Both the position numbers and the translations under genes were made by a program. From Minisyncoccota bacterium (GTDB lineage: Bacteria; Patescibacteriota; Minisyncoccia; Phycocordibacterales; UBA9973): a stretch of 64,000 bases of DNA. Numbering within the stretch: position 1 is the first letter of the stretch; each line of letters begins with the position of its first letter. Location: contig DAOQAL010000001.1 in NCBI GenBank assembly GCA_035353995.1, positions 308,104 to 372,103 of the forward strand, given 5' to 3'. Of the stretch, positions 1 through 64,000 are shown one piece after another. The notes below the pieces were generated by a model, which was given only the letters and a program-made list of their open reading frames with translations, was not told where the DNA came from and did not search any database.

Positions 1-212
1 TCGACACCAATAATAGGTTTTATTCCTGCTTTTTTTGCAGATTTATAAAATTCAATCGTTGCATACATATTGCCATGGTCTGTAATAGCAAGAGCTGGCA
101 TTTTATATTTTTTAGCAAGAGCAACTAAATCATCAACCTTAGAAAGTCCATCAAGTAGGGAATAATGCGAGTGAGTATGGAGATGCACGAATTTTGCTGT
201 TTCTTTTTCCAT
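1..212 (-). CDS. dnaE: DNA polymerase III alpha subunit, N-terminal PHP domain; partial, continues past the left edge
   Basis: The minus-strand translation starts MEKETAKFVHLHTHSHYSLLDGLSKVDDLVALAKKYKMPALAITDHGNMYATIEFYKSAKKAGIKPIIGV, the classic DnaE PHP-domain start (HxH...SLLDG). The ATG lies at 210-212. Confidence 0.8.
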   Translation of the reverse strand, partial: MEKETAKFVHLHTHSHYSLLDGLSKVDDLVALAKKYKMPALAITDHGNMYATIEFYKSAKKAGIKPIIGV

Positions 213-246
213 TTTCCCTATAATAGCATATTTATTAAATATTCAT

Positions 247-936
247 TTATTTTCTTGAAAACAGATAAGTTGCAATTATGGCTGCAGTTTCACCACGAAG
301 AGTCAAGGTGCCCAAGGAAGCAATTTTAAAATTAAAAGATTTGGCTAGTTTTATTTCTTCCGGCGTCCAACCACCTTCGGGTCCTATCCAAATATTGCGT
401 TTGGATTTGTTTTCTAAAATACATGAATATTTTTCTCCATCTGCATTAAATAAAATATTAAAATCATTTTTTGTCATTTCTAATGCTTGATCAAAATTAA
501 TCGGTTCTAAAATTTCTGGAATAATATTTCTTCCAGATTGTTCAGATGCTTCTTTTGCAATTTTTTCTAATCTGTCTAATCTTAATCCAGTTTTAATTGT
601 TCTGTCAGTAATAATTGGTACTATTTTTGAAACTCCACATTCTGTTGCTTTTTGAACTACCAATTCAAAATTTTCTTTTTTTAAAATAGCACAAAAAAGA
701 GTTGCTTCGATTTCTAATGTTTGAAGTATTTTTTTATCTAAAATTTTTACTAAAACCGAATTTTTGCCGACTCTATTAATTTCAGCCATTACTGAGACTC
801 CTTTACCATTTGAAAGTTCAATTTTTTCTCCAGCTTCTAATTTTAAAACTTTTATTATCTGTGATGCTATATCACCAAAAATTTCTAATTCTGGTTTTGT
901 TAGGTCAAAATTATCTATGAATCTGTGTATTTTCAT
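247..936 (-). CDS. rsmE: 16S rRNA (uracil1498-N3)-methyltransferase RsmE
   Basis: 229 aa with the RsmE C-terminal GPEGGWTPEE motif and a PUA-like N-terminus. Confidence 0.85.
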   Translation of the reverse strand: MKIHRFIDNFDLTKPELEIFGDIASQIIKVLKLEAGEKIELSNGKGVSVMAEINRVGKNSVLVKILDKKILQTLEIEATLFCAILKKENFELVVQKATECGVSKIVPIITDRTIKTGLRLDRLEKIAKEASEQSGRNIIPEILEPINFDQALEMTKNDFNILFNADGEKYSCILENKSKRNIWIGPEGGWTPEEIKLAKSFNFKIASLGTLTLRGETAAIIATYLFSRK

Positions 937-1007
937 CTTTTAATATTAGCATTTTTAATTTTTGTATGGAATGATATAATGAATATATTAAAACTTAATT
1001 CAATATT

Positions 1008-2051
1008 ATGAACAAAATAAAAGTAGGAATAAATGGTTTTGGTCGTATAGGAAGAGCATTTTTAAAAATTGCTTGGGATAGACCAGAGATTGAAATTGTG
1101 GCTGTAAATGATTTAGGCGATGTTGCAAATATGGCTTATTTATTAAAGCATGACACTGTATATAGAAATTGGAATCATGAAATAAAAGCACAAAATCAAG
1201 AAATAATTATTGATGGAAAAAGTGTAAAAGTTTTAGCGGAAAAAGATCCGGCAAATTTGCCATGGAAAGATTTAGGTGTGGATGTAGTTGTAGAATCAAC
1301 TGGATTATTTACTTCCTATGATAAAGCAGAGGCACATATAAAAGCTGGAGCAAAGAAAGTTGTAATTTCTGCACCAGCAAAAGGTGGCCCTTCGACAAGC
1401 TCAGGGCAAGAGACGGTGCATGGTGAGACAATTTTACTTGGCGTAAATGAAGAAAAATTTGGAACTTGTGATGTGACTTCAAACGCTTCTTGTACAACAA
1501 ATGCTGCTTCTCCTCTAATAGCAATCTTGCATGAAACCTTAGGAATTGAAAAAGCAATTTTAAATACAGTTCATGGATATACAGCATCTCAAGGAATAGT
1601 AGATGGAGCAAATAAAAAAGATTTTCGAGAAGGTAGAGCAGCAGCTCAAAATATTGTTCCATCTTCAACTGGTGCAGCAATCGCTGTGACAAAAGCATTT
1701 CCAGAATTGACTGGACTTTTTGATGGAATTTCAATCAGAGTTCCTGTTCCAGCTGGTTCCATTGCAGATATAACTTTCATTTCTAAAAAGCAAACTACAG
1801 TTGAAGAAGTAAATAATATTCTTAAAAAAGCTGCACAAGATCCACGTTGGGAAAAGATTTTTGCTGTAACAGAAGAAGATTTAGTTTCATCAGATATTTT
1901 AGGAGAATCTCATGCATCAATTGCAGATTTGAAAATGACAAGAGTTGTTGGCGGAAATTTAGTAAAAGTTCTTGGTTGGTATGACAACGAAATGGGGTAC
2001 ACTTATACATTAGTAGATCATGTGATTAAGACAGGAGAAAGTATTAAATAA
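1008..2051 (+). CDS. gap: glyceraldehyde-3-phosphate dehydrogenase, type I
   Basis: INGFGRIGR NAD-binding motif, active-site SNASCTTN and the C-terminal WYDNE motif; 347 aa. Confidence 0.9.
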   Translation: MNKIKVGINGFGRIGRAFLKIAWDRPEIEIVAVNDLGDVANMAYLLKHDTVYRNWNHEIKAQNQEIIIDGKSVKVLAEKDPANLPWKDLGVDVVVESTGLFTSYDKAEAHIKAGAKKVVISAPAKGGPSTSSGQETVHGETILLGVNEEKFGTCDVTSNASCTTNAASPLIAILHETLGIEKAILNTVHGYTASQGIVDGANKKDFREGRAAAQNIVPSSTGAAIAVTKAFPELTGLFDGISIRVPVPAGSIADITFISKKQTTVEEVNNILKKAAQDPRWEKIFAVTEEDLVSSDILGESHASIADLKMTRVVGGNLVKVLGWYDNEMGYTYTLVDHVIKTGESIK

Positions 2052-2052
2052 T

Positions 2053-2538
2053 ATGAAAATATATTTAGGTGCAGATCATGCAGGTTTTGAATTAAAAGAA
2101 AAACTAAAAGTGTATTTAGGTGAGCTTGGTTATGAAGTTGAAGACAAAGGAAATTCTAAATACGAACAAGATGATGATTATCCAGATTTTATTAAAAAAG
2201 TTGCAGAGGCAGTTTCTGGAGATGTTGAAAGTAAGGGAATAATTATAGGCGGTTCAGGACAAGGTGAAGCAATTTGTGCAAATAAAATAAAAGGTATACG
2301 TGCAGTTGTTTTTTATGGACCTAAAGAACCCATTAATCCTGTTGATATAAATGGTAAGAAAAGTGTTGATACTTTTGAAATAATAAAATTATCAAGAGAA
2401 CATAATAATGCAAATATTTTGTCATTAGGTTTGCGTTTTATTACAGAAGATGAGGCAAAATTCGCAATTGAACTTTTTTTAAACACAAAATTTTCTGGTG
2501 AAGAAAGACATATTAGAAGAATAAATAAAATTGATTAA
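2053..2538 (+). CDS. rpiB: ribose-5-phosphate isomerase B (RpiB/LacA/LacB family)
   Basis: MKIYLGADHAGFELKEKL N-terminus; the 161-aa size is typical. Confidence 0.85.
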   Translation: MKIYLGADHAGFELKEKLKVYLGELGYEVEDKGNSKYEQDDDYPDFIKKVAEAVSGDVESKGIIIGGSGQGEAICANKIKGIRAVVFYGPKEPINPVDINGKKSVDTFEIIKLSREHNNANILSLGLRFITEDEAKFAIELFLNTKFSGEERHIRRINKID

Positions 2539-2540
2539 TT

Positions 2541-3239
2541 ATGGCTGATATAATTCCGGCAATTTTGCCAAAAAATTATGAAGACATGAAAAACAAAATC
2601 TCGCTTGTGCGAGGTATTGTTCCTTTAGTTCAGATTGATCTTTGTGATGGTATTTTTGTAAAAAATAAAACTTGGCCTTTTTCTTCTGGTGGTTTTCAGG
2701 ATTATAATTTTTTGAAAATTTTAAATGAAGAAGAAGGTATGCCATTTTGGGAAGACATTGATTTTGAGCTAGATTTAATGGTTGCTGATGCAGTAGAGAA
2801 TTTTGATGTTTATACAAAATTTGGTCCAAAGAAAATTATTTTTCACGTTGAGGCTGTCGGTAATTTAGAAGAATTTAAAAATTTTCTTGAAGGAATGGAT
2901 GTGTATATTAGAGATTCAATTGAAATAGGTATTGCAATAAATATAGAAACTCCGATAGAACAAATTTTTCCATTGGTAAATTATGTTGATTTTGTACAGT
3001 TTATGGGTATAAAGAAAATAGGTTTTCAAGAACAAGATTTTGATGAAAGTGTTTTAACTCAAATTAAACTCTTAAAAGAAAAATATTCTGACTTAATTAT
3101 TTCAGTAGACGGTGGAGTTAGTTTTGATAACATAACAGATATTGTAGAAGCTGGCGCAAGCCGTCTTGTTATTGGGTCAACAATTTTTAAATCAGAAGAT
3201 ATAAGACAAACTATAAATGAATTAGAAAACATTATTTAA
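2541..3239 (+). CDS. rpe: ribulose-phosphate 3-epimerase-like TIM-barrel protein, divergent with inserts
   Basis: Motifs match Rpe: IIPAIL..IDLCDGIFV (cf. IAPSIL..HxDVMDGHFV), FHVEA, GIAIN..TP, VDGGV and GSTIF. It sits between rpiB and tkt. Confidence 0.7.
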   Translation: MADIIPAILPKNYEDMKNKISLVRGIVPLVQIDLCDGIFVKNKTWPFSSGGFQDYNFLKILNEEEGMPFWEDIDFELDLMVADAVENFDVYTKFGPKKIIFHVEAVGNLEEFKNFLEGMDVYIRDSIEIGIAINIETPIEQIFPLVNYVDFVQFMGIKKIGFQEQDFDESVLTQIKLLKEKYSDLIISVDGGVSFDNITDIVEAGASRLVIGSTIFKSEDIRQTINELENII

Positions 3240-3248
3240 TTTCTAAAT

Positions 3249-4088
3249 ATGTATTTATCTGACAAAAAAATAAAAGAATTAGAAAAAAAATCTAATTGTA
3301 TAAGAAAAAGCATTATAGAAATGCTTGCAGAAGCTGGTAGTGGACATACTGCAGGATCGCTTGGTATGGCAGATATTTTTACAATTTTTTATTTTCATAT
3401 TTTAAAACACGATCCGAAAAATCCATTTTGGGAAGAACGTGATAGAGTGGTTTTATCAAATGGACATATTTGTCCAGTTCTTTATGCAACAATGGCGCAT
3501 GCTGGATATTTTCCTGTTGAAGAATTAAAAACTTTAAGAAAATTTGATAGTAGATTACAAGGACATCCGCATAGAGAATATTTACCACAAATGGAAACAT
3601 CTTCTGGTCCATTAGGTTCTGGACTTTCAGAAGCTGTTGGTATGGCATTAGCTGATAAAATTGATGGAAAGAATAAAGAAAGATTTATTTATTGTTTTAT
3701 GTCTGATGGTGAACATGATGAAGGAAATACTTGGGAGGGAATTATGCTTGCAGGAAAAAATAAATTAAATAATTTAATTGCAATTGTTGATAGAAATAAT
3801 ATTCAAATAGATGGCAATACGGAAAAAATTATGCCACTCGATTCACTTGTAAATAAATATAAAGCATTTAATTGGAATGTATTTGAAGTTGACGGACATA
3901 ATTTTAAAAAAATAAATGAAGTTATAGAAGAAGCACAAGAAGAAAAAGAAAAACCAACAGTTATAATTGCGCACACGATTCCTTGTAAGGGAATAAAAAA
4001 ATGGGAAGGAGATTTTCATTGGCATGGCAAAGCTCCAACAAAGCAAGAAGCAGAAGAAGCGTTGAAAGAATTAGAAATGAATAAATAG
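3249..4088 (+). CDS. transketolase, N-terminal subunit (split tkt; TPP-binding)
   Basis: SGHTAGSLG, GPLGSGLSEAVGMALA and DGEHDEGNTWEG motifs; 279 aa. Confidence 0.85.
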   Translation: MYLSDKKIKELEKKSNCIRKSIIEMLAEAGSGHTAGSLGMADIFTIFYFHILKHDPKNPFWEERDRVVLSNGHICPVLYATMAHAGYFPVEELKTLRKFDSRLQGHPHREYLPQMETSSGPLGSGLSEAVGMALADKIDGKNKERFIYCFMSDGEHDEGNTWEGIMLAGKNKLNNLIAIVDRNNIQIDGNTEKIMPLDSLVNKYKAFNWNVFEVDGHNFKKINEVIEEAQEEKEKPTVIIAHTIPCKGIKKWEGDFHWHGKAPTKQEAEEALKELEMNK

Positions 4089-4094
4089 TATAAA

Positions 4095-5093
4095 ATGTTA
4101 AATCCAAAATTAAAGTTAAATACAAAAATTTTTAATGCAGATGTTGAAAATATATCAACTCGCAAAGGTTTTGGAAGTGGTTTAATAAAAGTTGGAGAAA
4201 TAAATAAAAATGTTGTTGGTCTTTGTGCCGATCTAACAGAAAGTACACAGATGAATCTTTTTGCAGAAAGATTTCCAGAAAGATTTATTGAGGTTGGCGT
4301 AGCAGAACAAAACTTGGTAACAGTTGCAAGTGGTATGTCTGCAATGGGTAAAATTCCATTTTGTGCTTCATATGCAATGTTTTCTCCTGGTAGAAATTGG
4401 GAACAAATAAGAACTACGATTGCTTATAATGATAGAAAAGTTGTAATTGTAGGTAGCCATGCTGGAGTTTCAGTTGGAGCAGACGGTGGTTCTCATCAAG
4501 CTCTTGAAGATATTGCACTTATGAGAGTAATACCAAATATGGATGTTATTTCTCCATGTGATTTTATTGAAGCAAAAAAAGCAACAATTGCACTTTCTAA
4601 AACAAAAGAGCCTGCATATTTACGTTTATCTAGAGAAAAAACTCCAGTTATTACAACAGAAGAAACACCATTTGAAATAGGCAAGTCAGAAATTTATTGG
4701 ATTCCAGATGTTGGTCTTGCGGATGTGGGCATAATAGCAACAGGTAGTTTATTGTATCAAGCAATAATATCTGCAAAAGAACTAGAGGCTGAAGGTATAA
4801 AAACAAAAGTAATGAATTTATCTTCAATAAAACCAATAGACAAGGATGCAATAATTGCTCTTGCAAAAGAAACAAAAAGAATTGTAACAGTAGAAGAACA
4901 TCAAGTTGCTGGTGGAATGGGTAGCGCCGTATCGGAAATATTATCGCAACATTATCCTGTACCAATAGAATTTATTGGTGTGCAAGATAAATTCGGACAG
5001 TCTGGTACATCAAAAGAATTGATTGAACATTATGGCATGGACAAAGATTCTATAAAACAAATAGTAAGAAAAATTTTGAATAGAAAAAACTAA
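4095..5093 (+). CDS. transketolase, C-terminal subunit (pyrimidine-binding plus C-terminal domain)
   Basis: FIEVGVAEQNLV and GSHAGVSVGADGGSHQALEDIALMR motifs; the gene is adjacent to the N-terminal subunit. Confidence 0.85.
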   Translation: MLNPKLKLNTKIFNADVENISTRKGFGSGLIKVGEINKNVVGLCADLTESTQMNLFAERFPERFIEVGVAEQNLVTVASGMSAMGKIPFCASYAMFSPGRNWEQIRTTIAYNDRKVVIVGSHAGVSVGADGGSHQALEDIALMRVIPNMDVISPCDFIEAKKATIALSKTKEPAYLRLSREKTPVITTEETPFEIGKSEIYWIPDVGLADVGIIATGSLLYQAIISAKELEAEGIKTKVMNLSSIKPIDKDAIIALAKETKRIVTVEEHQVAGGMGSAVSEILSQHYPVPIEFIGVQDKFGQSGTSKELIEHYGMDKDSIKQIVRKILNRKN

Positions 5094-6082
5094 TTTATTT
5101 TTGTAGCTTTAAAATCTACTGGAGCATTTTTTAAATATTCTTCCAATTTCTCGCGAGAAAGCAAACCATCTTGAGATCCGATTTTTTGAATTACGGACAT
5201 TGAATTAACCATTCCCCAAGATAGTGATTCAAGTGGAGTTTTTCCTAAAATAAGAGCAACCATAAAAGCTGAAGACAATGCATCTCCTGCTCCTGTGCAC
5301 TCAAATGGGGGATTAGAAGTTTTGTATATATTGTAATGCCATAATTCATTATTAAAATATAAATAAGCACCATTGTGTGCATCAGTTAGTACTACAATTT
5401 TTGGTCCAAGTGCATTTATTCCTTGTGCTAATTTTAAAATATCTTTTTCTTCAATTCCTAAAATTCTTTCTGCTTCCTCAAGATTTGAAAAGAACACTTC
5501 TGTATTTGTATAAACATCTTTTAATTTTTCAGTTCCTAATTTAATTTGAAAAGTTCCAGGCTGAAATGCTAATTTAGTATTTGGATGTTTCTTAATATAT
5601 TCTATTATTTCCAATTGATAAGGAAGGGAATTGTCTGCTAATGAACTTAAATAAATCCAAGAAACATTTTTTATTTTTGGGAACTTATAATTAAATTCTG
5701 TATGTTTTACTAAAATAGTACGATCAATATCATACCAGAGAACATAATGATAATTTGTAAGTTTATTTTTTTCTTTAGTAATGTATTTTGTTTTTACTCC
5801 TTCTTTCTTTAAACATAAAAGACAATCTTTTCCATAATTATCATCACCTATATTTGCAACAAGAGCAGTATTTATTCCAAGACGTGAAGTAGAAATTGCT
5901 ACATTAGAACTATTTCCAGCAGCATTTATTATATGTAAAGATTCATAAGGAATCTTACCGCCAAAGTTCATACAAAGCTCGCATCCTTCTTTATCAATGT
6001 TGCAGTGTATGTGAGCATCTTGTAATTTAATAAAAGCGTCTACCACGATATCCCCAACTGTCAATAAATCCACTTTTTTCAT
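5090..6082 (-). CDS. PfkB-family carbohydrate kinase (ribokinase-like)
   Basis: C-terminal DTGAGDALSSAF anion-hole motif and N-terminal GG dipeptide region. The listed ORF runs to 6121, but that overlaps the next gene; an internal MKKVDLLTVGD start at 6082 seems likelier. Confidence 0.7.
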   Translation of the reverse strand: MKKVDLLTVGDIVVDAFIKLQDAHIHCNIDKEGCELCMNFGGKIPYESLHIINAAGNSSNVAISTSRLGINTALVANIGDDNYGKDCLLCLKKEGVKTKYITKEKNKLTNYHYVLWYDIDRTILVKHTEFNYKFPKIKNVSWIYLSSLADNSLPYQLEIIEYIKKHPNTKLAFQPGTFQIKLGTEKLKDVYTNTEVFFSNLEEAERILGIEEKDILKLAQGINALGPKIVVLTDAHNGAYLYFNNELWHYNIYKTSNPPFECTGAGDALSSAFMVALILGKTPLESLSWGMVNSMSVIQKIGSQDGLLSREKLEEYLKNAPVDFKATKIN

Positions 6083-6096
6083 GTTATTATTATAAC

Positions 6097-7533
6097 ATGA
6101 AAAGATTACTTTTGTTTTCATTAGTATCTCTTTTATTACTATCGTTTCGTATAGCGTTTGCGGATGTAATTATAAATGAAGTAAAATATTCTCCTACAAC
6201 AAAGCAGTGGGTTGAAATTTATAATAATACCGATTCTGATATCGATATCACTACTTATAAAATATTGGATTCGAGTGCATCAACCAATGGTCATTCTGTT
6301 GTTGCTATTGAGGGTGGTACAAACATAATTTCAGCGAATAGTTTTGGAATAATTGCCAAAGTTCCTGATGATTTTACTGGAGTTTCATTTCCTGTATTCA
6401 AGAGTTCTTTGGGGATAAAGGTATCAGGAGATGTTGTTACTCTAAAAAGTAATTCTGGAGAAACTGATTCTGTAACAATAGATGGAACTGCTATTGAAGG
6501 AAATTCTTCGCAATTAGTAAATAATTCTTGGGTATCTGCTGTACCTACTCCAGGTGGGGAAAATTCTGATAGCTCTTCTAGTTCATCTTCAAGCTCGTCA
6601 TCTGAATCTAATTCTTCCTCTAGTTCTAGTAGTAATTCTTCTGGTGGTAGTTCATCTAGTAGATCTTCTTCAAGCACAGAAGAAAAAATAATAAAAAATC
6701 CTACAATTCAATTAAAAATTTTATCAAATACATTGGCTTTTGTAGAACAGCCGTTAGCTTTGAAAGCAAACCTTATTGGATATTCAAATGAAAAATTAGT
6801 TTTAGGAAAACTATTTTGGAACTTTGGTGATGGTAGCTCGTTTGAACAAGTAAACGGTTTTGATAAATTTTCTCATACTTATTTTTATCCAGGTGAATAT
6901 GCTTTAACTGCGGAATATTTTTTAAATAAAAATCATACTGACGAACCTGATGTAGTAAATAAAACAATAATAAAAGTTATACCAATGACGGTTTCCATTT
7001 CAAAAGTTGGTGACTACAAAGATTTTTTTATAGAGCTTACAAATAATTCAAGTTATGACATAGATGTTTCTGGGTGGTATATTCGCACAAGTAAAAATAT
7101 ATTTTTCCTACCGAGAAATAGTATTATTTTGTCTAAAAGACAAATGACAATATCAAGTAAAATAACTGGTTTTATGCTAGGGGATGAAGCAGATTTAAAA
7201 TTATATATGCCCGATGGTAAATTAGTGTATGACTATAATAGTTTTCTTGTTCCAGTTAGGTCATCATATAAAACAAACAATTCTATTAAAAATTCCGATC
7301 AGGAAATAGATAATACAACAATATCTCTAAGTAGTTTCGAAGAACCAGTCATGGCAGAAAATTTATTAGCAAATTCATTATCTAGTGGAAATGTAGAAAG
7401 TGAGAAAAACAATTCTATATTTTTATGGGCATTTGTTTTATTTTTATTTATTTCAGGATTAATTGTATATTTTATTCGTCACAAAAAAGAAAAATTGAAA
7501 ACTGGAGACGATTTTGCTATACTAGACGAATAA
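6097..7533 (+). CDS. secreted protein with two lamin-tail domains, a Ser-rich linker and a C-terminal TM anchor
   Basis: Signal peptide. Two LTD signatures, INEVKYSPTTKQWVEIYN and FFIELTNNSSYDIDVSGWYIR. A poly-Ser tract, a PKD-like FGDGS motif and a C-terminal hydrophobic helix followed by RHKKEK. Confidence 0.7.
   Translation: MKRLLLFSLVSLLLLSFRIAFADVIINEVKYSPTTKQWVEIYNNTDSDIDITTYKILDSSASTNGHSVVAIEGGTNIISANSFGIIAKVPDDFTGVSFPVFKSSLGIKVSGDVVTLKSNSGETDSVTIDGTAIEGNSSQLVNNSWVSAVPTPGGENSDSSSSSSSSSSSESNSSSSSSSNSSGGSSSSRSSSSTEEKIIKNPTIQLKILSNTLAFVEQPLALKANLIGYSNEKLVLGKLFWNFGDGSSFEQVNGFDKFSHTYFYPGEYALTAEYFLNKNHTDEPDVVNKTIIKVIPMTVSISKVGDYKDFFIELTNNSSYDIDVSGWYIRTSKNIFFLPRNSIILSKRQMTISSKITGFMLGDEADLKLYMPDGKLVYDYNSFLVPVRSSYKTNNSIKNSDQEIDNTTISLSSFEEPVMAENLLANSLSSGNVESEKNNSIFLWAFVLFLFISGLIVYFIRHKKEKLKTGDDFAILDE
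6565..6678 (+). repeat. low-complexity poly-Ser/Asn coding tract (AGC/TCT/AGT runs)
   Basis: It encodes SSSSSSSSSSESNSSSSSSSNSSGGSSSSRSSSS. Confidence 0.8.
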
Positions 7534-7554
7534 TTATAAATAATTTTTTAATTT

Positions 7555-7770
7555 ATGTTCAAAAACTTTTTACTTAAGAAAATGCTTAGGAAGCAAGGTG
7601 TGCCAGATGCTCAAATTGATATGGTTATAAATATGGTGGAAAAAAATCCAGATCTTTTTAAGAAGATTGCAGATGAAATTCAATCAAAAATAAAAAGTGG
7701 TATGGATCAGCAAACAGCTTCTATAGAAGTTATGAAAAAATATGAAGATGAACTAAGAAAATTATCTTAG
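7555..7770 (+). CDS. hypothetical small protein, 71 aa
   Basis: The only support is an ORF with a plausible start; no motif recognised. Confidence 0.3.
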   Translation: MFKNFLLKKMLRKQGVPDAQIDMVINMVEKNPDLFKKIADEIQSKIKSGMDQQTASIEVMKKYEDELRKLS

Positions 7771-7853
7771 TATTTTTCTAAAAATATTGATAAAATTACA
7801 TTTTACCTTACAAAATAAGGCTCTTTTTATCCACATGTTATGAACTTTTTTCA

Positions 7854-7881
7854 TTGATTTGTCAAAATATAGGCATAGAAT
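7854..7881 (+). promoter_or_regulatory. candidate sigma70-like promoter (TTGATT, 16 nt spacer, TAGAAT) upstream of the 863-aa surface protein gene
   Basis: Hexamer match in a 215-bp intergenic region. The background is AT-rich, so a chance match is possible. Confidence 0.3.
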
Positions 7882-7985
7882 AAAACCGAAATATAGTGGA
7901 CCAGAAAATTTAAAAGACTAGTAAGGTTTTTCGTCTATTCCTTACTGTCTATCTTGTGTAGTAATTATTAATCTAAATTAATATT

Positions 7986-10577
7986 ATGAAAAAATATTTT
8001 TTGATTAGCTTGGTTTCTATTTTGTTTTTATTTAGTTTAGTGTTTGTATTATCAAATACTTCTTTTGCTCAAGTAGAAAATAGCGCAGAAGGTAAAGTAA
8101 ATTTATGTCATAGGACAGGATCGCCAACGAATCCTTGGGAAGCTATAAGCATTGGTGCAGTCGACAAGGGCATTCATGTAGAACATGGTGATTTTCTTTA
8201 TGGTGGAAGTTTTGATATAAGTGACAAAGTAAATGCTGACAATTGGTGCAATGATGAATATATTCGAAAAAATCCTCCAACTCCAACAACGGTAACGATA
8301 TCAGCCACAAAAATTGTTTGTGGTAATGAATCAGATTTACCAAATTGGGGAAAGGGTGGACCTGATATAACAGTAAATACTGCAACGAATTGGTTAAAAG
8401 ATCATCAATCTTGCAAACTACAGAGTGGTTGGTCCTTCCAGTATGGAGATCAAAATGTAAATAATCCTGGTGATAGTTTTATAGGTGAAGCATCAGATGG
8501 CTGGGAAACATTTGGTCCTACAGACTCATATGGTGTTGCAAATGTAGAAGCAACTATAGAAGATGGAATGACTCGTTTTGATTTGCGTGAAGTTTTGAAA
8601 GATGGTTATATACCATTTACTTATGAAGATGCAACAGACAATTCAAATGATGTTAGTGCTGAATTTTATTGTTCAACAGATGTTTTAAATTATGATAACT
8701 ATGATTATATAACTAGTCCTGTTGCTGGAACAACTTATTATTGTGTAGGATTTAATGTTCCAAAACAATGCGATGTTGTAAGTGATACAACAAATATTGT
8801 TGAAGATGGAACAAACGCAGTAGAGACTTTAAATTATTCTCATCCAACTTGGTATGATGACACTCTTCTTGGTGGTTTAGCTAAATGGATTTGGAGCACT
8901 TTTAAAGTAGAAAATCCAACTCTTGATGAAACAAAAGTTTTTGTAAAGCAATTTAATTTAAATTCAGATCCAATTTCTGCAACTATTGAAGTGGCAGCTG
9001 ATAATGGATTTAAATTGGAAATTAATGGAGATACTATTGTTGATAATTTAACGATTGAAAATAATTATGGATCAGTAGTTTCTTATCCTGTTACGAATTT
9101 AGAATCTGGAACAAATACAATTAAAATGACTGTTAAAAACTTTGCTTTAGGTGGAGGAACTGCTGAAAGCAATCCAGCTGGTGCATTATATAAACTTCAT
9201 ATAGTAGGTGGTGATGATTGTTCTGATGTTAAACCTGTAGACGTTTGTCCAAATATAGATGGTTATCAATTTACTATTCCTGAAGGACTCTATAAAGATG
9301 ATGCAGGCAATTGTGTAAAAAGAGAAATACCACAAGTTTCAAATGTTACGATGTGTAAAAAAGATGTAGCAGGAGCTCCACTTTCTAATTGGCAATTAAT
9401 TCTTGCTGGTGAAAATGTAGGTTCTGTTGAAGTTAAACCAGATGGAACTAATTATTTAATTTCTAATGTTCCTGCTGGAAGTTATGTAGTAAAAGCTACT
9501 GGTCAATATACATATCGTCCTGGAACAGCAGGAGCAGAATATTCAGATTCTGCATATTCCAAACGTGCTCCTACTGATCCTTCATATATAGCAGCTCAGT
9601 CTAATTTATCTCAATCAATATATTTGCCATGGGTAAGAGAAAATAATTTTACTCCTCATGTTGGTTGGCTTGGAATTACAATGAATGATTTATTTACAGA
9701 TTGGGGTTCGATATTTAATTCATCACATATATATGCACTTGGCACAAATACAAGCGATGTAAGCAATATGTCATTTAAAATTTTAGATGACGTATATGGT
9801 GATAATTCTGGTCATATAGATGTTGATGTAAATCATGGTTTTACTGGAATGACAGGAACGGATGGTTGTATAACATTTACAAATGTTCCCTACGGTACAT
9901 ATACAGCTGATGAAATTATAAAAGATGCATGGACTTATGTTTCTGGTCGTGGCGAAGTTGTTGTTGATGAACCAACAGAAAATTTCACAATAGTAAATCA
10001 ATTAACTAATAGCTCAACACCAATTAATGGAGGATGGAGTGAATGGAGTGAAAAAGATACTGCTTGTGGAGTTTCAGGAATTCAAACTCGTACTTGTACA
10101 AATCCTACCCCAGCTAATGGTGGAGCAGATTGTAGTGGTCTTGATGGTGGTAATTCGTCAAAAGAATATACGAACGAAGCTTGTTCACAACCAACTAGAC
10201 ATAACACTAGTGGTAGTATTGTGAATTTTTCACAAGGACGAGTTCTTGGTGAAAGTACAGAAAGTTCATGTGGAATTTACTTGAATAGTTTTATTAAGCT
10301 TGGTCAAAAAAATGATGTATCTGAAGTAAAAAAGCTACAAGAATTTCTTAATGAATATTTAGGAATTAATCTTGTTGTTGATGGTATTTATGGATTGACT
10401 ACTTTTAATGCTGTTAAAGATTTTCAAGTTAAATATGCAAATGAAGTCTTAGCTCCATGGGTTCCACAATTAAAAGATATTTCAGTAGGAACTGGTTATG
10501 TCTATAAAACAACAAAGAGATGGATCAACTTACTCAAATGTCCAGAACTAGAAATACCAATGCCAGTTCTTGATTAA
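7986..10577 (+). CDS. secreted 863-aa protein with a thrombospondin type-1-like repeat and a C-terminal peptidoglycan-binding domain
   Basis: Signal peptide. GGWSEWSEKDTACGVSGIQTRTCTNP is a TSP1 W-S-x-W-S/CSxTCG pattern. C-terminal EVKKLQEFLNEYLGINLVVDGIYGLTTFNAVKDFQ resembles PG_binding_1. Confidence 0.65.
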   Translation: MKKYFLISLVSILFLFSLVFVLSNTSFAQVENSAEGKVNLCHRTGSPTNPWEAISIGAVDKGIHVEHGDFLYGGSFDISDKVNADNWCNDEYIRKNPPTPTTVTISATKIVCGNESDLPNWGKGGPDITVNTATNWLKDHQSCKLQSGWSFQYGDQNVNNPGDSFIGEASDGWETFGPTDSYGVANVEATIEDGMTRFDLREVLKDGYIPFTYEDATDNSNDVSAEFYCSTDVLNYDNYDYITSPVAGTTYYCVGFNVPKQCDVVSDTTNIVEDGTNAVETLNYSHPTWYDDTLLGGLAKWIWSTFKVENPTLDETKVFVKQFNLNSDPISATIEVAADNGFKLEINGDTIVDNLTIENNYGSVVSYPVTNLESGTNTIKMTVKNFALGGGTAESNPAGALYKLHIVGGDDCSDVKPVDVCPNIDGYQFTIPEGLYKDDAGNCVKREIPQVSNVTMCKKDVAGAPLSNWQLILAGENVGSVEVKPDGTNYLISNVPAGSYVVKATGQYTYRPGTAGAEYSDSAYSKRAPTDPSYIAAQSNLSQSIYLPWVRENNFTPHVGWLGITMNDLFTDWGSIFNSSHIYALGTNTSDVSNMSFKILDDVYGDNSGHIDVDVNHGFTGMTGTDGCITFTNVPYGTYTADEIIKDAWTYVSGRGEVVVDEPTENFTIVNQLTNSSTPINGGWSEWSEKDTACGVSGIQTRTCTNPTPANGGADCSGLDGGNSSKEYTNEACSQPTRHNTSGSIVNFSQGRVLGESTESSCGIYLNSFIKLGQKNDVSEVKKLQEFLNEYLGINLVVDGIYGLTTFNAVKDFQVKYANEVLAPWVPQLKDISVGTGYVYKTTKRWINLLKCPELEIPMPVLD

Positions 10578-10637
10578 ACCCTTAATTTAAGCCTAAAAAC
10601 TTACAAAAAACTATGTCTTTACAGATGTAGTTTTTTT

Positions 10638-11660
10638 GTGTATAATATAAATATGATTTCTTGGTTAAGAAAATATTTTATTCCGCATGAAGAGAATAGT
10701 CATCGTCCACATTTTTTGCGAAATTATAATATTCGCATGATTCTTGTGATAATTCTTTTTCTAGAAATATTTTCTTTTCTTATACCAACATTAAACTACG
10801 TTAGTCGTTTTGCTTCCGAAAATATGGCAGCTGTTTTACCTGGAGTTCTTTCGTCTTTAACAAATGAAGAAAGACAAGCAGAAAAACTTCCAACTTTGGC
10901 AACAAATGATTTGTTAACAAAAGCAGCAGAAATGAAAGCACAAGACATGGCTACAAATGGATATTTTGCGCACACTAGTCCAGATGGAAAAAGTCCATGG
11001 TATTGGTTTCATCAAGTTGAATATAATTATAAATATGCTGGAGAAAATTTAGCAATAAATTTTACCGACTCAAAAGATGTTACGAATGCTTGGATGGCTA
11101 GTCCTACACATCGCGAAAATATTATGAAGGGAAAATATACAGAAATAGGAACTGGAATTGCAACCGGTATTTTTGAAGGTAGACAAACTATATTTGTAGC
11201 TCAACTATACGGCAGTCAAATTGAAGAAAAACCCATTGTAAAAAATGAAGAACAAAATACTATTGTAAAAAAAGAAAAGCCAGTTGTTACAGAAACAAAA
11301 ACATTTCCGAAAGTTTTAGGAACTGAAACTACAGAAGAAGAAAATACTAAATTAGCAACAGAAGTAAAAGAAGAAACAGTAAAATCTGTCGTTACAGAAG
11401 AAGAGCCAACATTTATGCAAAAGCTACTTACTTCACCACACAATACGACAAATATAATTTTAATTGTTGTTTTTGGAATAGTGCTTCTTTCTTTATTGTT
11501 AAATATTTTTATAAAGATAAAACATCATCATCCTGATTTAGTAACAAATGGTTTATTGATTCTTGTCATTATTGGTGCTTTCTTTGTTGCAAATAATTTT
11601 CTTAGTAAAAATAGAATGGTTATTTTGGACACTTTTAATTTCTCAAGCGAACAACAATAA
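10638..11660 (+). CDS. CAP/SCP/PR1-like (YkwD-like) domain protein with N- and C-terminal TM helices
   Basis: YFAHTSPDGKSPWYWF...GENLA...NAWMASPTHRENIM is the CAP-domain signature; an acidic linker precedes the C-terminal hydrophobic segment. Confidence 0.7.
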   Translation: MYNINMISWLRKYFIPHEENSHRPHFLRNYNIRMILVIILFLEIFSFLIPTLNYVSRFASENMAAVLPGVLSSLTNEERQAEKLPTLATNDLLTKAAEMKAQDMATNGYFAHTSPDGKSPWYWFHQVEYNYKYAGENLAINFTDSKDVTNAWMASPTHRENIMKGKYTEIGTGIATGIFEGRQTIFVAQLYGSQIEEKPIVKNEEQNTIVKKEKPVVTETKTFPKVLGTETTEEENTKLATEVKEETVKSVVTEEEPTFMQKLLTSPHNTTNIILIVVFGIVLLSLLLNIFIKIKHHHPDLVTNGLLILVIIGAFFVANNFLSKNRMVILDTFNFSSEQQ

Positions 11661-11699
11661 ATTGTTTGAGAAAATCTTTAATTCTGCTATATTTTATTT

Positions 11700-12686
11700 A
11701 TGTTAAGCATAGGAATAGTTGGCTTGCCAAATGTTGGAAAATCTACGCTATTTAACGCACTTACTAGAAAAGGAGTGCCTGCGGAAAATTATCCATTTTG
11801 TACAATTGATCCATCAGTTGGTATTGTTCCTGTTCCTGATGAAAGAATTTGGAAATTGTCAGAGTTTTCAAAATCTGAAAAAACTATACCAGCAGTTATT
11901 GAATTTGTTGATATCGCTGGACTTGTTGCTGGTGCGTCAAAAGGTGAAGGTTTAGGAAATAAATTTTTATCTAATATTCGTGAAGTTGATGCAATAGCAC
12001 ACATTGTTAGAACCTTTCAAGATAATTCTGTAATTCATGTTGCGAATAAAATTGATCCGTTAAAAGATGTTGAAGTTATAAATTTAGAACTTATTTTGTC
12101 TGACATGGAAGTTGTTTCAAAAAGAATTGCTAGCTTGGGAAAAGATTTAAAAAAGGGTGATAAGGAAGCTATTGCAGAAGAAATTATTTTGAAAAAACTT
12201 GAGAAAGTTTTAGAGGAAGGAAAAATGGCAATTGAAACAAAATTAAATGACGAAGAAAAATTTAAAATAAAATCTTTAAATTTACTTACTTTGAAACCTA
12301 TGCTTTATGTTCTTAATACTTCTGAAGCAAGTGAAAATGTTGAAATAAAATTACCTGGTATTTCTGTAAAAGTTGACCCTGTTTTTGAAAAAGGTTTTGA
12401 AGATTTAATTAAAAAAAGTTATGAATTGTTAGGCTTGGAAACTTTTTTAACAACTGGAGAAGATGAAACTCGTGCTTGGACTATAAAAAAGAATTCTACT
12501 GCACCAGTTGCTGGAATGGCTATTCATACTGATTTTAAAGATAAATTTATTCGTGCCGATGTGATTAATTGGAAAGATTTATTAGATTCTGGAAGTTATG
12601 CAAATGCTCGTGCAAAAGGTTTGGTTAGGACAGAAGGAAAAGAATATATAGTTCAGGACGGAGACGTAATAGAATTTAAAATATAA
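11700..12686 (+). CDS. ychF: ribosome-binding ATPase YchF (Obg-like)
   Basis: GIVGLPNVGKSTLFNALT P-loop, NYPFCTIDP, and a C-terminal TGS domain ending GDVIEFKI. Confidence 0.85.
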   Translation: MLSIGIVGLPNVGKSTLFNALTRKGVPAENYPFCTIDPSVGIVPVPDERIWKLSEFSKSEKTIPAVIEFVDIAGLVAGASKGEGLGNKFLSNIREVDAIAHIVRTFQDNSVIHVANKIDPLKDVEVINLELILSDMEVVSKRIASLGKDLKKGDKEAIAEEIILKKLEKVLEEGKMAIETKLNDEEKFKIKSLNLLTLKPMLYVLNTSEASENVEIKLPGISVKVDPVFEKGFEDLIKKSYELLGLETFLTTGEDETRAWTIKKNSTAPVAGMAIHTDFKDKFIRADVINWKDLLDSGSYANARAKGLVRTEGKEYIVQDGDVIEFKI

Positions 12687-12702
12687 AAATTCTACAAAAA
12701 AT

Positions 12703-13239
12703 TTGAATTTTATTATGAAGAGCAATATGCAGAACAATAATATTATAAAAATCTTAAAATCAGACGGAATTGGGATTCTGCCGACTGACACTTTATATGG
12801 TTTGGTTGGAAGTGCTTTTTCGAAGAAAGCTATAAAGAGAATTTATGCTGTTAAAAATAGAGATAAAAATAAGAAGTTAATAGTTTTGATTTCTAGTTTG
12901 AAAGATTTAGCAAAATTTAAAATAAATATAAATAAAAAACAAGAAGAAGTTTTGAAAAAGTTTTGGCCTGGTAAAGTAAGTGTTGTGTTAAATAATATTG
13001 CTTTTAGATTACCAAAAAATAAAAACTTGATAGAAATTTTAAAAAAGACTGGACCATTAGTTGCCCCATCTGCCAATAAAGAAGGAATGAAGCCAGCTAA
13101 AAATATTAAAGAAGCGAAAAAATATTTTAGTGATGAAGTGGACTTTTATTTTGCTGGAGGAAATTTAAAATCAGAACCATCAACTTTAATAAAAATTAAT
13201 AAAATGGGTGAAATTAAGGTTCTTCGTGGTAAACTATAA
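12703..13239 (+). CDS. tsaC: L-threonylcarbamoyladenylate synthase (YrdC/TsaC domain)
   Basis: ILPTDTLYGLVGSAFSKKAIKRIYAVKNRDKNKKLIVLI is a YrdC signature; 178 aa. Confidence 0.75.
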   Translation: MNFIMKSNMQNNNIIKILKSDGIGILPTDTLYGLVGSAFSKKAIKRIYAVKNRDKNKKLIVLISSLKDLAKFKININKKQEEVLKKFWPGKVSVVLNNIAFRLPKNKNLIEILKKTGPLVAPSANKEGMKPAKNIKEAKKYFSDEVDFYFAGGNLKSEPSTLIKINKMGEIKVLRGKL

Positions 13240-13241
13240 TT

Positions 13242-14129
13242 ATGGAAGACAATATAAAAATATTTTATTCAAAAGAAAAATTTGATTATGAACTTTTAGA
13301 TACTGGGGAAGGTCAAAAACTAGAAAAAGTTGGTAAATATATTTTTGCTAGACCATTTGAAGATGCTATTTGGAAAAAATCTCAAGATAAAAAATGGCGT
13401 GAAATTGATGGAGAATTTATTTCTTCAAAAAAGGGAGAAAAAGCTGGTTGGAAAATAAAAAATAATATAGAAAAAAAATGGATTGTATCTTACAATGGAA
13501 TTCAATTTTCTGTTATGCCAACTCCATTTAGGCATTTTGGTTTTTTCCCAGAGCAAGCATCTCATTGGGATTTTATAGAAGAAAAAATATCTCATGCAAA
13601 ACAACCAATAAGATTTTTAAATCTTTTTGGTTATACAGGCGTAGCGAGTTTATTTGCACTTCGATCTGGGGCTGAAGTGACGCATGTTGATGCTTCAAAA
13701 CAAAGTATTGCTTGGGCAAAAGAAAACCAGACAATTTCTGGTTTGGAAAAAATGCCAATGAGAATAATTTGTGATGATGTACTAAAATTTTTGGAGAGGG
13801 AAGCAAAAAGAGGAAATAAATATGATTGTGTAATAATGGATCCTCCTAAATTTGGTAGAGGACCAAAAGGTGAAGTTTGGAAACTTGAGGAAATGTTGCC
13901 AAAACTTTTAAATAGTGTAAAAAAAGTTTTAAGCGATAAACCACTTTTTGTAATTTTAACTTCCTATGCTGTAGATTCTTCTTCTGTATCATTAGGTTAT
14001 GCATTGCAAGAAATTATGAAAAATTATTCTGGTAGTTTAGAAAGAGGTGAGCTTTGCGTATTAGAAAAATCAAACAATCGTTTTATTTCTTTAGCAAATA
14101 CTGCAGTTTGGAAATCATTTGAAAAATAA
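13242..14129 (+). CDS. class I SAM-dependent rRNA methyltransferase, RlmI-like
   Basis: LNLFGYTGVASLFALRSGA..VTHVDASKQSIAWAKEN and the DPPKFGRG motif. Confidence 0.6.
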   Translation: MEDNIKIFYSKEKFDYELLDTGEGQKLEKVGKYIFARPFEDAIWKKSQDKKWREIDGEFISSKKGEKAGWKIKNNIEKKWIVSYNGIQFSVMPTPFRHFGFFPEQASHWDFIEEKISHAKQPIRFLNLFGYTGVASLFALRSGAEVTHVDASKQSIAWAKENQTISGLEKMPMRIICDDVLKFLEREAKRGNKYDCVIMDPPKFGRGPKGEVWKLEEMLPKLLNSVKKVLSDKPLFVILTSYAVDSSSVSLGYALQEIMKNYSGSLERGELCVLEKSNNRFISLANTAVWKSFEK

Positions 14130-14170
14130 TGATTTTTTGCTAGAATACAGAAATCTTAATAATTAGAAAA

Positions 14171-17056
14171 ATGAAAGAATATAACCACAAAAAAATTGAA
14201 TTAAAAGTTCAAAAAGAATGGGAAAAGAAAAAAAGTTTTCAAGCTAAAGAAAAAAAAAGCAAAAAATTTTATGGCTTGATTGAGTTTCCATACCCATCTG
14301 GTGATGGACTTCATGTAGGACATCCTAGACCTTATATTGGTATGGATGTAATTTCAAGAAAAAAAAGAATGGAAGGATATAATGTTCTTTTTCCGATTGG
14401 CTGGGATGCATTCGGTTTGCCAACAGAAAATTATGCTATTAAAACTGGTATTCATCCAAAAATAGTTACTAAAAAAAATACTGATAATTTTCGAAGACAA
14501 ATAAAAATGTTGGGAATTTCTTTTGATTGGTCACGAGAAATAAATACTACAGATCCTTCTTATTATAAATGGACTCAATGGTTGTTTTTACAATTTTTTA
14601 AAAAAGGACTTGCATATAAAAATAAAAGTGAAATTAATTGGTGTCCAAAAGATAAAATTGGTTTAGCAAATGAAGAAGTTGTAGATGGAAGATGTGAACG
14701 TTGTGGAACGTTGACTGAGAAAAAAGAAAAAGAACAATGGATGCTTGCTATAACAAAATATGCAGACAGGTTAGATAAAGATTTAGATTTAGTTGATTAT
14801 CCTGAACGTGTAAAATTATCACAAAAAAACTGGATAGGGAAATCAGAGGGAAGTGAAATAGAATTTTCAATTAAAAACTCAACTGAAAAAATAAAAGTAT
14901 TCACGACTCGCGCAGATACATTGTTTGGTGTAACTTATGTTGTCCTTGCACCAGAACATCCCCTCTTGTCAAAGACCGTCTTTGACAGATTAGGAAATAA
15001 GAAAGAGGTTGAAGAGTATATTAAAAAAGTAAAAAATAAATCAGATTTAGAAAGAACAGAAAATAAAGAAAAAAGCGGAGTAGAATTAAAAGGTATAAAA
15101 GCTATTAATCCTGCCAATGGTGAAGAGATTTCAGTTTGGGTTGCTGATTATGTTTTGTCTCAATATGGAACCGGTGCGGTTATGGCAGTACCAGCACACG
15201 ACGAAAGAGATTTTGAATTTGCAAAAAAATATGGTTTGGAAATAAAACAAGTAATAATGAGTTGCGAAAATGATACTAAAAATCCTCCTCGTGATGGATT
15301 TGAAGAAGTGAAAAGAGACACTATAATTGTTTTTTTAAAAAATAAAGAAACTGAGAAGTATGCCTTACTTAATTGGCATAATAGTCTTGAAGGAATAACA
15401 ACGGCTATAATGGGAGGAATAGAAATTGGACAAACTCCTGAGCAAGCAGTTTTGACAGAAATCCAAGAAGAAGCATCTTTAACTGGAATAAAAATAACAA
15501 AAAAACTTAGATGGATTACAGCTGCGAAATATTGTGCTTCTCATAAAAATCAAAATCGTTGCGCTATTTCGCATGTTTATTTAGCAGAAATTGATAACAT
15601 AAAAAATCAAGGCGAGATAGAGGAATATGAAAAAAATACACATACATTAATTTGGGTAGATAAAAAAGAAGTTTTAAATAAATTAACGCCAAATCATCAG
15701 AAATTTATTTGGGAACAATTATTTAATGAAACAGCTTTGGTTGATGATGGAATTTTAATGAATTCGGGAAAATTTAATGGTATGGATTCTGAAGAAGTTA
15801 GAGCAAAAATTACAGAATTTGTTGGAGGAAAAATTGTTACTAAATTTAAATTGCGTGATTGGGTTTTTTCACGTCAACGATATTGGGGTGAACCTATACC
15901 AATTGTGAATTGCCCAAAATGTGGTTTAGTTCCTTTGAAAGAAAAAGATTTGCCATTAAAATTACCTGATGTAAAAAGTTATAAACCAACAAATACTGGA
16001 GAATCTCCACTTGCTGGAATTTCAAAATGGGTAAATACAAAATGTCCTAAGTGTAAAGGAAAAGCAAAAAGAGAAACTGACACAATGCCAAACTGGGCTG
16101 GAAGTTCATGGTATTATTTGCGTTACACTGATCCAAAAAATAAAAATAAATTTGCCGATATGAAAAAATTAAAATATTGGCTTGGCAAAAATCCTAAGCA
16201 TGGAGGAGTAGATTGGTATAACGGAGGAATGGAGCATACAACATTGCATCTTTTGTATTCTCGTTTTTGGCATAAATTTTTGTATGATTTAAAATTAGTT
16301 CCAACTGCAGAACCGTATGCAAAGAGAACCAGCCATGGAATGATTTTAGGTGCTGGTGGTGTGAAGATGTCAAAGTCTCTTGGTAATGTTGTGAACCCAG
16401 ATCAGATTGTAAAAACTTATGGTGCAGATACGTTAAGAGTTTATGAAATGTTTATGGGTCCATTTGAAGATGCTGCTGTTTGGAATACAGAAAGTATTAT
16501 TGGTTCAAGAAGATTTATAGAAAAAGTTTGGAGGATTGGAGAAAAAATAAAATCTTCTAGCTCTCACACTACTGAGAGAAAAAAGAATTCTTCTAATTCT
16601 ATTGTTAAACTTCTACACAAGACGATTAAAAAAGTTTCTGAAGATATTGAAGCAATGCGTTTCAATACAGCAATTTCATCTATGATGATTTTGACAACAG
16701 AGATGGAAAAAGCAGAATCAGTTTCAAAAGATGACTATAAAAAGTTTTTACAAATACTTTCTCCTTTTGCACCACACATTGCAGAAGAAATTTGGAATTC
16801 ATTTGGAGAAAAAAAGAGTATTAATTATTCAAAATGGCCATCTTGGGATGAAAATTTAATAAAAGATGAAGAAATAAAAATTATAATTCAAGTAAATGGA
16901 AAAGTTAGAGCAGAAATTATGATTTCTGCAGACGAAAATGAAGAAAATATCAAAAAAAATGCAACAATGCATCCTTCAGTACAAAAATTTATCGAAAATA
17001 GGGAAATCAAGAGGATAATTTACGTAAAAAACAAACTTGTAAACTTAGTAATTTAA
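14171..17056 (+). CDS. leuS: leucyl-tRNA synthetase carrying an inserted Nudix-like domain
   Basis: HIGH (HVGHP) and KMSKS motifs; editing domain with TTRADT and GTGAVMAVPAHDERDFEFA. At aa ~365-525 there is a ~140-aa insertion relative to E. coli LeuRS holding a Nudix box, GGIEIGQTPEQAVLTEIQEEASL. Confidence 0.95.
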   Translation: MKEYNHKKIELKVQKEWEKKKSFQAKEKKSKKFYGLIEFPYPSGDGLHVGHPRPYIGMDVISRKKRMEGYNVLFPIGWDAFGLPTENYAIKTGIHPKIVTKKNTDNFRRQIKMLGISFDWSREINTTDPSYYKWTQWLFLQFFKKGLAYKNKSEINWCPKDKIGLANEEVVDGRCERCGTLTEKKEKEQWMLAITKYADRLDKDLDLVDYPERVKLSQKNWIGKSEGSEIEFSIKNSTEKIKVFTTRADTLFGVTYVVLAPEHPLLSKTVFDRLGNKKEVEEYIKKVKNKSDLERTENKEKSGVELKGIKAINPANGEEISVWVADYVLSQYGTGAVMAVPAHDERDFEFAKKYGLEIKQVIMSCENDTKNPPRDGFEEVKRDTIIVFLKNKETEKYALLNWHNSLEGITTAIMGGIEIGQTPEQAVLTEIQEEASLTGIKITKKLRWITAAKYCASHKNQNRCAISHVYLAEIDNIKNQGEIEEYEKNTHTLIWVDKKEVLNKLTPNHQKFIWEQLFNETALVDDGILMNSGKFNGMDSEEVRAKITEFVGGKIVTKFKLRDWVFSRQRYWGEPIPIVNCPKCGLVPLKEKDLPLKLPDVKSYKPTNTGESPLAGISKWVNTKCPKCKGKAKRETDTMPNWAGSSWYYLRYTDPKNKNKFADMKKLKYWLGKNPKHGGVDWYNGGMEHTTLHLLYSRFWHKFLYDLKLVPTAEPYAKRTSHGMILGAGGVKMSKSLGNVVNPDQIVKTYGADTLRVYEMFMGPFEDAAVWNTESIIGSRRFIEKVWRIGEKIKSSSSHTTERKKNSSNSIVKLLHKTIKKVSEDIEAMRFNTAISSMMILTTEMEKAESVSKDDYKKFLQILSPFAPHIAEEIWNSFGEKKSINYSKWPSWDENLIKDEEIKIIIQVNGKVRAEIMISADENEENIKKNATMHPSVQKFIENREIKRIIYVKNKLVNLVI

Positions 17057-17070
17057 TTACTTTAAAAAAA

Positions 17071-17110
17071 TAAAAAGATATCCACAATAAGTGGGTGTTT
17101 TTTTAAATTT
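17071..17110 (+). terminator. weak candidate intrinsic terminator after leuS
   Basis: Short CCAC/GTGG hairpin followed by a T-rich tract (tgtttttttaaatttt). Confidence 0.3.
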
Positions 17111-17147
17111 TAGTCATGCTTTTTATGATATAATTATGGTGTGAGTT

Positions 17148-20100
17148 ATGTCAGAAAAACATAAGAATAAAAGAGTTTTACAACTAATAAGAAATATTTT
17201 ACAAATACTTAAACCAAAGTTGTCTTTTCACTATATTGCATACACTACTTTAGTAGCTTTGGTTGTTTTTTCTTTAGTAAATTTAGTTGGTGCTACAACT
17301 CCAAACCCTGGTCACTCATGGTCTGAAGTTGGAGATGGTGTTTTTGCAGTAACAAATAATCAAACAGCAATTCGCACTTACACTTTTCCAGATGCAAATG
17401 CAACTGTACTTACTACTAACGCACTTGTTACTGTTGCACAAGGTGGAACTGGTGCAAATACTTTAACAGGAATTTTAATTGGAAATGGAACTTCTGCTTT
17501 TACATCTGTAGCACTTACTGCAGGACAATCAATTCGAATGAATTCAGGTGGAACAGCTTATGAAGGTTTTACTCCTGGAACAGGAAATGTTAATTCTATC
17601 TCTGTCGCAACTTCAAATGGTTTTGCTGGTTCATCTTCTGGTGGTTCAAATCCAATCTTAACTTTATCTACTACTATCTCTGGAATGTTGAAAGGAAATG
17701 GAACTGCAATCAGTGCAGCAACAGATGGTTCTGATTTTCTTTCTTCTTCGACAGGATGGAAATTAAATGGACAAGCTCTCGGCACAAAAAAAACTCTTGG
17801 GTCTACTGATGGATATGCAATTGGTTTTCTAACTAATAATTCAGAAAGAATGACAATACTTTCTGGTGGTAACATTGGTATCGGTGTAACTTCACCGACA
17901 GCAGTTTTACATTTGAAAGCTGGTACTGCAACAGCAGGAACTGCACCATTAAAATTTGCATCAGGAGTATTACTAACAACTCCAGAAACAGGAGCAATGG
18001 AATTTGATGGAACTAATTTATATTTCACACCAGTTGATTTACGAAAGACAATTGCTTTTACAGAAGACATTGCATCTGGCTACGTTCCATACACAGGTGC
18101 AACTGCTGACGTTAATCTTGGAGCTTTTGATTTAACAACTACAGATCTTAATGTAAGTGGTATCGCTAATTTTACTGGAAGCGTTGCTGTTAACACTGAC
18201 CCAGACAACAACACTAGTGGTTTTGAATATGGAAATGGTTATGATCCATCTTCAAGTTATTATTACAATGAAAGATTTCGAGTAAATAGTTTTATGGAAA
18301 CACCACATATGTCTTTAGGTGTTGCTTCAAACTTTTTACTATATTCTGAAGATTTTTCAAATGCCGCTTGGGTAAAAACAAGTATAGGTTCAGTTAGTGC
18401 AAATGGTGTTAATGCTCCTAATGGATCAACTACTGCAGAAAATATTCCAGCTGGTTCTGCTTCAACTGCTAATATAGCTCAAACAATTACAAACAGTACT
18501 ACAGGATACTGGTCTGCTGGTGTTTGGGCAAGAACTCAAAGTGGAACAGCTACTATAGATTTGCAAATTGATAATGGATCAGCAGAAATTGGAACTCCTA
18601 AAACAGTTACAGTGGATACAAAATGGCGCTTCTTTGGTGTTGCTCAAAATTTTAGTCCTTCTTCTAATACAACAAAAACTTTTAAAATAACTTCTGGAAC
18701 AACAGCAATTTCTTTATGGGGTGCAAGAATGAATCAAGGTGAAACGATAAATTCATATCGTGCTACAACAAGTTCAAATTCTTCTACTCCTACATTTGGT
18801 GCATTTTTCAACAACACAACAATTTACGGTACTCTTTCTGGAAGTGCAAGTTCAGCTGGCTATGCTACTTATTCAAATAGTGGAATTTATGGTGGAGTAA
18901 CATTATCAAATACTACTGGCAATGCTGGAAAGTGGGAATTATTAGGATATGTAACTTTAACATATAACTCTACTTATGATTATGGACATTCTTGGGATTA
19001 TGAAGTCAACCTGAAAGAAATTAATAATGATGATTCAGCAATTTCACAAGTTGATTATGAGGATATTACTTTAAAACTTAAAGGAAATTTAGCAGAAGCA
19101 ACTAGTACTGCTACTTTCAATTCCGCTGTACCAACTTTCTCTATTGATGTTTCTGGTGCTACGCAATTAACTTCTAGTGATTTTGCAGCTGTTGTTTATT
19201 CGACAAGTACTTCAACTAAGGTAATTAGATATTATGTAAAATTGCCAGCTGCTAATTCTCATTACATGATTGTACCTATTAACTATCGTGGAGTTAGCTA
19301 TAACAGTACATTAGGTATAAGTACTTCTTACGTTTCTTGGACAACTTCTTCTAGTACTGCTGTGATAACAACCTTACCAACTCCACCTGCTGGTCAAGGT
19401 TCTGTAGTAAATGGAAATATTCTTTACACAACATACAAAGGCAATGGAATATTTAGTGGACTATTAAGTGGTACAGCTTTGAAATCTGCTAAGTGGTATC
19501 CAGGTGCTGACTCTACAACTGCAATTCAAATTAATAAAGCAGATGGTTTAACAAATATTATAAATATTGATACAACAAATGGAAGAATGGGTATCGGTAC
19601 AACTTTACCAACAGCATTACTAAATCTAGCAGCCGGTACTGCATCAGCAGGAACTGCTCCACTCAAATTTACATCAGGAACATTATTAACTACACCAGAG
19701 GATGGATCAGTAGAATTTGATGGAACTCACTATTATGTAACAGTTGGTTCTACTAGATACCAATTAGATCAACAAGCTCCAGGTGGAGGTATGGTGTACC
19801 CAGGATCAGGAATTGCAGTCTCAACAGGTTCTGCTTGGGGAACTTCAATCAGTGGAACATCTTCACAATTTGTAAAAGGTGATGGAAGTTTGGATTCAAA
19901 TACATACTTAACAACTTCTTCTGCTTCTTCAACTTATGTTCCTTACACTGGAGCAACAAGTGCAGTAGATTTAGGTGTTCATAATCTTACTGTTGATACA
20001 AATACATTGTTTGTAGATTCAACAAATCATAGAGTTGGAATCGGAACAACAAGTCCTACATCTAAGTTATATGTTAGTAGTGGAGGCGGAGTTAATTCTG

Positions 20101-23100
20101 GCATTGTTATTAAATCTGATGGAACAACTGGGACATATGCATCATTAGATTATGTAAATAAAAACAATGTAGCATTTCAGACAGGCTTATATGATTCTGG
20201 TAATGCTTTCTTTTATATGCCTTCAACTGGAAATAATATTGGATTCTATACGAACGATCTTGAAAGAATGACTATAGCAAAAACAGGTAATGTCGGAATT
20301 GGTACAACGAGTCCAACAGTTCCATTAGACATCACTGGAGCGGTAAACATATCAACTGGAAATTTAGATTTAGACAATACAACAAATGCAAATCAATATG
20401 GAGTGATCACAAAAAATGGGATCAGATTCATTCACAATTTTAATTATGGAAACAACGGTACTGTAACGACAGAAGGACATAATTTATTTATTGGAGAAAA
20501 TGCCGGTAACTTTACGATGGGATCAACGGCAAATTATGCTAATTATTCTTCAAGCAATGTTGGAATCGGTTATTCTACGTTAAGTTCGAATACAACTGGA
20601 TACTATAACTCTGCTGTAGGAATTTATGCTCTTTATTCTAACACCACAGGATACTCTAACTCTGCAATAGGAACACATGCTCTTATGCTTAATACCACAG
20701 GGTACGCTAACTCTACAGTAGGAAATGATGCTCTTTATAATAATACTTCAGGGTACAAGAACTCTGTAATTGGAAGTACAGCTCTCTTTAATAATACAAC
20801 AGGATACTCTAACTCTGCGATGGGATATGAAGCCGGCCGCTATGTTACAGGAAATGTAGCTAACACAACCAGTGATTATAGTATATACCTTGGTGCTAAT
20901 ACCAAAGCTCTTGCTGATGATGATCAAAATGAAATTGTAATAGGTTACGATGCTACGGGTGCCGGTTCAAACACTGCAGTAATAGGTAGCAGTTCTTTAA
21001 CTTCTGTATACCTCGGAAGTTCTACACCTAGCGCTAGACTATACACTAAAGGTATAACGTTATCTGCAGGTACAGCAACTGCTGGAACTGCTCCATTGAA
21101 GTTCACATCAGGAACATTGTTAGGAACAACGGAAGCAGGAACAATGGAATTTAATGGAACACATTTATACTTTACAGTAGCAAATAGCGGAACAAGATAT
21201 CAATTAGATCAACAAGCTCCAGGTGGAGGTATGGTTTACCCAGGAGCAGGTATTCCAATTTCAACAGGTTCTGCTTGGGGAACTTCAATCAGTGGAACAT
21301 CTTCACAATTTGTAAAAGGGGATGGAAGTTTGGATTCAAATACATACTTAACAACTTCTTCTGCATCTTCAACTTATGTTCCATATACTGGAGCAACAAG
21401 TGCAGTAGATTTAGGTGTTCATAATCTTACTGTTGATACAAATACATTGTTTGTAGATTCAACAAATCATTTTGTTGGTATTGGAACAACAACACCGAGT
21501 GTAAAACTAAATGTACTTGGTGTAACTGCGTTGCAATCTGGTGATGCTGATGGTGCTCTACGGATTGGTGCTGATGTTTTGGCTACTACACTTTCATCAA
21601 ATGTAAGAAAATTGGGAAGAGTAACAGCTCCTTCTTATAGTAATACATATTATTATTCATTGTTTTCTGCTGATAGTGATACGGGTGGTGATGGAATAGA
21701 ATTTGGAGGTAGAGCAGGAGCATTAAATTCATCTCCAACATATATTTCATTTGCTACAACTCCAACAGCAGGAAGTAGCGCTGGAAATGCGGAACGAATG
21801 AGAATAATAGGTAATGGAAACATTGGTATCGGCATAGCTTCACCAACAGCTAGATTACATTTACCAGCTGGTACAGCAACAGCAGGAACTGCTCCACTAA
21901 AATTTACATCAGGAACATTGTTAGGAACAACGGAAGCAGGAACAATGGAATTTAATGGAACACATTTATACTTTACAGTAGCAAATAGCGGAACAAGATA
22001 TCAATTAGATCAACAAGCTCCAGGTGGAGGTATGGTTTACCCAGGAGCAGGAATTCCAATTTCAACAGGCAGTGCTTGGGGAACTTCAATCAGTGGAACA
22101 TCTTCACAATTTGTAAAAGGGGATGGAAGCTTAGATTCAAATACATATTTAACTTCTGCTTCTTTGTCTGGTTATGTTCCTTATACTGGTGCAACCACAA
22201 ATGTAGTTCTCGGAGCAAATACTCTTTCAACAACTTCAGGTTTAATTTCTCCAAAACTTTATCCTGCAAGTGATTCAACAACAGCAATACAATTTAACAA
22301 AGCAGATGGAACAACAAATATTTTAAATATTGATACGACGAATTCTAGAGTTGGAATTGGGACAACAAGTCCAAGTGTTAAATTAGAAGTAGCGGGACAA
22401 GGTAAATTCATAAGTACAACTTTTCCAGTTCTTGATATAGTTAGAGATACAACGACTACTGCTGGTGGAGTTTATGGTGGTGCTAAATTAGAGAGAATTA
22501 TGACTGGCGGAACATCAGTCAATGGTACTGGTATAGGTTTTTATTTTAAGAATCCAGACTCAGCAGGAAATTCTACTTTTTCAGGTATTTTTGGTTCAGC
22601 ACTTTCAAGCGTAACAGATGGAAGTGAAGTCGGAGATGTTATTGTTTCTGCTGCTTGGCAAGGAGGAGATCCTTATTTAAATCAACACTTAGTTGTTAGA
22701 GCAACCGGCGCAACGACAGGTAACGTTTTGGTTCCGAATGGTAATGTCGGAATTGGAACAACTTCACCAAATCAACAATTAGAAATTACTCAAAACTTTA
22801 GACTTCCTTCTACAACTTATAATAGTGGAAATCCTTATGGGATAATTTACAAAGGAACAAATCCATTCATTCATGATTTCAATTATGGAAACAACGGTAC
22901 TGTAACGACAGAAGGACATAATTTATTTATTGGTGAAAGTGCAGGTAACTTTACAATGGGATCAACGGCAACATTATTAAGTCAATCATCAAACAATATT
23001 GGAATAGGGTATAATTCTCTTTCTGTAAATACTACTGGTTATGGCAATACAGCTATCAGCAATTATTCTTTGGAATCAAATACAACAGGTACTCAAAACT

Positions 23101-26100
23101 CTGCTATTGGTTATAAATCTCTGTCTAGTAATACTACTGGTAGCGTTAACTCTGCTTTTGGACCTTATTCTCTTTCTGGTAATACTACTGGTAGTAACAA
23201 TTCTGCTTTTGGATCTTATTCTCTTTCTGGTAATACTACTGGTATCTTAAATGTCGCTTTTGGTCAAAATGCTCTTTCTGGTAATACTACTGGTAATTAT
23301 AACTCTGCTTTAGGATATAACGCTGGTAGTTTTATTGCTGATGGTTCAACATCGAATACTTTTGGTTCAAATAGTTTATTTTTGGGCAGTTATTCAAGAG
23401 CTCTTGCTAATAATCAAACAAATCAAATTGTAATTGGTTATAATGCTATCGGTAACGGAAGCAATACAGCAACAATTGGAAACAGTTCTATATTAAGAAC
23501 ATATCTAAGAGGAGTAAATCTAGCAGCCGGTACTGCATCAGCTGGAACTGCTCCACTAAAATTTACATCAGGAACATTATTAGGAACACCTGAGACAGGA
23601 GCGATGGAATTTGATGGTTCTCACTATTACATAACAATAGGTTCAACTCGTTATCAATTAGATCAACAAGCTCCAGGTGGGGGTATGGTTTATCCAGGAG
23701 CGGGCATTCCAGTTTCGACAGGTTCAGCTTGGGATACATCTAAAACGGCACCTACGGGAGACATCGTTGGAACAACTGATACACAAGATCTTACTAACAA
23801 AACATACAATGGACTTTCTTTGTTAGGAAACAATACTGATTTTAATTCTTTTGTTGGTTACAATACTGGTCTTAATATTCCAAGCGGAGCACAATGGAAC
23901 TCTTTCTTTGGTTATGAAGCAGGAAAGGGAAGCGCAAGTACAAGTTATAATTATTCTAATACTGGAATAGGATATCAATCTTTGTATTCCATTACAGTTG
24001 GTAGTAATAACTCTGCACTAGGAAATAAGTCTCTGTACTATAATACTTCAGGATGGTCTAATACTGCAGTAGGAGATAGTTCACTTTCTTCTAATACTGA
24101 AGGTTATCTTAATGTTGCATTAGGTGTTGATTCTTTATCAAGTAATATTACAGGTTACGATAACTCTGCTATCGGTAGTTCTTCTATGTACTCTAACACT
24201 ACAGGTTACTATAACATCGCAATAGGAGGTGGTTCTATGTATTATAATACTACTGGAAATTATAACTCTGCTACAGGATATTCTTCTTTATCAAATAACA
24301 CAACAGGTAATATTAATTCTGCACTAGGATATGTAGCCGGATACTTTATAGCTGACAACTCAACGCCAAACACTACATCAGATTATAGTTTGTATTTAGG
24401 TGCATATACCAAAGCTCTTGCAGATAATGATCAAAATGAAATTGTAATTGGTTATGACACAACAGGTAATGGAAGCAACACAGCAACAATTGGAAACAGT
24501 TCTATATTAAGAACATATTTAAGAGGAGTAAATTTAGCAGGAGGTACAGCAACTGCAGGAACTGCTCCATTAAAATTTACATCAGGAACATTGTTAGGAA
24601 CTACAGAAGGTGGAGCAATGGAATTTGATGGTTCACATTTGTACTTCACAATAGCTGATAGCGGAACAAGATATCAATTAGATCAACAAGGAGGTATGGT
24701 TTATCCAGGAGCAGGTATTGCAATTTCAACAGGAAGTGCTTGGGGAACATCAATATCAGGAACATCCTCACAGTTTGTAAAAGGGGATGGAAGTTTAGAT
24801 TCAAATACATACTTAACAACTTCTTCTGCTTCTTCAACTTATGTTCCTTACACTGGAGCAACCACAGATGTAAATCTTGGAACACATACTCTTGCTTCAG
24901 GTTCAATAGATATCGCTACAGGTAATTTAGATTTAGATAACACTACTTATGCAAATCAATATGGATTGATTACCAAAAATGGAACCAGATTCATTCATAA
25001 TTTTTCCTACGGATTAAATGGAAATAATGTAACCCCAGAAGGTCGCAATTTATTTATTGGTGAAGGTGCCGGTAATTTTACGATGGGATCGGATGCAACT
25101 TACTATAGTTATTCTTCAAACAATATTGGAGTCGGTTATTCTACATTAAGTTTCAATACAACTGGATACGGTAACTTTGCGGTAGGAAGTTATGCTCTTT
25201 ATTACAACACCACAGGATACGGTAACTCTGCAATAGGAAAAAGTGCTCTGTTCTCTAATACTGAAGGATTCTTTAACTCTGCATTAGGAGATTCTGCTCT
25301 TAAATCTAATACTACAGGATATAGAAATATCTCAATGGGAAGTTACGCTCTTAATTCAAACACCACAGGAAGCCATAATTCTGCATTAGGATATAATACT
25401 GGTCGCTATATTGCAAACGGAAGCACTGGTAATACCACTAGTGACTACAGTGTATATCTTGGTGCTATGACAAAAGCTCTTGCCGACGATGATCAAAACG
25501 AAATTGTAATCGGTTACAACGCCACCGGTGCCGGTTCAAACACTGCCGTAATCGGAAACAGTTCTGTAACTTCGGTATATCTCGGAAGCTCTACTGCTGG
25601 CGCAAGACTCTACACTAATGGCGTAACGTTATCTGCCGGTACAGCAACAGCAGGAACTGCACCACTAAAATTTACATCAGGAACATTACTAGGAACAACA
25701 GAAGGTGGAGCAATGGAATTTGATGGTTCACATTTGTACTTTACTATAGCTGATAGCGGAACAAGATATCAATTAGATCAACAAGGAGGTATGGTTTACC
25801 CAGGATCAGGAATTGCAATCTCAACAGGAAGTGCTTGGGGAACTTCAATCAGTGGAACATCTTCACAATTTGTAAAAGGGGATGGAAGTTTGGATTCAAA
25901 TACATACTTAACCTCTGCATCTTTGTCTGGTTATGTTCCTTACACTGGTGCAACCACAAATGTAGTTCTCGGAGCAAATACTCTTTCAACAACTTCAGGT
26001 TTAATTTCTCCAAAACTTTATCCTGCAAGTGATTCAACAACAGCAATACAATTTAACAAAGCAGATGGAACAACAAATATTTTAAATATTGATACGACAA

Positions 26101-29100
26101 ATGGAAGAGTGGGAATGGGTACGACGAGTCCATCATCAATGCTTCATATTTATGATACTACTGCTAGCGGAACATTTGCTGATGGATTATATTTACAAGC
26201 AGGAAATGATGCAAATGCAATTAGGGTACGTTTGAAAAATACTAATTCTGATTTTTTTATTAACGCATACGGAACTGGAGCAATCGGTGCATTAGCAAAT
26301 TCAATTGGATTTTTTGCTAGTGGAAGTTCAACTAATGATTTTATTATTGGGCATACTGGAACAACTTCTGGAAATGATATTAGATTTTTTACAAATAATG
26401 ATTATTCAGATGCAAATGAATTAGTGATTACACAAGGCGGACTTGTTGGAATGGGAACATCAACTCCAACTGGAAAATTAAATATAATAAATACATCAGA
26501 ACAATTACGTATTGGATATAGTTCTAGTGTTTATTATTCAACTACAATTGATTCTACAGGGACAGTTATATTTGATTCTACTGGTGGCGCTTCATCTCGA
26601 TTTTCATTTGCAGACAATCTAGGTATCGGAACAACTTCACCAAGCAATATACTTTCTCTAGGTGGAACAACAGCTAGAACAATTTGGATGGAACGTAACA
26701 CAACAGCAGGAACTGCAGGACAGGCACTAACTTTGTTCTCTGGTGGTGCATATTCTGGTGGAACTAATTTGAATGGTGGAGATTTATATTTAAAATCTGG
26801 TATTTCTACTGGTACTGGATCATCATCTATGCATTTTCTTACTGCAACAGCAGGAAGTAGTGGAACAGCTGACAATACTCCAACCGAAAAAATGACTATT
26901 CTTGCTAATGGTAAAGTAGGTATTGGAAATACAAATCCATCATCAAAATTAACAGTTACTGATGTGAATAGTATTTTCTTCGTTCCAAACCAGGGAGCTA
27001 CTGGTGAAATTCCAGCAGGAACTGCAATGTCTACAAGTTCTAACTTTACATTTTTGGGAGATGGAACTGGTGGAGTTGGAAATGGAGTTATGGTTGCTTA
27101 TTACAATCAAACACAATGGCTTTCCGCCGTACAGACTGCAAACGTTAGTAGTGGTTATGGAAATTTATTGTTAATGAAATCTGGTGGATCTGTAGGTGTA
27201 GGTACTTCTGCTCCAACAGCTAGATTACATTTAGGAGCAGGATCAGCTACAGCAGGAACTGCTCCATTAAAATTTACATCAGGAACATTACTAACAACAG
27301 CTGAGGCAGGAGCAATGGAATTTGATGGAACTCACTATTATGTAACAGTTGGTTCTACTAGATACCAATTAGATCAACAAGCTCCAGGTGGAGGTATGGT
27401 TTATCCAGGAGCAGGTATTCCAATTTCAACAGGTTCTGCTTGGGGTACATCTATATCAGGAACATCTTCACAGTTTGTAAAAGGGGATGGAAGTTTAGAT
27501 TCAAATACATACTTAACAACTTCTTCTGCATCTTCAACTTATGTTCCATATACAGGTGCAACCACAAATGTAGTTCTCGGAGCAAATACTCTTTCAACAA
27601 CTTCAGGTTTAATTTCTCCAAAACTTTATCCTGCAAGTGATTCAACAACAGCAATACAATTTAACAAAGCAGATGGGACAACAAATATTTTAAATATTGA
27701 TACGACAAATGGGAGAGTGGGAATTGGGACAACAAGTCCTACTAAAAAATTAGAAGTATCTGGTAATTTAGGTGCTGGAGGAATATTTAATGTTAACTCT
27801 TCGACTCCAGCAGATTTCGTTGGTTTGGAAACCTCTTCTGGTCGTTCAGCTATTGTTTTCAACAATTCAAATTCCAGGATGTATTATGATTCTTCAGCAA
27901 ATACTTTTAATATGTTTCCAGTTGTTGGAACATATGATGACCCATCAAGTTGGAATTATTCAACGATGTCTTATGCCTTAACTAGTCAAACTCTATATTT
28001 GAATGGTGCTGGAGGAGTTGAAATTGGTCAAGGAGGTTTGATTTCTACAAAAATAGTTGATACAACTACTGATTATCAAAATTATACTGGTTCTACTTTC
28101 TCCATGTGGAAGAGATTAGGAAACAACACAGTAAATACATTAAATGGATTGAACTTAAATTATGGTGGATATTGGAGTGCTGCTGGAACTATTACTGATT
28201 CTGCTGGAATATACTCTGCTTTTGCAGCTGCTGATTCTTCGGCTGCTAATTTTACAAATGTTTATGGTATTAAAACAAGTTTTACTAATGTAGGAACTGG
28301 TACAATTACAAATCAATATGGTATTTATATTCCATCTGATTCAGTTGCTACAAATGTATATGGTATATCATCAAATATTGCTAGTGGAACTAATAAATGG
28401 AATATGTATGTTGCAGGTACAGCTAATAACTATTTTGCCGGCAATGTTGGAATCGGAACGACGACCCCACAAGCTGCATTAAATGTAATTGGAGACGTAA
28501 TGTTAGGATACAATTCAACAGGGCAAAAAATTTATCCATATTATTATAGTGCTACGAATTATAATGCAATTTCTTCTGATAGCTCAGGTGCTATGACATT
28601 TATCACTGGTGTTACATCTCCTTCAGAAAGAATGAGAATTGATAATTCTGGTTATGTTGGAATAGGTAATGCTTCTCCAGCAACGACTCTTGATATTACA
28701 GGAGCAGGTGGCTCTCCTTCTGGCACACCATCTTTTCCTGTTAGAGTTGTGTCTGGAACGAATACTAATCCAGGTATGATTTTTGAACGAAGTGATGCAA
28801 GTAAATTTGTTAACCTTTGGACGGGAAGTGGAGCAGCAATATTAGGATTTACTGATACTGCTTCAAGGATGGCTATTGGAACTTATACTTACGCAGATAG
28901 ATATTCTACTGGTTTCCCAACAAAAGAAATTTTGTCTCTTCTTCCTAGTGGAAATGTTGGAGTAGGAGTTACAAATCCTACAGCAAAACTTCATTTAAAA
29001 GCATCTGATGGGACAGCAGGAAGTGCATCATTAAAAATTACAGATGGAACATTGCTATCAACTCCAGAAGCAGGAGCAATAGAATTTGTTGGAACAAGTC

Positions 29101-31718
29101 TATACTTCACTCCATCTACTACAAGGAAGACAATTGCTTTTGCAGAAGATATTTCATCTGGTTATGTTCCTTATACTGGTGCAACCACAAATGTAGTTCT
29201 CGGAGCAAATACTCTTTCAACAACTTCAGGTTTAATTTCTCCAAAACTTTATCCTGCAAGTGATTCAACAACAGCAATACAATTTAACAAAGCAGATGGA
29301 ACAACAAATATTTTAAATATTGATACGACTAATGGGAGAGTTGGAATCGGAACAACTTCTCCAAATCAACAATTAGAAATTACTAAAAACTTTAGACTCC
29401 CTTCTACTACTTATAATAGCGGAAGTCCTTATGGAGTAATCTACAAAGGTACATCAACATTTATTCATGATTTTACCTACGGATTAAATGGGAATGGTAT
29501 AACACCATCAGGCTATAATACTTTCTTAGGTGTTAGTGCTGGTAATTTAACAATGGGTTCAACAGCTGCATATTCTTATCAATCTTCCTATAATACTGGA
29601 ATTGGAACTAGCGCATTATATGCAAATACAACTGGTAGAAGAAATACGGCAGTTGGTTCTAGCTCTTTAACTTACAACAATACAGGTTACCAAAATACAG
29701 CTGTTGGTTACTCTGCTCTCTATGCCAATAATAGTGGTGATACAAATACTGCATTAGGTGCACAGTCTCTTTATTCTAATACCACAGGTGCTAACAATGT
29801 TGGTGTTGGATACTATTCTTTAGGTGGAAATGTTTCAGGTACAAATAATATAGGGATAGGGGGCAGTTCTGGTTATTATATTTCTGATGGTACTACATCT
29901 AATACAGCAGGAACATATTCTATATTTTTAGGACAAAATACAAAAGCTTTAGCTGATTCTCAAACAAACCAAATTGTTATCGGATATAATTCAATAGGTC
30001 TTGGAAGTAATACTGTAACTTTAGGAAATAGTAGTATCATTACAACAGCATTAAGAGGTAATATAGGAATCGGAACAACAAGTCCAGATAGATTATTGCA
30101 TGCTGAAGTTTCTGATGCTGTAACCAATGCAGTAACTTATGCAGGACGTTTGTCTCATATAACTTCTGGAACATCTGCAACAAGTTTTGGAACAGGATTA
30201 GAATTTGAATTAGAAAATGCTTCTGGTACAAATAAAATAGCAAGTACAATTGAATCTGTTTGGGAAACTGCAACAGATGCGTCTGAAGATAGTGCGATTG
30301 TTTTCAAAAATATGATAGGTGGAACTAGTGCAGCAGAAGTTCTTAGAATCAGAAAAGAGGGAACAAGCTCTACTTCTCTTAAAACACTAAGTTCGTTACA
30401 AATTGCGCCTACTGATGATTTTACAATTTATCAAAATTTAGTAACTCCATTTACTTCTGTTGGTTCTGGTGCAGTTGATGATACTTTAGTTCTTAAAGCT
30501 GGAAACGTAGGAATTGGCAACGATGCTCCAGGAGCTTTACTTGATATTGGTTATTCAGGAACTACTGGAGGAGTAATAAGATTAGAAGGAAGCTCAAGAA
30601 ATTATGTTGATATTGCAGCTGCTGCAGATGCTGGAGCTTGGACAATGACATTACCTGCAAGTACAGGAACTACTGGACAGCAACTTACAACAAATGGTTC
30701 TGGTGTAACTTCTTGGCAAGCTGCTGGTTCTTTAAGAAGTATTAAAAATGTTTTTGACGAAGTTACTCCAGAAGAAGGATTAGAACAAGTACTTACAACA
30801 GCAGTTTATCATTTCAAATATAAACCTGGTTTAGGAACTGGTGATAGCGATACTATGTATGTTGGTGTGATGGCTGATGAAGCTCCTTGGGCAATGCATT
30901 ATAATGGAACCATTGTTAACCCAGTAAATACTTTAGGTTATATGATCTTGTCCACAAAAGCTCTTAATGAAAAAATAGTGGCACTTGGTTCAACTGTTGA
31001 TGATATGAATTTGAAATTAAAAAATTTGGAAACTATATTGCCAACAGATTTAATAGAAGATCCTGATACTTTTGGAAATAATTTTGTTGCATTATTTAAT
31101 GATGTAATTATAAAAGTTGAAGACGGTGTTGCATATATGAAAGGAATAGCAACAGATACATTAAAAATAGGTAGTTCAGAAAAAAGAACTGGTATAACTT
31201 TGTATGATGAAGTTACTGGAGATCCATATTGTATTTCTGTTGCAGATGGTAAAAGTAAAACTACTGAAGGTGAATGCGGAACTATAACTCCTGAAGATGT
31301 TATTGCTACTTCTCAAGGTTCAGATTTACCGACAGAAAGTTCAGATTCAACTGATACAACAACTGATACTATTGTAGCAACAATAGATGGAGCAACAGAA
31401 ACAACTACAACAGAAGAATCAACAATAGGTACAGAATCAACAAACATAACAACACAAACAATAGATACATTACTTGCTGAAGCAGATCCACCACAAATAA
31501 CATTAAACGGAGATAGCTCTATAACATTAACAGTTGGTTCTACTTATGAAGAACTTGGTGCACTTGCAACATCTGATATAGATGGAACAGTTGCAGTAAT
31601 CATTGAAGGTTCAGTTGATACAAATACAGTTGGAACTTATATTATTTCTTATAAAGCTTTTGATACAAATGGAAATTCAGCTACTCCTGTAGAAAGAATC
31701 GTAAATGTAACTTTGTAA
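17148..31718 (+). CDS. giant 4856-aa surface fibre/adhesin-like protein. N-terminal TM anchor, tail-fibre-like repeats, Hep_Hag/YadA-head-like repeats and a CBM-like module. C-terminal peptidase-S74-type intramolecular chaperone domain and a terminal Ig-like (DUF5011-like) domain
   Basis: A single uninterrupted ORF. The N-terminal hydrophobic helix is YIAYTTLVALVVFSLVNLVGA. About nine copies of the module AGTAPLKFTSGTLL..MEFDG.HLYFT..TRYQLDQQAPGGGMVYPG..SQFVKGDGSLDSNTYL...VPYTGAT....RVGIGTTSP. Hep_Hag-type heptad blocks, NTTGYxNSAxGxxAL. The CBM-like piece is SEDFSNAAWVKTSIG. The C-terminal SLRSIKNVFDEV...VYHFKYK...YVGVMADEAPWAMHY...LNEKIVAL matches the CIMCD/S74 pattern. Confidence 0.85.
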   Translation: MSEKHKNKRVLQLIRNILQILKPKLSFHYIAYTTLVALVVFSLVNLVGATTPNPGHSWSEVGDGVFAVTNNQTAIRTYTFPDANATVLTTNALVTVAQGGTGANTLTGILIGNGTSAFTSVALTAGQSIRMNSGGTAYEGFTPGTGNVNSISVATSNGFAGSSSGGSNPILTLSTTISGMLKGNGTAISAATDGSDFLSSSTGWKLNGQALGTKKTLGSTDGYAIGFLTNNSERMTILSGGNIGIGVTSPTAVLHLKAGTATAGTAPLKFASGVLLTTPETGAMEFDGTNLYFTPVDLRKTIAFTEDIASGYVPYTGATADVNLGAFDLTTTDLNVSGIANFTGSVAVNTDPDNNTSGFEYGNGYDPSSSYYYNERFRVNSFMETPHMSLGVASNFLLYSEDFSNAAWVKTSIGSVSANGVNAPNGSTTAENIPAGSASTANIAQTITNSTTGYWSAGVWARTQSGTATIDLQIDNGSAEIGTPKTVTVDTKWRFFGVAQNFSPSSNTTKTFKITSGTTAISLWGARMNQGETINSYRATTSSNSSTPTFGAFFNNTTIYGTLSGSASSAGYATYSNSGIYGGVTLSNTTGNAGKWELLGYVTLTYNSTYDYGHSWDYEVNLKEINNDDSAISQVDYEDITLKLKGNLAEATSTATFNSAVPTFSIDVSGATQLTSSDFAAVVYSTSTSTKVIRYYVKLPAANSHYMIVPINYRGVSYNSTLGISTSYVSWTTSSSTAVITTLPTPPAGQGSVVNGNILYTTYKGNGIFSGLLSGTALKSAKWYPGADSTTAIQINKADGLTNIINIDTTNGRMGIGTTLPTALLNLAAGTASAGTAPLKFTSGTLLTTPEDGSVEFDGTHYYVTVGSTRYQLDQQAPGGGMVYPGSGIAVSTGSAWGTSISGTSSQFVKGDGSLDSNTYLTTSSASSTYVPYTGATSAVDLGVHNLTVDTNTLFVDSTNHRVGIGTTSPTSKLYVSSGGGVNSGIVIKSDGTTGTYASLDYVNKNNVAFQTGLYDSGNAFFYMPSTGNNIGFYTNDLERMTIAKTGNVGIGTTSPTVPLDITGAVNISTGNLDLDNTTNANQYGVITKNGIRFIHNFNYGNNGTVTTEGHNLFIGENAGNFTMGSTANYANYSSSNVGIGYSTLSSNTTGYYNSAVGIYALYSNTTGYSNSAIGTHALMLNTTGYANSTVGNDALYNNTSGYKNSVIGSTALFNNTTGYSNSAMGYEAGRYVTGNVANTTSDYSIYLGANTKALADDDQNEIVIGYDATGAGSNTAVIGSSSLTSVYLGSSTPSARLYTKGITLSAGTATAGTAPLKFTSGTLLGTTEAGTMEFNGTHLYFTVANSGTRYQLDQQAPGGGMVYPGAGIPISTGSAWGTSISGTSSQFVKGDGSLDSNTYLTTSSASSTYVPYTGATSAVDLGVHNLTVDTNTLFVDSTNHFVGIGTTTPSVKLNVLGVTALQSGDADGALRIGADVLATTLSSNVRKLGRVTAPSYSNTYYYSLFSADSDTGGDGIEFGGRAGALNSSPTYISFATTPTAGSSAGNAERMRIIGNGNIGIGIASPTARLHLPAGTATAGTAPLKFTSGTLLGTTEAGTMEFNGTHLYFTVANSGTRYQLDQQAPGGGMVYPGAGIPISTGSAWGTSISGTSSQFVKGDGSLDSNTYLTSASLSGYVPYTGATTNVVLGANTLSTTSGLISPKLYPASDSTTAIQFNKADGTTNILNIDTTNSRVGIGTTSPSVKLEVAGQGKFISTTFPVLDIVRDTTTTAGGVYGGAKLERIMTGGTSVNGTGIGFYFKNPDSAGNSTFSGIFGSALSSVTDGSEVGDVIVSAAWQGGDPYLNQHLVVRATGATTGNVLVPNGNVGIGTTSPNQQLEITQNFRLPSTTYNSGNPYGIIYKGTNPFIHDFNYGNNGTVTTEGHNLFIGESAGNFTMGSTATLLSQSSNNIGIGYNSLSVNTTGYGNTAISNYSLESNTTGTQNSAIGYKSLSSNTTGSVNSAFGPYSLSGNTTGSNNSAFGSYSLSGNTTGILNVAFGQNALSGNTTGNYNSALGYNAGSFIADGSTSNTFGSNSLFLGSYSRALANNQTNQIVIGYNAIGNGSNTATIGNSSILRTYLRGVNLAAGTASAGTAPLKFTSGTLLGTPETGAMEFDGSHYYITIGSTRYQLDQQAPGGGMVYPGAGIPVSTGSAWDTSKTAPTGDIVGTTDTQDLTNKTYNGLSLLGNNTDFNSFVGYNTGLNIPSGAQWNSFFGYEAGKGSASTSYNYSNTGIGYQSLYSITVGSNNSALGNKSLYYNTSGWSNTAVGDSSLSSNTEGYLNVALGVDSLSSNITGYDNSAIGSSSMYSNTTGYYNIAIGGGSMYYNTTGNYNSATGYSSLSNNTTGNINSALGYVAGYFIADNSTPNTTSDYSLYLGAYTKALADNDQNEIVIGYDTTGNGSNTATIGNSSILRTYLRGVNLAGGTATAGTAPLKFTSGTLLGTTEGGAMEFDGSHLYFTIADSGTRYQLDQQGGMVYPGAGIAISTGSAWGTSISGTSSQFVKGDGSLDSNTYLTTSSASSTYVPYTGATTDVNLGTHTLASGSIDIATGNLDLDNTTYANQYGLITKNGTRFIHNFSYGLNGNNVTPEGRNLFIGEGAGNFTMGSDATYYSYSSNNIGVGYSTLSFNTTGYGNFAVGSYALYYNTTGYGNSAIGKSALFSNTEGFFNSALGDSALKSNTTGYRNISMGSYALNSNTTGSHNSALGYNTGRYIANGSTGNTTSDYSVYLGAMTKALADDDQNEIVIGYNATGAGSNTAVIGNSSVTSVYLGSSTAGARLYTNGVTLSAGTATAGTAPLKFTSGTLLGTTEGGAMEFDGSHLYFTIADSGTRYQLDQQGGMVYPGSGIAISTGSAWGTSISGTSSQFVKGDGSLDSNTYLTSASLSGYVPYTGATTNVVLGANTLSTTSGLISPKLYPASDSTTAIQFNKADGTTNILNIDTTNGRVGMGTTSPSSMLHIYDTTASGTFADGLYLQAGNDANAIRVRLKNTNSDFFINAYGTGAIGALANSIGFFASGSSTNDFIIGHTGTTSGNDIRFFTNNDYSDANELVITQGGLVGMGTSTPTGKLNIINTSEQLRIGYSSSVYYSTTIDSTGTVIFDSTGGASSRFSFADNLGIGTTSPSNILSLGGTTARTIWMERNTTAGTAGQALTLFSGGAYSGGTNLNGGDLYLKSGISTGTGSSSMHFLTATAGSSGTADNTPTEKMTILANGKVGIGNTNPSSKLTVTDVNSIFFVPNQGATGEIPAGTAMSTSSNFTFLGDGTGGVGNGVMVAYYNQTQWLSAVQTANVSSGYGNLLLMKSGGSVGVGTSAPTARLHLGAGSATAGTAPLKFTSGTLLTTAEAGAMEFDGTHYYVTVGSTRYQLDQQAPGGGMVYPGAGIPISTGSAWGTSISGTSSQFVKGDGSLDSNTYLTTSSASSTYVPYTGATTNVVLGANTLSTTSGLISPKLYPASDSTTAIQFNKADGTTNILNIDTTNGRVGIGTTSPTKKLEVSGNLGAGGIFNVNSSTPADFVGLETSSGRSAIVFNNSNSRMYYDSSANTFNMFPVVGTYDDPSSWNYSTMSYALTSQTLYLNGAGGVEIGQGGLISTKIVDTTTDYQNYTGSTFSMWKRLGNNTVNTLNGLNLNYGGYWSAAGTITDSAGIYSAFAAADSSAANFTNVYGIKTSFTNVGTGTITNQYGIYIPSDSVATNVYGISSNIASGTNKWNMYVAGTANNYFAGNVGIGTTTPQAALNVIGDVMLGYNSTGQKIYPYYYSATNYNAISSDSSGAMTFITGVTSPSERMRIDNSGYVGIGNASPATTLDITGAGGSPSGTPSFPVRVVSGTNTNPGMIFERSDASKFVNLWTGSGAAILGFTDTASRMAIGTYTYADRYSTGFPTKEILSLLPSGNVGVGVTNPTAKLHLKASDGTAGSASLKITDGTLLSTPEAGAIEFVGTSLYFTPSTTRKTIAFAEDISSGYVPYTGATTNVVLGANTLSTTSGLISPKLYPASDSTTAIQFNKADGTTNILNIDTTNGRVGIGTTSPNQQLEITKNFRLPSTTYNSGSPYGVIYKGTSTFIHDFTYGLNGNGITPSGYNTFLGVSAGNLTMGSTAAYSYQSSYNTGIGTSALYANTTGRRNTAVGSSSLTYNNTGYQNTAVGYSALYANNSGDTNTALGAQSLYSNTTGANNVGVGYYSLGGNVSGTNNIGIGGSSGYYISDGTTSNTAGTYSIFLGQNTKALADSQTNQIVIGYNSIGLGSNTVTLGNSSIITTALRGNIGIGTTSPDRLLHAEVSDAVTNAVTYAGRLSHITSGTSATSFGTGLEFELENASGTNKIASTIESVWETATDASEDSAIVFKNMIGGTSAAEVLRIRKEGTSSTSLKTLSSLQIAPTDDFTIYQNLVTPFTSVGSGAVDDTLVLKAGNVGIGNDAPGALLDIGYSGTTGGVIRLEGSSRNYVDIAAAADAGAWTMTLPASTGTTGQQLTTNGSGVTSWQAAGSLRSIKNVFDEVTPEEGLEQVLTTAVYHFKYKPGLGTGDSDTMYVGVMADEAPWAMHYNGTIVNPVNTLGYMILSTKALNEKIVALGSTVDDMNLKLKNLETILPTDLIEDPDTFGNNFVALFNDVIIKVEDGVAYMKGIATDTLKIGSSEKRTGITLYDEVTGDPYCISVADGKSKTTEGECGTITPEDVIATSQGSDLPTESSDSTDTTTDTIVATIDGATETTTTEESTIGTESTNITTQTIDTLLAEADPPQITLNGDSSITLTVGSTYEELGALATSDIDGTVAVIIEGSVDTNTVGTYIISYKAFDTNGNSATPVERIVNVTL
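19650..20055 (+). repeat. intragenic near-identical DNA repeat, family A (tail-fibre module), copy 1
   Basis: The 35-mer caattagatcaacaagctccaggtggaggtatggt recurs at 19761, 21201, 22002 and 27366, with variants at 23655, 24675 and 25770. Reverse-frame ORFs are identical across copies. Confidence 0.8.
21075..21500 (+). repeat. intragenic repeat family A, copy 2
   Basis: Same module, near-identical at DNA level to 19650-20055. Confidence 0.8.
21870..22375 (+). repeat. intragenic repeat family A copy 3, fused to family B copy 1 (from ~22188)
   Basis: Family B is the unit ggtgcaaccacaaatgtagttctcggagcaaatactctttc...tttaacaaagcagatgg. It occurs at 22188, 25947, 27555 and 29178. Confidence 0.8.
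23527..23735 (+). repeat. intragenic repeat family A, truncated copy 4
   Basis: Same APLKFTSGTLL...QLDQQAPGGGMVYPGAG block. Confidence 0.7.
24543..24900 (+). repeat. intragenic repeat family A, copy 5 (variant lacking the APGG codons)
   Basis: QLDQQGGMVYPGAG variant; otherwise near-identical. Confidence 0.75.
25640..26135 (+). repeat. intragenic repeat family A copy 6 fused to family B copy 2
   Basis: Near-identical to 24543-24900 and 22188-22375. Confidence 0.8.
27245..27745 (+). repeat. intragenic repeat family A copy 7 fused to family B copy 3
   Basis: Near-identical DNA; the matching antisense small ORF is at 27440-27654. Confidence 0.8.
29178..29365 (+). repeat. intragenic repeat family B, copy 4
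   Basis: The same ~170-bp unit, encoding TTNVVLGANTLSTTSGLISPKLYPASDSTTAIQFNKADGTTNILNIDTTNGRVGIGTTSP. Confidence 0.8.
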
Positions 31719-31729
31719 AACAGAATTAA

Positions 31730-32719
31730 ATGAAAATAAAAAAAATAAAAAATTATTTTTATATTGTATTAGTTGTAATTTTTGTTTTATTTTTTGCAAA
31801 ATCTGTTTACGCTACATTAACATGCAGTGTTAAAACTGCTGGGGCTTGTTCTGATATCGTTATGTTTAGAATGTCTGGATCATCAAATGCACATGCAGAA
31901 CTTCCAGGTCAAACAACTTCTGTTTATGACAATAATGTTGTTTGCTGTAGCGGTGTTACAGGTTTGGGAAATTCTTGTTCTGGAAATTATAAAGTTTTAA
32001 TGAGAATGTCTGGAGTTACAAATGCTCACGTTGAAGAAAATACACAAACAAATGTAAATTATACGCAGAATGCTTGTATATCAAGTATTTTTGGAGACAC
32101 TATTACTGTAGGATATCAAGCAAGTAATTGTAATGGTTATGATACAACAATTGCTTCTATGGAAAGATCTCCAACAAATTCTCAAATAGGGAATACAAGT
32201 GCTTACAATAATAAAATTTGTGCTGATATTTTTTCTCAATCAATAACATTTAATGTTTCTGATTCTTCAATCGGTTTTGGCTCTCTTACTCCAACAGGAA
32301 TTCGTTATGCAACAGGTGATGGAATTGGTAGCGATTCAGAAACAGAATCTTACAATGTCAGTGCAAGTACAAATGCTCCATATGGATATTTAATTTATTT
32401 GCAAGGTGATTCACTTTCAAATGGTATAAGTACAATTGATCCGATGGGTGGAACAAATATTCCACCAGCTTCAGGATCAGAAGGTTTCGGAATGAGAGCA
32501 GTTGCATCAGGTGGAACAGGAACAGTTGTGTCCCCATATGATGGATCAGGTTTTGCTTATGATGCATCTAGTACAAGTTCAACTGTAGTTGCAGAAGAAA
32601 CAACAGGAGATGACATTACAACAACTTATTCAATACGTACTGTAGCAACAATAGATTCATTACTTGATCCAGGAAACTATACTACAAATCTTACTTATGT
32701 TATTGTTGCAGGTTTTTAA
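31730..32719 (+). CDS. secreted Cys-rich protein with internal repeats and a C-terminal module shared with the two downstream paralogs
   Basis: Signal peptide. Repeated VMFRMSGSSNAHAELPGQ / VLMRMSGVTNAHVEEN units with paired Cys. The C-terminus TTYSIRTVATI...GNYTTNLTYVIVAGF parallels the paralog C-termini. Confidence 0.6.
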   Translation: MKIKKIKNYFYIVLVVIFVLFFAKSVYATLTCSVKTAGACSDIVMFRMSGSSNAHAELPGQTTSVYDNNVVCCSGVTGLGNSCSGNYKVLMRMSGVTNAHVEENTQTNVNYTQNACISSIFGDTITVGYQASNCNGYDTTIASMERSPTNSQIGNTSAYNNKICADIFSQSITFNVSDSSIGFGSLTPTGIRYATGDGIGSDSETESYNVSASTNAPYGYLIYLQGDSLSNGISTIDPMGGTNIPPASGSEGFGMRAVASGGTGTVVSPYDGSGFAYDASSTSSTVVAEETTGDDITTTYSIRTVATIDSLLDPGNYTTNLTYVIVAGF

Positions 32720-32843
32720 TATTAAAATTATATTTTAACGAAAAGTTATCAACATGTAATCCACTTAGCGATTTCTTTTTAAAAAAGATATGTTACAATT
32801 TATATTGTATAAAAGTTAATAGTTTATTATTAAAATATTTTTT

Positions 32844-33899
32844 ATGTTGAAATTTAATAAGTCTAATTTGTTTAAAGTAATAGGAGTTTTTGTTTTGGTA
32901 GTATTCTCTTTTGTTTACATACAATTTGCAACTGCTTCCGCTCTTACTTCTCTAAAAGATACTCTTACTTCAGAAAAAGCATCTACCGTTGCAAATCATA
33001 CAATTGTATTTACAACACCAACTGGTGTTGCTGCTAGTCAGACTATAATTTTAACTTTTGATAATGGTACAACTTTCACTTCTGGTTTAGATTTTACTGA
33101 TATAGATTTGGCAGACGATGGAACAGAAGTGACTCTTGCTGCTACAGCAACTGGTACAACTTGGGGAGTTTCTGCAGCTAGTCCAGTTATAACTTTTACA
33201 AATGGTAGTACTGTTGTTGCTGCTGGAAGTGTAATAACAATTAAAATTGGTACTAATGCATCGAGTGGAGGTACTGGTGATAAGCAAATAATAAACGGTG
33301 CATCAGGAACCACTAAACTAGTTATCACGGGAACATTTACAGATACTGGAACTATTGCTATTCCAATAATTGCAGATGACACTGTTGTAGTTAATGCAGT
33401 TGTTCAACCAATTATTTCATTTACACTTTCTGATAATACTATTTATTTTGGAAACTTGAGTTCATCTGTGAATTGTTTTGCTCAAGGTACAGATCCTGGA
33501 AACGTTACATGCCCTATAACTTCAGAGGCAGAAGCATTTAAGATTACAGCAGGAACAAATGCTACATCTGGTTATGTGATAACTGTACAAGGTGGAACAC
33601 TTACATCTGGATTAAATACTATTACTCCACTTGCTTCAAACACTCCATCTGCACCTACTACAGAACAATTTGGTATTAGATTTAATGCTTCTGGTGGTTC
33701 AGGAACAGTGACTGCACCTTACGCAGCATCTGGATATGCTTTTACAGCAACAACTTCATCTGCAGTTCAAATTGCTTCTTCTTCAGCAGTTTCTGACACA
33801 ACTACTTATTCAGCTAGATACCTTGCAAACATCTCTACTTCAACAGAAGCAGGAATTTATACAGCTAGTCATACATATGTAGCGACTGCGACATTTTAA
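32844..33899 (+). CDS. secreted surface protein, paralog 1, with a WxL-like (W replaced by Y/F) C-terminal beta-rich module
   Basis: Signal peptide ending ATASA. Central and C-terminal blocks are shared with 33919-34977. The C-terminus ...YSARYLANISTSTEAGIYTASHTYVATATF resembles the WxL-domain terminus GEYTATITWTLxxAP, and a DUF916-like gene lies downstream. Confidence 0.5.
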   Translation: MLKFNKSNLFKVIGVFVLVVFSFVYIQFATASALTSLKDTLTSEKASTVANHTIVFTTPTGVAASQTIILTFDNGTTFTSGLDFTDIDLADDGTEVTLAATATGTTWGVSAASPVITFTNGSTVVAAGSVITIKIGTNASSGGTGDKQIINGASGTTKLVITGTFTDTGTIAIPIIADDTVVVNAVVQPIISFTLSDNTIYFGNLSSSVNCFAQGTDPGNVTCPITSEAEAFKITAGTNATSGYVITVQGGTLTSGLNTITPLASNTPSAPTTEQFGIRFNASGGSGTVTAPYAASGYAFTATTSSAVQIASSSAVSDTTTYSARYLANISTSTEAGIYTASHTYVATATF

Positions 33900-33918
33900 T
33901 AAATAATTAATTATAACA

Positions 33919-34977
33919 ATGCAAAAAGTTTCTAAATCAGTTTTATTTAAAATAACGAGCATATTTGTTTTAATAGTATTCTCTTTTGTTTACATACAAT
34001 TTGCAACTGCTTCCGCTCTTACTTCTCTAAAAGATACTCTTACTTCAGAAAAAGCATCTACCGTTGCAAATCATACAATTGCATTTACAACACCAACTGG
34101 TGTTGCTGCTAGTCAGACTATAATTTTAACTTTTGACAACAGTACAAGTATTCCTGCTGGTTTAGATTATACTGATATAGACTTAACAGACGATGCAGTA
34201 GACTTAACACTTGCTGGTAGTGCATCTGGTGCAACTTGGGGAGTTGTGCGTACTTCTGCTTTAGTCATAACTTTTACAAATGGAACAACAGCTGTTGCTG
34301 CTGGAAGTGTAATAACAATTGAAATTGGTACTAATGCAACATTTGGTGTAGCTGGAGATCAACAAATTACAAATGGTGTAGCAGGAACCACTAAACTAGT
34401 TATCACGGGAACATTTACAGATACTGGAACTATTGCTATTCCAATAATTGCAGATGACACTGTTGTAGTTAATGCAGTTGTTCAACCAATTATTTCATTT
34501 ACACTTTCTGATAACACTATTTATTTTGGAAACTTGAGTTCATCTTTGACCTGTTTTGCTCAAGGCACAGATCCTCTAAACACAACATGTCCTGTAACTA
34601 CAGAGACAGAAGCATTTAATATGACAGCAGGAACAAATGCTACATCTGGTTATGTGATAACTATAAAAGGAGGCACTCTAACATCTGGAGGGAATACTAT
34701 TACTGCACCAGCTGTAAATACTGTGCCTACAGTAGGGCAAGAGCAATTTGGTGTTAGATTTACTTCATCTGGTGGTACGGGAACAGTAACTGCACCTTAT
34801 GCAGCTGCAGGATATGCGCTTTCTTCAACTTCTACAACAACAGCACAAATTGCTTCAGCACCAGGAGTTTCTGCAACAACTACTTATTCAGCCAGATATC
34901 TTGCAACAATAGGTACTTCAACAGAAGCAGGAATTTATACAACTAGCCATACATATGTCGCAACTTCAACATTTTAA
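33919..34977 (+). CDS. secreted surface protein, paralog 2 (tandem duplicate of 32844-33899), WxL-like C-terminal module
   Basis: Mature N-terminus VYIQFATASALTSLKDTLTSEKASTVANHTI is identical to paralog 1. An identical block LVITGTFTDTGTIAIPIIADDTVVVNAVVQPIISFTLSDNTIYFGNLSSS sits mid-gene, and the C-terminus is ...IYTTSHTYVATSTF. Confidence 0.5.
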   Translation: MQKVSKSVLFKITSIFVLIVFSFVYIQFATASALTSLKDTLTSEKASTVANHTIAFTTPTGVAASQTIILTFDNSTSIPAGLDYTDIDLTDDAVDLTLAGSASGATWGVVRTSALVITFTNGTTAVAAGSVITIEIGTNATFGVAGDQQITNGVAGTTKLVITGTFTDTGTIAIPIIADDTVVVNAVVQPIISFTLSDNTIYFGNLSSSLTCFAQGTDPLNTTCPVTTETEAFNMTAGTNATSGYVITIKGGTLTSGGNTITAPAVNTVPTVGQEQFGVRFTSSGGTGTVTAPYAAAGYALSSTSTTTAQIASAPGVSATTTYSARYLATIGTSTEAGIYTTSHTYVATSTF

Positions 34978-34997
34978 TTATTATTTATTTTAATTTT

Positions 34998-44590: not shown

Positions 44591-46405
44591 ATGGATTTAA
44601 AACACATCAGAAATTTTTCAATAATTGCACATATAGATCATGGAAAATCTACCTTAGCAGATAGAATGCTTGAAGTCACCCATACGATTGAAGCACGAAA
44701 AATGAGAGATCAAGTTCTTGATTCAATGGACTTAGAAAGAGAAAGGGGGATAACAATAAAAATGCAACCTGTCCGTATGGAATACGCCCTAAAGGGCCAA
44801 AATTACGTTTTAAACCTTATTGATACGCCTGGGCATATAGATTTCTCTTATGAAGTTTCTCGTGCCCTAAAGGCTGTTGAGGGCTCTATTTTGCTTGTTG
44901 ACGCCACACAAGGTGTACAAGCACAAACACTTACAACGCTTGAAATGGCTAAAGAAAGTGGTCTTGTAATAATACCTGTATTGTCAAAAATAGATTCTCC
45001 TTTAGCAAGAATTGATGAGATAAAAATGGAGGTTGCTCTTTTGCTTAATATAGATCCAGATAGTATTTTAGAAGTATCTGGAAAAACTGGTGAAGGAGTA
45101 GAAAATTTGCTTTCAGAAATTATAAATAAAATTCCATCACCAAGACAAGATAAAAATGAAAAAAATAGTACTCAAGCATTGGTATTTGATTTTAAATATG
45201 ATAGTCATAGGGGAGTAATAGTTTATGTTCGTGTATTTAATGGATCTATAAAAAGAGGAGACTCTCTTATTTTTTCTGTTTCTGGAGAAAAATTTATTTC
45301 TTTGGAAGTTGGAATATTTTCTCCTGAAGAAAAAGCAAAAAATTCTATTGAATCTGGAGAAATCGGATATATTGTAACCGGTATTAAAAAACCTGGAATA
45401 GCATCAGTTGGAGATACTATTACTTTTTATAAAAATCCAGCAGAAGCATTGCCAGGATATATGAATCCAAAACCTGTAGTGTGGGCATCTGTTTATCCTG
45501 AAGATGCAGATGATTTTCCAGAGTTGAAACTTGCTTTAGGAAGGCTTCGCTTATCTGATTCGGCTTTTTCATACGAAGAGGAAGCATCAGGTACTTTAGG
45601 AAAAGGTTTTCGATGTGGATTTTTAGGTATGCTTCATTTAGAAATAATTACAGAACGTTTAAAAAGAGAATTTGGACTTAATTTAGTTGTAACTATGCCA
45701 TCTATAACTTATAAAGTTATTTTAAAAAATTGCAAAGAAGAAATAATTTATTCTCCACATTTTTTCCCAGAAGATGGTCAAATTTTAAAAATTTATGAAC
45801 CATGGATCAATGTAAAAATAATTACACCAGGAACATACTCTAGTATATTAATGCCATTTTTATTTGACCATGAAGCAATTGTCCATTCTACAGAAAATTT
45901 TGGTGATAATCGTTCATCAATAAATTTAGAAATGCCTTTGCGTGAATTAATGAGAAACTTTTTTGATGATTTGAAAAGTATAACTTCTGGTTATGCTTCT
46001 ATATCCTATGAAATTGGAGAATATAAGGAAGCTGATGTTGTAAGGTTAGATATTTTAATCGCAGACGAACCAATGGTGGCTTTTTGTAGAGTTATATCAC
46101 GTCGTAGAATTGAAGAAGAGGCACGTAGCCAAGTTGAGCGCTTAAAAAAAATTATTCCGAGACAACAATTCCCATTTAAGATACAAGGAAAAGCATTAGG
46201 GAGAATTATTGCGTCAGAATCAGTTTCAGCATTTCGTAAGGATGTTCTTATGCATGGAAGTAAAGTTGTTGGCGGTGGTGACGTAAGTAGAAAGAAAAAA
46301 CTTTTAGAAAAACAAAAAAGAGGAAAAGCAAGACTAAAAGAAAACGCTAGGGTAAATATAACCCAAGACGTATTTCTAAAAATGATGAGAGGGGGAGAAA
46401 AATAA
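44591..46405 (+). CDS. lepA: elongation factor 4 (LepA)
   Basis: NFSIIAHIDHGKSTLADRMLE G-domain and the LepA-specific C-terminal domain; 604 aa. Confidence 0.9.
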   Translation: MDLKHIRNFSIIAHIDHGKSTLADRMLEVTHTIEARKMRDQVLDSMDLERERGITIKMQPVRMEYALKGQNYVLNLIDTPGHIDFSYEVSRALKAVEGSILLVDATQGVQAQTLTTLEMAKESGLVIIPVLSKIDSPLARIDEIKMEVALLLNIDPDSILEVSGKTGEGVENLLSEIINKIPSPRQDKNEKNSTQALVFDFKYDSHRGVIVYVRVFNGSIKRGDSLIFSVSGEKFISLEVGIFSPEEKAKNSIESGEIGYIVTGIKKPGIASVGDTITFYKNPAEALPGYMNPKPVVWASVYPEDADDFPELKLALGRLRLSDSAFSYEEEASGTLGKGFRCGFLGMLHLEIITERLKREFGLNLVVTMPSITYKVILKNCKEEIIYSPHFFPEDGQILKIYEPWINVKIITPGTYSSILMPFLFDHEAIVHSTENFGDNRSSINLEMPLRELMRNFFDDLKSITSGYASISYEIGEYKEADVVRLDILIADEPMVAFCRVISRRRIEEEARSQVERLKKIIPRQQFPFKIQGKALGRIIASESVSAFRKDVLMHGSKVVGGGDVSRKKKLLEKQKRGKARLKENARVNITQDVFLKMMRGGEK

Positions 46406-46496
46406 TTTATTTCATCCTGAATATCGGGGAATACAACAGTATCATACTTATAATGATCAGTATGCATAAAACTGACCAAATGATTTTTATTTTCTT

Positions 46497-46525
46497 TTGA
46501 TGTTTTTTATTAAAAAGCATATAAT
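46497..46525 (+). promoter_or_regulatory. candidate promoter: TTGATG, 17 nt spacer, TATAAT, 14 nt upstream of the ftsB-like start
   Basis: Consensus −10 with ideal spacing. The background is AT-rich, so a chance match is possible. Confidence 0.4.
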
Positions 46526-46539
46526 GATTTTATCATATT

Positions 46540-46920
46540 ATGCGAAATTTTCAACAAAAAAAGGGTTTTAAGAGTTTTTTACAATCAAAACCAGTTTTGT
46601 TTTTGCTATTTGTTTTTGTTGTTATTTTTGCATGGAAAATTTTCAGTCTAATAGGAAAAATGCAAGAAACATATAAAAATAGGGATATGGAGCGTGAAAA
46701 AATAAGTGAATTAGAAGAAAGAAAACAAAAACTTTTATATGAAATAGAAAAATTAAATACAGAAGATGGTAAAGAAAAAGTCATAAGAGAAAATTTTGGC
46801 ATGGTTAAAGAAGGCGAAGAGGTTATTGTTATAGTTGAAGACACAAATAAAAAAAGCATAGAAGAAGTTAAAAAACCAAGTCGAATATCTATTTTTTTTA
46901 ACAAACTATTTGGTAGATAA
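46540..46920 (+). CDS. septum formation initiator family protein (FtsB/DivIC-like)
   Basis: Single N-terminal TM helix, a coiled coil, and the ENFGMVKEGEEVIV motif typical of FtsB/DivIC. Confidence 0.6.
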   Translation: MRNFQQKKGFKSFLQSKPVLFLLFVFVVIFAWKIFSLIGKMQETYKNRDMEREKISELEERKQKLLYEIEKLNTEDGKEKVIRENFGMVKEGEEVIVIVEDTNKKSIEEVKKPSRISIFFNKLFGR

Positions 46921-46959
46921 AAGCTTCCTTTTGATCTTTCTTATTGGTATAATATAAAT

Positions 46960-47982
46960 ATGAAAATCATATTTTTTGAAGTACCAAAAGTTGAGCAAGA
47001 TCAATATTCTCAATTGTTTTCTGATTCATTTCCAAATAATGAAATTTCTTTTTTAGAACAAAAATTAGACGAAGATAGTATTGCTTTAGCAAAAGAAGCA
47101 GAAGTTGTTTCAGTGTTTGTAAATTCAGTTATTGATAAAAATATAATTGATGCATTACCTAATCTAAAATTTATTGCAACTCGTTCGACTGGTTTTGACC
47201 ATATAGATAAAGATTATTGCAAAACAAAAAATATTCTTGTTTCTAACGTTCCAGCTTATGGTTCAAAAACAGTTGCAGAATTTGCTTTTGCATTACTCCT
47301 TGCCCTATCAAGAAAAATATTTGATGCGACTCGTCAGTTGAAAGACGAAGGTGATTTTTCAATATTTCCTCTCAAGGGTTTTGATTTGAATGGAAAAACA
47401 ATAGGTGTAATAGGAACAGGTAAAATAGGTAAAAATTCTATAAGAATAGCAAAAGGATTAGGCATGAATGTTCTAGCTTATGATTTATATCCTGATATGG
47501 CTTTTGCTAAGGAACTTAGCTTTGAGTATAAAACTTTAGATGAATTAATTTCACAATGTGATGTTTTGACTCTTCATGCACCGTATACTAAAGAAAATCA
47601 TCATTTTATAAATAAAGAAAATATTTCAAAAATGAAAAAGGGAGTATACATTATTAACACTGCAAGAGGTGAACTTATAGATACAGATGCTTTGATTTGG
47701 GGCTTACAACAAAAAATTATCGCTGGAGCTGGTCTTGATGTTATGGAAGGTGAAAGGGAATTAAAAGAGGAAATAGAAATACTTTCTTCAGACAATAAAA
47801 GAGAAAAAATAAAAGATTATCAAACTCTTTTTGAAGACAGAGTTTTAATAGATATGCCTAATGTAATAGTTACTCCACATATTGCTTTCTATTCGCAAGA
47901 AGCTGAATATGAAATTATTAAAACTACTATAGATAATATAAATAATTTTATTTCCCAAAAACCAACAAATTTAGTTCAATAA
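46960..47982 (+). CDS. D-isomer-specific 2-hydroxyacid dehydrogenase
   Basis: GVIGTGKIGKNSIRIAKGLGMNV Rossmann motif, ARGELID and TPHIAFYS catalytic-domain motifs. Confidence 0.8.
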   Translation: MKIIFFEVPKVEQDQYSQLFSDSFPNNEISFLEQKLDEDSIALAKEAEVVSVFVNSVIDKNIIDALPNLKFIATRSTGFDHIDKDYCKTKNILVSNVPAYGSKTVAEFAFALLLALSRKIFDATRQLKDEGDFSIFPLKGFDLNGKTIGVIGTGKIGKNSIRIAKGLGMNVLAYDLYPDMAFAKELSFEYKTLDELISQCDVLTLHAPYTKENHHFINKENISKMKKGVYIINTARGELIDTDALIWGLQQKIIAGAGLDVMEGERELKEEIEILSSDNKREKIKDYQTLFEDRVLIDMPNVIVTPHIAFYSQEAEYEIIKTTIDNINNFISQKPTNLVQ

Positions 47983-47983
47983 A

Positions 47984-49231
47984 ATGGATAATCAAATAAC
48001 AAAAATTTTAGCTGAAGAGATTAAAGATTCACGTGGAAATCCAACACTAAAAGTAACAGTTTGGGCTCGAACTTTTGTAGATTTGGATAATTCTGAACAA
48101 GATGTATTTGATAGTTTTTCTGTACCTTCTGGTGCTTCTACTGGCGCGCATGAAGCGCATGAATTGCGTGATGAAAATGGTGGTGTTCAAAATGCTGTTG
48201 AAATAGTAAATAAAATAATTGCTCCTGCTTTAATAGGTAAAGATGTTCTAAATCAAAAAGAAATTGACAGAATTATGATAGAGCTTGATGGAACATCGAA
48301 CAAAGATAATTTAGGCGGAAATTCTATAATTGGTGTTTCTATTGCATGCGCAAAGGTTGCAGCAAAAGCATCTGATATTGAAATATTCGAACACTTAAGA
48401 ACATTAAGTGAGATAAGACCATCTAGACGAATACCACATCTTTATATGAATTTAATAAATGGTGGTAAGCATGCAAAAAATAATTTAGCTTTTCAGGAAT
48501 ATCATATTGTTTCTAATACAGAAAGCGTAAAGGATGAAATTGATATGGGTTTGAAAATACAAAATTCTTTAAAAGAAATTATCGGTAATGATTTAGGTGA
48601 AAATTCTTTAATATTGGGTGATGAAGGTGGTTATGCTCCACAAATAAGTAATATTAAAAAACCACTTGAATATTTAAGAGAAGCAATAAAAATAAATAAT
48701 TTTGAAAATAAATTAAGGTTGGCTCTTGATGTGGCTTCCTCATCTTTTTTTGATGGTAATTTTTATGATGTAGATGGGAAGAAAATTACAAAAGAAGAAT
48801 TAGCTGAGATTTATAATTCATTGATAAAAGAATTTGATTTACTTTCTATAGAAGATCCATTTGATGAAGAGGACTTTGAAAGTTTTGAAAAATTAAAAGA
48901 AGATAATGATGGATTAATTGTTGTTGGAGATGATTTAACTGTTACAAATAAAATTCTTTTACAAGAGGCCATAGAAAAGGGAAGTATTAATGCAATGATA
49001 ATAAAACCGAATCAAATAGGCACACTATCAGAAACATTGGAAACTATGAGATTAGCAAGAGAAAACAATATTGAACTTATTATTAGCCATAGAAGTGGAG
49101 AAACAGATGATAGTTTTATTGCAGATCTTGCATATGCTTTTGGTTGTTTTGGTCTTAAGTCTGGTTCTCCTATTAAAGAAGAAAGAATGGTAAAATATGA
49201 TAGATTGATTGAGATATCAAAAAAAGTTTAA
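47984..49231 (+). CDS. eno: enolase (phosphopyruvate hydratase)
   Basis: DSRGNPTLKVTV, SHRSGETDDSFIADLA and IKPNQIGTLSET motifs. Confidence 0.9.
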   Translation: MDNQITKILAEEIKDSRGNPTLKVTVWARTFVDLDNSEQDVFDSFSVPSGASTGAHEAHELRDENGGVQNAVEIVNKIIAPALIGKDVLNQKEIDRIMIELDGTSNKDNLGGNSIIGVSIACAKVAAKASDIEIFEHLRTLSEIRPSRRIPHLYMNLINGGKHAKNNLAFQEYHIVSNTESVKDEIDMGLKIQNSLKEIIGNDLGENSLILGDEGGYAPQISNIKKPLEYLREAIKINNFENKLRLALDVASSSFFDGNFYDVDGKKITKEELAEIYNSLIKEFDLLSIEDPFDEEDFESFEKLKEDNDGLIVVGDDLTVTNKILLQEAIEKGSINAMIIKPNQIGTLSETLETMRLARENNIELIISHRSGETDDSFIADLAYAFGCFGLKSGSPIKEERMVKYDRLIEISKKV

Positions 49232-49306
49232 TTAATAAAATAAGTGTATGTATAGCAACCGAATGGTTTGCTTTTGTATTATTAGGGTAAATTATAAAAA
49301 ATAATT

Positions 49307-51724
49307 ATGGAAGAAAAAAAAGTTATAGATTTTATAAAATGGTTTAATGAAGTAGGAATTGAAGATGTGCCAATAGTTGGTGGAAAAAATGCAGCATTAG
49401 GTGAAATGTATTCAAACCTTGTGCCTCTTGGTGTAAATATTCCAGATGGCTTTGCACTTACAGCTGATGCTTATAGATATTTCTTTAAAGAAACTGGTCT
49501 TGATAAAAAAATTCAAGATATTTTTTCTGATTTAAATACTAAAAATATAAGAAATTTGCAATCTCGTGGAAAAAAAGTTCGTGAAGCTATTTTAAAAGAA
49601 GAATTTCCTCCATTGCTTCATGATGCAATAGTAAAATCTTATTCTGAAATGGAAAAAAAATATGGTAATGATATAGATGTTGCTGTAAGATCATCTGCAA
49701 CTGCTGAAGATTTACCTGGAGCTTCATTTGCTGGACAACAAGAAACATATCTTGATGTTCGTGGAATAAAAAATGTATTACTTTCTACAAGAAAATGTAT
49801 TGCATCATTATTTACTGATCGTGCTATATCATATCGTGCAGATAAAGGATTTTCTCATTTCGATGCTGCGCTTTCTGTTGGTATACAGCTAATGGTACGT
49901 TCTGATCTTTCTGCTTCTGGTGTTGCTTTTACAATTGATACAGAATCAGGTTTTGATAAAGTGATTGAAATAAATGGAATATATGGCCTTGGTGAATTTA
50001 TTGTGCAAGGAATTGTTATTCCAGACGAATTTGTAATTTTTAAACCAACTTTAGAAAATGGACATAAACCTATTATTTCAAAAAAACTTGGCAAGAAAAA
50101 CATTAAACTTATTTACGCAAAAGGTGGTGGAACAAAAAAAGTAACTGTGCCAAAAAATGAAGTAGAAAAATTCTGTTTAACAGAAGAAGAGGTTATGAAA
50201 CTTGCAAATTGGTGTCTTCAGATAGAAAAATATTTTTCAAAAAAACACAATCGTTATCAACCAATGGATATAGAATGGGCTAAGGATGGACGCACTGGTA
50301 AGTTATTTATAGTTCAAGCAAGACCAGAAACTGTTCAATCTGGTAAAGACAAAAATATTTTGAAAGAATATAAACTTGATAAAAAATCTAATGTACTTAC
50401 AACAGGTATTGCCGTTGGGGGTAAGGTTGGCGCAGGAAAAGTTCGTGTATTACATAGTACAAAAGATATTTCTCAATTTAAACAAGGAGAAGTTTTGGTA
50501 ACAGAAATAACTGATCCAGATTGGGAACCAATTATGAAAATAGCTAGTGCAATTGTTACAGATAAGGGTGGACGTACTTCTCACGCTGCTATTGTTTCTC
50601 GTGAATTAGGTATTCCTTGTATAGTAGGTACAGGTAATGCAACAAAAATATTACAAAATGGGAATGATGTAACTGTTGGATGCGCAGAAGGAGAAGTTGG
50701 TTCTGTTTATGAAGGAATTTTACCTTTTGAAATACTTGAACATAGATTAGATAAAATACCAGAAGTAAAAACAAAGATAATGATAAATATCGGTTCTCCT
50801 GATGAAGCTTTCAAGAATTACTTTTTACCAGTAAAAGGTGTTGGTTTAGGTAGATTGGAATTTATAATTATTTCACATATAAAAATTCACCCGAATGCTC
50901 TTATTGATTATAAAAAAATTAGTGAAGATAGAAAAAATCCTGATTCAAAAAAAATATTACAAAAAATAGATGAACTTACAGAAGGTTATAAAGATAAGAC
51001 AAAATATTATGTTGATCAACTTTCTCTTGGAATAGCAAAGATTGCAGCTACATTTTATCCAAATGATGTTATTATTCGTTTTTCAGACTTTAAGACAAAT
51101 GAATATCGAACATTGATTGGTGGAGAAAAGTATGAACCACAAGAAGAAAATCCAATGTTAGGATGGCGTGGTGCATCTAGGTATTATGATCCGAAATTTA
51201 AAGAAGCATTTGGTCTTGAGTGTAAAGCAATGAAAATAGTTAGAGAAGAAATGGGTCTAACAAATGTAATTCCTATGATTCCATTTTGCAGAACACCAGA
51301 AGAAGGAAAGGAAGTTCTAAAGACAATGAAAGAATTTGGTTTGGATCGTGCAGTAGATAAAAACTTGAAAGTTTATGTAATGTGCGAAATTCCTTCAAAC
51401 ATTTTACTTGCTGATGAATTTCTAGAAATTTTTGATGGTATGTCTATTGGTTCAAATGATCTTACTCAATTAACATTAGGTCTTGATAGAGATTCTGGTA
51501 TTGTTACGCATATTGCAAATGAAAAAAATCCGTCTGTAAAAAAACTTATTGCTGAAATAATTCATAAATGCAAAGAAAAAAATAAATATATTGGTATTTG
51601 TGGTCAAGCTCCATCAGATTATCCAGACTTTGCAAAATTCTTAATGGATGAAGGCATTGAAAGTATGTCTCTAAATCCTGACACAGTCATTAAAACAATT
51701 CTAATGCTCGGGGGAATAAAATAA
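49307..51724 (+). CDS. ppsA: phosphoenolpyruvate synthase (pyruvate, water dikinase)
   Basis: GGRTSHAAIVSRELGIPCIVG phospho-His domain, an N-terminal PPDK_N nucleotide-binding domain and a C-terminal PEP-utilising TIM barrel; 805 aa. Confidence 0.85.
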   Translation: MEEKKVIDFIKWFNEVGIEDVPIVGGKNAALGEMYSNLVPLGVNIPDGFALTADAYRYFFKETGLDKKIQDIFSDLNTKNIRNLQSRGKKVREAILKEEFPPLLHDAIVKSYSEMEKKYGNDIDVAVRSSATAEDLPGASFAGQQETYLDVRGIKNVLLSTRKCIASLFTDRAISYRADKGFSHFDAALSVGIQLMVRSDLSASGVAFTIDTESGFDKVIEINGIYGLGEFIVQGIVIPDEFVIFKPTLENGHKPIISKKLGKKNIKLIYAKGGGTKKVTVPKNEVEKFCLTEEEVMKLANWCLQIEKYFSKKHNRYQPMDIEWAKDGRTGKLFIVQARPETVQSGKDKNILKEYKLDKKSNVLTTGIAVGGKVGAGKVRVLHSTKDISQFKQGEVLVTEITDPDWEPIMKIASAIVTDKGGRTSHAAIVSRELGIPCIVGTGNATKILQNGNDVTVGCAEGEVGSVYEGILPFEILEHRLDKIPEVKTKIMINIGSPDEAFKNYFLPVKGVGLGRLEFIIISHIKIHPNALIDYKKISEDRKNPDSKKILQKIDELTEGYKDKTKYYVDQLSLGIAKIAATFYPNDVIIRFSDFKTNEYRTLIGGEKYEPQEENPMLGWRGASRYYDPKFKEAFGLECKAMKIVREEMGLTNVIPMIPFCRTPEEGKEVLKTMKEFGLDRAVDKNLKVYVMCEIPSNILLADEFLEIFDGMSIGSNDLTQLTLGLDRDSGIVTHIANEKNPSVKKLIAEIIHKCKEKNKYIGICGQAPSDYPDFAKFLMDEGIESMSLNPDTVIKTILMLGGIK

Positions 51725-51760
51725 AAAAATACGGATATAGTTTTTACCTTATTTTGTCTC

Positions 51761-51800
51761 AATCTGGTCCATACTAATATGGGCCAGATTTTCGTTATTT
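51761..51800 (+). terminator. candidate intrinsic terminator after ppsA
   Basis: 10-bp stem (aatctggtcc / gggccagatt, with one G·U pair), then the ttcgttattt tract. Confidence 0.5.
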
Positions 51801-51850
51801 ACTTTCTTTGTCTTAAAAAACCTGAAAAATAATGCTAGAATAGGGAAGTT

Positions 51851-51921
51851 GCGGGATTGGTTTAGTGGTAGAATGCGACCTTCCCAAGGTTGAGACACGA
51901 GTTCGATTCTCGTATCCCGCA
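51851..51921 (+). tRNA. tRNA-Gly (anticodon CCC)
   Basis: Cloverleaf: acceptor GCGGGAT/ATCCCGC, anticodon arm CGACC-TTCCCAA-GGTTG, T-arm ACGAG-TTCGATT-CTCGT. No encoded CCA. Confidence 0.85.
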
Positions 51922-52016
51922 CAGCATAAGGTTTTATTTGAAATTATTTTTAACTGCTTGACAGGCATGTTATAATAGAAATATTAAAATTAATTTCGCT
52001 GTTTAAGCGTACAAAA

Positions 52017-52256
52017 ATGATGAAAAAAATAACAATTTACTCAACACCGACATGCCATATCTGTCATACTGCAAAAGATTTTTTTAAAGCACATAATATA
52101 GAATATACTGAATACAATGTTGCAACTGATCTTGAAAAAAGAAAAGAGATGGTAGAAAAAAGTGGACAAATGGGTGTTCCTGTCATTTTTATTGATCAAG
52201 AACTTATGGTTGGTTTTGATAAAAAAGTAGCTGCTAAAATGCTTGGATTAATTTAA
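52017..52256 (+). CDS. glutaredoxin-like (NrdH/YruB-type) thioredoxin-fold protein
   Basis: 79 aa with a CHIC (CxxC) active site near the N-terminus, TPTCHICHTAK. Confidence 0.7.
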   Translation: MMKKITIYSTPTCHICHTAKDFFKAHNIEYTEYNVATDLEKRKEMVEKSGQMGVPVIFIDQELMVGFDKKVAAKMLGLI

Positions 52257-52264
52257 ACAAAATT

Positions 52265-53197
52265 ATGAAAAATTTTACAAGAAATATTGTAGTATTACTT
52301 CTACTTGCTACTATATTTTTTGTATTCAAAGATTCAATTGAAAAAAGTTATTTTGGTTTTAAATATAAATTATTTCCATGTAGCTCTCCAATAAAATATT
52401 CTATTGGTTATTTCGATGAAAGATTTGGTATTTCTAAAGATGAATTTTTATCTTCAATTCAATTAGCAGAAAAAGTTTGGGAAGATTCTGTTGATAGGGA
52501 TTTATTTTCTTATAGCACAGAAGGGGATTTAAAGATAAATCTTAAGTATGATACTCGTCAAGAAACAACAGAAAAGTTAAATACCTTGGATTCTCAATTA
52601 GGGACTGATTCACAATCTTATGAAAGTTCAAAAGATGAGTATAATATTTTATATTCTAATTATCTACAAGAAAAGAAAGATTTAGAAATTAAAATAAAAA
52701 TATTTCAAGAAAGACAAAAGAAATATGAATCAAATGTTAATTATTGGAATGGACGTGGCGGAGCACCTGAGAATGAATATAATTCTTTAAATCAAGAAAA
52801 AACATATCTTGAAAATGAAATTGAGAAAATAAATAATGCTCAAACAGTATTGGTTGAGAAAATAAATTCAATAAATAGTTTAGCAAATCAGTTAAATGAA
52901 GTTGCTTCAAATTTAAATATAAGCACAGAAAAGTATAATAATATTAGAGATACGCTAGGAGATGAATTTGAAGAGGGTATTTATTATGATGATGGTTTAA
53001 ATAGAGGAATAGATATTTATCAATTTTCAGACGATAATAATCTTATTAGGCTTTTAACTCACGAACTTGGTCATGCTCTTTCTCTAGAACATGCTGAAAA
53101 TCCAAGTGCGATAATGTATAGAGTAAATATTGGTGGTGATTATACTTTATCTGAAGAAGATATAAGTATGCTTAAAGGGCATTGTAAGATTAAATAA
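52265..53197 (+). CDS. membrane-anchored metzincin (matrixin-like) zinc metalloprotease
   Basis: N-terminal TM helix, a coiled coil, the HELGHALSLEH zinc-binding HExxHxxGxxH-type motif and a Met-turn (AIMY). Confidence 0.7.
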   Translation: MKNFTRNIVVLLLLATIFFVFKDSIEKSYFGFKYKLFPCSSPIKYSIGYFDERFGISKDEFLSSIQLAEKVWEDSVDRDLFSYSTEGDLKINLKYDTRQETTEKLNTLDSQLGTDSQSYESSKDEYNILYSNYLQEKKDLEIKIKIFQERQKKYESNVNYWNGRGGAPENEYNSLNQEKTYLENEIEKINNAQTVLVEKINSINSLANQLNEVASNLNISTEKYNNIRDTLGDEFEEGIYYDDGLNRGIDIYQFSDDNNLIRLLTHELGHALSLEHAENPSAIMYRVNIGGDYTLSEEDISMLKGHCKIK

Positions 53198-53200
53198 AGG

Positions 53201-53272
53201 TGTCCTCGGCAGGAATCGAACCTGCAATTACTCCTTAGGACGGAGTTGTTATATCCATTTAACTACGAAGAC
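53201..53272 (-). tRNA. tRNA-Arg (anticodon CCU)
   Basis: Reverse complement folds with acceptor GTCTTCG/CGAGGAC, anticodon arm ACTCC-GTCCTAA-GGAGT and T-loop TTCGATT. Confidence 0.8.
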
Positions 53273-53355
53273 TAATAATAAACTTATTATAATTTAACAC
53301 AAAAAACACCTTTTTTCAAATTGGATTTTGTGTGTCTTTATGCTAAAATATTTTT

Positions 53356-53622
53356 ATGGAACCAGACGATAGGAAATTATTAGAAAGAACCTTAGAAATA
53401 GCTGAGGAAAATAATAAATTACTTCGTAAGGTCAGGGGTGTTCAAAAATGGAGAGCTTTTTGGACTATTGCAAAACTTGTAATAATAATAGCTATTGGAT
53501 TTGGAGCTTTTTATTATTTAGAACCTTATATTGGCAGGGTAACAAATACATTTAATTCCTTTTCTGGTGCAAAACAAAATATAGATAGCTATTCTATTCA
53601 GAATATGCTAAAAAATATGTAA
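53356..53622 (+). CDS. hypothetical small membrane protein, 88 aa
   Basis: ORF with one TM helix (FWTIAKLVIIIAIGFGAFYYL); no motif recognised. Confidence 0.35.
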   Translation: MEPDDRKLLERTLEIAEENNKLLRKVRGVQKWRAFWTIAKLVIIIAIGFGAFYYLEPYIGRVTNTFNSFSGAKQNIDSYSIQNMLKNM

Positions 53623-53655
53623 TTAAAATCGTTTTAGTGTTTTTATAAAAAATAT

Positions 53656-53728
53656 GCCGAGGTAGCTCAGTTGGTAGAGCGCTCCCCTGAAGAGGGATAG
53701 GTCCGCAGTTCGATCCTGCGCCTCGGCA
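53656..53728 (+). tRNA. tRNA-Phe (anticodon GAA)
   Basis: Acceptor GCCGAGG/CCTCGGC, D-arm GCTC-AGTTGGTA-GAGC, anticodon loop CTGAAGA, T-arm CGCAG-TTCGATC-CTGCG. Confidence 0.85.
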
Positions 53729-53732
53729 CAAG

Positions 53733-53765
53733 AAAAAACCCCACCGAGGTGGGGTTTTTGTTTTA
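53733..53765. terminator. bidirectional intrinsic terminator, serving tRNA-Phe on + and the hsp20 gene on −
   Basis: aaaaaaCCCCACCgagGTGGGGtttttgtttt: a GC-rich hairpin flanked by A-run and T-run. Confidence 0.8.
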
Positions 53766-54230
53766 TATTGATTTTACTCTTACATTAGTCTTCTTTTCTT
53801 TGTCTATCTTAGGAAGTTTTATTGTAAGTAATCCGTGTTTTTCAGTAGCTTCTGATTCTTCAGGATCAATTTCTGCTGGTAAAAGAATTGTTCTTGAAAA
53901 AGAACCCCAATATAGTTCCTTTGTAAAGAAGTTTTCTTCATTAACTGTTCTTGCTTCTTCTCTTTTTCCTCTTATCGTTATCATGTCTCTTGTAATAGTC
54001 AACTCTAAATCTTCTGGTTTTACTCCCGCAACCATTGTTTGGACTATAATTTCAGTTGGAGTCTGATAAACATCAACAGTTAGTTCAGCTTCTTCATTTT
54101 CTTCTTCCATCCAATTATTGTTTTCTTTTCCTTCGCTTTTGACTGGAATTCTCTTAGATTCTTCAAATTCTTCTTCTGCTTTTATACTACCAGTTAATCT
54201 CTCAAAAAAACCTCTTTTTTTATTTTGCAT
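53763..54230 (-). CDS. Hsp20/alpha-crystallin family small heat-shock protein
   Basis: Alpha-crystallin domain: DVYQTPTEIIVQ...GSFSRTILLPAEIDPEE...GLLTIKLPK. Confidence 0.8.
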   Translation of the reverse strand: MQNKKRGFFERLTGSIKAEEEFEESKRIPVKSEGKENNNWMEEENEEAELTVDVYQTPTEIIVQTMVAGVKPEDLELTITRDMITIRGKREEARTVNEENFFTKELYWGSFSRTILLPAEIDPEESEATEKHGLLTIKLPKIDKEKKTNVRVKSI

Positions 54231-54245
54231 ATAAATAATTAATTT

Positions 54246-54947
54246 TTAATTCTTGCTACTTATTCTTCTTAATTTTTCAAAAAGTAGTAAGTTTATAATA
54301 GTTGCGACCCAAAGGAAAGCGAATACTTTTAGAAAATCACTTCCATTATTGTTCATTATAAAGAAATTAAAGCCACTATGCAAGGCTATTGCAGACAATA
54401 TTCCAATGAAAAGATAAAGATTTTTTTTAGCATTACATTTATAAAATGATAATCCTATTGAAATACCTATTATTCCACTTGAAACAGTATGGAGAAGGGT
54501 AGAACCCAAATATCTAAGTTGCCCAGTCATTAAACTAACTGTTGCTTGATTAAGTAATAAAGGTTTTATTAAGAATAAAATATTTTCAAACGCTGCAAAG
54601 CCAAGAGCTACTGTAATTAGAAATATAGGCCAATCAATTGGCTTATGAAGGTATTTTGTTTTGTATAAAATTAATATAACAGCAAGATATTTTAATATTT
54701 CCTCAATAGCTGCCCAAAAAATAATTTGTAATTCATTTGAACTTACTAAACTCTGAACAAATTTTTGAATTGGTATAGCAAAAATTACTAAAGTCATACC
54801 AATAATAAAACAAAAAGTAATAAGTCCGCTTGGTTCTGGATCTTCTTTGTCTTCCTTCAACCAAAACCATAACCATAGCAAAGATGGAATTATCCCTTCT
54901 AGTATTGCCATAGCTACTGCTTTTGGGTTTTGTAATAAATTATTCAT
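54246..54947 (-). CDS. PrsW-family intramembrane metalloprotease
   Basis: Multi-TM protein with EEILK (EExxK), FAAFENILF (FxxxE) and an HTVSSG motif. Confidence 0.6.
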   Translation of the reverse strand: MNNLLQNPKAVAMAILEGIIPSLLWLWFWLKEDKEDPEPSGLITFCFIIGMTLVIFAIPIQKFVQSLVSSNELQIIFWAAIEEILKYLAVILILYKTKYLHKPIDWPIFLITVALGFAAFENILFLIKPLLLNQATVSLMTGQLRYLGSTLLHTVSSGIIGISIGLSFYKCNAKKNLYLFIGILSAIALHSGFNFFIMNNNGSDFLKVFAFLWVATIINLLLFEKLRRISSKN

Positions 54948-54968
54948 TGTTTAATTATTTGTATTTTT

Positions 54969-57128
54969 TTAAGAAGGCCATTTTTCTACCATTAATAATT
55001 TTTTATTTTCTGTTGGTAGTGAGCTCCAAATTTCTTCTGTTACAAAAGGAATAAATGGATGTAATGCTTTTAATAGTGTAGTAAGTTGTATGTATAATAA
55101 TGCTTTAGCAGAATTAGAATTATTATTTTCAGTTATTTTTTTCTTAGCATGTTCTATTATTATATCAGCGAAAGTATGCCAGAAGTATTGATATAATTTT
55201 TCAGCAACAATGGAAAAACGAAATTCATCCATTTCTTTTTTTGTTTCTTGTAATAAGTCTTCTAGAACCTTTTGATATTTTTTATCTTCTTCGTCTAATT
55301 CTGGTAGATTTTTAAAATCTAAGTCTTCTGTTTTTTCTAATACAAATCGTGAAGCATTCCATATTTTATTACAGAATTTTCCATAACCTTTTACATCGTT
55401 TTCATTTAATTTCAAATCATTACCTGGAGTATTACCAACAACCATAGCCATACGTAGTGCATCAGCACTGTGTTTCTTAATTAAATCTAAAGGATCTGTA
55501 GCTTTACTGCCAAGAGATTTTGACATTTTTTTGCCATCAGCTGTCCTTACCATCCCATGGAAGTAAACATTTTTAAAAGGAACTTCTCCAATTAGATATT
55601 GAGACATTAAAATCATTCTTGCTATCCAGAAAAAAATTAAATCATGCCCAGTTTCAAGAATTGTAGTTGGATGGTAGTTTTTAAAATCAATGGAGTTTAA
55701 ATCTGGCCAACCAAGGGTAGAGAAGGTCCAAAGCCCAGAAGAAAACCAAGTATCAAGTGTATCTTCATCTTGTACCCAGCCATCTTCTTTTGGTGCTTCT
55801 ATGTCGCAATAAATCTTATTGTCTTTATACCAAACAGGAATTCTATGCCCATACCAAATTTGTCTTGAAATACACCAATCTCTCAAATTTTCTATCCAAT
55901 TAAAATAAACTTTTTCAAAATGGTTTGGTAATATATTTATTTTATTTTCACGTACTGGCTCGAGCATTAATTCTTTTAGACTTTTATTATCTCTGTCTTT
56001 TATTTTTTTATTAACATCTATGAACCACTGTAATTTTGGTAATGGTTCAATAATTCCTCCAGTTCTTTCTGCTGTTGAGATATTTTGTGTGATTTCTTCT
56101 TCTTTTTTTAATAAATCATTTTCTTTTAACCAGTTTACTATTGTTTCTCGAGCGTCTGTGGTTTTTTTATTTATAATTCTTTCATCTCCAACAGACATTT
56201 TTGCAAATTCATTAATAACTTGTCTTGATGGCAAATTATGTCTTTGTGCAATTTCTGCATCAATTTGGCTATGAGCTGGAGTGACGCCTAGCGCACCAGT
56301 TCCAAAGTCTTTCTCTACAGACTTGTCTGCAATTATTTTTATTTCCAATTTTACTCCACAAAAATCTTCTATTATGTAAGTTTTTCCAATGTATTTCTGA
56401 TATCGTACATCGTCTGGGTGCACAGCAACCGCAGTATCACCAACTTTTGTTTCAGGTCTGGTTGTTGAAATATAAATAGGGAAGTCTTTAGTGTATTTAA
56501 AAGTATAAAATTTTGCTTTGCGTTCTTCGTAAACTAGTTCGTCATCTGAAATAACAGTTTGTCCTTTTGGATCCCAGTTTACAATTCTATTTCCTCTATA
56601 AATCAAACCATCATCATACATTTTTTTAAATGCAGTTCTAACAGCTAGACTTCTTTTTTCATCTAATGTGAAAGCTTCACGAGACCAGTCCAAAGAAGAT
56701 CCCATTTTTTTGCATTGATTAATTATTGTGTCATGAGAATCTTGTGCAAATTTTTCTACTCTTTTTAAAAATTCTTCTCGGCCTAAATCTCTTTTTTTAA
56801 TCCCTTCTTTATCTAAAAGTTTTTCAACTTTAGTTTGAGTTGCAATTGCTGCATGATCTGTTCCTGGAAGCCATAGTGTTTTTTTACCAGACATTCTTGC
56901 ATAACGTACCATAATATCTTGTATTGCTAACATTAAAGCATGTCCTGTATGCAAACTACCAGTTACATTCGGTGGAGGTAAAACAGAAGAAAAATATTCT
57001 GCATTTGATTCTGTAACTTTTTTTTCTATACAAACATCTGGATTAAAAAAACCGCTTTCTTCCCAAAGCTTGTATATCTTATCTTCAGTTTCTTGTGGGT
57101 TGTATGGTTTAAGAAATTTATCATTCAT
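54969..57128 (-). CDS. valS: valyl-tRNA synthetase (short form lacking the C-terminal coiled-coil)
   Basis: PPPNVTGSLHTGHAL (HIGH), TTRPETKVGDTAV editing motif, KMSKSLGS; 719 aa. Confidence 0.85.
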   Translation of the reverse strand: MNDKFLKPYNPQETEDKIYKLWEESGFFNPDVCIEKKVTESNAEYFSSVLPPPNVTGSLHTGHALMLAIQDIMVRYARMSGKKTLWLPGTDHAAIATQTKVEKLLDKEGIKKRDLGREEFLKRVEKFAQDSHDTIINQCKKMGSSLDWSREAFTLDEKRSLAVRTAFKKMYDDGLIYRGNRIVNWDPKGQTVISDDELVYEERKAKFYTFKYTKDFPIYISTTRPETKVGDTAVAVHPDDVRYQKYIGKTYIIEDFCGVKLEIKIIADKSVEKDFGTGALGVTPAHSQIDAEIAQRHNLPSRQVINEFAKMSVGDERIINKKTTDARETIVNWLKENDLLKKEEEITQNISTAERTGGIIEPLPKLQWFIDVNKKIKDRDNKSLKELMLEPVRENKINILPNHFEKVYFNWIENLRDWCISRQIWYGHRIPVWYKDNKIYCDIEAPKEDGWVQDEDTLDTWFSSGLWTFSTLGWPDLNSIDFKNYHPTTILETGHDLIFFWIARMILMSQYLIGEVPFKNVYFHGMVRTADGKKMSKSLGSKATDPLDLIKKHSADALRMAMVVGNTPGNDLKLNENDVKGYGKFCNKIWNASRFVLEKTEDLDFKNLPELDEEDKKYQKVLEDLLQETKKEMDEFRFSIVAEKLYQYFWHTFADIIIEHAKKKITENNNSNSAKALLYIQLTTLLKALHPFIPFVTEEIWSSLPTENKKLLMVEKWPS

Positions 57129-57150
57129 ACATTGGATATAATAGCATTTT

Positions 57151-58239
57151 TTATAGCCTTAATCCACCATCTGCCCTTATTTTTGAAAGCTTAATAGTTT
57201 TTTTGTTGTTTTCTAAAAATTTAAAATATCCAGCAATTCCAATCATAATAGAATTATCGGTAGAAAGATTTTTGGAAGGGAAGAAAAGGTCTTGCTTGTT
57301 TTTTGTAAGTTTTTGCATTTCTTTTCTTAGGTATTTATTTGAAGAAACTCCTCCTGCTACTATAATTGTTTTTATATTATATTTTTCTATAGCTTTTTTT
57401 GTTTTATGAATTAAGGTTTCTATTACTGCATTTTCAAATTCTAAACAAATAGCTTGTTTTATTTTTTCGTCTTGTAAAATTTTTGGATTTTCTATCATTA
57501 AATCTCTTACTAAATAAAGAACTGCTGTTTTTAATCCAGAAAAAGAAAAATCAAAATTTTTACTATAAATCATTGGGCGGGGAAGTATAAATTTTGGAAT
57601 TTGATTAGTCGGTAAACTTTTACTCTTTCTAAGTTTTTCAGCTAATTTAGAAATTTCTGGACCACCAGGATATGGAAGTCCTATCATTCTAGCTACCTTG
57701 TCAAAAGCTTCACCGGCCGCATCATCTAAAGTTTCACCTATAATTTGGTATTTCATCCAATCTTTCATTAAAACTAATTCAGTATGTCCGCCAGAAACTA
57801 GCAAAGAAAGTACTGGAAATTTTATTTTTGGTATAGAAAAAGTTTTTTTATCTTCGGCAAAAACTGACAAAATATGCCCTTCCATATGGTTTACTGGTAA
57901 TATTGGAATCTTATATTTAGCAGAAATTTCTTTTGCAAAAACAATTCCTGTCCAAAGTGCTGGCTCTAATCCTGGCCCAGAAGTTACTGCTATCAAATCT
58001 ATATTTTCTATTTTTGTTTTTGATTTTTTTAAAGTTCTTTCAAAAAGTATCGGTAAATTTTTCTGATGCTCTCTTTTTGCTAGAGCAGGGAATACACCAC
58101 CATATTCTTTATGTATATCTATCTGAGAATTAAGACTATTAGCTAAAACTTTAAAAACCACGTTTTTACCAGTTTTTTTAGTTTCTAAAATACTTATTCC
58201 AGTTTCGTCACAACTTGTTTCTATGCTTAAGATTTTCAT
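57151..58239 (-). CDS. tsaD: tRNA N6-adenosine threonylcarbamoyltransferase TsaD (Kae1/Gcp)
   Basis: MKILSIETSCDETGISIL N-terminus, HMEGH metal site, and GGVSSNKYLR near the C-terminus. Confidence 0.85.
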   Translation of the reverse strand: MKILSIETSCDETGISILETKKTGKNVVFKVLANSLNSQIDIHKEYGGVFPALAKREHQKNLPILFERTLKKSKTKIENIDLIAVTSGPGLEPALWTGIVFAKEISAKYKIPILPVNHMEGHILSVFAEDKKTFSIPKIKFPVLSLLVSGGHTELVLMKDWMKYQIIGETLDDAAGEAFDKVARMIGLPYPGGPEISKLAEKLRKSKSLPTNQIPKFILPRPMIYSKNFDFSFSGLKTAVLYLVRDLMIENPKILQDEKIKQAICLEFENAVIETLIHKTKKAIEKYNIKTIIVAGGVSSNKYLRKEMQKLTKNKQDLFFPSKNLSTDNSIMIGIAGYFKFLENNKKTIKLSKIRADGGLRL

Positions 58240-58240
58240 G

Positions 58241-58313
58241 TGCGCGATAAGGGATTCGAACCCCTGACCTACCCCACGTCAAGGGGTCGCTCTACCAACT
58301 GAGCTAACCGCGC
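58241..58313 (-). tRNA. tRNA-Val (anticodon GAC)
   Basis: Reverse complement: acceptor GCGCGGT/ATCGCGC, D-arm GCTC-AGTTGGTA-GAGC, anticodon arm ACCCC-TTGACGT-GGGGT, T-loop TTCGAAT. It abuts the tsaD start codon. Confidence 0.85.
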
Positions 58314-58321
58314 ATTTGGTT

Positions 58322-59071
58322 TTATTTAACAAATTTCTCTAATACTTCCAAGTCTTCTTTTGAATTTGCTCCCAAGGATTCATGTGGATCCATTTCTATT
58401 GTTTCTATTTTTTCATTTTCTTCTGAAGCAATCTGGAATAGATCTGTTAAATAATACTCTTTTTTTGCATTGTTATTTTTCACTTTCTTTAAATTTTTCC
58501 ATAGCCAATCAGCGTTGAAAACATAACAACAAGCAGTATTTATCTCCTTTATTTCTTTTTCTTCTTCACTTGCGTCTTTGTATTCACGAATAGCAATAAT
58601 CTTTCCATTTTTTCTTAATACTCTTCCAAGAGGGAGGTATGCTTTACACCAGTCAGAAAAATTTGGCACTAATGTAGTAGTGAGAACCATAGTTGCTTTT
58701 GTTTTTCTAAATTTTTCTATTGAATCTGTAATTGTTTTTGATTTTACAAATGGTTGATCTCCCGATAGTACTATTATTTCTTTTGCATCACCACAAGCTT
58801 TTTCTGCACACATAAGAGCATGAGCTGTTCCTAGTTGTTCTTTTTGAAATGCATAATCACAAGTATCTCCAAATTCTTTTTGAATCAATTCTGCTTTGTG
58901 TCCGACAATTAATATAGGCTTTTCATTTATTATCTCTTTTATCGTATCTATTACATGTTTTACCATAGGCTTGCCACCCAATGGTACTAAAACTTTTGGT
59001 AAATCATGATTCATTCTGGTTCCTTTTCCGCCAGCTAAAATTACAATTTTTATTTTTCCATTTTCATTCAT
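58322..59071 (-). CDS. nucleotidyltransferase-family protein (sugar-phosphate NTP-transferase, GlmU N-terminal-like or MobA-like)
   Basis: KIVILAGGKGTRM..LPKVL..GGKPM motif. The start is probably MNENGKIKIV at 59071; the track ORF extends to 59110. Confidence 0.6.
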   Translation of the reverse strand: MNENGKIKIVILAGGKGTRMNHDLPKVLVPLGGKPMVKHVIDTIKEIINEKPILIVGHKAELIQKEFGDTCDYAFQKEQLGTAHALMCAEKACGDAKEIIVLSGDQPFVKSKTITDSIEKFRKTKATMVLTTTLVPNFSDWCKAYLPLGRVLRKNGKIIAIREYKDASEEEKEIKEINTACCYVFNADWLWKNLKKVKNNNAKKEYYLTDLFQIASEENEKIETIEMDPHESLGANSKEDLEVLEKFVK

Positions 59072-59148
59072 AATTTTTTTATTATACACCAAAAAACAGA
59101 TTATTTTCATCTTGACTAATTTGGCTTTTTATTATTGAGTTAGGCTAT

Positions 59149-59781
59149 TTATTCTAATTTTCTTTCTTCTTTTTTAACCATATGTCCATCTTTGTCTAAA
59201 TCATAAATCAGAATACTGCCAAAATTCATTTCAACAGAGTCGATTTTTTCATCTGGTATATTTTCAATATATTTTATTATTGAGCGAATAGAATTTCCAT
59301 GAGCTACAACTAAAACATTTTTACTTTCTAAGATAATAGGTAATATTTTTTTTAAAAAAAATGGAACAGTTCTTTCATATACCATTTTTAAACTCTCTCC
59401 ATTGCAAATAGGGAAGTCCCACCCTCTGCGAAGTTTTATAAATTCTTTTTCACCAATCAATTTTTCTATTTCCCATTTATTCTTACCAGTATAATCTCCA
59501 TAATCACGTTCATTTAGTTCACTTGCTTCTTCTGTTTGAATATTTTTTGTATCTTCACGATATGCAGTCATTAGAGACAATGTTTCTTTTGCGCGAATTA
59601 ATTTGGAAGTAAAAAGATAATCAAAATGAATATCTTTTACAAGTTCGCCCATTTTTATAGATTCTTCTTTTCCATGTTCGCTGAGAGGTATGTCAGTTAA
59701 ACCAGTCCATTTGCCAAGTTTATTCCACTCGGATTCTCCATGTCTTGCTAAAATTAATTTTCCAATTTTTCCTGTTTCCAT
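59149..59781 (-). CDS. gpmA: histidine-phosphatase family protein, probably 2,3-BPG-dependent phosphoglycerate mutase
   Basis: LILARHGESEWNKLGKWTGLTD (RHG catalytic motif) and C-terminal VVAHGNSIR. The start is probably METGKIGKL at 59781. Confidence 0.65.
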   Translation of the reverse strand: METGKIGKLILARHGESEWNKLGKWTGLTDIPLSEHGKEESIKMGELVKDIHFDYLFTSKLIRAKETLSLMTAYREDTKNIQTEEASELNERDYGDYTGKNKWEIEKLIGEKEFIKLRRGWDFPICNGESLKMVYERTVPFFLKKILPIILESKNVLVVAHGNSIRSIIKYIENIPDEKIDSVEMNFGSILIYDLDKDGHMVKKEERKLE

Positions 59782-59825
59782 GTTGATAATTATATCATCA
59801 GAATATAAAACTACATAGGTCACTA

Positions 59826-59880
59826 CATAAGGTCTTGCCTATGTAGAATTACACAGGGTAGTCCTGTGTAGTCACAAAAT
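59826..59880. promoter_or_regulatory. two adjacent 7-bp-stem hairpins in the leader/promoter region of the gpmA-like gene
   Basis: ctacata-aggtcttgcc-tatgtag and acacagg-gtagt-cctgtgt, perfect inverted repeats. Confidence 0.35.
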
Positions 59881-59937
59881 TAGAGATTTGATTGAGTTTT
59901 CTGGAACAATTATTTGGAAGAATAAATATTTTAAAAT

Positions 59938-59975
59938 GTTAGAATAAAAAAGCGGGACATCAAAGTCCCGCTTTA
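59938..59975 (-). terminator. intrinsic terminator of the NADAR gene; the hairpin overlaps its stop codon
   Basis: aaaGCGGGACatcaaaGTCCCGCttt with flanking A/T runs. On the minus strand it is followed by tttttattct. Confidence 0.7.
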
Positions 59976-60419
59976 TTTTTTTAACTCTTCTCTCATATCC
60001 ATCCACATTTTCCCAATATGGTTTAATCCTTTTCCATCTTCACCATTATCCCAGAATCCGTCACCAGGAGGATAAGTAACAATGTGTTTAACAATTTTTA
60101 AATCTCCTGAATCAATTAAGGCATTACGAACCTCCTCGTGTTGTTCCATCTTTAATCTCATTAACTTTTTCATGATTTCCAACTTATATTCATCATCTTT
60201 AAATTCAGGTATTTGAAGGTGTTTATATTTACATGATACTTGCCATGCTTTTACTGGACTGCGAGCAGAGATTATTTCATCTATGATTTTTTGATCTGTA
60301 TATCTTTGACATTGATATGCATGTTCTACTGTTGGATAAACAACTCCATCCAGCTTAATTGCATGAGATGTATATGGTGAGAAATATATGTAAAAAATTT
60401 CTAATGGTAATATTTTCAT
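59973..60419 (-). CDS. NADAR (YbiA/DUF1768) domain protein
   Basis: Matches the NADAR pattern: FYIYFSPYTSHAIKLDGVVYPTVEHAYQCQRY...SPVKAW...DGFWDNGEDGKGLNHIGKMWMDMR. Confidence 0.7.
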   Translation of the reverse strand: MKILPLEIFYIYFSPYTSHAIKLDGVVYPTVEHAYQCQRYTDQKIIDEIISARSPVKAWQVSCKYKHLQIPEFKDDEYKLEIMKKLMRLKMEQHEEVRNALIDSGDLKIVKHIVTYPPGDGFWDNGEDGKGLNHIGKMWMDMREELKK

Positions 60420-60428
60420 ATTTTATGA

Positions 60429-60893
60429 CTATACTAAATTTAACTGTTTATCTAAAGGAGGGAATGAAAAATATACTCTTACGTTGTTGTCTTTTTCGTA
60501 TAGTTCAATCATCTCAAAATTTTCTTTTTGTATAAGTGAAAACTCTTGTTCTTTTAAACACTTTTCTTTAAAAGAAGGATAATCAGAAACAGTAAAATCA
60601 GCATCTCCACGTTCTTGTCGGGTTAAATCTGGTTTCCTGATTTTTAATAATTGTAATTTACCAGCAACAGTATCTAAAGATATTTTAAATAATGGACCGC
60701 TTGGAGTTTCTTGTATTATTGTACCTAACTTATGTGCTTCCTTTAAAAAATTGGTTTGTTCTTCTTCGGATTGGCAAAAAATACAAGCATAATTAACTGG
60801 AATACTTTTTTGGTCAGTATATTTATCTTTTAATTCTTCAGCGTCTTTAACTATTTTCTTTATTAATTCTTCCATACTATTTTGATTTAGCAA
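60429..60893 (-). CDS. hypothetical protein, 154 aa
   Basis: ORF in an operon-like array; no motif recognised. Confidence 0.4.
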   Translation of the reverse strand: MLNQNSMEELIKKIVKDAEELKDKYTDQKSIPVNYACIFCQSEEEQTNFLKEAHKLGTIIQETPSGPLFKISLDTVAGKLQLLKIRKPDLTRQERGDADFTVSDYPSFKEKCLKEQEFSLIQKENFEMIELYEKDNNVRVYFSFPPLDKQLNLV

Positions 60894-60948
60894 TTATTAA
60901 AAGCTTGTGTATACAGAGGCAAGACCTCTGTTAAGCAATAAAGAGGAT

Positions 60949-61365
60949 TTATGCTAACTTCTGAATGATTTCTTTAATATATGGTCCAAATTTATTATTA
61001 TCAAGTTTTAGCCATTCTGCTGGAGTTAGCCATTGATACTCTCTTTCCGAGTCTTGTTTAAATTCACTAATATCATCAATAAATACTTTATAATCAGCAA
61101 AAATCATATTAGTAGTTTCTGAATTTGAAATAGGGATATTTAATCCATTAGTTAATCCTATGAATTCAAAATTTTTAATTTCTAAATTGGTTTTTTCTTT
61201 AACTGAATTAATTAATGTCTCCTCTATTGTTTTTCCCCATTCAACTTTTGCATTTATACAAGTATATTTTTCCCCTTGACTAGGAGTAGTTCTTAAAAAT
61301 AACTTACCATCTGAATTAATAATAAAGGAACCAACTACAAATTTTGGATACTTTTTATCTTCCAT
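60949..61365 (-). CDS. Nudix-fold protein with a degenerate Nudix box
   Basis: KVEWGKTIEETLINSVKEKTNLEI aligns to GGKIEMGETPEQAVVRELQEEVGI, but the REUxEE residues are largely substituted; 138 aa. Confidence 0.4.
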   Translation of the reverse strand: MEDKKYPKFVVGSFIINSDGKLFLRTTPSQGEKYTCINAKVEWGKTIEETLINSVKEKTNLEIKNFEFIGLTNGLNIPISNSETTNMIFADYKVFIDDISEFKQDSEREYQWLTPAEWLKLDNNKFGPYIKEIIQKLA

Positions 61366-61730
61366 TTTGATATTATATCAGATTCCAAAATACAAAAATA
61401 TCCCATTGGATTGTAAAATGATATTTTATAATTGAACACTTTGTGTACAAGAATGATGTGGTCACAAGTTACTAAATATTTTGCTCCAAACATTCGCAAA
61501 ATATGTAAGTACTCGCGACCCCAGCTCGGCAATTTTTTTACTAAAAAATTAGGCCTACGCTTTCACAAAACACTCGCAAATGAAGCAGTTCATTTGCTTT
61601 GTGTGTTTTGTGACCTTTGAAGGACTAGACTTAAAACTCTATATAGATTTCTTCACTGAGTTAGATAGAATCATATCACATTTTGAAATTCCTTTTAATT
61701 TTGAACATTCTCCTGAAAAATCTTCAGCTT

Positions 61731-61758
61731 TAGTAATCCCTTAATGGTATTTAAATCT
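61731..61758. repeat. 28-nt direct repeat, copy A (tagtaatcccttaatggtatttaaatct), just 3' of the stop of gene 61764-62162
   Basis: 27 of 28 nt identical to copy B at 62198-62225. Confidence 0.85.
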
Positions 61759-61763
61759 AGTGG

Positions 61764-62162
61764 TTATATTGATGAATCAAAAAATGATGAACCACTGTTT
61801 ATAAATTGATTTACCTCTCCTTTTGACCATACATGATTCTTACAATTAGGACAAGTAGCAAATCCATCACTCCTTACATGTAAGCGTATAATACGATCAT
61901 CACTTTCTACACATTTACTACAGAAGGGTCCATCGGTTGTATTGTCTTCTTTCTTTAACCAATAACAATTATTCTTAAAATCAGATTTTTCTTTAAAAGA
62001 ACTAACATCTTTCAATTTTTTGTTTTCTTCTTCTAATTCTGATATTTTCCTTTGATAACCTAAAATTGTTTCTTGGGCATCAAGAATCATTTGATATTGT
62101 TCAATTTTATCAGCTTCTCTTAAAACTTTAGCTGCTGAAGTTAAACCATTTATTATATCCAT
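61764..62162 (-). CDS. coiled-coil / zinc-ribbon protein (CxxC...CxxC), hypothetical
   Basis: N-terminal coiled coil, then C-terminal CSKCVESDDRIIRLHVRSDGFATCPNCKNHV; 132 aa. Confidence 0.45.
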   Translation of the reverse strand: MDIINGLTSAAKVLREADKIEQYQMILDAQETILGYQRKISELEEENKKLKDVSSFKEKSDFKNNCYWLKKEDNTTDGPFCSKCVESDDRIIRLHVRSDGFATCPNCKNHVWSKGEVNQFINSGSSFFDSSI

Positions 62163-62197
62163 AATCTCTATTATATCATATAAAAATCTCTATTTTT

Positions 62198-62225
62198 AGT
62201 AATTCCTTAATGGTATTTAAATCTT
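62198..62225. repeat. 28-nt direct repeat, copy B (tagtaattccttaatggtatttaaatct), overlapping the stop of gene 62224-63105
   Basis: See copy A. Confidence 0.85.
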
Positions 62226-63105
62226 ACTTATTTTTACTATTTGTATATATATTTCTTTGTTTTGCAATTATTGATATTATTCTATCCTCTAATTTTTTAA
62301 CTTGTTCCTTTGTTGTATGGAATGAATTTAAGTTATGAGCTACTTGATTTCTCAGACCCATTAAGTCTCTTATTATTTGTTTTTCTTCTACTGTTATGAG
62401 TTTTCTCTGTTCTGCTACATTTAATATGACAGACGGTGGAACTCTATTTATATTTAGTCCTATGTGAGGAATAAGATTTGATTTTAAAGAAAGTATTACT
62501 GCTTGGAATAAATTTAAAATTGTTAATCTATAGTCTCCAATACTGTAATTCCTTTTTGCACTACCAATGTAAATTTTTTGGTCATTACTTAAATTTTCTA
62601 TTTCACTCTTTTCTTTCTTCCTAAACAATGAAAATGAAAGAACAACAGATATCAAAGCTGTAATTATTGAAAATGAGCCAGATATTATTTCTGTGGTGGA
62701 TTTAATGCTTTCAGAACCAACCTTACTTACTAAAATAAATATAGGTATTATTTCTGTTAAAATCCATGACATTATTACTAATATTGGGAATATAAATGCA
62801 AGCGTATATACAATATGAGCTAAAACTTCAATGTATTTTGACCACCCAAACCATTTATTTGTAAAAATCTCAGAATTATATCTAATATTATTTAACCCAT
62901 ATAAGTATGAAGAAAAAAGTAATAATCCTAAAAAAATAAGTGCTAGAGAAAAAATAGTTAAATCATATCCAAATATATTAAGTTTTATAGAATCTAATTT
63001 ATCTTTAAATGGAAAAATTGCTAATATAACAGCTGCTAACCCAATCATGAACGAAGCCTTGTCTGATATGATTGATTCTTTTTTTTGTGAATTTATATCA
63101 ATCAT
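62224..63105 (-). CDS. membrane-anchored protein with a C-terminal HEPN-like (Abi2/DUF4145-type RNxxAH) domain
   Basis: Four N-terminal TM helices, then a soluble tail containing LRNQVAHN (the Rx4H HEPN motif). Confidence 0.5.
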   Translation of the reverse strand: MIDINSQKKESIISDKASFMIGLAAVILAIFPFKDKLDSIKLNIFGYDLTIFSLALIFLGLLLFSSYLYGLNNIRYNSEIFTNKWFGWSKYIEVLAHIVYTLAFIFPILVIMSWILTEIIPIFILVSKVGSESIKSTTEIISGSFSIITALISVVLSFSLFRKKEKSEIENLSNDQKIYIGSAKRNYSIGDYRLTILNLFQAVILSLKSNLIPHIGLNINRVPPSVILNVAEQRKLITVEEKQIIRDLMGLRNQVAHNLNSFHTTKEQVKKLEDRIISIIAKQRNIYTNSKNK

Positions 63106-63931
63106 GTTTAATGATTTTTATTTTATCATTATTAAAGATAATTTCTTTTAAATCAGAGAAAAATGACATCAAATTATATGAAGTTATTGGAGCATCACCT
63201 GGATGAGCTGATTGATTTCTCATATCAAAACAACTACGTAATCTAGTATGTTGATTTATATCAATAAGTCCCATTCCTTCTAAAACCCATAATATTTGAT
63301 TATCAAAGATTTCTCTTAATTCACTTATTGATGTCACTGGTTGTATTCCTGAAAATCTTTTAAATCTACCTGATTGTGCACTCGCCATTTGAGCTGCCAC
63401 AACATTAAATTGAGTAAATCCTATTTCTTCAATTTTATTATGGATACAATCTATGCTGGCACACCATCCAAGAATTATAGCAGCTCTCATAAAATCATGT
63501 TTGGCACAATCTATAGCTTCTTTAAGATATTTACCTTCTTCTGATTCCCCAAAATCTGATAAAAGAGAATCTAAAATTTCATGATTTATATCTTTACTAT
63601 TTGATTTAGTATGAGTTTTTAATATAATTTCATTATTAAATGATTTTAATATATCACTTGTATACTTTATATAAGTTTTTTTTAGATTTCCAGAAGAAAG
63701 ACTTAGCTGAACAAGACCTTCAAATAATTTATCATATTTTTCTATAATTTCAGGTTGGCAAAAATAATTAAGATCTTGTTTTATATTATTAATCCACTCA
63801 TTATTAAGTCTCTGTGTTTCTTCTAATAAACTTCTCTTTCTGACCTGAGAATTTTTTTCTTTTTGTAAAACAGATTTAAATTTTTTTAAATCTGTTAAAA
63901 AAGTGCTTAATTTATCTTTAAAATCACTCAT
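63098..63931 (-). CDS. cytoplasmic HEPN-like (Abi2/DUF4145-type) protein, candidate abortive-infection factor
   Basis: C-terminal RLRSCFDMRNQSAHPG (the RNxxAH / Rx4H motif). It overlaps the downstream membrane HEPN gene by 8 nt. Confidence 0.45.
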   Translation of the reverse strand: MSDFKDKLSTFLTDLKKFKSVLQKEKNSQVRKRSLLEETQRLNNEWINNIKQDLNYFCQPEIIEKYDKLFEGLVQLSLSSGNLKKTYIKYTSDILKSFNNEIILKTHTKSNSKDINHEILDSLLSDFGESEEGKYLKEAIDCAKHDFMRAAIILGWCASIDCIHNKIEEIGFTQFNVVAAQMASAQSGRFKRFSGIQPVTSISELREIFDNQILWVLEGMGLIDINQHTRLRSCFDMRNQSAHPGDAPITSYNLMSFFSDLKEIIFNNDKIKIIKHD

Positions 63932-63942
63932 ACAATATAAAT

Positions 63943-64000
63943 TTATTGTGATAGGTCTTTTGCTATTTTAACCATCTCTTTTTTACCATCAGCACTCAAT
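63943..64000 (-). CDS. 3' end of an unidentified CDS running off the right edge (...LSADGKKEMVKIAKDLSQ*)
   Basis: Open frame to the window edge with a TAA stop at 63943-63945. Confidence 0.3.
   Translation of the reverse strand, partial: LSADGKKEMVKIAKDLSQ

Follow-up and report, generated by a model that had tools for sequence, protein, structure and literature searches.

A hypothetical surface protein of Candidatus Paceibacterota combines a four-cysteine thrombospondin type-1 repeat with a C-terminal peptidoglycan-binding module

The thrombospondin type-1 repeat (TSR) is usually described as an animal-type domain (PMC3417536), and all cultivated Patescibacteria are reported to be episymbionts with largely unknown host-binding molecules (PMC11623550). 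How ultra-small CPR bacteria recognise and attach to their hosts is reported to be largely unknown beyond type IV pili. A literature search for type-1 TSRs in CPR bacteria or other prokaryotes found nothing relevant, its one CPR-related match concerning type-3 repeats. PG_binding_1 domains are most often joined to wall hydrolases. Here we describe a protein in which both domain types occur together with pilin-like and lectin-like modules, encoded in a stretch of 64,000 nucleotides that is called the window (Table 1).

Table 1. Features of the HNW71640.1 gene and its downstream neighbour, with positions in the window
Feature	Position	Strand	Description
Open reading frame	7986..10577	+	ATG to stop, 863 aa
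Signal peptide, aa 1-28	7986..8069	+	Predicted; MKK, hydrophobic core, SFA followed by Q; read off the sequence
N-terminal small domain, aa 29-95	8070..8270	+	Two Cys (41, 88)
Module A, aa 96-262	8271..8771	+	CnaB/pilin-like beta-sandwich with inserted helical loop
Module B, aa 263-416	8772..9233	+	Galactose-binding-like/PA14-like jelly roll; putative carbohydrate-binding module
Cys-bounded loop CPNIDGYQFTIPEGLYKDDAGNC, aa 417-449	9234..9332	+	Linker motif recurring in homologs
Stalk region, aa 450-672	9333..10001	+	SpaA/prealbumin-type domain(s) with long insertion
TSR, aa 679-735	10020..10190	+	4-Cys subtype; profile and PDB matches, alignment, model
Linker, aa 736-761	10191..10268	+	Family motif G-R-V-L-G-E-S-T
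C-terminal peptidoglycan-binding module, aa 762-863 and stop	10269..10577	+	Pfam PG_binding_1, 7RUM
CAP/SCP-domain membrane protein, downstream neighbour	10638..11660	+	Pfam CAP, E 1e-17

An earlier note on this DNA had proposed the open reading frame, which was borne out by translation, and the two peptides that it had quoted were located at aa 682-718 (GGWSEWSEKDTACGVSGIQTRTCTNP...DCSG) and aa 772-814 (LGQKND...VKDFQ). The product is HNW71640.1, a "hypothetical protein" from a Candidatus Paceibacterota MAG. As judged from its sequence it would be an acidic, disulfide-rich modular surface protein of ~91 kDa, with a pI of 4.4 for the mature form and 18 Cys, an even count if Cys262 of module A is taken with Cys412 of module B. 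The predicted secretion agrees with the same note: the 19-residue hydrophobic core of the N-terminus and its small residues at positions -3 and -1 agree with a Sec signal peptide, and a hydrophobic N-terminal stretch is present in 97/120 homologs. The small domain that follows is common to only ~25/120 homologs and gave no match in Pfam or the PDB. Pfam, NCBIfam and PDB searches matched no catalytic domain in any segment, the NCBIfam matches being sub-threshold noise (SleB, FlgD), and Pfam returned no SLH, LysM or choline-binding domain. A promoter and terminator scan gave no more sites than in shuffled sequence, and no terminator.

Modules A and B, which recur across homologs in varying number and order, were predicted with a pLDDT of 88 and match pilin-like and PA14/CBM/lectin-like folds. 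The modelled fold of module B agrees with known sugar-binding jelly rolls; its identity to the PA14 domain of the Marinomonas primoryensis ice-binding RTX adhesin (MpIBP) and to the N-terminal sugar-binding domains of GH2/GH78 enzymes is 10-20%, and unlike those proteins HNW71640.1 carries no RTX repeats, T1SS signal or catalytic domain. In module A, with Cys at 112, 143, 229, 253 and 262, K109 is invariant and E202 and N257 near-invariant, at positions like those of an isopeptide triad. The stalk scored 29.2-32.9 bits against Pfam SpaA, above the gathering score of 23.1, and this score and the pilin-like fold identify SpaA/CnaB-type domains in HNW71640.1; a CarboxypepD_reg-like match at aa 460-506 was also obtained, and the BcpA pilin 3RKP matched weakly. 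Residues K599, E643 and N671 of the stalk are positioned as in the CnaB isopeptide triad, and K109/E202/N257 and K599/E643/N671 are both suitably placed as candidate Lys-Asn isopeptide sites with Glu. Residues ~505-590 form an insert in the stalk, in which no catalytic domain was matched. The CxNIxGxQ...C motif of the loop that precedes the stalk is found in three homologs (P0026, P0003, P0013). With its CnaB/prealbumin-like stalk, putative adhesive tip-type module and Lys/Glu/Asn placed like isopeptide triads, the protein resembles Gram-positive pilins and MSCRAMM-type adhesins (SpaA, SpaD, RrgB, BcpA, Cpa). Unlike these proteins, it lacks the pilin motif, no [LIV]Px[TSA][GAN] (LPxTG-type) or other sortase signal occurs anywhere in it, no sortase gene adjoins its gene, and non-covalent anchoring to peptidoglycan is proposed. 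Its C-terminal end (...CPELEIPMPVLD) is without a hydrophobic tail.

The assignment of the TSR had to be weighed against the alternative that its similarity to TSP1 reflects a chance or convergent Cys/Trp-rich motif and no true TSR. Scores from Pfam TSP_1 leave room for this alternative, at 18.2 bits (E 0.003) for the full protein, below the gathering score of 21.6, and exactly 21.6 bits for the isolated segment; only four of the six canonical cysteines are present. Modelled alone (a joint alignment of the TSR and peptidoglycan-binding module had placed TSR fragments on columns of the latter), the segment gave an AF2 model that shows two long antiparallel strands at only moderate confidence (pLDDT 73) and whose Foldseek matches in the PDB were individually non-significant (E 0.04-3, TM ~0.4). 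The top 33 of these structural matches were nevertheless all TSRs, and phmmer comparison with solved structures returned UNC5B (E 1.2e-8), UNC5D (1.9e-6), thrombospondin-1 repeats (6.7e-6 to 1.8e-5) and C8 beta (1.3e-3), with 40-46% identity to the UNC5 TSRs over ~45 residues. The segment also aligns readily with canonical 6-Cys prokaryotic repeats that score strongly in Pfam (for example 43-190 bits in L006, L047 and L073). The missing cysteines are exactly the two partners of one known disulfide, K690 standing in place of Cys1 and Y728 in place of Cys5, and across 161 prokaryotic repeats both positions are Cys in 104, neither in 45 and one only in 12. Because C1 and C5 are thus kept or lost together, the repeat is a coherent two-disulfide derivative. 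We regard a chance motif as very improbable. The TSP1-type repeat that the earlier note had recognized therefore stands on its matches to solved UNC5 and thrombospondin-1 repeats, with Pfam at or below threshold, but the C-S-x-T-C-G box to which it had fitted the sequence is not intact, since the first Cys is a Lys (KDTACG). We infer that the remaining cysteines pair as C694-C733 and C704-C716.

In detail, the repeat resembles animal TSRs (Pfam TSP_1 PF00090; UNC5B/UNC5D and thrombospondin-1 TSR2-3; PDB 6OOL, 5FTT, 1LSL) in its WSxWS strand, its TQTRTCTNPxPxxGGxxC core, its length of ~55 residues and its Cys2-Cys6 and Cys3-Cys4 positions. Unlike canonical TSRs (C1-C5, C2-C6, C3-C4), it has one disulfide fewer and one residue inserted after CG, and it has a single stacking Arg at the strand B position (R701, within TQTRTC), compared with two or three in many animal TSRs, alongside the strand A motif W684-S-E-W687; the Trp positions are kept in 147-154 of the 161 prokaryotic repeats. 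Paceibacterota copies show strong conservation of the W-x-x-W, R, 4-Cys and K/Y positions, implying selection on the fold. With its acidic character (pI 4.2) and single stacking Arg, the TSR is unlikely to use the heparin/GAG-binding mode known from animal TSRs. Bacteria are not known to have C-mannosylation or POFUT2 O-fucosylation machinery.

The description of such repeats as rare in bacteria, also made in the earlier note, did not survive a survey of GTDB species genomes with one narrow pattern, which yielded 100 confirmed TSR loci, mostly from Patescibacteria (47 of the 80 kept); of 137 other representatives bearing the same peptidoglycan-binding module, 6 carry a TSR. A search with the 72-aa TSR segment returned 7 short fragments (9 candidates) and was uninformative for distribution. 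TSR-bearing proteins also occur in MAGs labelled Bdellovibrionales, Rickettsiales and DPANN. Contamination of MAG bins by eukaryotic DNA may account for some loci outside the CPR, such as L047, where 8 canonical TSRs but no other domain were detected. The recurrence of the TSR in Patescibacteria is of some evolutionary interest, the form found there being a coherent 4-Cys one whose scores in profile libraries do not exceed the threshold.

The peptidoglycan-binding module claimed for the C-terminus was upheld by Pfam, in which PG_binding_1 scored 25.1 bits for the full protein and 28.8 bits for the isolated C-terminus against a gathering score of 23, and by solved domains (7RUM endolysin wall-binding domain, E 6.5e-7; 5TV7, 3e-3; 4XXT, 1.4e-2; SleB 6TCI, 0.46). 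The core, at aa 779-815 (nt 10320-10430), contains D-G-I-Y-G-L-T-T and shares with the PG_binding_1 (PF01471) of endolysins and hydrolases (7RUM, 4XXT, SleB 6TCI) a helical-bundle sequence and the pattern D-G-hydrophobic-hydrophobic-G-x-x-T. Unlike those domains, it is not attached to a hydrolase and lies inside a lineage-specific module of ~115 aa, marked by a GxVLGAST lead-in (GxVLG(A/E)(S/T)T across almost the whole family) and by a conserved extension, PW...TGYVYKTT...IN, with a predicted clasp of Cys762 and Cys852, both at least 90% conserved; the family module is, again in contrast to hydrolases, nearly always C-terminal on large beta-sandwich proteins. A search with the 115-aa module recovered at least 2,513 cluster representatives (E<=1e-10), which define a large Paceibacterota family, and in 122/137 representatives the module is terminal. 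Among 18 homologs that extend beyond it, 14 continue with an acidic linker that leads into one TM helix and then a basic tail, so that the module would lie beside the membrane of the producing cell. The closest collinear relatives have other, unrelated modules in the TSR's place. The TSR is thus not the protein's defining feature but an exchangeable cassette, one of several kinds of module that fill the variable slot in this shuffled family, and HNW71640.1 is an ordinary member of this large, little-studied family. Taken as a single gene it is an ordinary finding, a hypothetical surface protein in which both flagged domains are real. The family as a whole looks like the lineage's generic wall display of binding modules, which makes its members reasonable attachment-factor candidates.

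Given these observed domains, family structure and conservation, we think it probable, if well short of certain, that HNW71640.1 is a non-covalently wall-tethered lectin-like adhesin, its tethering, orientation, bonds and adhesion being predicted from sequence and model. After Sec export and cleavage of the signal peptide, the 115-aa PG_binding_1 module would grip the cell's own peptidoglycan non-covalently and, with the LPxTG motif and a membrane anchor absent, would keep the C-terminus in the wall. The CnaB/SpaA-type beta-sandwich domains would serve as a stalk, in which disulfides and intramolecular isopeptide bonds probably provide stiffness, and would hold out two candidate ligand-binding modules, the PA14/CBM-like lectin domain and the 4-Cys TSR. 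Such a protein would most likely act as a lectin-like adhesin for glycans or proteins on a partner cell, a host cell or a surface, and the combination of pilin-like CnaB/SpaA and PA14/CBM-like modules without an enzyme domain is consistent with a wall-tethered adhesin.

The same architecture admits two other roles, each of which we judge unlikely. By analogy with its nearest solved relatives, which are endolysin and wall hydrolase domains that target peptidoglycan, the PG_binding_1 module could be directed at foreign peptidoglycan; a released or presented protein would then grip the wall of a host or prey and bridge it to the episymbiont, while the lectin-like module and the TSR would recognise other envelope components. 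The reported episymbiotic habit of Patescibacteria suits this role, as do the TSR proteins in the Bdellovibrionales-, Rickettsiales- and DPANN-labelled MAGs, whose lineages all depend on hosts. However, a lytic domain is absent, the TM anchor straight after the module in the 14 extended paralogs points to the membrane and wall of the producing cell itself, the nearly constant position of the module at the extreme C-terminus is that of an anchor, and the peptidoglycan of a Gram-negative host would be inaccessible. Alternatively, the protein could belong to a structural envelope or coat, a protective or variable outer layer made of many wall-bound, acidic beta-sandwich proteins, in which the TSR and the lectin-like module have no specific ligand and module shuffling is driven by evasion of phage or predators. 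The very large, heavily shuffled family with one common anchor and the acidity of the mature protein fit such a coat, and the unrelated modules that fill the TSR slot in the closest relatives imply that no cassette is essential. Against it, PA14/CBM-like and TSR modules have proved to be binding modules in every setting studied, and the conservation of the TSR in Paceibacterota speaks for selection on its fold. The wall-tethered adhesin remains our preferred reading.

A wider proposal, which we put forward tentatively and consider doubtful, is that type-1 TSRs, commonly regarded as an adhesion domain of animals and apicomplexans, form a sizeable, essentially undescribed prokaryotic pool that is concentrated in host-dependent lineages and serves cell-to-cell attachment. 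Within it, Paceibacterota would have evolved a 2-disulfide (Lys/Tyr) subclass of their own, under-detected by the present Pfam models; HNW71640.1 would be an adhesin for host attachment, with its TSR taking part in partner recognition, and the high UNC5-type similarity would reflect inter-domain transfer, in either direction. The host-dependent lineages of this pool are Patescibacteria, DPANN and the MAGs labelled Bdellovibrionales and Rickettsiales.

Elsewhere in the window, a MurJ gene at 41014-42696 indicates that the genome makes peptidoglycan. A homolog of the CAP protein encoded next to HNW71640.1 also lies directly downstream of the gene combining a TSR with the peptidoglycan-binding module at two further loci (L009 and L074), and the CAP/SCP-domain gene is possibly linked to the TSR gene.

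The open reading frame at 7986-10577 was confirmed, its 863-aa product contains both peptides quoted in the earlier note (aa 682-718 and aa 772-814), and the domain types assigned there, a thrombospondin type-1 repeat (TSR) and PG_binding_1, proved correct in Pfam and PDB phmmer searches. Both profiles on which those calls had been staked matched the protein: PG_binding_1 above its gathering score of 23, at 25.1 bits full-length and 28.8 bits as an isolated segment, and TSP_1 at 18.2 bits (E 0.003) full-length, under the gathering score of 21.6, and at exactly 21.6 bits on the isolated segment. SpaA also matched the full-length protein (29.2 bits; gathering score 23.1). When the full-length protein was searched against all PDB chains, TSRs were the only significant matches (UNC5B, E 1.2e-8; UNC5D, 1.9e-6; thrombospondin-1, 6.7e-6; C8 beta, 1.3e-3), which settles the identity of the repeat; a PG-binding endolysin domain ranked beneath them. 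A search with only the C-terminal 119 aa gave E 6.5e-7 to the wall-binding domain of endolysin 7RUM. No catalytic domain was found anywhere in the protein by Pfam, other profile and PDB searches of the whole sequence and its segments, nor does it carry an LPxTG-like signal.

Exact look-up identified the protein as HNW71640.1 / HPT17879.1, annotated "hypothetical protein [Candidatus Paceibacterota bacterium]" and encoded on a contig, up to 421 kb long, of a metagenome-assembled genome (MAG). YchF, GAPDH, LeuRS and the lamin-tail-domain protein of the window belong to the same MAG, the surrounding genes are housekeeping genes (GAPDH, split transketolase, PfkB, YchF, Sua5, LeuRS), and a MurJ gene lies further along the window; thus, we conclude that the gene is unambiguously bacterial and belongs to a peptidoglycan-producing CPR organism. 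Window GC is ~30%. As its upstream neighbor is also secreted, the gene lies in a short series of three that encode envelope proteins.

Coordinates of the gene, its parts and its neighbors in the window
Position	Strand	Feature	Observation
6097-7533	+	Upstream neighbor	Secreted; lamin-tail domain, long poly-Ser linker, PKD-like domain, C-terminal TM helix
~7555-7770	+	Small ORF, ~71 aa (MFKNFLLKKMLRKQGVPDAQIDMV...)	In the 452-bp gap 5' of the TSR gene; read by eye
7986-10577	+	TSR gene	863 aa
8271-8771		Module A	CnaB isopeptide triad-like placement of K109/E202/N257 (putative)
9780-10001		Second candidate triad	Similar placement of K599/E643/N671 (putative)
10191-10268		GRVLGEST-type motif	G-x-V-L/A-G-A/E-S/T-T, before the C-terminal module
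10638-11660	+	CAP/SCP-domain membrane protein	Directly 3' of the TSR gene
14171-17056	+	Leucyl-tRNA synthetase, 961 aa	NUDIX domain match (aa 382-513) immediately following the editing domain
17148-31718	+	Giant ORF, 4,856 aa	Sole Pfam match a C-terminal Bact_surface_Ig-like domain (aa 4784-4854); lies in a stretch of raised GC, 0.35-0.37 vs ~0.30
31730-37836		Six consecutive ORFs, 300-352 aa	After the giant ORF; Pfam matches 0/6

TSRs of thrombospondin-1 have three disulfides, one of which joins C1 to C5 (structure 1LSL). Alignment of the repeat with Paceibacterota relatives and canonical six-Cys repeats (alignment A3) placed Lys690 in the Cys1 column and Tyr728 in the Cys5 column, with Cys2, Cys3, Cys4 and Cys6 retained as C694, C704, C716 and C733. 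Of 161 repeats collected at 80 prokaryotic loci, 104 have Cys at both positions, 45 at neither (Lys/Tyr 15, Gln/Tyr 9) and 12 at only one, several of these 12 being truncated. The pair is therefore lost as a unit, the outcome predicted by true homology to the TSR fold. Repeats with Lys, Gln or Arg plus Tyr come almost exclusively from Paceibacterota loci, and Pfam under-detects them, as evidenced by one such locus (L002) with no TSP_1 match at E<=1e-4 against 27-178 bits for canonical prokaryotic copies. This coherent two-disulfide subclass in Paceibacterota is modestly novel. The AF2 model of the repeat has a pLDDT of only 73 and two long antiparallel strands; its top 33 Foldseek PDB matches are all TSRs, yet at E 0.04-3, so that the model is consistent with the TSR fold, short of independent proof. 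Whereas animal TSRs bind glycosaminoglycans through a basic groove, this repeat is acidic (pI 4.2) with a single stacking Arg, and such binding should not be assumed for it.

A scan of one genome per GTDB species with one back-translated pattern, RTCTNPxP[AVL][NYH], gave 111 matches; tblastn confirmed 100, and 80 were kept. Classified by record title, 47 of these are Patescibacteria (Paceibacterota, Nomura-, Yanofsky-, Moranii-, Magasanikbacteria and others, with 'Saccharibacteria'-labelled bins), 26 other bacteria (Bdellovibrionales, Rickettsiales, Planctomycetales, Gammaproteobacteria, Omnitrophota, Myxococcales and others), two DPANN archaea and five unclassified. The repeat had been described as rare in bacteria, which is wrong for the Patescibacteria lineage, given this share and its occurrence in 6 of 137 representatives of the C-terminal module. 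The domains that accompany these TSRs are typical of bacteria (DUF11, Big_7, LamG, VWA, He_PIG, a type IV pilin N-methylation motif). Among the non-CPR bins, some may be contaminated with eukaryotic sequence. ORFs in L047, L054, L045 and L051, from bins labelled Thermodesulfovibrionia and Rickettsiales, consist almost wholly of canonical TSRs with very strong TSP1_spondin and TSP1_ADAMTS scores; they may be genuine, or may lie on contigs of eukaryotic origin wrongly assigned to the MAGs. In a review on the transfer of domains (PMC3417536), TSP1 is regarded as an animal-type domain that apicomplexans acquired. We found no description of type-1 TSRs in CPR or prokaryotes in the literature, the sole CPR-related match concerning type-3 repeats, and the breadth of prokaryotic TSRs is likewise modestly novel.

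The PG_binding_1 core forms part of a conserved ~115-aa module that begins with a GxVLG(A/E)ST lead-in and also has a PW...TGYVYKTT..IN extension and two Cys conserved at >=90%. When all 1.84 billion cluster representatives were scanned with HMMER, 4,675 proteins matched the module at E<=1e-3, and 2,513 did so at E<=1e-10. It occurs together with a TSR at L001, L008, L009, L074 and L080. Among 137 newly retrieved representatives, 122 have the module ending <=15 residues from the C-terminus. In 18 homologs the protein extends beyond the module, in 14 of them with an acidic linker followed by a single TM helix and a basic tail, an arrangement that places the module next to the membrane of the producing cell itself. 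The GRVLGEST-type motif precedes the module in nearly all family members (P0003-P0120), is often duplicated, and is present too in acidic linkers preceding C-terminal TM anchors; it is a candidate processing site, glycosylation site or plain linker.

BLAST coverage among 120 homologs reaches 117 over aa ~100-260, ~98 over aa ~260-415 and ~97 over aa ~755-863, falling to ~30 in the middle region and ~15 over the TSR region (aa 681-740), with TSRs detected by HMM in only six. The closest collinear relatives (P0003, P0027, P0018) match aa 1-672 and ~740-863 and carry different modules between, indicating that the TSR is a cassette in the family's variable slot. Module A (aa 96-262, CnaB/pilin-like) has no Pfam family despite its presence in 117 of the 120 homologs. 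Domain-level mapping shows it and module B (aa 263-416, PA14/CBM-like) to be independent units, recurring in varied number and order (A-A-B, B-A, A-A-A), and their joint AF2 model is confident (pLDDT 88, pTM 0.80). SpaA-type domain(s) with an insertion occupy aa 450-672. A sequence in the protein, REVLKDGYIPF, is similar to the E..AP.GY motif of SpaA. The 18 Cys are even in number per module if Cys262 of module A pairs with Cys412 of module B, as expected of an oxidised extracytoplasmic protein. After loss of the signal peptide the calculated mass is 90.9 kDa and the pI 4.4.

The protein belongs to a known class, modular bacterial surface proteins with predicted wall binding, and an adhesin role is a reasonable hypothesis. 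It is probably a stalked, lectin-like adhesin: after Sec export and signal peptide cleavage, the C-terminal module would tether it non-covalently to the cell's own peptidoglycan, CnaB/SpaA-type domains would form the stalk, and the PA14/CBM-like module and TSR would be displayed outward as putative ligand-binding units, the binding steps being predicted from the domains present and from how the family is built. The TM-tailed homologs, the best available evidence on this point, suggest that the module lies in the wall of the producing cell and that the N-terminal modules face outward. These TM-anchored paralogs, and the absence of any lysin, also argue against the module gripping a host's wall, which we consider unlikely; a structural or variable coat protein with no specific ligand is similarly improbable. 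A chance TSR motif is scarcely credible against the E-values to solved TSRs and the paired Cys loss.

A CAP/SCP-domain membrane protein also lies directly 3' of the TSR gene at two other patescibacterial loci where the repeat and the C-terminal module co-occur, L009 (from 6232) and L074 (from 6882); the two genes could form a functional pair or merely reflect conserved gene order.

Follow-up and report, generated by a model that had tools for sequence, protein, structure and literature searches.

What is the extra segment in the leucyl-tRNA synthetase (LeuRS) of this Minisyncoccota bacterium, and what might it do inside an essential translation enzyme? The initial annotation of the window (the whole analysed stretch of 64,000 nucleotides) had claimed that a MutT-like Nudix hydrolase domain is inserted in the leuS gene product. 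The host protein itself is a member of TIGR00396 (leuS_bact; 1014 bits at an equivalog cutoff of 548) and is homologous over its full length to T. thermophilus LeuRS (E = 2e-217). The HIGH and KMSKS motifs as well as the CP1 editing motifs could be located, the latter comprising a T-rich motif and an editing Asp motif; all of them are shared with T. thermophilus (1H3N) and E. coli (4AQ7) LeuRS, and both the synthetase and the editing motifs of the host enzyme are intact. In contrast to these two enzymes, it does not possess the leucine-specific domain before KMSKS (its residues 728 to 732 span residues 580 to 637 of the T. thermophilus protein). Note that this domain is not universal in LeuRS, and its absence is compatible with LeuRS membership. 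A public protein labelled Candidatus Paceibacterota (P0002) is identical to the window protein.

Alignment to T. thermophilus LeuRS places the additional 164 residues between residues 368 and 374 of that enzyme. The insertion is in frame and lies ~15 residues past the editing-site Asp motif, in a surface loop in the late part of CP1. Pfam NUDIX (PF00293; gathering threshold 21.1 bits) is matched with 29.6 bits by the whole protein and with 33.8 bits by the insert alone, over model positions 3-131 of 134, and the predicted structure (pLDDT 94.1) and its structural neighbours reveal the Nudix alpha/beta/alpha fold. The segment is present in 113 of the 120 closest LeuRS and absent in the other seven close relatives. 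Residues 363-526 are a real, self-contained Nudix module within the editing domain, i.e. the observation of the initial annotation is confirmed, while its interpretation is partly supported, as detailed below. No composition anomaly was found across the insert (GC 0.28-0.34, the same as in the flanks).

Features of leuS and its Nudix insert (positions in the window; residue counts refer to 283 family copies)
Feature	Residues	Position	Strand	Evidence or remarks
leuS, bacterial-type leucyl-tRNA synthetase, host of the insert	961 aa	14171..17056	+	ORF; TIGR00396; homology to T. thermophilus LeuRS
HIGH motif (HVGH)	48-51	14312..14323	+	
CP1 editing domain before the insert	~219-362	14825..15256	+	PF13603 at residues 219-370 (model positions 1-148 of 185)
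T-rich motif TTRADT, CP1		14903-14920	+	
CP1 editing motif GTGAVMAVPAHDERD		15167-15211	+	
Left connector strand IKQVI, CP1		15242-15256	+	
Inserted Nudix cassette	363-526 (164 aa)	15257..15748	+	Gap relative to 1h3n; absence in 7 close relatives; pLDDT 94.1; Nudix fold
Pfam NUDIX (PF00293) match	382-513	15314..15709	+	Profile; starts at the near-invariant R382
Nudix box GGIEIGQTPEQAVLTEIQEEASL	415-437	15413..15481	+	E430, E433, E434 kept; E7 to Q421, R15 to T429, G22 to S436
Y454, X-loop position, 17 residues past the box	454	15530..15532	+	Aromatic in almost all members (F 208, Y 61 of 283)
Family signature K459-N-Q-N462-R463	459-463	15545..15559	+	K 279, N 276, R 260 of 283
E487...H491...W495, downstream acidic, His and Trp positions	487-495	15629..15655	+	E 259, H 234, W 273 of 283
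Right connector GILMNSGKFNG and remaining CP1, back to the catalytic core		15749..15850	+	Second PF13603 stretch
KMSKS motif	732-736	16364..16378	+	

Every sequence analysed here comes from metagenome assemblies, and a fold-back artefact was recognised in one of the related contigs, L083. Nevertheless, it is extremely improbable that the insert, or the cassette swaps described below, result from mis-assembly or chimeric contigs. The identical 961-aa protein is found on five contigs that stem from several sources, including one of 421 kb, the insert is in frame across hundreds of independent assemblies, four separate projects supplied the swap pairs, and exact runs common to the flanks of different species are short (median 11 nt; at least 31 nt in 0.4% of pairs). 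The second domain-bearing ORF of L083 was rejected as an extra gene, as it is the same gene on the folded contig.

The initial annotation had described a near-canonical Nudix box with Thr in place of the Arg. The Arg change stood, and the three metal-binding Glu residues are retained; two further departures from the full consensus GX5EX7REUXEEXGU, at E7 and G22, were found in addition. The metal-binding residues E16, E19 and E20 of the box (E430, E433 and E434) are present in 281, 277 and 283 of the 283 family copies, respectively, and the canonical E7/R15 pair in 212. Outside the box, a signature of R382 (Arg in 273 copies), K459-x2-N462-R463, E487 and W495 is near-invariant; the catalytic core is constant across the family while the rest of the cassette sequence varies. 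Deprived of three consensus box positions, the window allele could be less active or inactive. It might even be a non-catalytic module, e.g., a nucleotide sensor, a dimerisation surface or a brace for CP1; non-enzymatic proteins are known in the Nudix clan (PMC5389931), and Pfam marks the domain weakly in some window-type alleles. We consider such a role improbable: E430, E433, E434, E487, K459, N462 and R463 are unchanged in all 17 window-type alleles, and the E7 and R15 changes co-vary, both being found together in 14 clusters in which everything else is retained. Furthermore, as alleles without the insert exist among close relatives, the module is accessory and CP1 has no structural need of it; in P0061/P0079, a loop of 2-7 residues takes its place. 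E7Q together with R15T is a recurrent, compensated and co-varying pair rather than a sign of decay, and the activity of the window allele is probably kept, perhaps in a modified form.

The module is widespread. An exhaustive profile search revealed 177 clusters matching the family profile with E of at most 1e-30 in many lineages of Patescibacteria; the LeuRS matches were taken from a database clustered at 90% identity, and whole LeuRS was the query for the contig scan. The impression of rarity given by a word-indexed search with the insert only (one fragment) was overturned by the full-length and exhaustive profile searches; the insert alignment contains no conserved stretch of 7-10 columns. 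The window LeuRS shares 74-78% amino-acid identity with its window-type relatives, a divergence that would saturate synonymous sites. Family members are also hosted at four to five other LeuRS sites, with up to three copies per LeuRS (two to three tandem copies in P0122, P0123, P0273 and P0128), as well as in a few prolyl-tRNA synthetases (ProRS), and free-standing family genes exist, often near aminoacyl-tRNA synthetase genes. The module is a member of a distinct Patescibacteria Nudix family associated with aminoacyl-tRNA synthetases. A Nudix protein of 145-149 aa encoded directly upstream of an insert-less leuS (L003) was rejected as evidence for an unfused ancestor; it has a classical MutT-like box without the family signature.

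The cassette and its host gene have separate histories. In two contig pairs, the DNA is 98-100% identical on both flanks and unalignable over ~520 nt of the cassette, with sharp breakpoints. Identities of insert and body are nearly independent (Spearman 0.18), and inserts are at most 37% identical in 7 of the 11 pairs with a body identity of at least 90%, a fraction inflated by the 90% database clustering, which hides pairs that are similar throughout. In P0007/P0006, the cassette most resembles one whose host is less closely related (90% vs 83%), and the neighbour-joining tree of LeuRS bodies looks scrambled when compared with insert type; direct checks confirmed that this decoupling is real and not an error. 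Altogether, the cassettes fall into deep, discrete types (81 clusters) that are shuffled from host to host, and presence/absence alleles and variable copy numbers occur. We propose that homologous recombination replaces the cassette between strains.

The retention and shuffling of old cassette types in near-identical hosts would be unexpected of a plain housekeeping enzyme. This points to selection for diversity or, alternatively, to a loop that is remarkably permissive and prone to recombination. One explanation of the former kind is a conflict module, in which a hypervariable, recombining cassette faces a variable antagonist under diversifying or frequency-dependent selection and destroys a nucleotide-based toxin or signal, or repairs toxin-modified tRNA ends. 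LeuRS or ProRS would be the platform that brings the cassette to tRNA, and ancient types would move via the conserved LeuRS flanks. The exchange data above, the fixed catalytic core with its variable remainder, and the variation in presence and copy number all accord with it. Still, we regard it as unlikely: no defence or toxin genes adjoin leuS in the contexts examined, PADLOC and PHROGs gave matches to generic Nudix only, the swap fraction is inflated as stated, and leuS of L009/L010 is mosaic in its first 360 nt too, so recombination may be common everywhere. If true, however, this explanation would make a housekeeping synthetase the platform of a diversifying accessory enzyme.

What does the domain hydrolyse? 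Its likeness to MutT did not hold: the models of MutT 8-oxo-dGTP diphosphatase (TIGR00586, NF008044) give 15.9-19.9 bits at cutoffs of 97.9 and 148. The nearest characterised relatives are ApnA, RppH and polyphosphate hydrolases, with matches to all characterised subfamilies far under the curated cutoffs. Nudix NpnN and 5'-polyphosphate hydrolases (lupin and Aquifex Ap4A hydrolases, T. thermophilus Ndx1, M. tuberculosis Rv2985, DIPP, E. coli RppH/NudH, and NudB) are 13-20% identical to the insert, likewise with all scores far under cutoffs. Unlike these enzymes, the insert family possesses its own signature R...K-x2-N-R...E...H...W and resides within a synthetase; the allele of the window differs from them also in lacking E7, R15 and G22 of the box. 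According to the summary of Dunn et al. in PMC5389931, ApnA hydrolases are marked by a Tyr ~16-18 residues past the box. The window allele fits with Y454 at +17 from L437, but the marker is weak; Phe predominates at this position in the family, and at +18, Y (149) and F (100) occur. The NudC motif SQPWPFPxS is missing from the post-box sequence TGIKITKKLRWITAAKYCASHK (NF001299, 16-19 bits vs 158), and the Pro of ADP-ribose pyrophosphatases, ~15-16 residues past the box, is not present (residues 452-453 are A and K; S/A and K/E/R in the family). The structurally closest protein, 2AZW (an E. faecalis MutT/Nudix structural-genomics entry), is free-standing and 19% identical; it is uninformative on the substrate because it is itself uncharacterised.

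Pool sanitation of the MutT type, directed at damaged NTPs such as 8-oxo-(d)GTP, could nonetheless be served by a module that is functionally unlinked to LeuRS and, in a reduced genome, fused for expression to an essential, highly expressed gene. The best single NCBIfam matches of the window allele include MutT (E = 5e-4), free-standing members are named 'MutT' by JGI, and one of them lies directly 3' of fpg/mutM, which fits 8-oxo-G sanitation rather than an Ap4A function. Moreover, the same LeuRS loops host unrelated enzymes in relatives (an alpha/beta hydrolase and DUF559), so LeuRS serves as a general domain host. Such a passenger role is nevertheless rather unlikely, given the low MutT scores; MutT models are matched by 11-12 of 31 family members and RppH models, the most frequent NCBIfam matches, by 30, and the repeated neighbourhood of and fusion to aminoacyl-tRNA synthetases are unexpected of a pure passenger.

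The prevalence of RppH matches points in another direction, as do RppH and decapping effectors among the structural neighbours of the insert. The module might act in cis on synthetase-held tRNA, removing a 5'-polyphosphate, a non-canonical cap or another end modification in an RppH-like reaction. CP1, in which the insert lies, binds the 3' end of tRNA, beside the 5' terminus of the acceptor stem, and two different synthetases serve as hosts. However, the multiplicity of LeuRS sites and the free-standing forms argue against a precise geometry on bound tRNA, and RppH (PRK00714) models score far under their cutoffs of 116-259 bits (window allele, 15-17 bits; the best family member, E = 4e-10, is still under them). 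An action in cis is therefore doubtful.

Our preferred reading, which we hold tentatively and at slightly less than an even chance, is that the insert is an active Nudix hydrolase and autonomous domain, with an NpnN or RNA-end substrate, that is swapped between strains by recombination. Aminoacyl-tRNA synthetases produce Ap4A-type dinucleoside polyphosphates from the aminoacyl-adenylate. The module would hydrolyse a polyphosphate-bridged nucleotide, the likeliest candidates being such NpnN made by the synthetase, or Np4/5'-polyphosphate RNA ends; fusion to LeuRS would provide co-expression and closeness to the source of dinucleoside polyphosphates. An Ap4A role is plausible, although LeuRS is not known as a strong Ap4A producer.

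Aminoacyl-tRNA synthetases of eukaryotes are well known to have accreted catalytic domains, which is rare in bacteria. In the present case, a nucleotide hydrolase that is apparently active resides within the editing domain of an essential enzyme; the arrangement extends over much of the Patescibacteria and involves two synthetases, several sites and several copies. With this system, one can examine directly whether cells link the removal of synthetase-made dinucleoside polyphosphates, or of related structures at RNA ends, to the enzymes that produce them. For a core translation gene, it is unusual that identical host genes carry unrelated-looking modules; whether diversity is selected or the loop is permissive, the outcome will shed light on the remodelling of essential proteins by ultra-small, recombining episymbionts. 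Moreover, the permissive loops indicate where LeuRS accepts foreign domains without being lost.

Neither the literature nor the curated models yielded an account of a Nudix-bearing synthetase, and the LeuRS-embedded, swappable Nudix cassette appears to be undescribed. For the 201-aa extra segment of P0004/P0030, a Ham1/ITPase-like identity was rejected (no Pfam match). The isoleucine--tRNA ligases of NCBIfam NF040702 (N-acetyltransferase domain-containing) are likewise class I editing synthetases to which a catalytic domain has been added; both synthetase and domain differ, and the window LeuRS is not a member (56 bits vs a cutoff of 1999). Nudix domains are known to undergo duplication and fusion (Lin et al. 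2009, as cited in PMC5389931), and double or multi-Nudix proteins resemble the tandem copies of some LeuRS relatives, whereas the LeuRS copies lie inside another enzyme.

The window encodes a bacterial-type leucyl-tRNA synthetase (LeuRS; TIGR00396 score of 1014 bits against a cutoff of 548; E 2e-217 with the T. thermophilus enzyme) which possesses the HIGH and KMSKS motifs as well as both editing motifs, the T-rich TTRADT and GTGAVMAVPAHDERD. This intact LeuRS hosts a well-folded Nudix domain, as proposed in the initial annotation. The Pfam NUDIX model covers residues 382-513 almost in its entirety, with 29.6 bits (E 7.7e-7) in the context of the whole protein and 33.8 bits (E 4e-8) for the insert alone, the gathering score being 21.1. 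An AlphaFold model built from 31 diverse inserts reached a pLDDT of 94.1 and a pTM of 0.88 (pLDDT about 86-96 for the Nudix domain in the full-length model), and Foldseek retrieved only Nudix enzymes from the PDB (best E 6.5e-10). In the alignment with T. thermophilus LeuRS (1h3n), residues 368-520 stand opposite residues 368-374. As the Pfam editing-domain model is also split by the insert (positions 1-148 before, the remainder after it), the module lies within the editing domain CP1 and not between domains; it starts ~15 residues past the editing Asp motif.

Features of the window, insertion sites and loci in relatives (P, public relative proteins; L, their contigs; sites assigned by alignment position on the LeuRS body, i.e., LeuRS minus insert)
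Feature	Location	Strand	Remarks
Genes 5' of leuS	12703-14129	+	Sua5/YciO/YrdC-family protein (129 bits); SAM-dependent methyltransferase (PF10672)
leuS ORF	14171-17056	+	961 aa
HIGH motif (HVGH)	14312-14323	+	
Extra segment versus close relatives	15257-15748 (residues 363-526)		Between connector strands IKQVI and GILMNSGKFNG
Nudix box	residues 415-437		E7->Q421, R15->T429, G22->S436
Leucine-specific domain, absent	16352-16366 (residues 728-732)		Spans T. thermophilus 580-637
KMSKS motif	16364-16378	+	
ORF 3' of leuS	17148-31718	+	4856 aa
Separate Nudix gene	60949-61365		138 aa, minus strand; PF00293 24.2 bits, barely over threshold
Site A (window's site)	after LeuRS residue 362		About 215 of 283 copies
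Site B1	~residue 209		P0122, P0123, P0161
Site B2	~residue 238		P0126, P0127, P0130
Site C	~residue 630		P0132, P0213, P0247
Site D	~residues 143-188		P0273
Alpha/beta-hydrolase domains (Abhydrolase_5, Ser_hydrolase)	~residue 238; ~residue 585		P0034, P0082, P0025, P0112; P0217
DUF559 endonuclease-like domain (PF04480, 112.6 bits)	~residue 238, in frame		P0029, P0057, P0096, P0023
Pair of classical Nudix domains	~residue 238		P0131
Nudix-bearing ProRS	L006 1533-4693		Type with ProRS-C_1 domain
Free-standing P0195	L006		Two genes upstream of Nudix-bearing ProRS
Free-standing P0135			Ends 2 nt ahead of Nudix-bearing leuS
Free-standing P0151	L003		Clustered with MetRS; insert-less leuS five genes on
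Free-standing P0143			Two genes away from a ProRS
Free-standing P0184	L004 4016-5513		Starts 4 nt past fpg/mutM; overlaps convergent SpoU methylase gene
Free-standing P0188			Adjoins another Nudix gene
Insert-less LeuRS and preceding gene	L003 7464-10389		823-aa LeuRS, directly preceded by classical 149-aa Nudix

The insert is a family feature rather than a one-off. An identical LeuRS (P0002, labelled Candidatus Paceibacterota, contigs up to 421 kb) is public, and a survey of the best 120 LeuRS relatives revealed an insert at the same point in 113, the other 7 having merely 2-42 residues there. When the insert profile was run exhaustively with HMMER against 1.84 billion cluster representatives, 177 clusters matched at E<=1e-30, and 538 did so at the looser threshold of E<=1e-10. 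On one-genome-per-species contigs, the domain is present in leuS of Komeili-, Moran-, Falkow-, Berkel-, Taylor-, Nomura-, Magasanik- and Saccharibacteria, Paceibacteria and others; of the 80 leuS loci in this listing, which is ordered by resemblance to an insert-bearing query, only about 30 have it. A single LeuRS can carry up to three copies (P0122, P0123, P0273). The class II ProRS P0246 has the family domain between its anticodon-binding and C-terminal domains; such ProRS are rare (5 of the 120 nearest), and their relatives without an insert bear Nano- or Woesearchaeota labels (DPANN archaea). Furthermore, about twenty matches are free-standing genes, since these 155-200 aa proteins begin with Met on contigs up to 53 kb. 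The family is distinct, widespread and synthetase-associated. Its profile does not match the separate Nudix gene of the window, the box of which is degenerate, as had been noted before. Public databases already display the LeuRS-Nudix architecture by way of automatic Pfam matches. The initial annotation knew of no description of such a fusion; likewise, full-text searches of a literature largely outside the subscription journals turned up no publication about a synthetase with a Nudix domain, although a description may exist elsewhere. Synthetases are also not mentioned anywhere in a review of the whole Nudix clan (PMC5389931). In the literature covered, fold and host are known, and their combination and behaviour are undescribed.

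The catalytic core is conserved. Among the 283 domain copies extracted (81 clusters at 45% identity), the box glutamates E430, E433 and E434 (E16, E19 and E20) are found in 281, 277 and 283 copies, respectively, R382 in 273, K459 in 279, N462 in 276, R463 in 260, E487 in 259, H491 in 234 and W495 in 273. This pattern is evidently that of an enzyme active site under selection in every setting, i.e., at any insertion site, in ProRS and in free-standing proteins. The box of the window had been described as near-canonical with Arg replaced by Thr; that replacement is there, but two further positions deviate, while G1, E16, E19, E20 and the hydrophobic positions are retained. All 17 alleles of the window allele's cluster have the variant box, and many more positions are invariant in this cluster down to about 58% identity. 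Its inserts diverge in step with the LeuRS body (77% versus 74% between P0002 and P0008; 63% versus 65% between P0002 and P0038) and are therefore not decaying. Positions E7 and R15 covary: 212 copies have both residues, 59 neither and only 12 one of them (raw counts, uncorrected for relatedness), the double change occurring in 14 clusters. We read Q421/T429 as a probably tolerated joint substitution of an interacting pair; in MutT mutagenesis, the three box glutamates reportedly were far more important to catalysis than E7. A non-catalytic role of the window allele, for which its three departures could be cited, appears improbable beside the retained glutamates.

In the LeuRS-body tree, window-type inserts do not cluster together, because near-identical bodies carry divergent inserts, as seen by direct comparison of P0052/P0064 (body 98%, insert 37% identity), P0007/P0050 (95%, 29%) and P0032/P0040 (95%, 37%); in these pairs most 40-residue windows outside the insert are 100% identical. 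Two pairs of contigs were compared at the DNA level. L007 (JGI sample) and L008 (ENA sample) are 99.64% identical over 2229 nt on the left side (upstream gene and leuS codons 1-~360) and 97.8% over 2625 nt past the cassette, without any BLASTN match across the intervening 511-517 nt. The breakpoints are sharp, with 100/100 nt identical up to ...KKYNL and near-identity again from ...DSE. In two NCBI genomes, L009 (window-type cassette) and L010 (canonical cassette), leuS identity is 100% at nt 361-1020 and 96-100% at nt 1681-2800, but 35-60% across the cassette. Their nt 1-360 are also mosaic (only 70-86% identity in otherwise identical genes), a sign that mosaic recombination is frequent among these populations. 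Rapid divergence by point mutation is excluded by zero synonymous change in the flanks, and the cassette segment was evidently replaced. All these data come from metagenome assemblies, so chimeric assembly might be invoked for the insert or the swaps; however, the four swap contigs stem from separate projects, and different species share only brief stretches of exact sequence on the left of the cassette (median 11 nt, with >=31 nt in 0.4% of pairs), making such an artefact extremely unlikely.

Among all pairs carrying inserts, the identities of insert and body are nearly independent of each other (Spearman 0.18). At body identity >=90%, inserts are <=37% identical in 7 of 11 pairs, a fraction inflated by database clustering at 90% identity, which hides pairs similar throughout. 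The cassettes of P0007 and P0006 (90% identity, bodies only 83%) fit transfer between lineages. Close relatives have insert-less alleles (P0079 versus P0004, body 89%; P0061, the closest body to the window's LeuRS, 82%), and the module is consequently dispensable for LeuRS as such. The module is gained, lost, duplicated and replaced as a unit. Such turnover could be that of a conflict-driven diversifying module, which we regard as unlikely.

As for the reaction, the family profile matched best, among solved structures, lupin Ap4A hydrolase (4.4e-9), followed by the AvrM14 decapping effector, NudB and Aquifex Ap4A hydrolase. Of 31 members, 30 matched RppH NCBIfam models, 23 NudB and 11-12 MutT, all far under the curated cutoffs. 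Specificity markers in the literature are located some 17 residues past the box (PMC5389931), a position that is aromatic across the family (Y454 in the window); neither the Pro marker of ADP-ribose enzymes in the family nor the SQPWPFPxS motif of NADH enzymes after the box was found. Taken together, profile matches, markers and invariant basic residues favour a substrate with a polyphosphate bridge, namely NpnN, an NTP-like compound, or a capped or polyphosphorylated RNA 5' end. For this domain, earlier designated "MutT-like", the evidence does not indicate MutT proper. There is a chemical logic for the fusion, as NpnN first came to light in synthetase reactions, which produce them, and Np4N caps are hydrolysed by RppH (PMC9283932). 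We tentatively favour, at a little under even confidence for both parts jointly, that the module may act autonomously as a hydrolase, with NpnN-type or related polyphosphates as its substrates, and would be tied to synthetases through co-expression and proximity. A cis-acting enzyme for tRNA ends, for which one may cite the position within CP1, is not likely, given the copies elsewhere and on their own.

Six contexts of free-standing members were inspected. Four lie near a synthetase gene, which by a rough estimate from this small sample is more than the roughly 20 synthetase genes of a small genome would lead one to expect; only P0184, beside fpg/mutM, hints at 8-oxo-guanine handling. The L003 cluster also contains TatD and an HD-domain protein, and the classical Nudix there (GGTLEFGETLEECVRRERKEE) lacks the family signature. 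LeuRS loops of relatives at about residues 238 and 585 host other in-frame domains as well, and a 201-aa segment in P0004 and P0030 has no Pfam match. The argument that every insert serves leucylation is thereby weakened, and a reading as passenger with MutT-type sanitation stays alive, although we consider it quite unlikely. The DUF559 insert is flanked on both sides by similar peptides ('PSL.LPEG.G' / 'PSL.EGQGW'), an arrangement suggestive of a mobile element inserted in frame, one that could favour gene conversion at leuS.

Contig L083 is a fold-back assembly artefact with the same leuS on both strands; within this leuS, a repeat of about 50 aa occurs twice in frame. In L008 and L010, a PF10672 or PF03602 methyltransferase gene is also present upstream of leuS, with a DUF5671 gene between. 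The ORF directly downstream of leuS in the window, with an N-terminal hydrophobic segment, many recurring blocks (e.g., 'AGTAPLKFTSGTLL...EFDG..LYFT' and 'YQLDQQAPGGGMVYPGAGI..STGSAWGTSISGTSSQFVKGDGSLDSNTYL') and a GC of ~0.37 (~0.30 around leuS), resembles a giant surface protein built of repeats.

Follow-up and report, generated by a model that had tools for sequence, protein, structure and literature searches.

Repeated connector modules in a giant fibre-like gene of a Paceibacterota bacterium bear signs of intragenic recombination and lineage-specific duplication

A giant gene of an uncultured Paceibacterota bacterium carries dispersed copies of two connector modules, A and B, that appear to have been homogenised by intragenic recombination or gene conversion and multiplied by lineage-specific duplication. 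This reading is supported because runs of shared variable sites among the copies form a significant mosaic and because the B copies are alike within genomes but not between them.

Results

The gene and its setting

All repeats lie within a single open reading frame on the forward strand, which the ORF list and its translation place at positions 17148..31718 of the window (the whole 64,000-nt stretch of DNA that was analysed) and which encodes 4,856 aa. An exact-sequence look-up returned the nr label 'DUF5011 domain-containing protein [Candidatus Paceibacterota bacterium]' for this product. Its N-terminal hydrophobic segment is followed by a conserved motif, ATTPNPGH, and two homologues, P0001 and P0164, share 66-74% identity with it over the first 250 aa (the conserved N-domain comprises 200 aa). 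The weakly predicted S74-like region near the C-terminus reads 'SLRSIK' where SDxxxK is expected and has an Ig-like domain downstream; in homologue P0164 the sequence reads 'SDINLKK', and a precomputed PF13884 match is on record for its gene product. Judged from PDB matches to Bdellovibrio MAT fibres, PHROG tail-spike matches and the C-terminal Ig-like domain, the product is probably a giant secreted, fibre-like protein of this CPR bacterium and may form a trimeric attachment fibre; the homotrimer idea rests on sequence similarity in a short motif, and AlphaFold gave a poor monomer model for A+B.

The neighbours of the giant gene are housekeeping genes (leuS, murJ, lepA, eno and ppdK), so a prophage or phage origin was rejected. 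No phage or recombinase genes were present among the window genes scanned around it and no reverse transcriptase among the window genes scanned. A diversity-generating retroelement and a site-specific inversion system were rejected because those genes include neither a reverse transcriptase nor a recombinase.

Module map

Module A has the motif L-x-AGTA-x-AGTAPLKF...EFDG..LYFT and occurs with (long form) or without (short form) a 59-residue 'RYQLDQQ...SNTYLT' insert, and module B has the motif 'YVPYTGAT...KLYP...GIGTTSP'. Both keep a single frame and orientation and are interspersed among heterogeneous domains. The seven long-form A copies and four B copies originally predicted inside 17148-31718 were all recovered by a motif map and blastn (QLDQQ at nt 19761, 21201, 22002, 23655, 24675, 25770 and 27366; KLYP-containing B at about 22167, 25926, 27539 and 29157). 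Together with two short forms of A, the total is nine A and four B copies plus one diverged B-like copy (Table 1), the last being 83-85% identical to the B copies over 19508-19605 in blastn.

The copies are dispersed at spacings of 801-3,759 nt, with unlike domains between them. Five domains consist of 17-residue repeats (H1 and those at 22788-23516, 23748-24530, 24888-25625 and 29373-30047), and the 51-nt sub-repeats within these H domains, at 73-78% identity, are the only tandem repeats. H1 matches PHROG tail-spike and virion-structural families (E 4e-41 and 6e-52). A larger duplicated unit, overlooked in the original prediction, comprises a 17-residue-repeat domain plus A (20355-21352 versus 24918-25912, 80.7%).

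Table 1. Positions of modules, domains and exact tracts of the giant gene within the window.
Feature	Position (nt)	Strand	Basis and remarks
N-terminal hydrophobic segment, aa 29-48	17232..17291	+	Read from translation; signal peptide or membrane anchor
A0, short form without QLDQQ insert	17910..18152	+	Motif map and alignment; overlooked earlier
B0, diverged B-like copy, 'KWYP...GIGTT'	19491..19622	+	Motif map; overlooked earlier
A1, long form, with 'VDLGVHNLTVDTNTLFVDSTNH' tail	19623..20063	+	Alignment
H1, domain of 17-residue (51-nt) repeats	20064..21056	+	51-nt tandem arrays
A2, long form	21057..21503	+	Alignment; holds 146-nt tract 21105-21250
A3 + B1	21858..22382	+	blastn, exact k-mer census, alignment
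A4, truncated past QLDQQ block	23517..23747	+	Alignment
A5, with 9-nt in-frame deletion (QLDQQGGMVYPG)	24531..24887	+	Alignment
A6 (with 9-nt deletion) + B2	25626..26141	+	blastn and alignment
A7 + B3	27228..27749	+	blastn and alignment
A8 (diverged short form, 'SASLKI') + B4	28986..29372	+	Alignment; A8 overlooked earlier
122-nt tract exact in 4/4 B copies	22188..22309; 25947-26068; 27555-27676; 29178-29299	+	Exact k-mer census
S74-like (intramolecular chaperone) region, weak, predicted	30729..31067	+	PF13884 E 0.071, 13.9 bits, under cutoff 22
C-terminal bacterial surface Ig-like domain (DUF5011 type)	31497..31709	+	PF16403 E 1.1e-16

Similarity among copies

The earlier description of both families as almost identical holds for B, whose copies share 95-96% of nucleotides over 198 nt (blastn pairs 93.5-98%, longest exact pair 173 nt), but not for A, whose pairwise nucleotide identity in blastn is 80-91%. 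Synonymous divergence has the same pattern: dS is 0.10-0.20 in family B (dN 0.007-0.03), and in family A it is 0.14-0.53 in the QLDQQ block and 0.27-1.13 in the first block. The dN of A8 against the other copies is 0.31-0.43. The 35-mer CAATTAGATCAACAAGCTCCAGGTGGAGGTATGGT does occur exactly four times, with a fifth copy that carries one mismatch (no recurrence was expected by chance in 100 shuffles), and the reported precise in-frame indels were likewise found, as a 9-nt difference of QLDQQAPGGGMVYPG versus QLDQQGGMVYPG in copies A5 and A6.

Identity is distributed as a mosaic: exact tracts reach 146-173 nt, and the closest partner shifts along the module in sliding-window identities. We examined this pattern by permutation, asking how long the runs of variable sites shared by two copies are. 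A2 and A3 have 36 consecutive variable sites in common (global permutation p < 0.0002), A1 and A7 a run of 19 (p 0.017) and A5 and A6 a run of 17 (p 0.04), and the downstream half of A1 is 93-100% identical to A2. Cores and flanks also disagree. The 146-nt tract in the core of A2 is matched at 100% in A3 (21906-22051), yet the upstream flanks of A2 and A3 are unrelated and the upstream domain of A2 is related instead to those of A5 and A6 (60-90%). Similarly, B4 matches B1 exactly over up to 173 nt (22167-22339 and 29157-29329) although it is preceded by the strongly diverged A8, and the identity of A8+B4 to other copies leaps from about 40-70% to 100% at 'YVPYTGAT'.

Comparison between genomes

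A homologue of 4,953 aa from another metagenome (P0164, on contig L127) is syntenic, has the same N-terminus and shares seven downstream genes. B copies of the two genes are 95-98% identical at the nucleotide level within a genome but 75-79% between genomes; third codon positions match at 86-97% within and 42-53% between, and those of single-copy genes match at 46-56% between the same two genomes. Certain residues are lineage-wide: all A copies of L127 have EYDG and TNL, and all A copies here have EFDG/EFNG and TLL/VLL. L127 has an A+B pair of its own that is identical over 377 nt (100%). It carries one domain of the 17-residue-repeat type versus five here, and three 'MERNT' domains versus one here. 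A third relative with N- and C-termini in common is only 1,250 aa long.

Pure birth-and-death, in which each lineage duplicates modules recently and independently and existing copies do not exchange sequence, would account for several of these differences. The number of modules is unlike between the homologues (five A and two B in L127, nine A and four B, plus the diverged B-like copy, here), the long QLDQQ form of A is absent from L127, and the unit of H domain plus A is itself a larger duplication. Plain duplication, however, predicts one tree per unit, whereas relationships among blocks here are in conflict: the closest partner changes inside a single module, the flank of A2 points to other copies than its core does, and B4 resembles B1 so closely behind a diverged A8. 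We consider birth-and-death without exchange unlikely. The mosaic and the core-flank conflict, along with clustering by genome, argue for homogenisation by recombination, one of the two processes first proposed for these repeats. One sequence does not fully separate gene conversion from repeated duplication whose boundaries differ, and some of the mosaic junctions could be end-points of duplications.

Population uniformity and assembly

The exact 4,856-aa product is found on six contigs from several sources. A contig from JGI 3300010352, a separate assembly, covers 38.5 kb of the window; it shows the same structure and departs from the window sequence at a single position, a SNP of its own at 19502. 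The cluster at 90% identity holds no length variants, only a 364-aa fragment. At strain level the comparison covers one population only (1 SNP in 38.5 kb), and within it no copy-number variants were seen. When metagenomes were scanned with a unique segment from the middle of the gene, no strain variants came up, only distant proteins that have one domain in common with it, and the source contig was missed too; a scan of a genome collection found no close species, the best full-module match being 48% identical. The suggestion that copy number, and with it fibre length, varies is accordingly borne out between distant homologues only, and not as rapid change in a population. Nothing points to present-day exchange, because even the nearest copies differ by 2-5% overall and the samples, at about 1 SNP per 38.5 kb, have the same structure.

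An assembly artefact, in which a short-read assembler switched between similar copies and so created their order, number or mosaic, has some grounds. Related records bear contig names that hint at short-read assemblers, the break-up of giant repetitive genes in assemblies of that type is documented (bioRxiv 10.1101/2023.11.21.568195), and exact tracts coincide with break points of short-read contigs. Contig L004 (k141, MEGAHIT) ends at 21245, with its last 141-mer wholly within the 146-nt exact repeat; contig L125 starts at 29300, one base past the 122-nt four-copy tract, and contig L124 starts at 29207. These three contigs nevertheless match the window base for base to their ends, save one SNP each in L004 and L124, and the JGI assembly and the other contigs with the identical product agree as well. 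No exact repeat longer than 173 nt occurs within the window according to the k-mer census, so read pairs can bridge the exact tracts, though these are of sufficient length to terminate contigs in a de Bruijn graph, and simple collapse is not expected because the repeats are dispersed rather than tandem. We regard an artefact of this kind as very unlikely. The assembly risk warned of takes the form of fragmentation, since contigs end at exact tracts; the suspected collapse or mis-ordering was not seen in any assembly compared, those characterised having short-read-type names (k141, NODE_); no long-read assembly of the giant gene was found. The assembly problem observed is fragmentation at exact tracts, not collapse. 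The assembly of the present gene appears sound, and a systematic repeat-resolution error common to all assemblies is unlikely.

Alternative reading frames

The 65-aa ORFs at 22076, 25835 and 27440, described as spurious and antisense, lie on the forward strand in another frame; true antisense ORFs of 65-67 aa are at 22090-22287, 25849-26046 and 27451-27654. Both kinds are judged spurious because none of the alternative-frame or antisense ORFs of the B region is retained in the L127 homologue, and functional overlapping ORFs were rejected, as every alternative B-region frame there is broken by stops. Constraint at the nucleotide level, whether from an RNA structure, from a DNA site within the repeat or from an ORF that overlaps or runs antisense, could fix synonymous sites; it would fit the 122 nt identical in four copies, synonymous sites included, and the recurrence of 65-67-aa out-of-frame and antisense ORFs across copies, but it is extremely improbable, given that about half of the third positions are different in the L127 module, that codon bias alone yields only about 50% third-position identity for this genome pair, that alternative-frame products are low-complexity nonsense, and that neither conserved alternative frames nor a covarying RNA fold was seen in the one homologue compared.

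Distribution of the module

The A/B module occurs in about 6,400 representative proteins. The giant homologues were found by exhaustive profile search; a word-indexed search missed them, returning proteins not much longer than the query. An Omnitrophica ORF of 2,906 aa has nine matches to the module, its copies being 77-87% identical in nucleotides within the gene, and copies within a gene at an Elusimicrobia locus are 76-83% identical; copies from both share only 45-48% aa identity with those here. Block 1 of module A is also present in Bdellovibrionales MAGs. Pfam searches with ten separate gene segments and nine module copies gave nothing above noise, an NCBIfam search gave no match, and tblastn against deposited phage genomes gave one 26-residue match. 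The profile of the A/B module had no significant match among solved structures (best E 0.069). An AlphaFold2 monomer model of A3+B1 built from 51 sequences reached pLDDT 67 and pTM 0.38 and was confident for residues 10-50 only, and Foldseek found no match to it in the PDB with E below 1.

Discussion

The copies are probably conserved connector modules that purifying selection and gene conversion keep alike and whose number changes through lineage-specific cassette duplication. Strong purifying selection would hold the amino-acid motif of the connector, and repeated homologous recombination among copies, in the form of gene conversion over some 60-170 nt at a time, would wipe out synonymous differences patchily. 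Copy number would be altered by lineage-specific duplication of entire 'domain + connector' cassettes. Unequal exchange between any two copies would lose or double whole cassettes, for example 801 nt for A2/A3 or 1,608-6,990 nt between B copies, and would leave the reading frame intact because all copies have a common frame and direction. Recombination of the RecA type is a plausible agent. The number and order of cassettes, and hence fibre length, may thereby be changeable over evolutionary time, and such change might have adaptive value.

Mosaic phage tail-fibre genes, such as the T-even distal tail fibre locus, have conserved motifs that flank exchangeable receptor-binding segments. The gene described here is similar in that short conserved stretches between variable domains may serve as homologous exchange sites that reshuffle adhesin segments. 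It differs in lying on the chromosome of a cellular organism, where the neighbouring genes scanned include none of phage type, in that exchange would occur among copies inside one gene, and in that the module is nearly absent from deposited phage genomes.

Periscope proteins are repetitive bacterial surface proteins of variable length, for example SasG, Rib and Sgo_0707 (Whelan et al. 2021, PMC8201768). In these proteins a single folded domain is repeated in tandem (neighbouring SHIRT domains, for instance, are 82-100% identical), and the number of repeats varies between strains; intragenic recombination has been proposed to add and remove units, and hence to set protein length, and long reads are needed for repeat counts (PMC8201768). 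The present gene likewise has long, in-frame DNA repeats within a gene for a surface protein; their similarity is high in family B (95-96%) and lower in family A (80-91%), to which most copies belong. Here, however, connectors lie 0.8-3.8 kb apart between unlike domains rather than in a tandem array of one domain, and the single population compared has no strain-level length variant.

Bdellovibrio bacteriovorus, which attaches to other cells, secretes MAT (mosaic adhesive trimer) fibres that resemble phage tail fibres. MAT proteins have a signal peptide and then a conserved, beta-rich N-terminal domain of about 130 aa, and some members have a C-terminal S74 chaperone domain with SDxxxK, others an alternative tip domain (Caulton et al. 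2024, PMC10769870; PDB 8ond, 8oml, 8ojn). With phmmer, aa 975-1305, the stretch of domain H1, matched the beta-helical shaft of these fibres in the PDB entries 8ond (E 1.7e-5), 8oml (E 3.4e-5) and 8ojn (E 3.8e-4) through the ERMxI..GNVGIGT motif only, which belongs to a recurring shaft motif in common, 'ERMxI..GNVGIGTxxPxxxL'. The chimeric domain make-up is also similar, and homologue P0164 has a predicted S74 chaperone domain, a domain also found in some MAT members. The protein here is four to five times longer, has many interspersed head-like domains rather than one tip, and has a degenerate S74 region.

Giant repetitive genes for proteins of 30,000 aa and more, with repeat-rich regions that fragment short-read assemblies, have been described from bacteria with a predatory or episymbiotic way of life, Omnitrophota among them (West-Roberts et al. 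2023, bioRxiv 10.1101/2023.11.21.568195). They resemble the present gene in encoding very long extracellular proteins with a suspected role in cell attachment, and the Omnitrophica ORF mentioned above carries the same module. The gene here is far shorter, and the HEAT, TPR and dockerin arrays are absent within it.

A bolder and on balance doubtful reading is that the A/B connectors are built-in, in-frame recombination joints with which a host-dependent CPR bacterium could shuffle, duplicate and discard the receptor-binding cassettes of its attachment fibre. Such shuffling might then be a cellular counterpart of phage tail-fibre mosaicism and might tune host range, and the module might mark a type of modular fibre that is widespread among predatory and episymbiotic bacteria but has not been described.

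Intragenic recombination among repeats is already a familiar mode of evolution for surface proteins; our results overturn no expectation and open no new question. What they add to the known rule that surface and attachment proteins evolve in this way is a case from the CPR, tested directly by comparing genomes. They also indicate where giant fibre genes of CPR bacteria will usually break in short-read MAGs: the breaks are predictable and fall at exact tracts that exceed the k of the assembler. Therefore database lengths of such genes should not be taken at face value. The connector module, which carries no annotation and is present in thousands of large proteins of Patescibacteria, Omnitrophota, Elusimicrobia, Bdellovibrionota and Bacteroidota, is a candidate for a family model and for structure determination.

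Modular composition of the giant gene

The whole repeat region lies within a single ORF of 4,856 aa, whose nr entry reads 'DUF5011 domain-containing protein [Candidatus Paceibacterota bacterium]'. Motif mapping and alignment identified nine copies of a module A in this giant gene (A0 to A8), with the core L-x-AGTA-x-AGTAPLKF-TSGTLL-..-E-.-GA-.-EF-.-G-..-LY. Seven of them contain a 59-residue insert, 'RYQLDQQ(APG)GGMVYPG...SNTYLT', and correspond to the seven-copy family of the original prediction; the other two are short forms lacking it. Module B, 'YVPYTGATTNVVLGANTLSTTSGLISPKLYPASDSTTAIQFNKADGTTNILNIDTTNGRVGIGTTSP', continues from four A copies (B1 to B4, joined to A3, A6, A7 and A8) and corresponds to the four-copy family. 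The domains separating the modules differ from each other, five consisting of 17-residue (51-nt) repeats and several others being unique.

The predicted 35-mer does occur exactly four times, plus a fifth time with one mismatch, where none is expected by chance, and an in-frame indel between copies (APG) was confirmed in the alignment. The ORFs at 22076, 25835 and 27440 that had been described as antisense are actually sense-strand ORFs read in a different frame; truly antisense ORFs of comparable size are offset from them by a few bases. Neither set is preserved in the giant-gene homolog of a second genome, and all are therefore by-products of the repeat, spurious as had been proposed.

No family model for the module A core was found in Pfam or NCBIfam. 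Four stand-alone proteins of 233-238 aa from other metagenomes (P0140, P0153, P0161 and P0162) carry the core, either unchanged (AGTATAGTAPLKFTSGTLL) or with one or two residues replaced, in sequence that is otherwise unrelated, which marks the motif as a mobile, strongly constrained element.

Coordinates of features in the window and in the related loci L126 and L127
Feature	Locus	Position	Strand	Remark
Leucyl-tRNA synthetase	window	14171-17056		NUDIX domain inserted at residues 382-513, past editing domain
Giant gene	window	17148-31718	+	4,856 aa
Diverged (fifth) B-like copy	window	19491-19622
S74 region	window	30729-31067		degenerate
Tandem paralogs	window	32844-33899; 33919-34977		85% nt identical; 133-nt exact stretch
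Secreted or anchored protein set	window	34998-38593
Dockerin-like protein	window	36013-36930		weak C-terminal match
Y1 transposase	L126	6932-7612	-	adjoins giant-gene homologue
Y1 transposase	L127	6944-7603	+	adjoins giant-gene homologue
Tandem paralogs	L127	23806-24763; 24958-25915		84.6% mutual identity
Secreted or anchored protein set	L127	25973-31265

Divergence and probable exchange between copies

The repeats are real, but their near-identity had been overstated: pairwise blastn identities are 80-91% in family A and 93.5-98% in family B. Differences are very unevenly spread, with 122 nt identical in all four B copies, 146 exact nt common to A2 and A3, and 173 exact nt, the longest exact repeat, common to B1 and B4. 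Nei-Gojobori estimates gave dN of 0.007-0.03 and dS of 0.10-0.20 for family B, and dS of 0.14-0.53 for the QLDQQ block and 0.27-1.13 for the first block of A.

Gene conversion between copies, as originally suggested, is supported by several features of these alignments. Variable sites form a patchwork in which A2 tracks A3 up to its middle and A1 from there on, A5 tracks A6, then A7, then A1, and no differences separate A3, A6, A7 and A8 across B. For three pairs the longest stretch of shared variable sites was significant by permutation, with p corrected over all pairs: A2/A3 (36 sites, p < 0.0002), A1/A7 (19 sites, p 0.017) and A5/A6 (17 sites, p 0.04). Cores and flanks also conflict. The A2 core is 100% identical to that of A3, yet the sequence upstream of A3 is unrelated, and the domain upstream of A2 is instead related to those of A5 and A6 (60-90% in 30-nt windows). 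Likewise, B4 equals B1 over its 173 nt although it sits behind the most diverged A copy (dN 0.31-0.43 to the others).

Comparison between genomes gave a similar picture. Third codon positions of family B match at 86-97% within each genome but at only 42-53% between the window and L127, the locus of a related giant gene, where single-copy genes match at 46-56%. Codon bias cannot yield this pattern, because third positions agree at a baseline of about 50% between the genomes. Where the window's A copies all have EFDG/EFNG and TLL/VLL, those of L127 all have EYDG and TNL, and L127 has its own A+B pair with 377 nt at 100% identity. Module copies are 77-87% nt identical within an Omnitrophica 2,906-aa ORF and 76-83% identical within an Elusimicrobia locus, but share only 45-48% aa identity with the window copies. 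Judged from these sequence comparisons, the pattern across copies and genomes is characteristic of concerted evolution.

A tandem pair of paralogous secreted-protein genes lies downstream of the giant gene, and here too the copies are closer within each locus than between loci (only 70-72% between the window and L127 pairs), indicating that either concerted evolution or parallel duplication operates beyond the giant gene as well.

Assembly and population variation

Of the assembly risks raised for this region, fragmentation was demonstrated, with short-read contigs ending at exact tracts, but collapse or mis-ordering is not favored. The k141 contig L004 ends at 21245, its terminal 141-mer wholly inside the 146-nt tract; L125 begins at 29300, immediately past the four-copy 122-nt tract; and L124 runs from 29207 to 33426, ending within the neighboring paralogous pair. 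Such breaks fit a report on giant genes in general (bioRxiv 10.1101/2023.11.21.568195). Two Logan contigs both stop at 18136, the end of A0, and no exact repeat of at least 21 nt ending there was found. Mis-assembly of the giant gene is unlikely given that its repeats are dispersed rather than tandem, exact repeats do not exceed 173 nt and separate assemblies agree; no long-read assembly was found.

The proposed copy-number variation within the population was not borne out: the consensus assemblies, in which minority variants may go unseen, have identical structure and no length variant. The exact 4,856-aa protein is present on six contigs, and its 90% cluster contained no length variants. Contig CAZGCM010000001.1 (assembly GCA_964524305.1) matches the window at 100% identity, and a JGI 3300010352 contig of the same structure differs from it by one SNP (19502 A/G) over the 38.5 kb covered. 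This SNP, at a third codon position of the giant gene, is also the sole difference found from ENA ERZ27257423.

Homologs and genomic context

An exhaustive profile search recovered P0164 (4,953 aa), encoded in L127, whose N-terminus is the same as that of the giant protein (66% identity) and whose locus keeps the same seven-gene run downstream. Ends and downstream synteny are conserved, but the interiors are very different: the window gene and P0164 have, respectively, nine and five A modules, four (plus the diverged copy) and two B modules, five and one 17-residue-repeat domains, and one and three 'MERNT' domains, and the 445-aa U1 domain lies at residue 336 in one and 1957 in the other. P0001, from L126, shares its N- and C-termini with these proteins, yet it is only 1,250 aa long and contains two short-form modules. 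Length and cassette number therefore change at the scale of species divergence.

Genes surrounding the giant gene are of common chromosomal types (leuS, ychF, a Sua5/YciO/YrdC-family gene (Pfam PF01300), murJ, lepA, eno and ppdK), accompanied by four tRNAs, and GC content of the window is 31.5%. The window genes scanned included no phage, recombinase or reverse-transcriptase gene and no Y1 (IS200/IS605-type) transposase like those adjoining both homologs. Downstream genes encode secreted proteins, a set conserved in L127, one with a dockerin-like end; L127 also encodes a cohesin-domain protein. Together these raise the possibility of cohesin-dockerin assembly on the surface of a CPR bacterium.

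Nature of the encoded protein

The sole Pfam match of the giant protein is a C-terminal Ig-like domain, and NCBIfam gave no match. The 17-residue-repeat domains match PHROG tail-spike and virion-structural families, and a recurring 'ERMxI..GNVGIGTxxP' motif matches solved shafts of Bdellovibrio MAT fibers (E 1.7e-5), which are surface-displayed, phage-tail-fiber-like trimers and candidate prey-recognition adhesins (PMC10769870). P0164 has a canonical S74 chaperone/peptidase region (SDINLKK, PF13884 match), whereas that of the giant protein in the window (SLRSIK, E 0.07) is degenerate and vestigial at most. In the latter protein a Thr/Ser-rich linker and the Ig-like domain follow this region, and self-cleavage may have been lost.

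A profile of the A/B module matched 6,432 representative proteins at E <= 1e-3, of which 34 reached E <= 1e-30; 5-12 matching stretches were common in these proteins. Genome matches were mainly in Patescibacteria, the rest being in Omnitrophica, Elusimicrobia, Bdellovibrionales and Bacteroidota. Structure prediction for an A+B monomer was of low confidence and the predicted structure matched nothing. The phenomenon seen in the giant gene is a relative, with dispersed repeats, of one already known from Periscope proteins (PMC8201768) and mosaic tail fibers. By inference, the most reasonable reading is that the product of this gene is a very long modular attachment fiber of an episymbiotic bacterium, in which the A/B modules would be connectors between heads.

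Follow-up and report, generated by a model that had tools for sequence, protein, structure and literature searches.

Tandem Pam-type pilin paralogues in a Patescibacteria pilus operon carry a synonymous-site mosaic best explained by gene conversion

The pilin genes and their operon

The window, by which we mean the whole 64-kb stretch of DNA analysed, comes from a Paceibacterota metagenome-assembled genome (MAG) and carries two adjacent pilin paralogues on the + strand, A (32844-33899, 351 aa) and B (33919-34977, 352 aa), with a related gene, C (31730-32719, 329 aa), upstream on the same strand; the open reading frames that an earlier sequence-only reading had assigned to these genes were borne out. 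The A stop codon and the B start are separated by 19 nt, and the two genes are probably co-transcribed; a promoter and terminator scan around the genes returned no more than it did in shuffled sequence. Pairwise alignment of A and B gives 890/1059 identical nucleotides (84.0%) with one 3-nt indel and 76.6% amino-acid identity, and the n-regions of the signal peptides are 60% identical over the first 16 codons. This comparison involves two sequences from one genome, the closest relative being 69% identical at the protein level, and all sequences compared are metagenome assemblies.

The predicted layout of A starts with a Sec-type signal peptide, read from sequence features and the AF2 model, which comprises a basic n-region, a hydrophobic helix at residues 6-23 and an A-x-A-type site (ATASA) ahead of a conserved mature N-terminus. 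It continues through an N-terminal beta-sandwich domain (~34-176) and a linker (~177-190), the presumed donor strand, to a Pam-type C-terminal domain (191-351). The AF2 model of A (pLDDT 85.8) contains strands at 36-176 and a C-terminal domain at 191-349, and the linker at 177-190 is modelled without secondary structure, with pLDDT below 50 at 181-185.

The NCBIfam model NF058581 (CPR_Pam_pilin_C), whose cut-off is 55 bits, matches A at 87.2 bits and B at 70.0 bits, both above the threshold, and C at 53.8 bits, just below it. By this profile match, A and B are carriers of the C-terminal domain of Pam pilins. The sequence-only reading had not recognised what these genes are, namely pilins of Pam type, encoded by a CPR bacterium within an operon for a pilus. 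The first description of Pam pili, which are thought to effect the first contact between CPR episymbiont and host, dates from 2026; the preprint presents them as CPR-specific, usher-less filaments that assemble by donor-strand exchange, the linker of one subunit inserting into a groove in the C-terminal domain of its neighbour, and reports a conserved association with a neighbouring tail-fibre-like protein (Troman et al., bioRxiv 10.64898/2026.03.03.709456). Its subunits PamA (WP_260763287.1) and PamB (WP_260763280.1) are from Candidatus Mycosynbacter amalyticus, a member of the Saccharimonadia, and the tie of A and B to them runs through the NCBIfam model only and is hence indirect. Pfam yielded nothing significant for A, B or C, and the pilin profile had no match at E<=10 among PDB sequences. 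Fold searches returned generic Ig-like pilin and adhesin domains only, since the PDB copy searched contains no Pam structures.

In the product of gene C, a signal peptide is followed by a Cys-rich N-terminal domain, which has eight cysteines and an internally duplicated motif, and by a C-terminal domain of Pam type. Its residues 172-329 align with A 191-351 at 41% identity (E=7e-30), in agreement with the earlier proposal of a three-member family in which C shares only the C-terminal module. At the donor-strand position, the alignment shows a different, Cys-containing segment in C with no clear deletion, and the cysteines are conserved; blastn and tblastn within the window gave no sign of conversion between C and A or B. 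Gene C, a candidate minor or tip subunit, has conserved counterparts a short way ahead of the major pilin in many related loci. Directly upstream of gene C lies the gene for a giant repetitive surface protein (17148-31718, + strand, 4856 aa) with a Bact_surface_Ig-like domain at its C-terminus, which is outside the conversion discussed below; large proteins are also encoded upstream of the pilins in related loci.

Downstream of B, the product of 34998-36029 (+ strand, 343 aa) is a putative membrane-anchored pilus chaperone of the PamC/PamD type, as judged from AF2 and Foldseek. A signal peptide precedes two Ig-like domains, and a transmembrane helix at 298-332 lies towards the C-terminus (pLDDT 79.9); the best Foldseek matches of the protein in the PDB are the Enterococcus faecium WxLIP structures 9i25 and 9i1y (E ~1e-10), followed by the chaperone-usher chaperones CfaA, CsuC, CupB2, DraB and EcpB and by RbmA, while no NCBIfam model matched. 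On these models the protein would supply the PapD/FimC-like chaperone with a C-terminal transmembrane helix that is expected of a Pam operon, and a gene for ~340-346 aa follows the pilin in those related loci that have called genes. Three further genes on the + strand, one with Big_6 and dockerin/EF-hand domains found by domain search (36013-36930) and two from the ORF list with C-terminal hydrophobic tails (36934-37836 and 37790-38593), possibly serve anchor or accessory functions; similar-sized genes occur in the same order in L081, L085, L087 and L089.

Judged by analogy, locus architecture and operon logic match the Pam system of Troman et al. Both come from a CPR host and have Sec-secreted subunits of two domains joined by a linker, as in the AF2 model of A; the N-terminal domain is a beta-sandwich, the linker a single strand, and the C-terminal domain Ig-like and truncated. 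In both, the operon holds several pilin paralogues beside a two-Ig chaperone-like protein that has a transmembrane helix at its C-terminal end, an usher is lacking, and a large tail-fibre-like or giant surface protein adjoins. The restriction to CPR/Patescibacteria also holds: among the 810 homologues of A, those with a named source are Patescibacteria MAG proteins, as are most of 80 GTDB loci, and the few other labels among the latter belong to single contigs from MAGs and look mis-binned. The linker, DDTVVVNAVVQP, has the alternating hydrophobic pattern that a donated strand would be expected to show, and we infer from the analogy with PamA/PamB and from the low-confidence AF2 region that residues ~177-190 would be that strand. 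The present locus differs in class (Paceibacteria rather than Saccharimonadia), in having one clear chaperone-like gene, in the lack of ATP-synthase neighbours within the window, and in that A and B are equal in size and 77% identical at the amino-acid level, whereas PamA (55 kDa) and PamB (39 kDa) have low identity to each other.

A synonymous-site mosaic in the tandem pair

The sequence-only reading had proposed that A and B share perfectly identical blocks with divergence between them, and the pairwise alignment indeed gives a blocky rather than a uniform divergence profile. Two blocks stand out on the + strand: block 1 at 32899-33061 in A and 33974-34136 in B (163 nt), and block 2 at 33304-33467 in A and 34382-34545 in B (164 nt). 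The positions first proposed were right to within ~5-15 nt, but perfect identity was a slight overstatement: block 1 contains a single mismatch at 33007 (T/C, Val to Ala), leaving perfect runs of 108 and 54 nt, and block 2 a single synonymous mismatch at 33437, leaving runs of 133 and 30 nt. On strand positions taken from the AF2 secondary structure, block 1 extends from the last part of the signal peptide, over the cleavage region, into the N-terminal domain as far as its third strand (~codons 19-73), and block 2 spans the last two strands of that domain, the linker and the first strand of the C-terminal domain (~codons 154-208), with the linker, the presumed donor strand, reading IADDTVVVNAVVQP.

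Where A and B encode identical residues, 3/109 codons differ within the blocks, as against 35/158 outside them (Fisher p=3.6e-6), and in a permutation that shuffled the synonymous differences the two longest runs jointly gave p=8e-5. Nei-Gojobori dS is 0.046 in block 1 and 0.024 in block 2, while the two intervening regions have values of 0.41 and 0.39; this bears out a mosaic with identity at synonymous sites. The tracts are not explained by nucleotide or protein constraint. At synonymous sites, orthologues have reached saturation within the blocks (dS of 1.1-1.9 between A and P3); mean column conservation across the family is 0.69-0.78 in the blocks and 0.76-0.77 in the rest; and block 1 takes in a stretch of the signal peptide that is poorly conserved across the family. 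Because orthologues vary freely there at synonymous sites, the identity of the blocks reflects shared recent ancestry instead of constraint, and gene conversion between the tandem copies, as originally suggested, is the best explanation of the mosaic. In the variable regions, dN/dS between A and B is 0.48-0.56 and approaches 1 in local windows, compared with 0.04-0.21 between orthologues.

We therefore consider it quite probable that A and B are tandem major-pilin paralogues of a Pam-type pilus in which at least two tracts were overwritten by gene conversion after the copies had diverged. Under this explanation, A and B would first have diverged by ~20% at the nucleotide level (dS ~0.4); non-reciprocal homologous recombination between the adjacent copies would then have overwritten at least two tracts of ~163 nt, each of which would have gained one substitution since. 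The effect would be homogenising: the signal-peptide end and the opening N-terminal strands are now common to both subunits, as is the continuous segment that begins late in the N-terminal domain, crosses the linker (the presumed donor strand) and enters the C-terminal domain. The remaining regions of both domains diverge at ~3-5x the usual dN/dS of the family.

Two other public assemblies, L083 (GCA_964524305.1) and L084 (JGI 3300010352), match a 9,056-nt stretch surrounding the genes at every base, and the exact A protein is present on eight contigs. A and B are each the sole member of their own 90%-identity cluster. The view that recombination is ongoing is not supported: each block already contains one substitution, no recombinant variant of A or B turned up among ~15 billion proteins, and a scan of JGI metagenome contigs yielded no close strain variant of A, all relatives recovered there being <=68% identical.

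Conversion recurs in relatives; alternative explanations

Conversion recurs in related loci, with tracts at other positions. The a and b copies of L085/L086 share perfect tracts of 446 nt and 90 nt against a background of 44-93% identity in 15-codon windows; in L087, the 100% identity of copies a and b spans the whole coding sequence and ends there, the flanks being unrelated; L088/L090 copies share an identical 3' end of ~120 nt; and copy c of L098 combines the upstream region and 5' end of copy d with the body of copy b (perfect runs of 402, 341 and 196 nt). Segment phylogenies are discordant. In the tree of the variable N-terminal-domain region, 85a sits beside 88a and L002 among pilins of other genomes and is separated from 85b, with which it groups in the C-terminal domain and the linker. 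Such incongruence is clear in the relatives and partial for A and B, for which there is no close outgroup. Mosaicism is not general to duplicated loci, since the older tandem pairs of L011, L018, L033 and L046 show uniform divergence. Several relatives have arrays of three to four pilin copies.

An alternative origin of the same pattern is a very recent duplication of which the blocks are remnants, the variable regions having been replaced by divergent pilin alleles imported from other strains. The family is generally mosaic, and the copies diverge asymmetrically: at the protein level, the variable N-terminal-domain region of A is 62% identical to that of B, while B is 79-80% identical to orthologues there, and the variable C-terminal-domain region is more derived in B. 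Against import, this asymmetry is mainly non-synonymous, synonymous distances to orthologues being similar for A and B, and at the nucleotide level the variable regions of the two copies match each other at 77-80%, above the best value of 76% for any other sequence recovered. A donor allele was found neither among the 810 homologues nor in the genome and metagenome scans, and we regard import as unlikely.

The source is a MAG, and the perfect repeats, at 108-133 nt, are similar in length to reads or k-mers, so that collapse of near-identical segments or mis-phasing of repeats in a short-read metagenome assembly must be weighed; the two 100% identical copies of L087 would also be unusual for a short-read assembly to resolve. 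However, the 9-kb stretch is identical in the two other assemblies, single mismatches are retained within the blocks, the 90%-identity clusters of A and B hold no alternative recombinant, and mosaic copies also occur in L098, a long-read assembly as suggested by its contig name. Collapse would moreover require a true identity of ~95% or more, at which the mosaic would persist. An assembly artefact is very improbable on these grounds.

In Neisseria, the type IV pilin system pilE/pilS uses silent, promoterless cassettes that donate sequence to one expression locus, in a G4-dependent and very frequent process aimed at exposed variable regions. Programmed antigenic or phase variation of this type, with frequent conversion producing surface variants, would fit pilin genes in tandem homologous copies altered by conversion tracts, all of which are present here, as well as the arrays of relatives; the sequence-only reading had accordingly suggested a route to surface variation. 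Yet A and B are both complete genes with start codons and signal peptides, and blastn and tblastn searches with A, B and C revealed no silent, truncated or partial cassettes and no extra pilin fragments in the 64-kb window, which holds only the three complete genes and thus lacks the arrangement of silent donors around a single expression locus. No G-quadruplex motif was found, and public data contain no allele variants, all recovered assemblies being identical at the assembly level. The two recent tracts also homogenise the copies, and do so in the predicted structural core rather than in exposed loops, so neither the proposed route nor programmed variation is borne out, and we give the latter hardly any credence.

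The least credible alternative, a recent duplication followed by positive selection on exposed regions with the blocks not yet changed, could account for the dN/dS of 0.48-0.56 and the local windows near 1, but the low dS that it predicts everywhere is contradicted by the ~0.4 observed in the variable regions, 10-17x the block value, and only ~tenfold variation in mutation rate along the gene could rescue it.

Assembly segments and the evolution of the filament

Gene conversion between tandem copies remains our preferred explanation. A and B may co-assemble in one filament, and their identical assembly segments may be advantageous rather than incidental. A more specific version, which we offer only tentatively and think rather unlikely, is that selection retains those conversion events that keep the donated linker and its flanking strands identical between paralogues, a concerted evolution of the assembly interface. 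If so, any subunit could dock on any other and a single chaperone could serve all of them, while the rest of the subunit would diversify for host binding. In the window and in L085, L088 and L093, co-resident paralogues are most alike in codons ~151-195, with within-genome identities of 81-100%; between genomes, identity in the linker region is <=76%, except for 82% in the 85/87 sister pair, and pairs from different genomes show no excess identity in codons ~151-195. The pattern is absent in L011, L099, L100 and L101, and is reversed in L098 b/c. The broader idea that conversion always acts on the same two segments looked strong with five co-resident pairs but was weakened by eight more from four further loci, and survives only as the tentative version above.

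Concerted evolution by gene conversion between bacterial paralogues is known from tufA/tufB of Salmonella and from babA/babB and other Hop adhesin genes of Helicobacter pylori. As there, non-reciprocal copying within one genome would have produced tracts that are nearly identical, including at synonymous sites, together with segment-discordant phylogenies; the partners here differ in being adjacent, co-oriented and in one operon, and in encoding subunits that are likely to co-polymerise. The process is a new example of a known and ordinary mechanism, and adds an example rather than a principle.

With the chaperone-usher (Pap/Fim) pili, the locus shares the logic of donor-strand exchange, Ig-like pilin domains, a PapD-like chaperone fold and multiple paralogues per operon. 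It differs in having no outer membrane or usher, in the membrane anchor of the chaperone, and, as the preprint describes for Pam-type pilins, in an extra N-terminal domain and in a donated strand that is an internal linker instead of an N-terminal extension. The WxL/WxLIP (DUF916-DUF3324) clusters of Firmicutes resemble the locus through the 343-aa protein, which, beyond its structural matches to E. faecium WxLIP, has the same combination of signal peptide, two beta-sandwich domains and C-terminal transmembrane anchor; it differs in that its Pfam match is not significant at the sequence level (E=0.12), and in its partner proteins, whose C-terminal domain is of Pam type instead of WxL.

The locus places a Pam-like operon in a Paceibacterota genome, and the part of Troman et al. 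(bioRxiv 10.64898/2026.03.03.709456) available to us makes no mention of gene conversion among Pam pilins. In such Pam-like operons, the major pilin is often duplicated into tandem arrays whose copies exchange segments by conversion. The mosaic of A and B suggests how these filaments may evolve, with predicted assembly segments recently homogenised and the remaining subunit diverging at raised dN/dS. A and B, whose presumed donor strands are identical while the rest of the sequence differs, could serve as a natural subunit pair in tests of co-polymerisation and host specificity.

Pam-type pilin genes and their neighbors

Genes A (32844-33899, 351 aa) and B (33919-34977, 352 aa) are open reading frames in the same orientation as each other and as the upstream Cys-rich gene C (31730-32719, 329 aa), and only 19 nt lie between the stop codon of A and the start of B. 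In public records, A and B come from a "Candidatus Paceibacterota" MAG and are labeled hypothetical; Pfam gave no significant match for A, B, or C. The NCBIfam model NF058581 ("Pam pilus system pilin subunit," cut-off 55) matches A (87.2 bits) and B (70.0 bits) over their C-terminal halves, with C slightly under the cut-off at 53.8 bits; the source-named members of the 810 homologues found at E ≤ 1e-5 are from Patescibacteria. Troman et al. (bioRxiv 10.64898/2026.03.03.709456) describe PamA and PamB, identified by cryo-EM in filaments of the CPR bacterium Ca. Mycosynbacter amalyticus, as Sec-secreted pilins whose two domains are joined by one linker strand, which each subunit donates to its neighbor's C-terminal domain; they also report that single filaments switch between PamA and PamB stretches and that membrane-anchored, PapD-like chaperones (PamC/PamD) are encoded alongside. 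In the AlphaFold2 model of A (pLDDT 85.8), a signal helix (residues 6-23) and N-terminal-domain strands (36 to 176) precede a linker at 177-190, IADDTVVVNAVVQP, without predicted secondary structure (pLDDT <50 at 181-185), after which the C-terminal domain extends from 191 to 349. The gene after B (34998-36029) encodes a putative pilus chaperone, modeled as two Ig-like domains followed by a C-terminal transmembrane helix. The domain layout, the linker, and this chaperone-like next gene fit the published Pam system, as compared by description and by NF058581, and we conclude that this Paceibacterota genome carries a Pam-type CPR pilus operon, with A and B as its tandem major pilins.

The best PDB fold matches of the putative chaperone are to Enterococcus faecium WxLIP (9i25_C and 9i1y, E about 1e-10), above the classical chaperone-usher chaperones CfaA, CsuC, CupB2, DraB, and EcpB, and RbmA; a weak Pfam WxLIP_PGBD match (E = 0.12) was also seen. 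The CPR Pam chaperones and the WxLIP proteins (DUF916/DUF3324) of Firmicute WxL clusters may be one kind of membrane-anchored two-Ig protein. The following gene (36013-36930) carries a C-terminal dockerin/EF-hand module (Pfam Dockerin_1, 23.9 bits, cut-off 22.9), and in the related loci L085 (13997-15505, minus strand) and L087 (11218-12717, minus strand) a cohesin gene (PF00963), encoded on the other strand, follows a few genes further down, suggesting a possible cohesin-dockerin pair within a CPR pilus locus. Directly upstream of C, a 4,856-aa ORF (17148-31718) has a Bact_surface_Ig-like domain at its very C-terminal end and contains many long, near-identical internal repeats, which look like a further substrate for intragenic recombination. 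The Pam preprint names a tail-fibre-like protein and, across CPR lineages, ATP-synthase genes as conserved pam-operon neighbors (bioRxiv 10.64898/2026.03.03.709456); no ATP-synthase genes were found near the operon in the 64,000-nt window, where its neighbors are LeuRS, YchF, TsaC, MurJ, an ABC exporter, LepA, and glycolytic genes. The leucyl-tRNA synthetase (14171-17056) is long (961 aa), with weak NUDIX/MutT-like matches in an insertion at residues ~385-502.

Only in its C-terminal domain does gene C match A and B, at 41% identity over 163 aa. It has eight cysteines, conserved across most C-like orthologues, and an internal duplicated motif (MFRMSGSSNAHAE at 31854-31900 and LMRMSGVTNAHVE at 31989-32035); the segment preceding its C-terminal domain differs from the pilin linker and has a cysteine. 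In many related loci, the gene directly before the major pilin is C-like. C may be a minor or tip subunit.

Mosaic identity between A and B

MAFFT alignment of A and B gives 84.0% nucleotide identity (890/1059, with a single 3-nt indel) and 76.6% protein identity, distributed strongly unevenly along the genes. Block 1 (32899-33061 in A, 33974-34136 in B; 163 nt) differs only at 33007 (Val/Ala), and block 2 (33304-33467 and 34382-34545; 164 nt) only at 33437, a synonymous change. Uninterrupted identity extends over 133, 108, and 54 nt in the three longest runs; identity is about 60% over the opening ~45 nt and ranges from 64% to 93% in 15-codon windows outside the blocks. The sequence-only reading had placed these blocks correctly to within about 5-15 nt; its description of them as perfectly identical slightly overstates a near-identity broken by one mismatch per block.

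Of the codons that specify the same amino acid in A and B, 3/109 inside the blocks differ, against 35/158 in the rest (Fisher p = 3.6e-6), and the two longest identical runs were jointly reproduced in 8 of 100,000 shuffles of the synonymous differences. Nei-Gojobori dS between A and B is 0.046 in block 1 and 0.024 in block 2, whereas the two intervening regions reach 0.41 and 0.39. Constraint does not account for this contrast, the nucleotide-level version failing on the orthologue data: the blocks are synonymously saturated between A or B and the closest relative P0003 (dS 1.1-2.3), their family-wide protein conservation (0.69-0.78) is not above that of the rest (0.76-0.77), and block 1 takes in a part of the signal peptide that is poorly conserved across the pilin family. 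The mosaic is confirmed as an observation, and the support for gene conversion is good.

Within the blocks, A and B are 98-99% identical, vs. only 55-78% between either and any orthologue; in the variable regions they are mutually nearest at the nucleotide level (77-80%, anything else ≤76%). Many related genomes, including that of the closest relative (L081), have a C-like gene and one major pilin. In the simplest history, a lineage-specific duplication, or an older one held similar by earlier conversions, would have been followed by divergence to dS of about 0.4, after which at least two recent conversion tracts would have overwritten segments of A or B; segments at 87-91% identity hint at older events. 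The divergence is asymmetric and mainly nonsynonymous. In the variable N-terminal-domain region, the proteins A and B are only 62% identical, vs. 79-80% between B and single-copy orthologues; in the variable C-terminal-domain region, B is more derived than A. This pattern and the raised variable-region dN/dS (0.48-0.56 between A and B, 0.04-0.21 between orthologues) indicate that selection has been relaxed or diversifying, in different parts of A than of B.

Conversion tracts in related loci and their position

Tracts recur in loci from other assemblies. In the L085/L086 tandem pair, codons 147-295 form a perfect tract of 446 nt and the 3' end is perfect over 90 nt, against a background of 44-93% identity (15-codon windows); in L088/L090, about 120 nt at the 3' end are identical. 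In the L011/L085/L088/L018 clade, copies a and b are old orthologous lineages; nonetheless, the C-terminal domain and linker of L085 copy a jump to copy b. Two coding sequences of L087, a sister of L085, are identical over exactly the CDS (5225-6277 and 6377-7429; 1,053 nt) with unrelated flanks, and both resemble L085 copy b, reflecting either whole-gene conversion or an assembly effect. L098 (155-3544) holds at least four tandem copies, of which copy c is chimeric, taking its upstream region and first ~125 nt (to the signal-peptide end) from d and its body from b, with perfect runs of 402, 341, and 196 nt. Divergence is uniform in the older pairs L011, L018, L033, L046, and L099-L101. Based on tracts in several related lineages, conversion is frequent in this pilin family, with tract positions that vary from lineage to lineage.

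In the AlphaFold2 model, block 1 covers the signal-peptide end and first three N-terminal-domain strands, and block 2 takes in the presumed donor-strand linker together with the final two strands of the N-terminal domain before it and the first strand of the C-terminal domain after it. Co-resident paralogues in the window, L085, L088, and L093 are most similar at codons ~151-195 (98, 100, 89, and 81% identity, respectively); between genomes, identity there is ≤76%, save for the L085/L087 sister pair (82%), and different-genome pairs show no excess. With the window's block coordinates fixed beforehand, the synonymous signal in block 2 is strong in the window (p = 2e-4) and L085 (p = 7.5e-5) and marginal in L093 (p = 0.054) and L088 (p = 0.077); block 1 is significant in L093 (p = 8e-4). 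The average linker-region excess shrinks once eight more pairs from four further loci are added, and L098 copies b and c show the opposite: outside the signal-peptide end, the linker region is their most divergent patch and the main place where they differ. We therefore regard it as possible, though rather improbable, that selection holds the presumed donor-strand segment identical between co-assembling pilins.

Competing explanations and meaning of the mosaic

The variable regions could conceivably, though less probably, stem from foreign segments imported by a very recent duplicate. No donor turned up among the 810 homologues or in genome and metagenome scans, and throughout their length A and B are mutually closest. 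An assembly artefact is unlikely: a 9,056-nt stretch around the pilin genes is identical at every base in L083 (a 421-kb NCBI contig) and L084 (a 135-kb JGI contig), protein A is encoded without any change by eight contigs in all, and the 90%-identity clusters of A and B hold no alternative recombinant. Wholesale paralogue collapse is also hard to square with the one mismatch that the assemblies retain in each block, and mosaic copies occur in L098, whose contig name suggests a long-read assembly. A programmed variation system like pilE/pilS is not supported, since A and B are both complete genes, the window has no silent cassettes or G4 motif, and no allele diversity shows up in public data. 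The roughly ten-fold difference in dS between the blocks and the rest speaks against recent duplication with positive selection, which fails on it.

Neither of the earlier suggestions, that recombination is ongoing and that it is a route to surface variation, is borne out by these data; what the recent tracts can be shown to do is homogenize presumed assembly segments. Rather than a new kind of system, gene conversion between A and B adds a clean instance of a well-known evolutionary process, in a filament family described only recently.

What the first reader, a model, noticed from the sequence alone, without database searches (positions are those of the whole stretch)
61731..63931. Candidate abortive-infection/defence module: two overlapping genes with the RNQxAH HEPN motif, one membrane-anchored, with a 28-nt repeat at the gene 3' ends
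Genes 63098-63931 and 62224-63105 overlap by 8 nt. Each contains an RNQxAH motif in a C-terminal alpha-helical region (MRNQSAHPG and LRNQVAHNL). This is the Rx4-6H signature of HEPN RNases, in the Abi2/AbiD/DUF4145 flavour (RNxxAH). The second protein adds four N-terminal TM helices, an architecture seen in membrane-tethered abortive-infection effectors. A 28-nt sequence (tagtaatYccttaatggtatttaaatct) recurs with 27 of 28 identity just 3' of this gene and of the neighbouring zinc-ribbon/coiled-coil gene 61764-62162. That is far beyond chance in 64 kb, so these genes may be serially acquired cassettes or share a 3' regulatory element. A ~400-bp gene-free gap (61366-61763) lies upstream of the zinc-ribbon gene.
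Basis: partly seen in the sequence, partly recalled or inferred. Interest (0 to 1): 0.6.

Follow-up and report, generated by a model that had tools for sequence, protein, structure and literature searches.

The report
HEPN gene cargo of a CPR island
Two neighbouring genes in a tiny-genome (Paceibacteria) bacterium do carry the HEPN RNase signature, but the first really pairs with a DNA-binding-type gene just outside the window, an uncharacterised, toxin-antitoxin-like two-gene module found in more than fifteen phyla, and the 28-base repeat is the inner tip of a conserved ~150-base element that probably marks the end of a mobile island.

Summary
The ORFs, the 8-nt overlap, both R-x4-H motifs, four hydrophobic segments and the 28-nt repeat are all present; the repeat is 27/28 identical and extends to 43 nt.

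- **Gene 63098-63931** belongs to Pfam PF27235 "AF_1680" (650+ homologues). Its C-terminal half has HEPN topology with invariant R238 and H243.
- **Its conserved partner is not the membrane gene.** It is a ~200-aa predicted winged-helix gene immediately upstream. That gene is present in every full-length locus with upstream sequence (53 loci, gap -4 to +11 nt in 51). Only its last 18 codons lie in the window.
- **Gene 62224-63105** is a 4-TM + HEPN protein of a small family. That family stands alone elsewhere and adjoins AF_1680 only in this lineage.
- **The 28-mer** is the inner tip of a ~150-nt conserved element, "E" (61610-61758). In other contigs E follows unrelated, partly defence-type genes.
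- **The zinc-ribbon gene** plus one 43-nt copy is an indel that close relatives lack.
- **E** shows no terminator, RNA-structure or coding signal.
- **Setting:** the region looks like the cargo end of an island beside tRNA-Glu and a large serine recombinase.

Function is inferred as a HEPN toxin/defence module. Interest is moderate.

The parts
63943..64000 (-). Last 18 codons plus stop of the ~203-aa partner gene (P0124), which continues beyond the window end. It has an N-terminal helical hairpin, a disordered linker and a C-terminal winged-helix domain.
63098..63931 (-). AF_1680-family (Pfam PF27235) protein, 277 aa. It has an N-terminal four-helix domain (residues 1-124) and a C-terminal HEPN-like domain.
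   Evidence: There are 650+ homologues, about 45-50% identical across phyla, all annotated PF27235. The AF2 model has pLDDT 92.8 and is all-alpha.
63134..63541 (-). HEPN-like domain of the AF_1680 protein (residues 131-266). The R238 codon is 63218-63220 and the H243 codon is 63203-63205.
62224..63105 (-). Membrane-anchored HEPN protein, 293 aa. It has four hydrophobic segments (residues ~15-158; window 62632-63063) and a C-terminal HEPN domain (~175-285; 62251-62583). The R252 codon is 62350-62352 and the H257 codon is 62335-62337.
   Evidence: Hydropathy is. The family has 27 representatives at 50% identity, with the same architecture and invariant R252, N253 and H257. HEPN-clan Pfam hits occur in many members. 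P0175 scores 35.6 bits against PF05168 (cut-off 22) and P0162 scores 28.5 against RiboL-PSP-HEPN (cut-off 28.4). The window protein itself is sub-threshold, at 21.3 bits against a cut-off of 26.8.
62182..62224 (.). Partial copy of element E (its inner 43 nt, including the 28-mer at 62197-62224). It abuts the TM-HEPN stop codon.
   Evidence: nhmmer E 7e-6, model positions 125-167. It is no more structured than shuffles (z -0.45).
61764..62162 (-). Coiled-coil plus CxxC...CxxC zinc-ribbon protein, 132 aa. It is an inserted single-gene segment.
   Evidence: It matches phrog_1244 at E 1.1e-11. It is absent from the same site in L060 and L061, where the TM-HEPN gene is followed directly by a single copy of E.
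61610..61758 (.). Element E, a ~150-nt conserved non-coding block. Its inner tip is the 28-mer (61731-61758). Its outer end is GTGACC (61610-61615), where conservation stops sharply.
   Evidence: Eight E-bearing contigs were compared; L062 and L064 carry the same sequence. The seven distinct copies aligned have 85% mean column identity and lie behind at least five different upstream genes. There is no covariation, no Rfam hit, no excess folding (z 0.79) and no third-codon-position bias.
61563..61613 (.). Strong hairpin directly outside E. It is the only terminator-like site in 61300-64000 and is possibly the original terminator of the tRNA gene at the island's other end.
   Evidence: It folds at -26.2 kcal/mol with z -3.83, and the terminator scan finds it. 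The link to the tRNA gene is inference.

Best explanation
The finding covers the cargo end of a mobile island of roughly 7.5 kb in a Candidatus Paceibacterota genome.

**Island layout.** The other end of the island lies just beyond the window, beside tRNA-Glu and a large serine recombinase. The island carries four things:
1. A widely transferred two-gene operon. The upstream gene encodes a ~200-aa winged-helix protein, of which only the last 18 codons are in the window. The downstream gene encodes the AF_1680/PF27235 protein, an N-terminal helical domain plus a C-terminal HEPN domain with invariant R-x4-H.
2. A lineage-specific, translationally coupled extra gene for a 4-TM + HEPN protein.
3. 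A small phage-type zinc-ribbon gene. It was inserted between that gene and the island's terminal element, and the insertion duplicated 43 nt. The reported 28-nt repeat is part of that duplication.
4. The ~150-nt terminal element E.

**Most likely mechanism (inferred, not shown).** The AF_1680 protein is a HEPN RNase toxin or effector. The co-translated winged-helix partner keeps it in check or controls its transcription, as in type II toxin-antitoxin and abortive-infection modules. Loss of control, through infection or element loss, would lead to RNA cleavage and growth arrest. The membrane HEPN protein would be a second, independent RNase held at the membrane.

**Element E.** E is a DNA-level feature of the island end, either an attachment-site arm or a recombination hotspot. 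It is not a terminator or a regulatory RNA.
For: **Shown**
- The partner gene is adjacent to every full-length AF_1680 gene that has upstream sequence. That is 53 non-redundant loci from more than 15 phyla, with a gap of -4 to +11 nt in 51 of them.
- No other neighbour is conserved.
- HEPN topology and invariant R/H hold for AF_1680.
- The TM-HEPN family includes members above Pfam HEPN cut-offs.
- Neighbourhoods are variable and include integrases, DNA methylases, MazF and Abi_2. The Leptospira copy sits by an integrase fragment and a MazE/PIN pair.
- tRNA-Glu, a large serine recombinase (phrog_95, E 2e-96) and a resolvase flank the island. The cargo part has lower G+C.
- E sits behind different genes in other contigs. 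These include the PADLOC candidate system PDC-M34 (DUF5343 + Swt1-like HEPN) and an OLD/AriA-like ATPase.
- L060 and L061 have a single E copy and no zinc-ribbon gene.

**Inferred**
- RNase activity, toxin/antitoxin roles, defence function and the att-site role of E.
Against: - No curated HEPN, defence or TA profile in the local Pfam, NCBIfam or PADLOC libraries hits the AF_1680 protein or its partner.
- The AF_1680 family is unusually well conserved for a toxin, at about 45-50% identity across phyla.
- Many neighbours are housekeeping genes.
- Relatives of the TM-HEPN gene lie among housekeeping genes such as alaS.
- The island ends share only 7 nt (GGTCACA). A generic alignment of tRNA-Glu to E is not significant.
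- No empty-site genome was examined.
Confidence: 0.55

Rival explanations
1. The two overlapping HEPN genes (AF_1680 protein plus TM-HEPN) form one dedicated two-component abortive-infection system, with the membrane protein as tethered effector.
For: The genes overlap by 8 nt (ATGATTGA), which implies translational coupling. The same arrangement occurs in the related contig L061.
Against: None of the 53 AF_1680 loci found in other genomes has a TM-HEPN gene. The close relative L060 has TM-HEPN with no AF_1680 gene in the 221 nt upstream. More distant relatives stand alone next to alaS or other housekeeping genes. In L061 the two genes differ in divergence from the window, about 95% against 80-86% nt identity, which suggests separate histories.
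Confidence: 0.15
2. The HEPN domains are not conflict toxins. These would be housekeeping RNA-processing or nucleotide-binding proteins, especially the membrane protein, that happen to lie on a variable stretch of genome.
For: TM-HEPN relatives sit among core genes (alaS, His_Phos_1, ribosomal proteins) in other CPR genomes. The best Pfam matches of the family include RiboL-PSP-HEPN and Swt1-like HEPN, which are RNA-processing-associated families. The AF_1680 family is strongly conserved. Many neighbours are housekeeping genes.
Against: The AF_1680 pair has a patchy distribution across more than 15 phyla at about 45% identity, in unrelated contexts, which indicates horizontal transfer. It is often close to integrases, methylases and TA genes. 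Here it lies on a recombinase-bearing island. Other genomes have defence candidates at the same E-adjacent position.
Confidence: 0.2
3. The 28-nt repeat, or element E as a whole, is either a shared transcription terminator/3' regulatory RNA or a small protein-coding gene on the + strand (61580-61744, ending ...ALVIP*).
For: Both copies sit within 0-5 nt of stop codons. The + strand frame is open in most copies, with conservative-looking substitutions.
Against: The repeats and E fold no better than shuffles (z 0.32, -0.45 and 0.79). The terminator scan finds only the hairpin outside E. RNAalifold gives -8.4 kcal/mol with no compensatory pairs. Rfam finds nothing. Variable sites are spread evenly over codon positions (11/12/12), and the synonymous fraction is no better than in an antisense frame. 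L060 and L061 carry in-frame stops. Only one full and one partial copy occur in 74 kb.
Confidence: 0.08

Closest known systems
HEPN-toxin two-gene modules (type II TA / abortive infection: HepT-MntA, RnlA-RnlB, AbiD/AbiF-type Abi_2 proteins)
   Same: Both have a small co-oriented gene pair with a near-zero intergenic gap. The downstream protein carries a four-helix HEPN domain with R-x4-H at the end of helix 3. Both show a mobile, patchy distribution.
   Different: The partner is a ~200-aa winged-helix protein with an N-terminal helical hairpin and a disordered linker. It is not a nucleotidyltransferase (MntA) or RnlB. The HEPN protein has an extra N-terminal four-helix domain. No HepT, Abi_2 or RnlA profile matches. 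Toxicity is untested.
PADLOC candidate system PDC-M34 (DUF5343 protein + Swt1-like HEPN protein)
   Same: It has the same gene order and sizes, a ~200-aa partner followed by a ~200-270-aa HEPN protein. In contigs L062 and L064 it occupies exactly the position next to element E that the present genes occupy here.
   Different: There is no detectable sequence relationship. hhalign of AF_1680 against PDC-M34B gives E 0.52, and partner against PDC-M34A gives E 0.47. The PADLOC models do not hit the window proteins.
Pfam PF27235 'AF_1680' family
   Same: The 277-aa protein and all 120 listed homologues carry this precomputed annotation over their full length.
   Different: The family is only a catalogue entry here. 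It is absent from the local Pfam copy, and no paper in the searchable library mentions it.
Membrane-associated HEPN proteins and SLATT-type 2-TM effectors of conflict systems
   Same: The 293-aa protein combines transmembrane helices with a HEPN domain. Two family members give weak SLATT_5 matches over TM3-TM4 and the following helix.
   Different: The SLATT_5 scores are about 17 bits against a cut-off of 29.5, so this is a lead only. There is no SMODS, SLOG, CARF or other sensor gene nearby. Family members mostly stand alone in CPR genomes.
tRNA-adjacent integrative genomic islands / integron-like cassette capture
   Same: A recombinase lies next to a tRNA at one end, a conserved terminal element at the other, and variable defence-type cargo next to that end. 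One single-gene segment is bounded by 43-nt direct repeats and is absent in relatives.
   Different: The recombinases are serine-type, not IntI. E is not an attC-like hairpin. There is one full and one partial copy, not an array. End identity is only 7 nt and is statistically unproven.

Membership tests
HEPN superfamily (definition of Anantharaman et al. 2013, PMC3710099) | All-alpha four-helix up-and-down bundle, often with an insert between helices 2 and 3 | tested here: met
HEPN superfamily (definition of Anantharaman et al. 2013, PMC3710099) | [quoted passage not shown] | tested here: met
   In the AF_1680 protein R238 is in the last turn of helix 225-242 and H243 is in the loop. Both are invariant in 80 sequences. 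In the TM-HEPN protein R252, N253 and H257 are invariant in 29 sequences. Their position in a structure was not tested.
HEPN superfamily (definition of Anantharaman et al. 2013, PMC3710099) | Significant match to a curated HEPN-clan profile | tested here: inconclusive
   The AF_1680 protein has no HEPN hit in local Pfam. Its link is indirect, through hhalign to the TM-HEPN family, which scores 23.4 against a shuffle maximum of 15.2. The window's TM-HEPN protein is sub-threshold at 21.3 bits against 26.8. Its homologues P0175 (35.6 against 22) and P0162 (28.5 against 28.4) pass.
HEPN superfamily (definition of Anantharaman et al. 2013, PMC3710099) | Metal-independent endoRNase activity dependent on R and H | not testable with these tools
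   This needs biochemistry.
   Neither window protein hits Abi_2. DUF4145 appears only as weak hits in 6 of 29 TM-HEPN family members, best E 2e-4. The one member scanned individually that lists it, P0162, scores 17.0 bits against a cut-off of 23.1. The N and Q of 'RNQxAH' are not conserved in the AF_1680 family.
Type II toxin-antitoxin-like pair | Two small co-oriented genes, tightly spaced or overlapping, conserved together | tested here: met
   The partner is upstream in all 53 non-redundant loci that have upstream sequence, and the gap is -4 to +11 nt in 51 of them.
Type II toxin-antitoxin-like pair | One component with a DNA-binding fold (autoregulating antitoxin) | tested here: met
Type II toxin-antitoxin-like pair | Toxicity of one product neutralised by the other | not testable with these tools
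   This needs expression experiments.
Known anti-phage systems in PADLOC-DB 2.0.0 (including PDC-M34) | Match to a system protein model | tested here: not met
   There are no hits for the AF_1680 protein or its partner, and only noise for the others. hhalign to PDC-M34A and PDC-M34B is negative.
Integron gene cassette / attC | attC site: imperfect palindrome folding into a hairpin, repeated behind each cassette, with an IntI tyrosine integrase | tested here: not met
   E and the 43-nt repeat do not fold better than shuffles. There is no consensus structure. One full and one partial copy occur in 74 kb. The neighbouring recombinases are serine-type.
tRNA-adjacent integrative island | Integrase gene next to a tRNA gene at one boundary | tested here: met
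   tRNA-Glu lies at L002 4715-4787. The large serine recombinase lies at 4749-6296 on the opposite strand and overlaps the tRNA's 3' end.
tRNA-adjacent integrative island | Direct repeat of the target at both boundaries, and an empty site in relatives | tested here: inconclusive
   Only GGTCACA (7 nt) is shared at the two junctions. The tRNA-to-E alignment is not significant, p 0.1-0.6.

The most novel reading that the evidence does not exclude
The inner tip of element E (the 28-43-nt repeat) may be a recombination site at which single genes are captured next to the end of a serine-recombinase island. That would make it an integron-like gene-capture platform for defence genes in CPR bacteria. 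In this reading the winged-helix + AF_1680 pair is a new, widespread anti-phage system present in more than 15 phyla.
Probability: 0.12. Interest if true: 0.7.

Novelty: new member of a known kind. Interest (0 to 1): 0.42.

Why it matters
The winged-helix + AF_1680 (PF27235) pair is conserved in bacteria from CPR lineages to Leptospira and Burkholderia, with a partner homologue in an archaeal MAG (Hodarchaeota). No function is described for it, and it is absent from the defence and toxin-antitoxin profile libraries tested here. Assigning it a HEPN RNase domain and an obligatory partner turns a catalogue entry into a testable candidate toxin/defence module. Culturable hosts are available for that test. 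Defence and mobile-element biology in CPR bacteria is poorly known. A recombinase island whose conserved end collects HEPN and other defence-type genes would be a useful handle on it. If the proteins turn out to be ordinary RNA-processing factors, the value is limited to annotation.

Tried and rejected
**Profile, structure and literature searches that gave nothing**
- Local Pfam, NCBIfam and PADLOC on the AF_1680 protein and its partner gave nothing meaningful.
- PDB sequence searches with the single sequence and with the profile found nothing.
- Foldseek against PDB found nothing significant.
- The literature search for AF_1680, AF1680 and PF27235 found no relevant paper.
- tblastn of the AF_1680 and zinc-ribbon proteins against the phage collection, and of the AF_1680 protein against the plasmid collection, found no match.

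**Tests on element E and the repeat**
- Rfam, at gathering and E-value thresholds, found no RNA family in the gap or in E.
- E as a structured RNA is rejected.
- E or the 28-mer as a terminator is rejected.
- E as a small gene is not supported, because there is no codon-position signal and two copies carry in-frame stops.
- E's outer end as a recognisable tRNA 3' fragment is not significant.

**Other comparisons**
- A relationship to PDC-M34 is rejected.
- A conserved third gene downstream of AF_1680 genes was looked for and not found.
- The SLATT_5 similarity of the TM region is too weak to use.
Full report
**Source and orientation.** The window comes from a Candidatus Paceibacterota (CPR) metagenome-assembled genome, contig CAZGCM010000001.1 of GCA_964524305.1, 421 kb. 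All genes of the finding are on the - strand. The window ends 69 nt upstream of the first gene. I therefore fetched the same region with 10-kb flanks as locus L002, which is in gene orientation.

**Observation check.**
- The three ORFs are 63098-63931 (277 aa), 62224-63105 (293 aa) and 61764-62162 (132 aa). The 8-nt overlap is as described.
- The peptides MRNQSAHPG and LRNQVAHNL are present.
- Hydropathy shows four hydrophobic segments in the 293-aa protein.
- The 28-mer occurs exactly twice in 64 kb, with none expected by chance. The repeat extends to 43 nt at 88% identity.

**Gene 63098-63931 (AF_1680 family).**
- The local Pfam, NCBIfam and PADLOC libraries give no meaningful hit.
- The large protein database returns more than 650 homologues. 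All listed ones carry the precomputed annotation PF27235 'AF_1680' and are about 45-50% identical across very different phyla.
- No paper in the searchable library mentions this family. No solved structure matches by sequence.
- An alignment of 80 members shows R238 and H243 invariant, while the N and Q between them vary.
- An AlphaFold2 model (pLDDT 92.8) is all-alpha. It has an N-terminal four-helix domain and a C-terminal bundle: helices 131-144 and 148-170, an insert, then 225-242 and 251-266.
- R238 lies at the end of the third core helix and H243 at the start of the next loop. That is where the published definition places the HEPN Rx4-6H motif, and that definition also describes an insert between helices 2 and 3 (PMC3710099).
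- A profile-profile comparison of this C-terminal domain with that of the second protein's family aligns the two R..H motifs in register. It scores 23.4, against 11.0 +/- 2.0 (maximum 15.2) for 100 column-shuffled controls.
- I conclude that a HEPN domain is likely. The evidence is a predicted structure plus the motif, not a curated profile match.

**The real partner.**
- In the CPR locus and in Leptospira interrogans, a ~200-aa gene lies immediately upstream of the AF_1680 gene.
- A scan of one genome per species returned 53 loci from more than 15 phyla.
- tblastn with the CPR partner finds it directly upstream in every locus that has a full-length AF_1680 gene and upstream sequence. The gap is -4 to +11 nt in 51 of 53 non-redundant loci.
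- All-against-all clustering of the ORFs in these loci finds no other conserved neighbour.
- Neither the membrane HEPN gene nor the zinc-ribbon gene occurs in any of them.
- The partner has no Pfam or PADLOC match.
- Only the partner's last 18 codons and stop (63943-64000) are inside the window.
- The flanks of the pair are variable. They include integrases, N6/N4 methylases, LexA-like repressors, MazF, HNH and Abi_2, and also many housekeeping genes.
- Three IMG/VR contigs carry the pair.
- This pattern is that of a self-contained, horizontally mobile two-gene module with the layout of a type II toxin-antitoxin or abortive-infection pair. The mechanism is inference: a HEPN RNase restrained or regulated by a DNA-binding partner.

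**Gene 62224-63105 (membrane HEPN).**
- The word-indexed search finds only two close relatives.
- An exhaustive HMMER search with the C-terminal 134 residues finds 27 representatives. Most are about 280 aa with the match at their C-terminus.
- The alignment shows conserved N-terminal hydrophobic segments and invariant R252, N253 and H257.
- Scanning all 29 aligned members against Pfam gives HEPN-clan families: RiboL-PSP-HEPN in 15, Swt1-like in 11, HEPN in 7, MAE_28990 in 7 and DUF4145 in 6.
- Two members exceed the curated cut-offs (P0175 and P0162). The window protein itself stays below threshold.
- A weak SLATT_5 similarity over TM3-TM4 is a lead only.
- Contexts differ between relatives.
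  - L061 (80% identical) has the same AF_1680 gene upstream with the same 8-nt overlap.
  - L060 (74% identical) has no AF_1680 gene in the 221 nt upstream.
  - More distant relatives stand alone, for example directly after alaS.
- Between L061 and the window, the AF_1680 gene is about 95% identical in DNA and the membrane gene only 80-86%.
- The membrane gene is therefore a separable unit that joined the AF_1680 pair in this lineage only.

**The 28-nt repeat and element E.**
- In L060 and L061 the 28-mer is present once, right after the membrane gene's stop. It is followed by the sequence that in the window follows the second copy. The zinc-ribbon gene plus one repeat copy (466 bp) is therefore an indel bounded by the direct repeats.
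- A metagenome scan with the 24-nt core found five more contigs.
- In all of them the core is the start of a ~150-nt block that is 85% identical on average.
- That block sits 0-8 nt after the stop codon of unrelated genes in most copies (the last long ORF in L066 ends about 200 nt upstream) and ends sharply at GGTCAC.
- An nhmmer model finds one full copy (window 61610-61758) and the 43-nt partial copy (62182-62224) in the 74 kb available, and nothing else.
- E is not a known RNA. It has no consensus structure or covariation and folds no better than shuffles.
- E reads as an open frame on the + strand in most copies. However, variable sites show no third-position bias, and two copies carry in-frame stops.
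- The only terminator-like structure nearby is a strong hairpin just outside E, at 61563-61613 (z -3.8).
- The genes next to E in other contigs include an OLD/AriA-like ATPase with the PADLOC candidate system PDC-M34 (DUF5343 + Swt1-like HEPN), and a NUDIX protein that hits candidate PDC-S07.
- The position upstream of E is therefore a variable, defence-type cargo slot.
- PDC-M34 resembles the present pair in layout but not in sequence.

**Island context.**
- Beyond the window end lie, in order: tRNA-Ser; tRNA-Glu; a 515-aa large serine recombinase whose 3' end overlaps tRNA-Glu on the opposite strand; a small resolvase; three unknown genes; and then the partner.
- The cargo part has lower G+C, about 0.22-0.28, against about 0.30-0.35 in the flanks.
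- tRNA-Glu ends ...GGGTCAC|A and E ends ...AGGTCAC|A. This 7-nt identity at both presumed junctions is suggestive, but a generic alignment test does not support more.
- I therefore treat the model as plausible but unproven. In it, a serine-recombinase island sits at tRNA-Glu with E as its far end.

**Verdict.**
- Its grouping of genes was not. The conserved system is winged-helix partner + AF_1680 HEPN protein, and it is cut by the window edge. The membrane HEPN and zinc-ribbon genes are separate additions.
- The repeat is a footprint of insertion at the inner edge of a conserved island-end element.
- The function, a HEPN toxin/defence module, is inferred from architecture and context.
- The case is a new, uncharacterised member of a known kind and is of moderate interest.

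Noticed in passing
window 61563-61613 and 61457-61523: A strong hairpin (-26.2 kcal/mol, z -3.8) lies directly outside element E. A second 28-nt imperfect inverted repeat lies further into the 'empty' gap. The hairpin may be the displaced terminator of the tRNA-Glu gene at the island's other end.
   Followed up: partly
window 59973-61365 (- strand): A co-oriented cluster lies just downstream of E: NUDIX (60949-61365), a 154-aa unknown (60429-60893) and NADAR (59973-60419). This may be ADP-ribose-related. In contigs L063 and L065 a different NUDIX gene, which hits PADLOC candidate PDC-S07, sits immediately upstream of E instead.
   Followed up: partly
L062:2-2053 (same genes in L064): In another Paceibacteria-like contig the genes next to element E are an OLD/AriA-like ATPase, a DUF5343 protein (PDC-M34A, E 4.7e-72) and a Swt1-like HEPN protein (PDC-M34B, E 9.3e-69).
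   Followed up: yes
L002:4388-6861 (beyond the window end): This stretch holds tRNA-Ser(cga), tRNA-Glu(ttc), a 515-aa large serine recombinase and a 133-aa resolvase-domain protein. The recombinase ORF runs 39 nt into tRNA-Glu on the opposite strand.
   Followed up: partly
L061:1-1900 versus window 62224-63931: The AF_1680 gene is about 95% identical in DNA between the two contigs. The adjoining membrane HEPN gene is only 80-86% identical. This suggests either recombination or faster evolution of the membrane gene.
   Followed up: no
L053, L054, L055, L057 (matches start at 6001): Four loci match only the C-terminal (HEPN) part of the AF_1680 protein and lack the partner gene. A phage family, phrog_27609 (418-position profile), matches the same domain. 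The domain therefore seems to occur in other architectures too.
   Followed up: no
L068-L070 (gene at 5001-5867 in L068): A 35%-identical relative of the membrane HEPN protein lies 4 nt after alaS and before a His_Phos_1 gene, among housekeeping genes in a 347-kb CPR-like contig. This raises the possibility of a non-defence role for that family.
   Followed up: partly
window 62170-62178 (- strand): The sequence TGATATAAT, an extended -10-like motif, lies about 8 nt upstream of the zinc-ribbon gene's ATG and just inside the inserted segment. It hints at an own promoter and a nearly leaderless mRNA. I read this by eye; the promoter scan did not report it.
   Followed up: no
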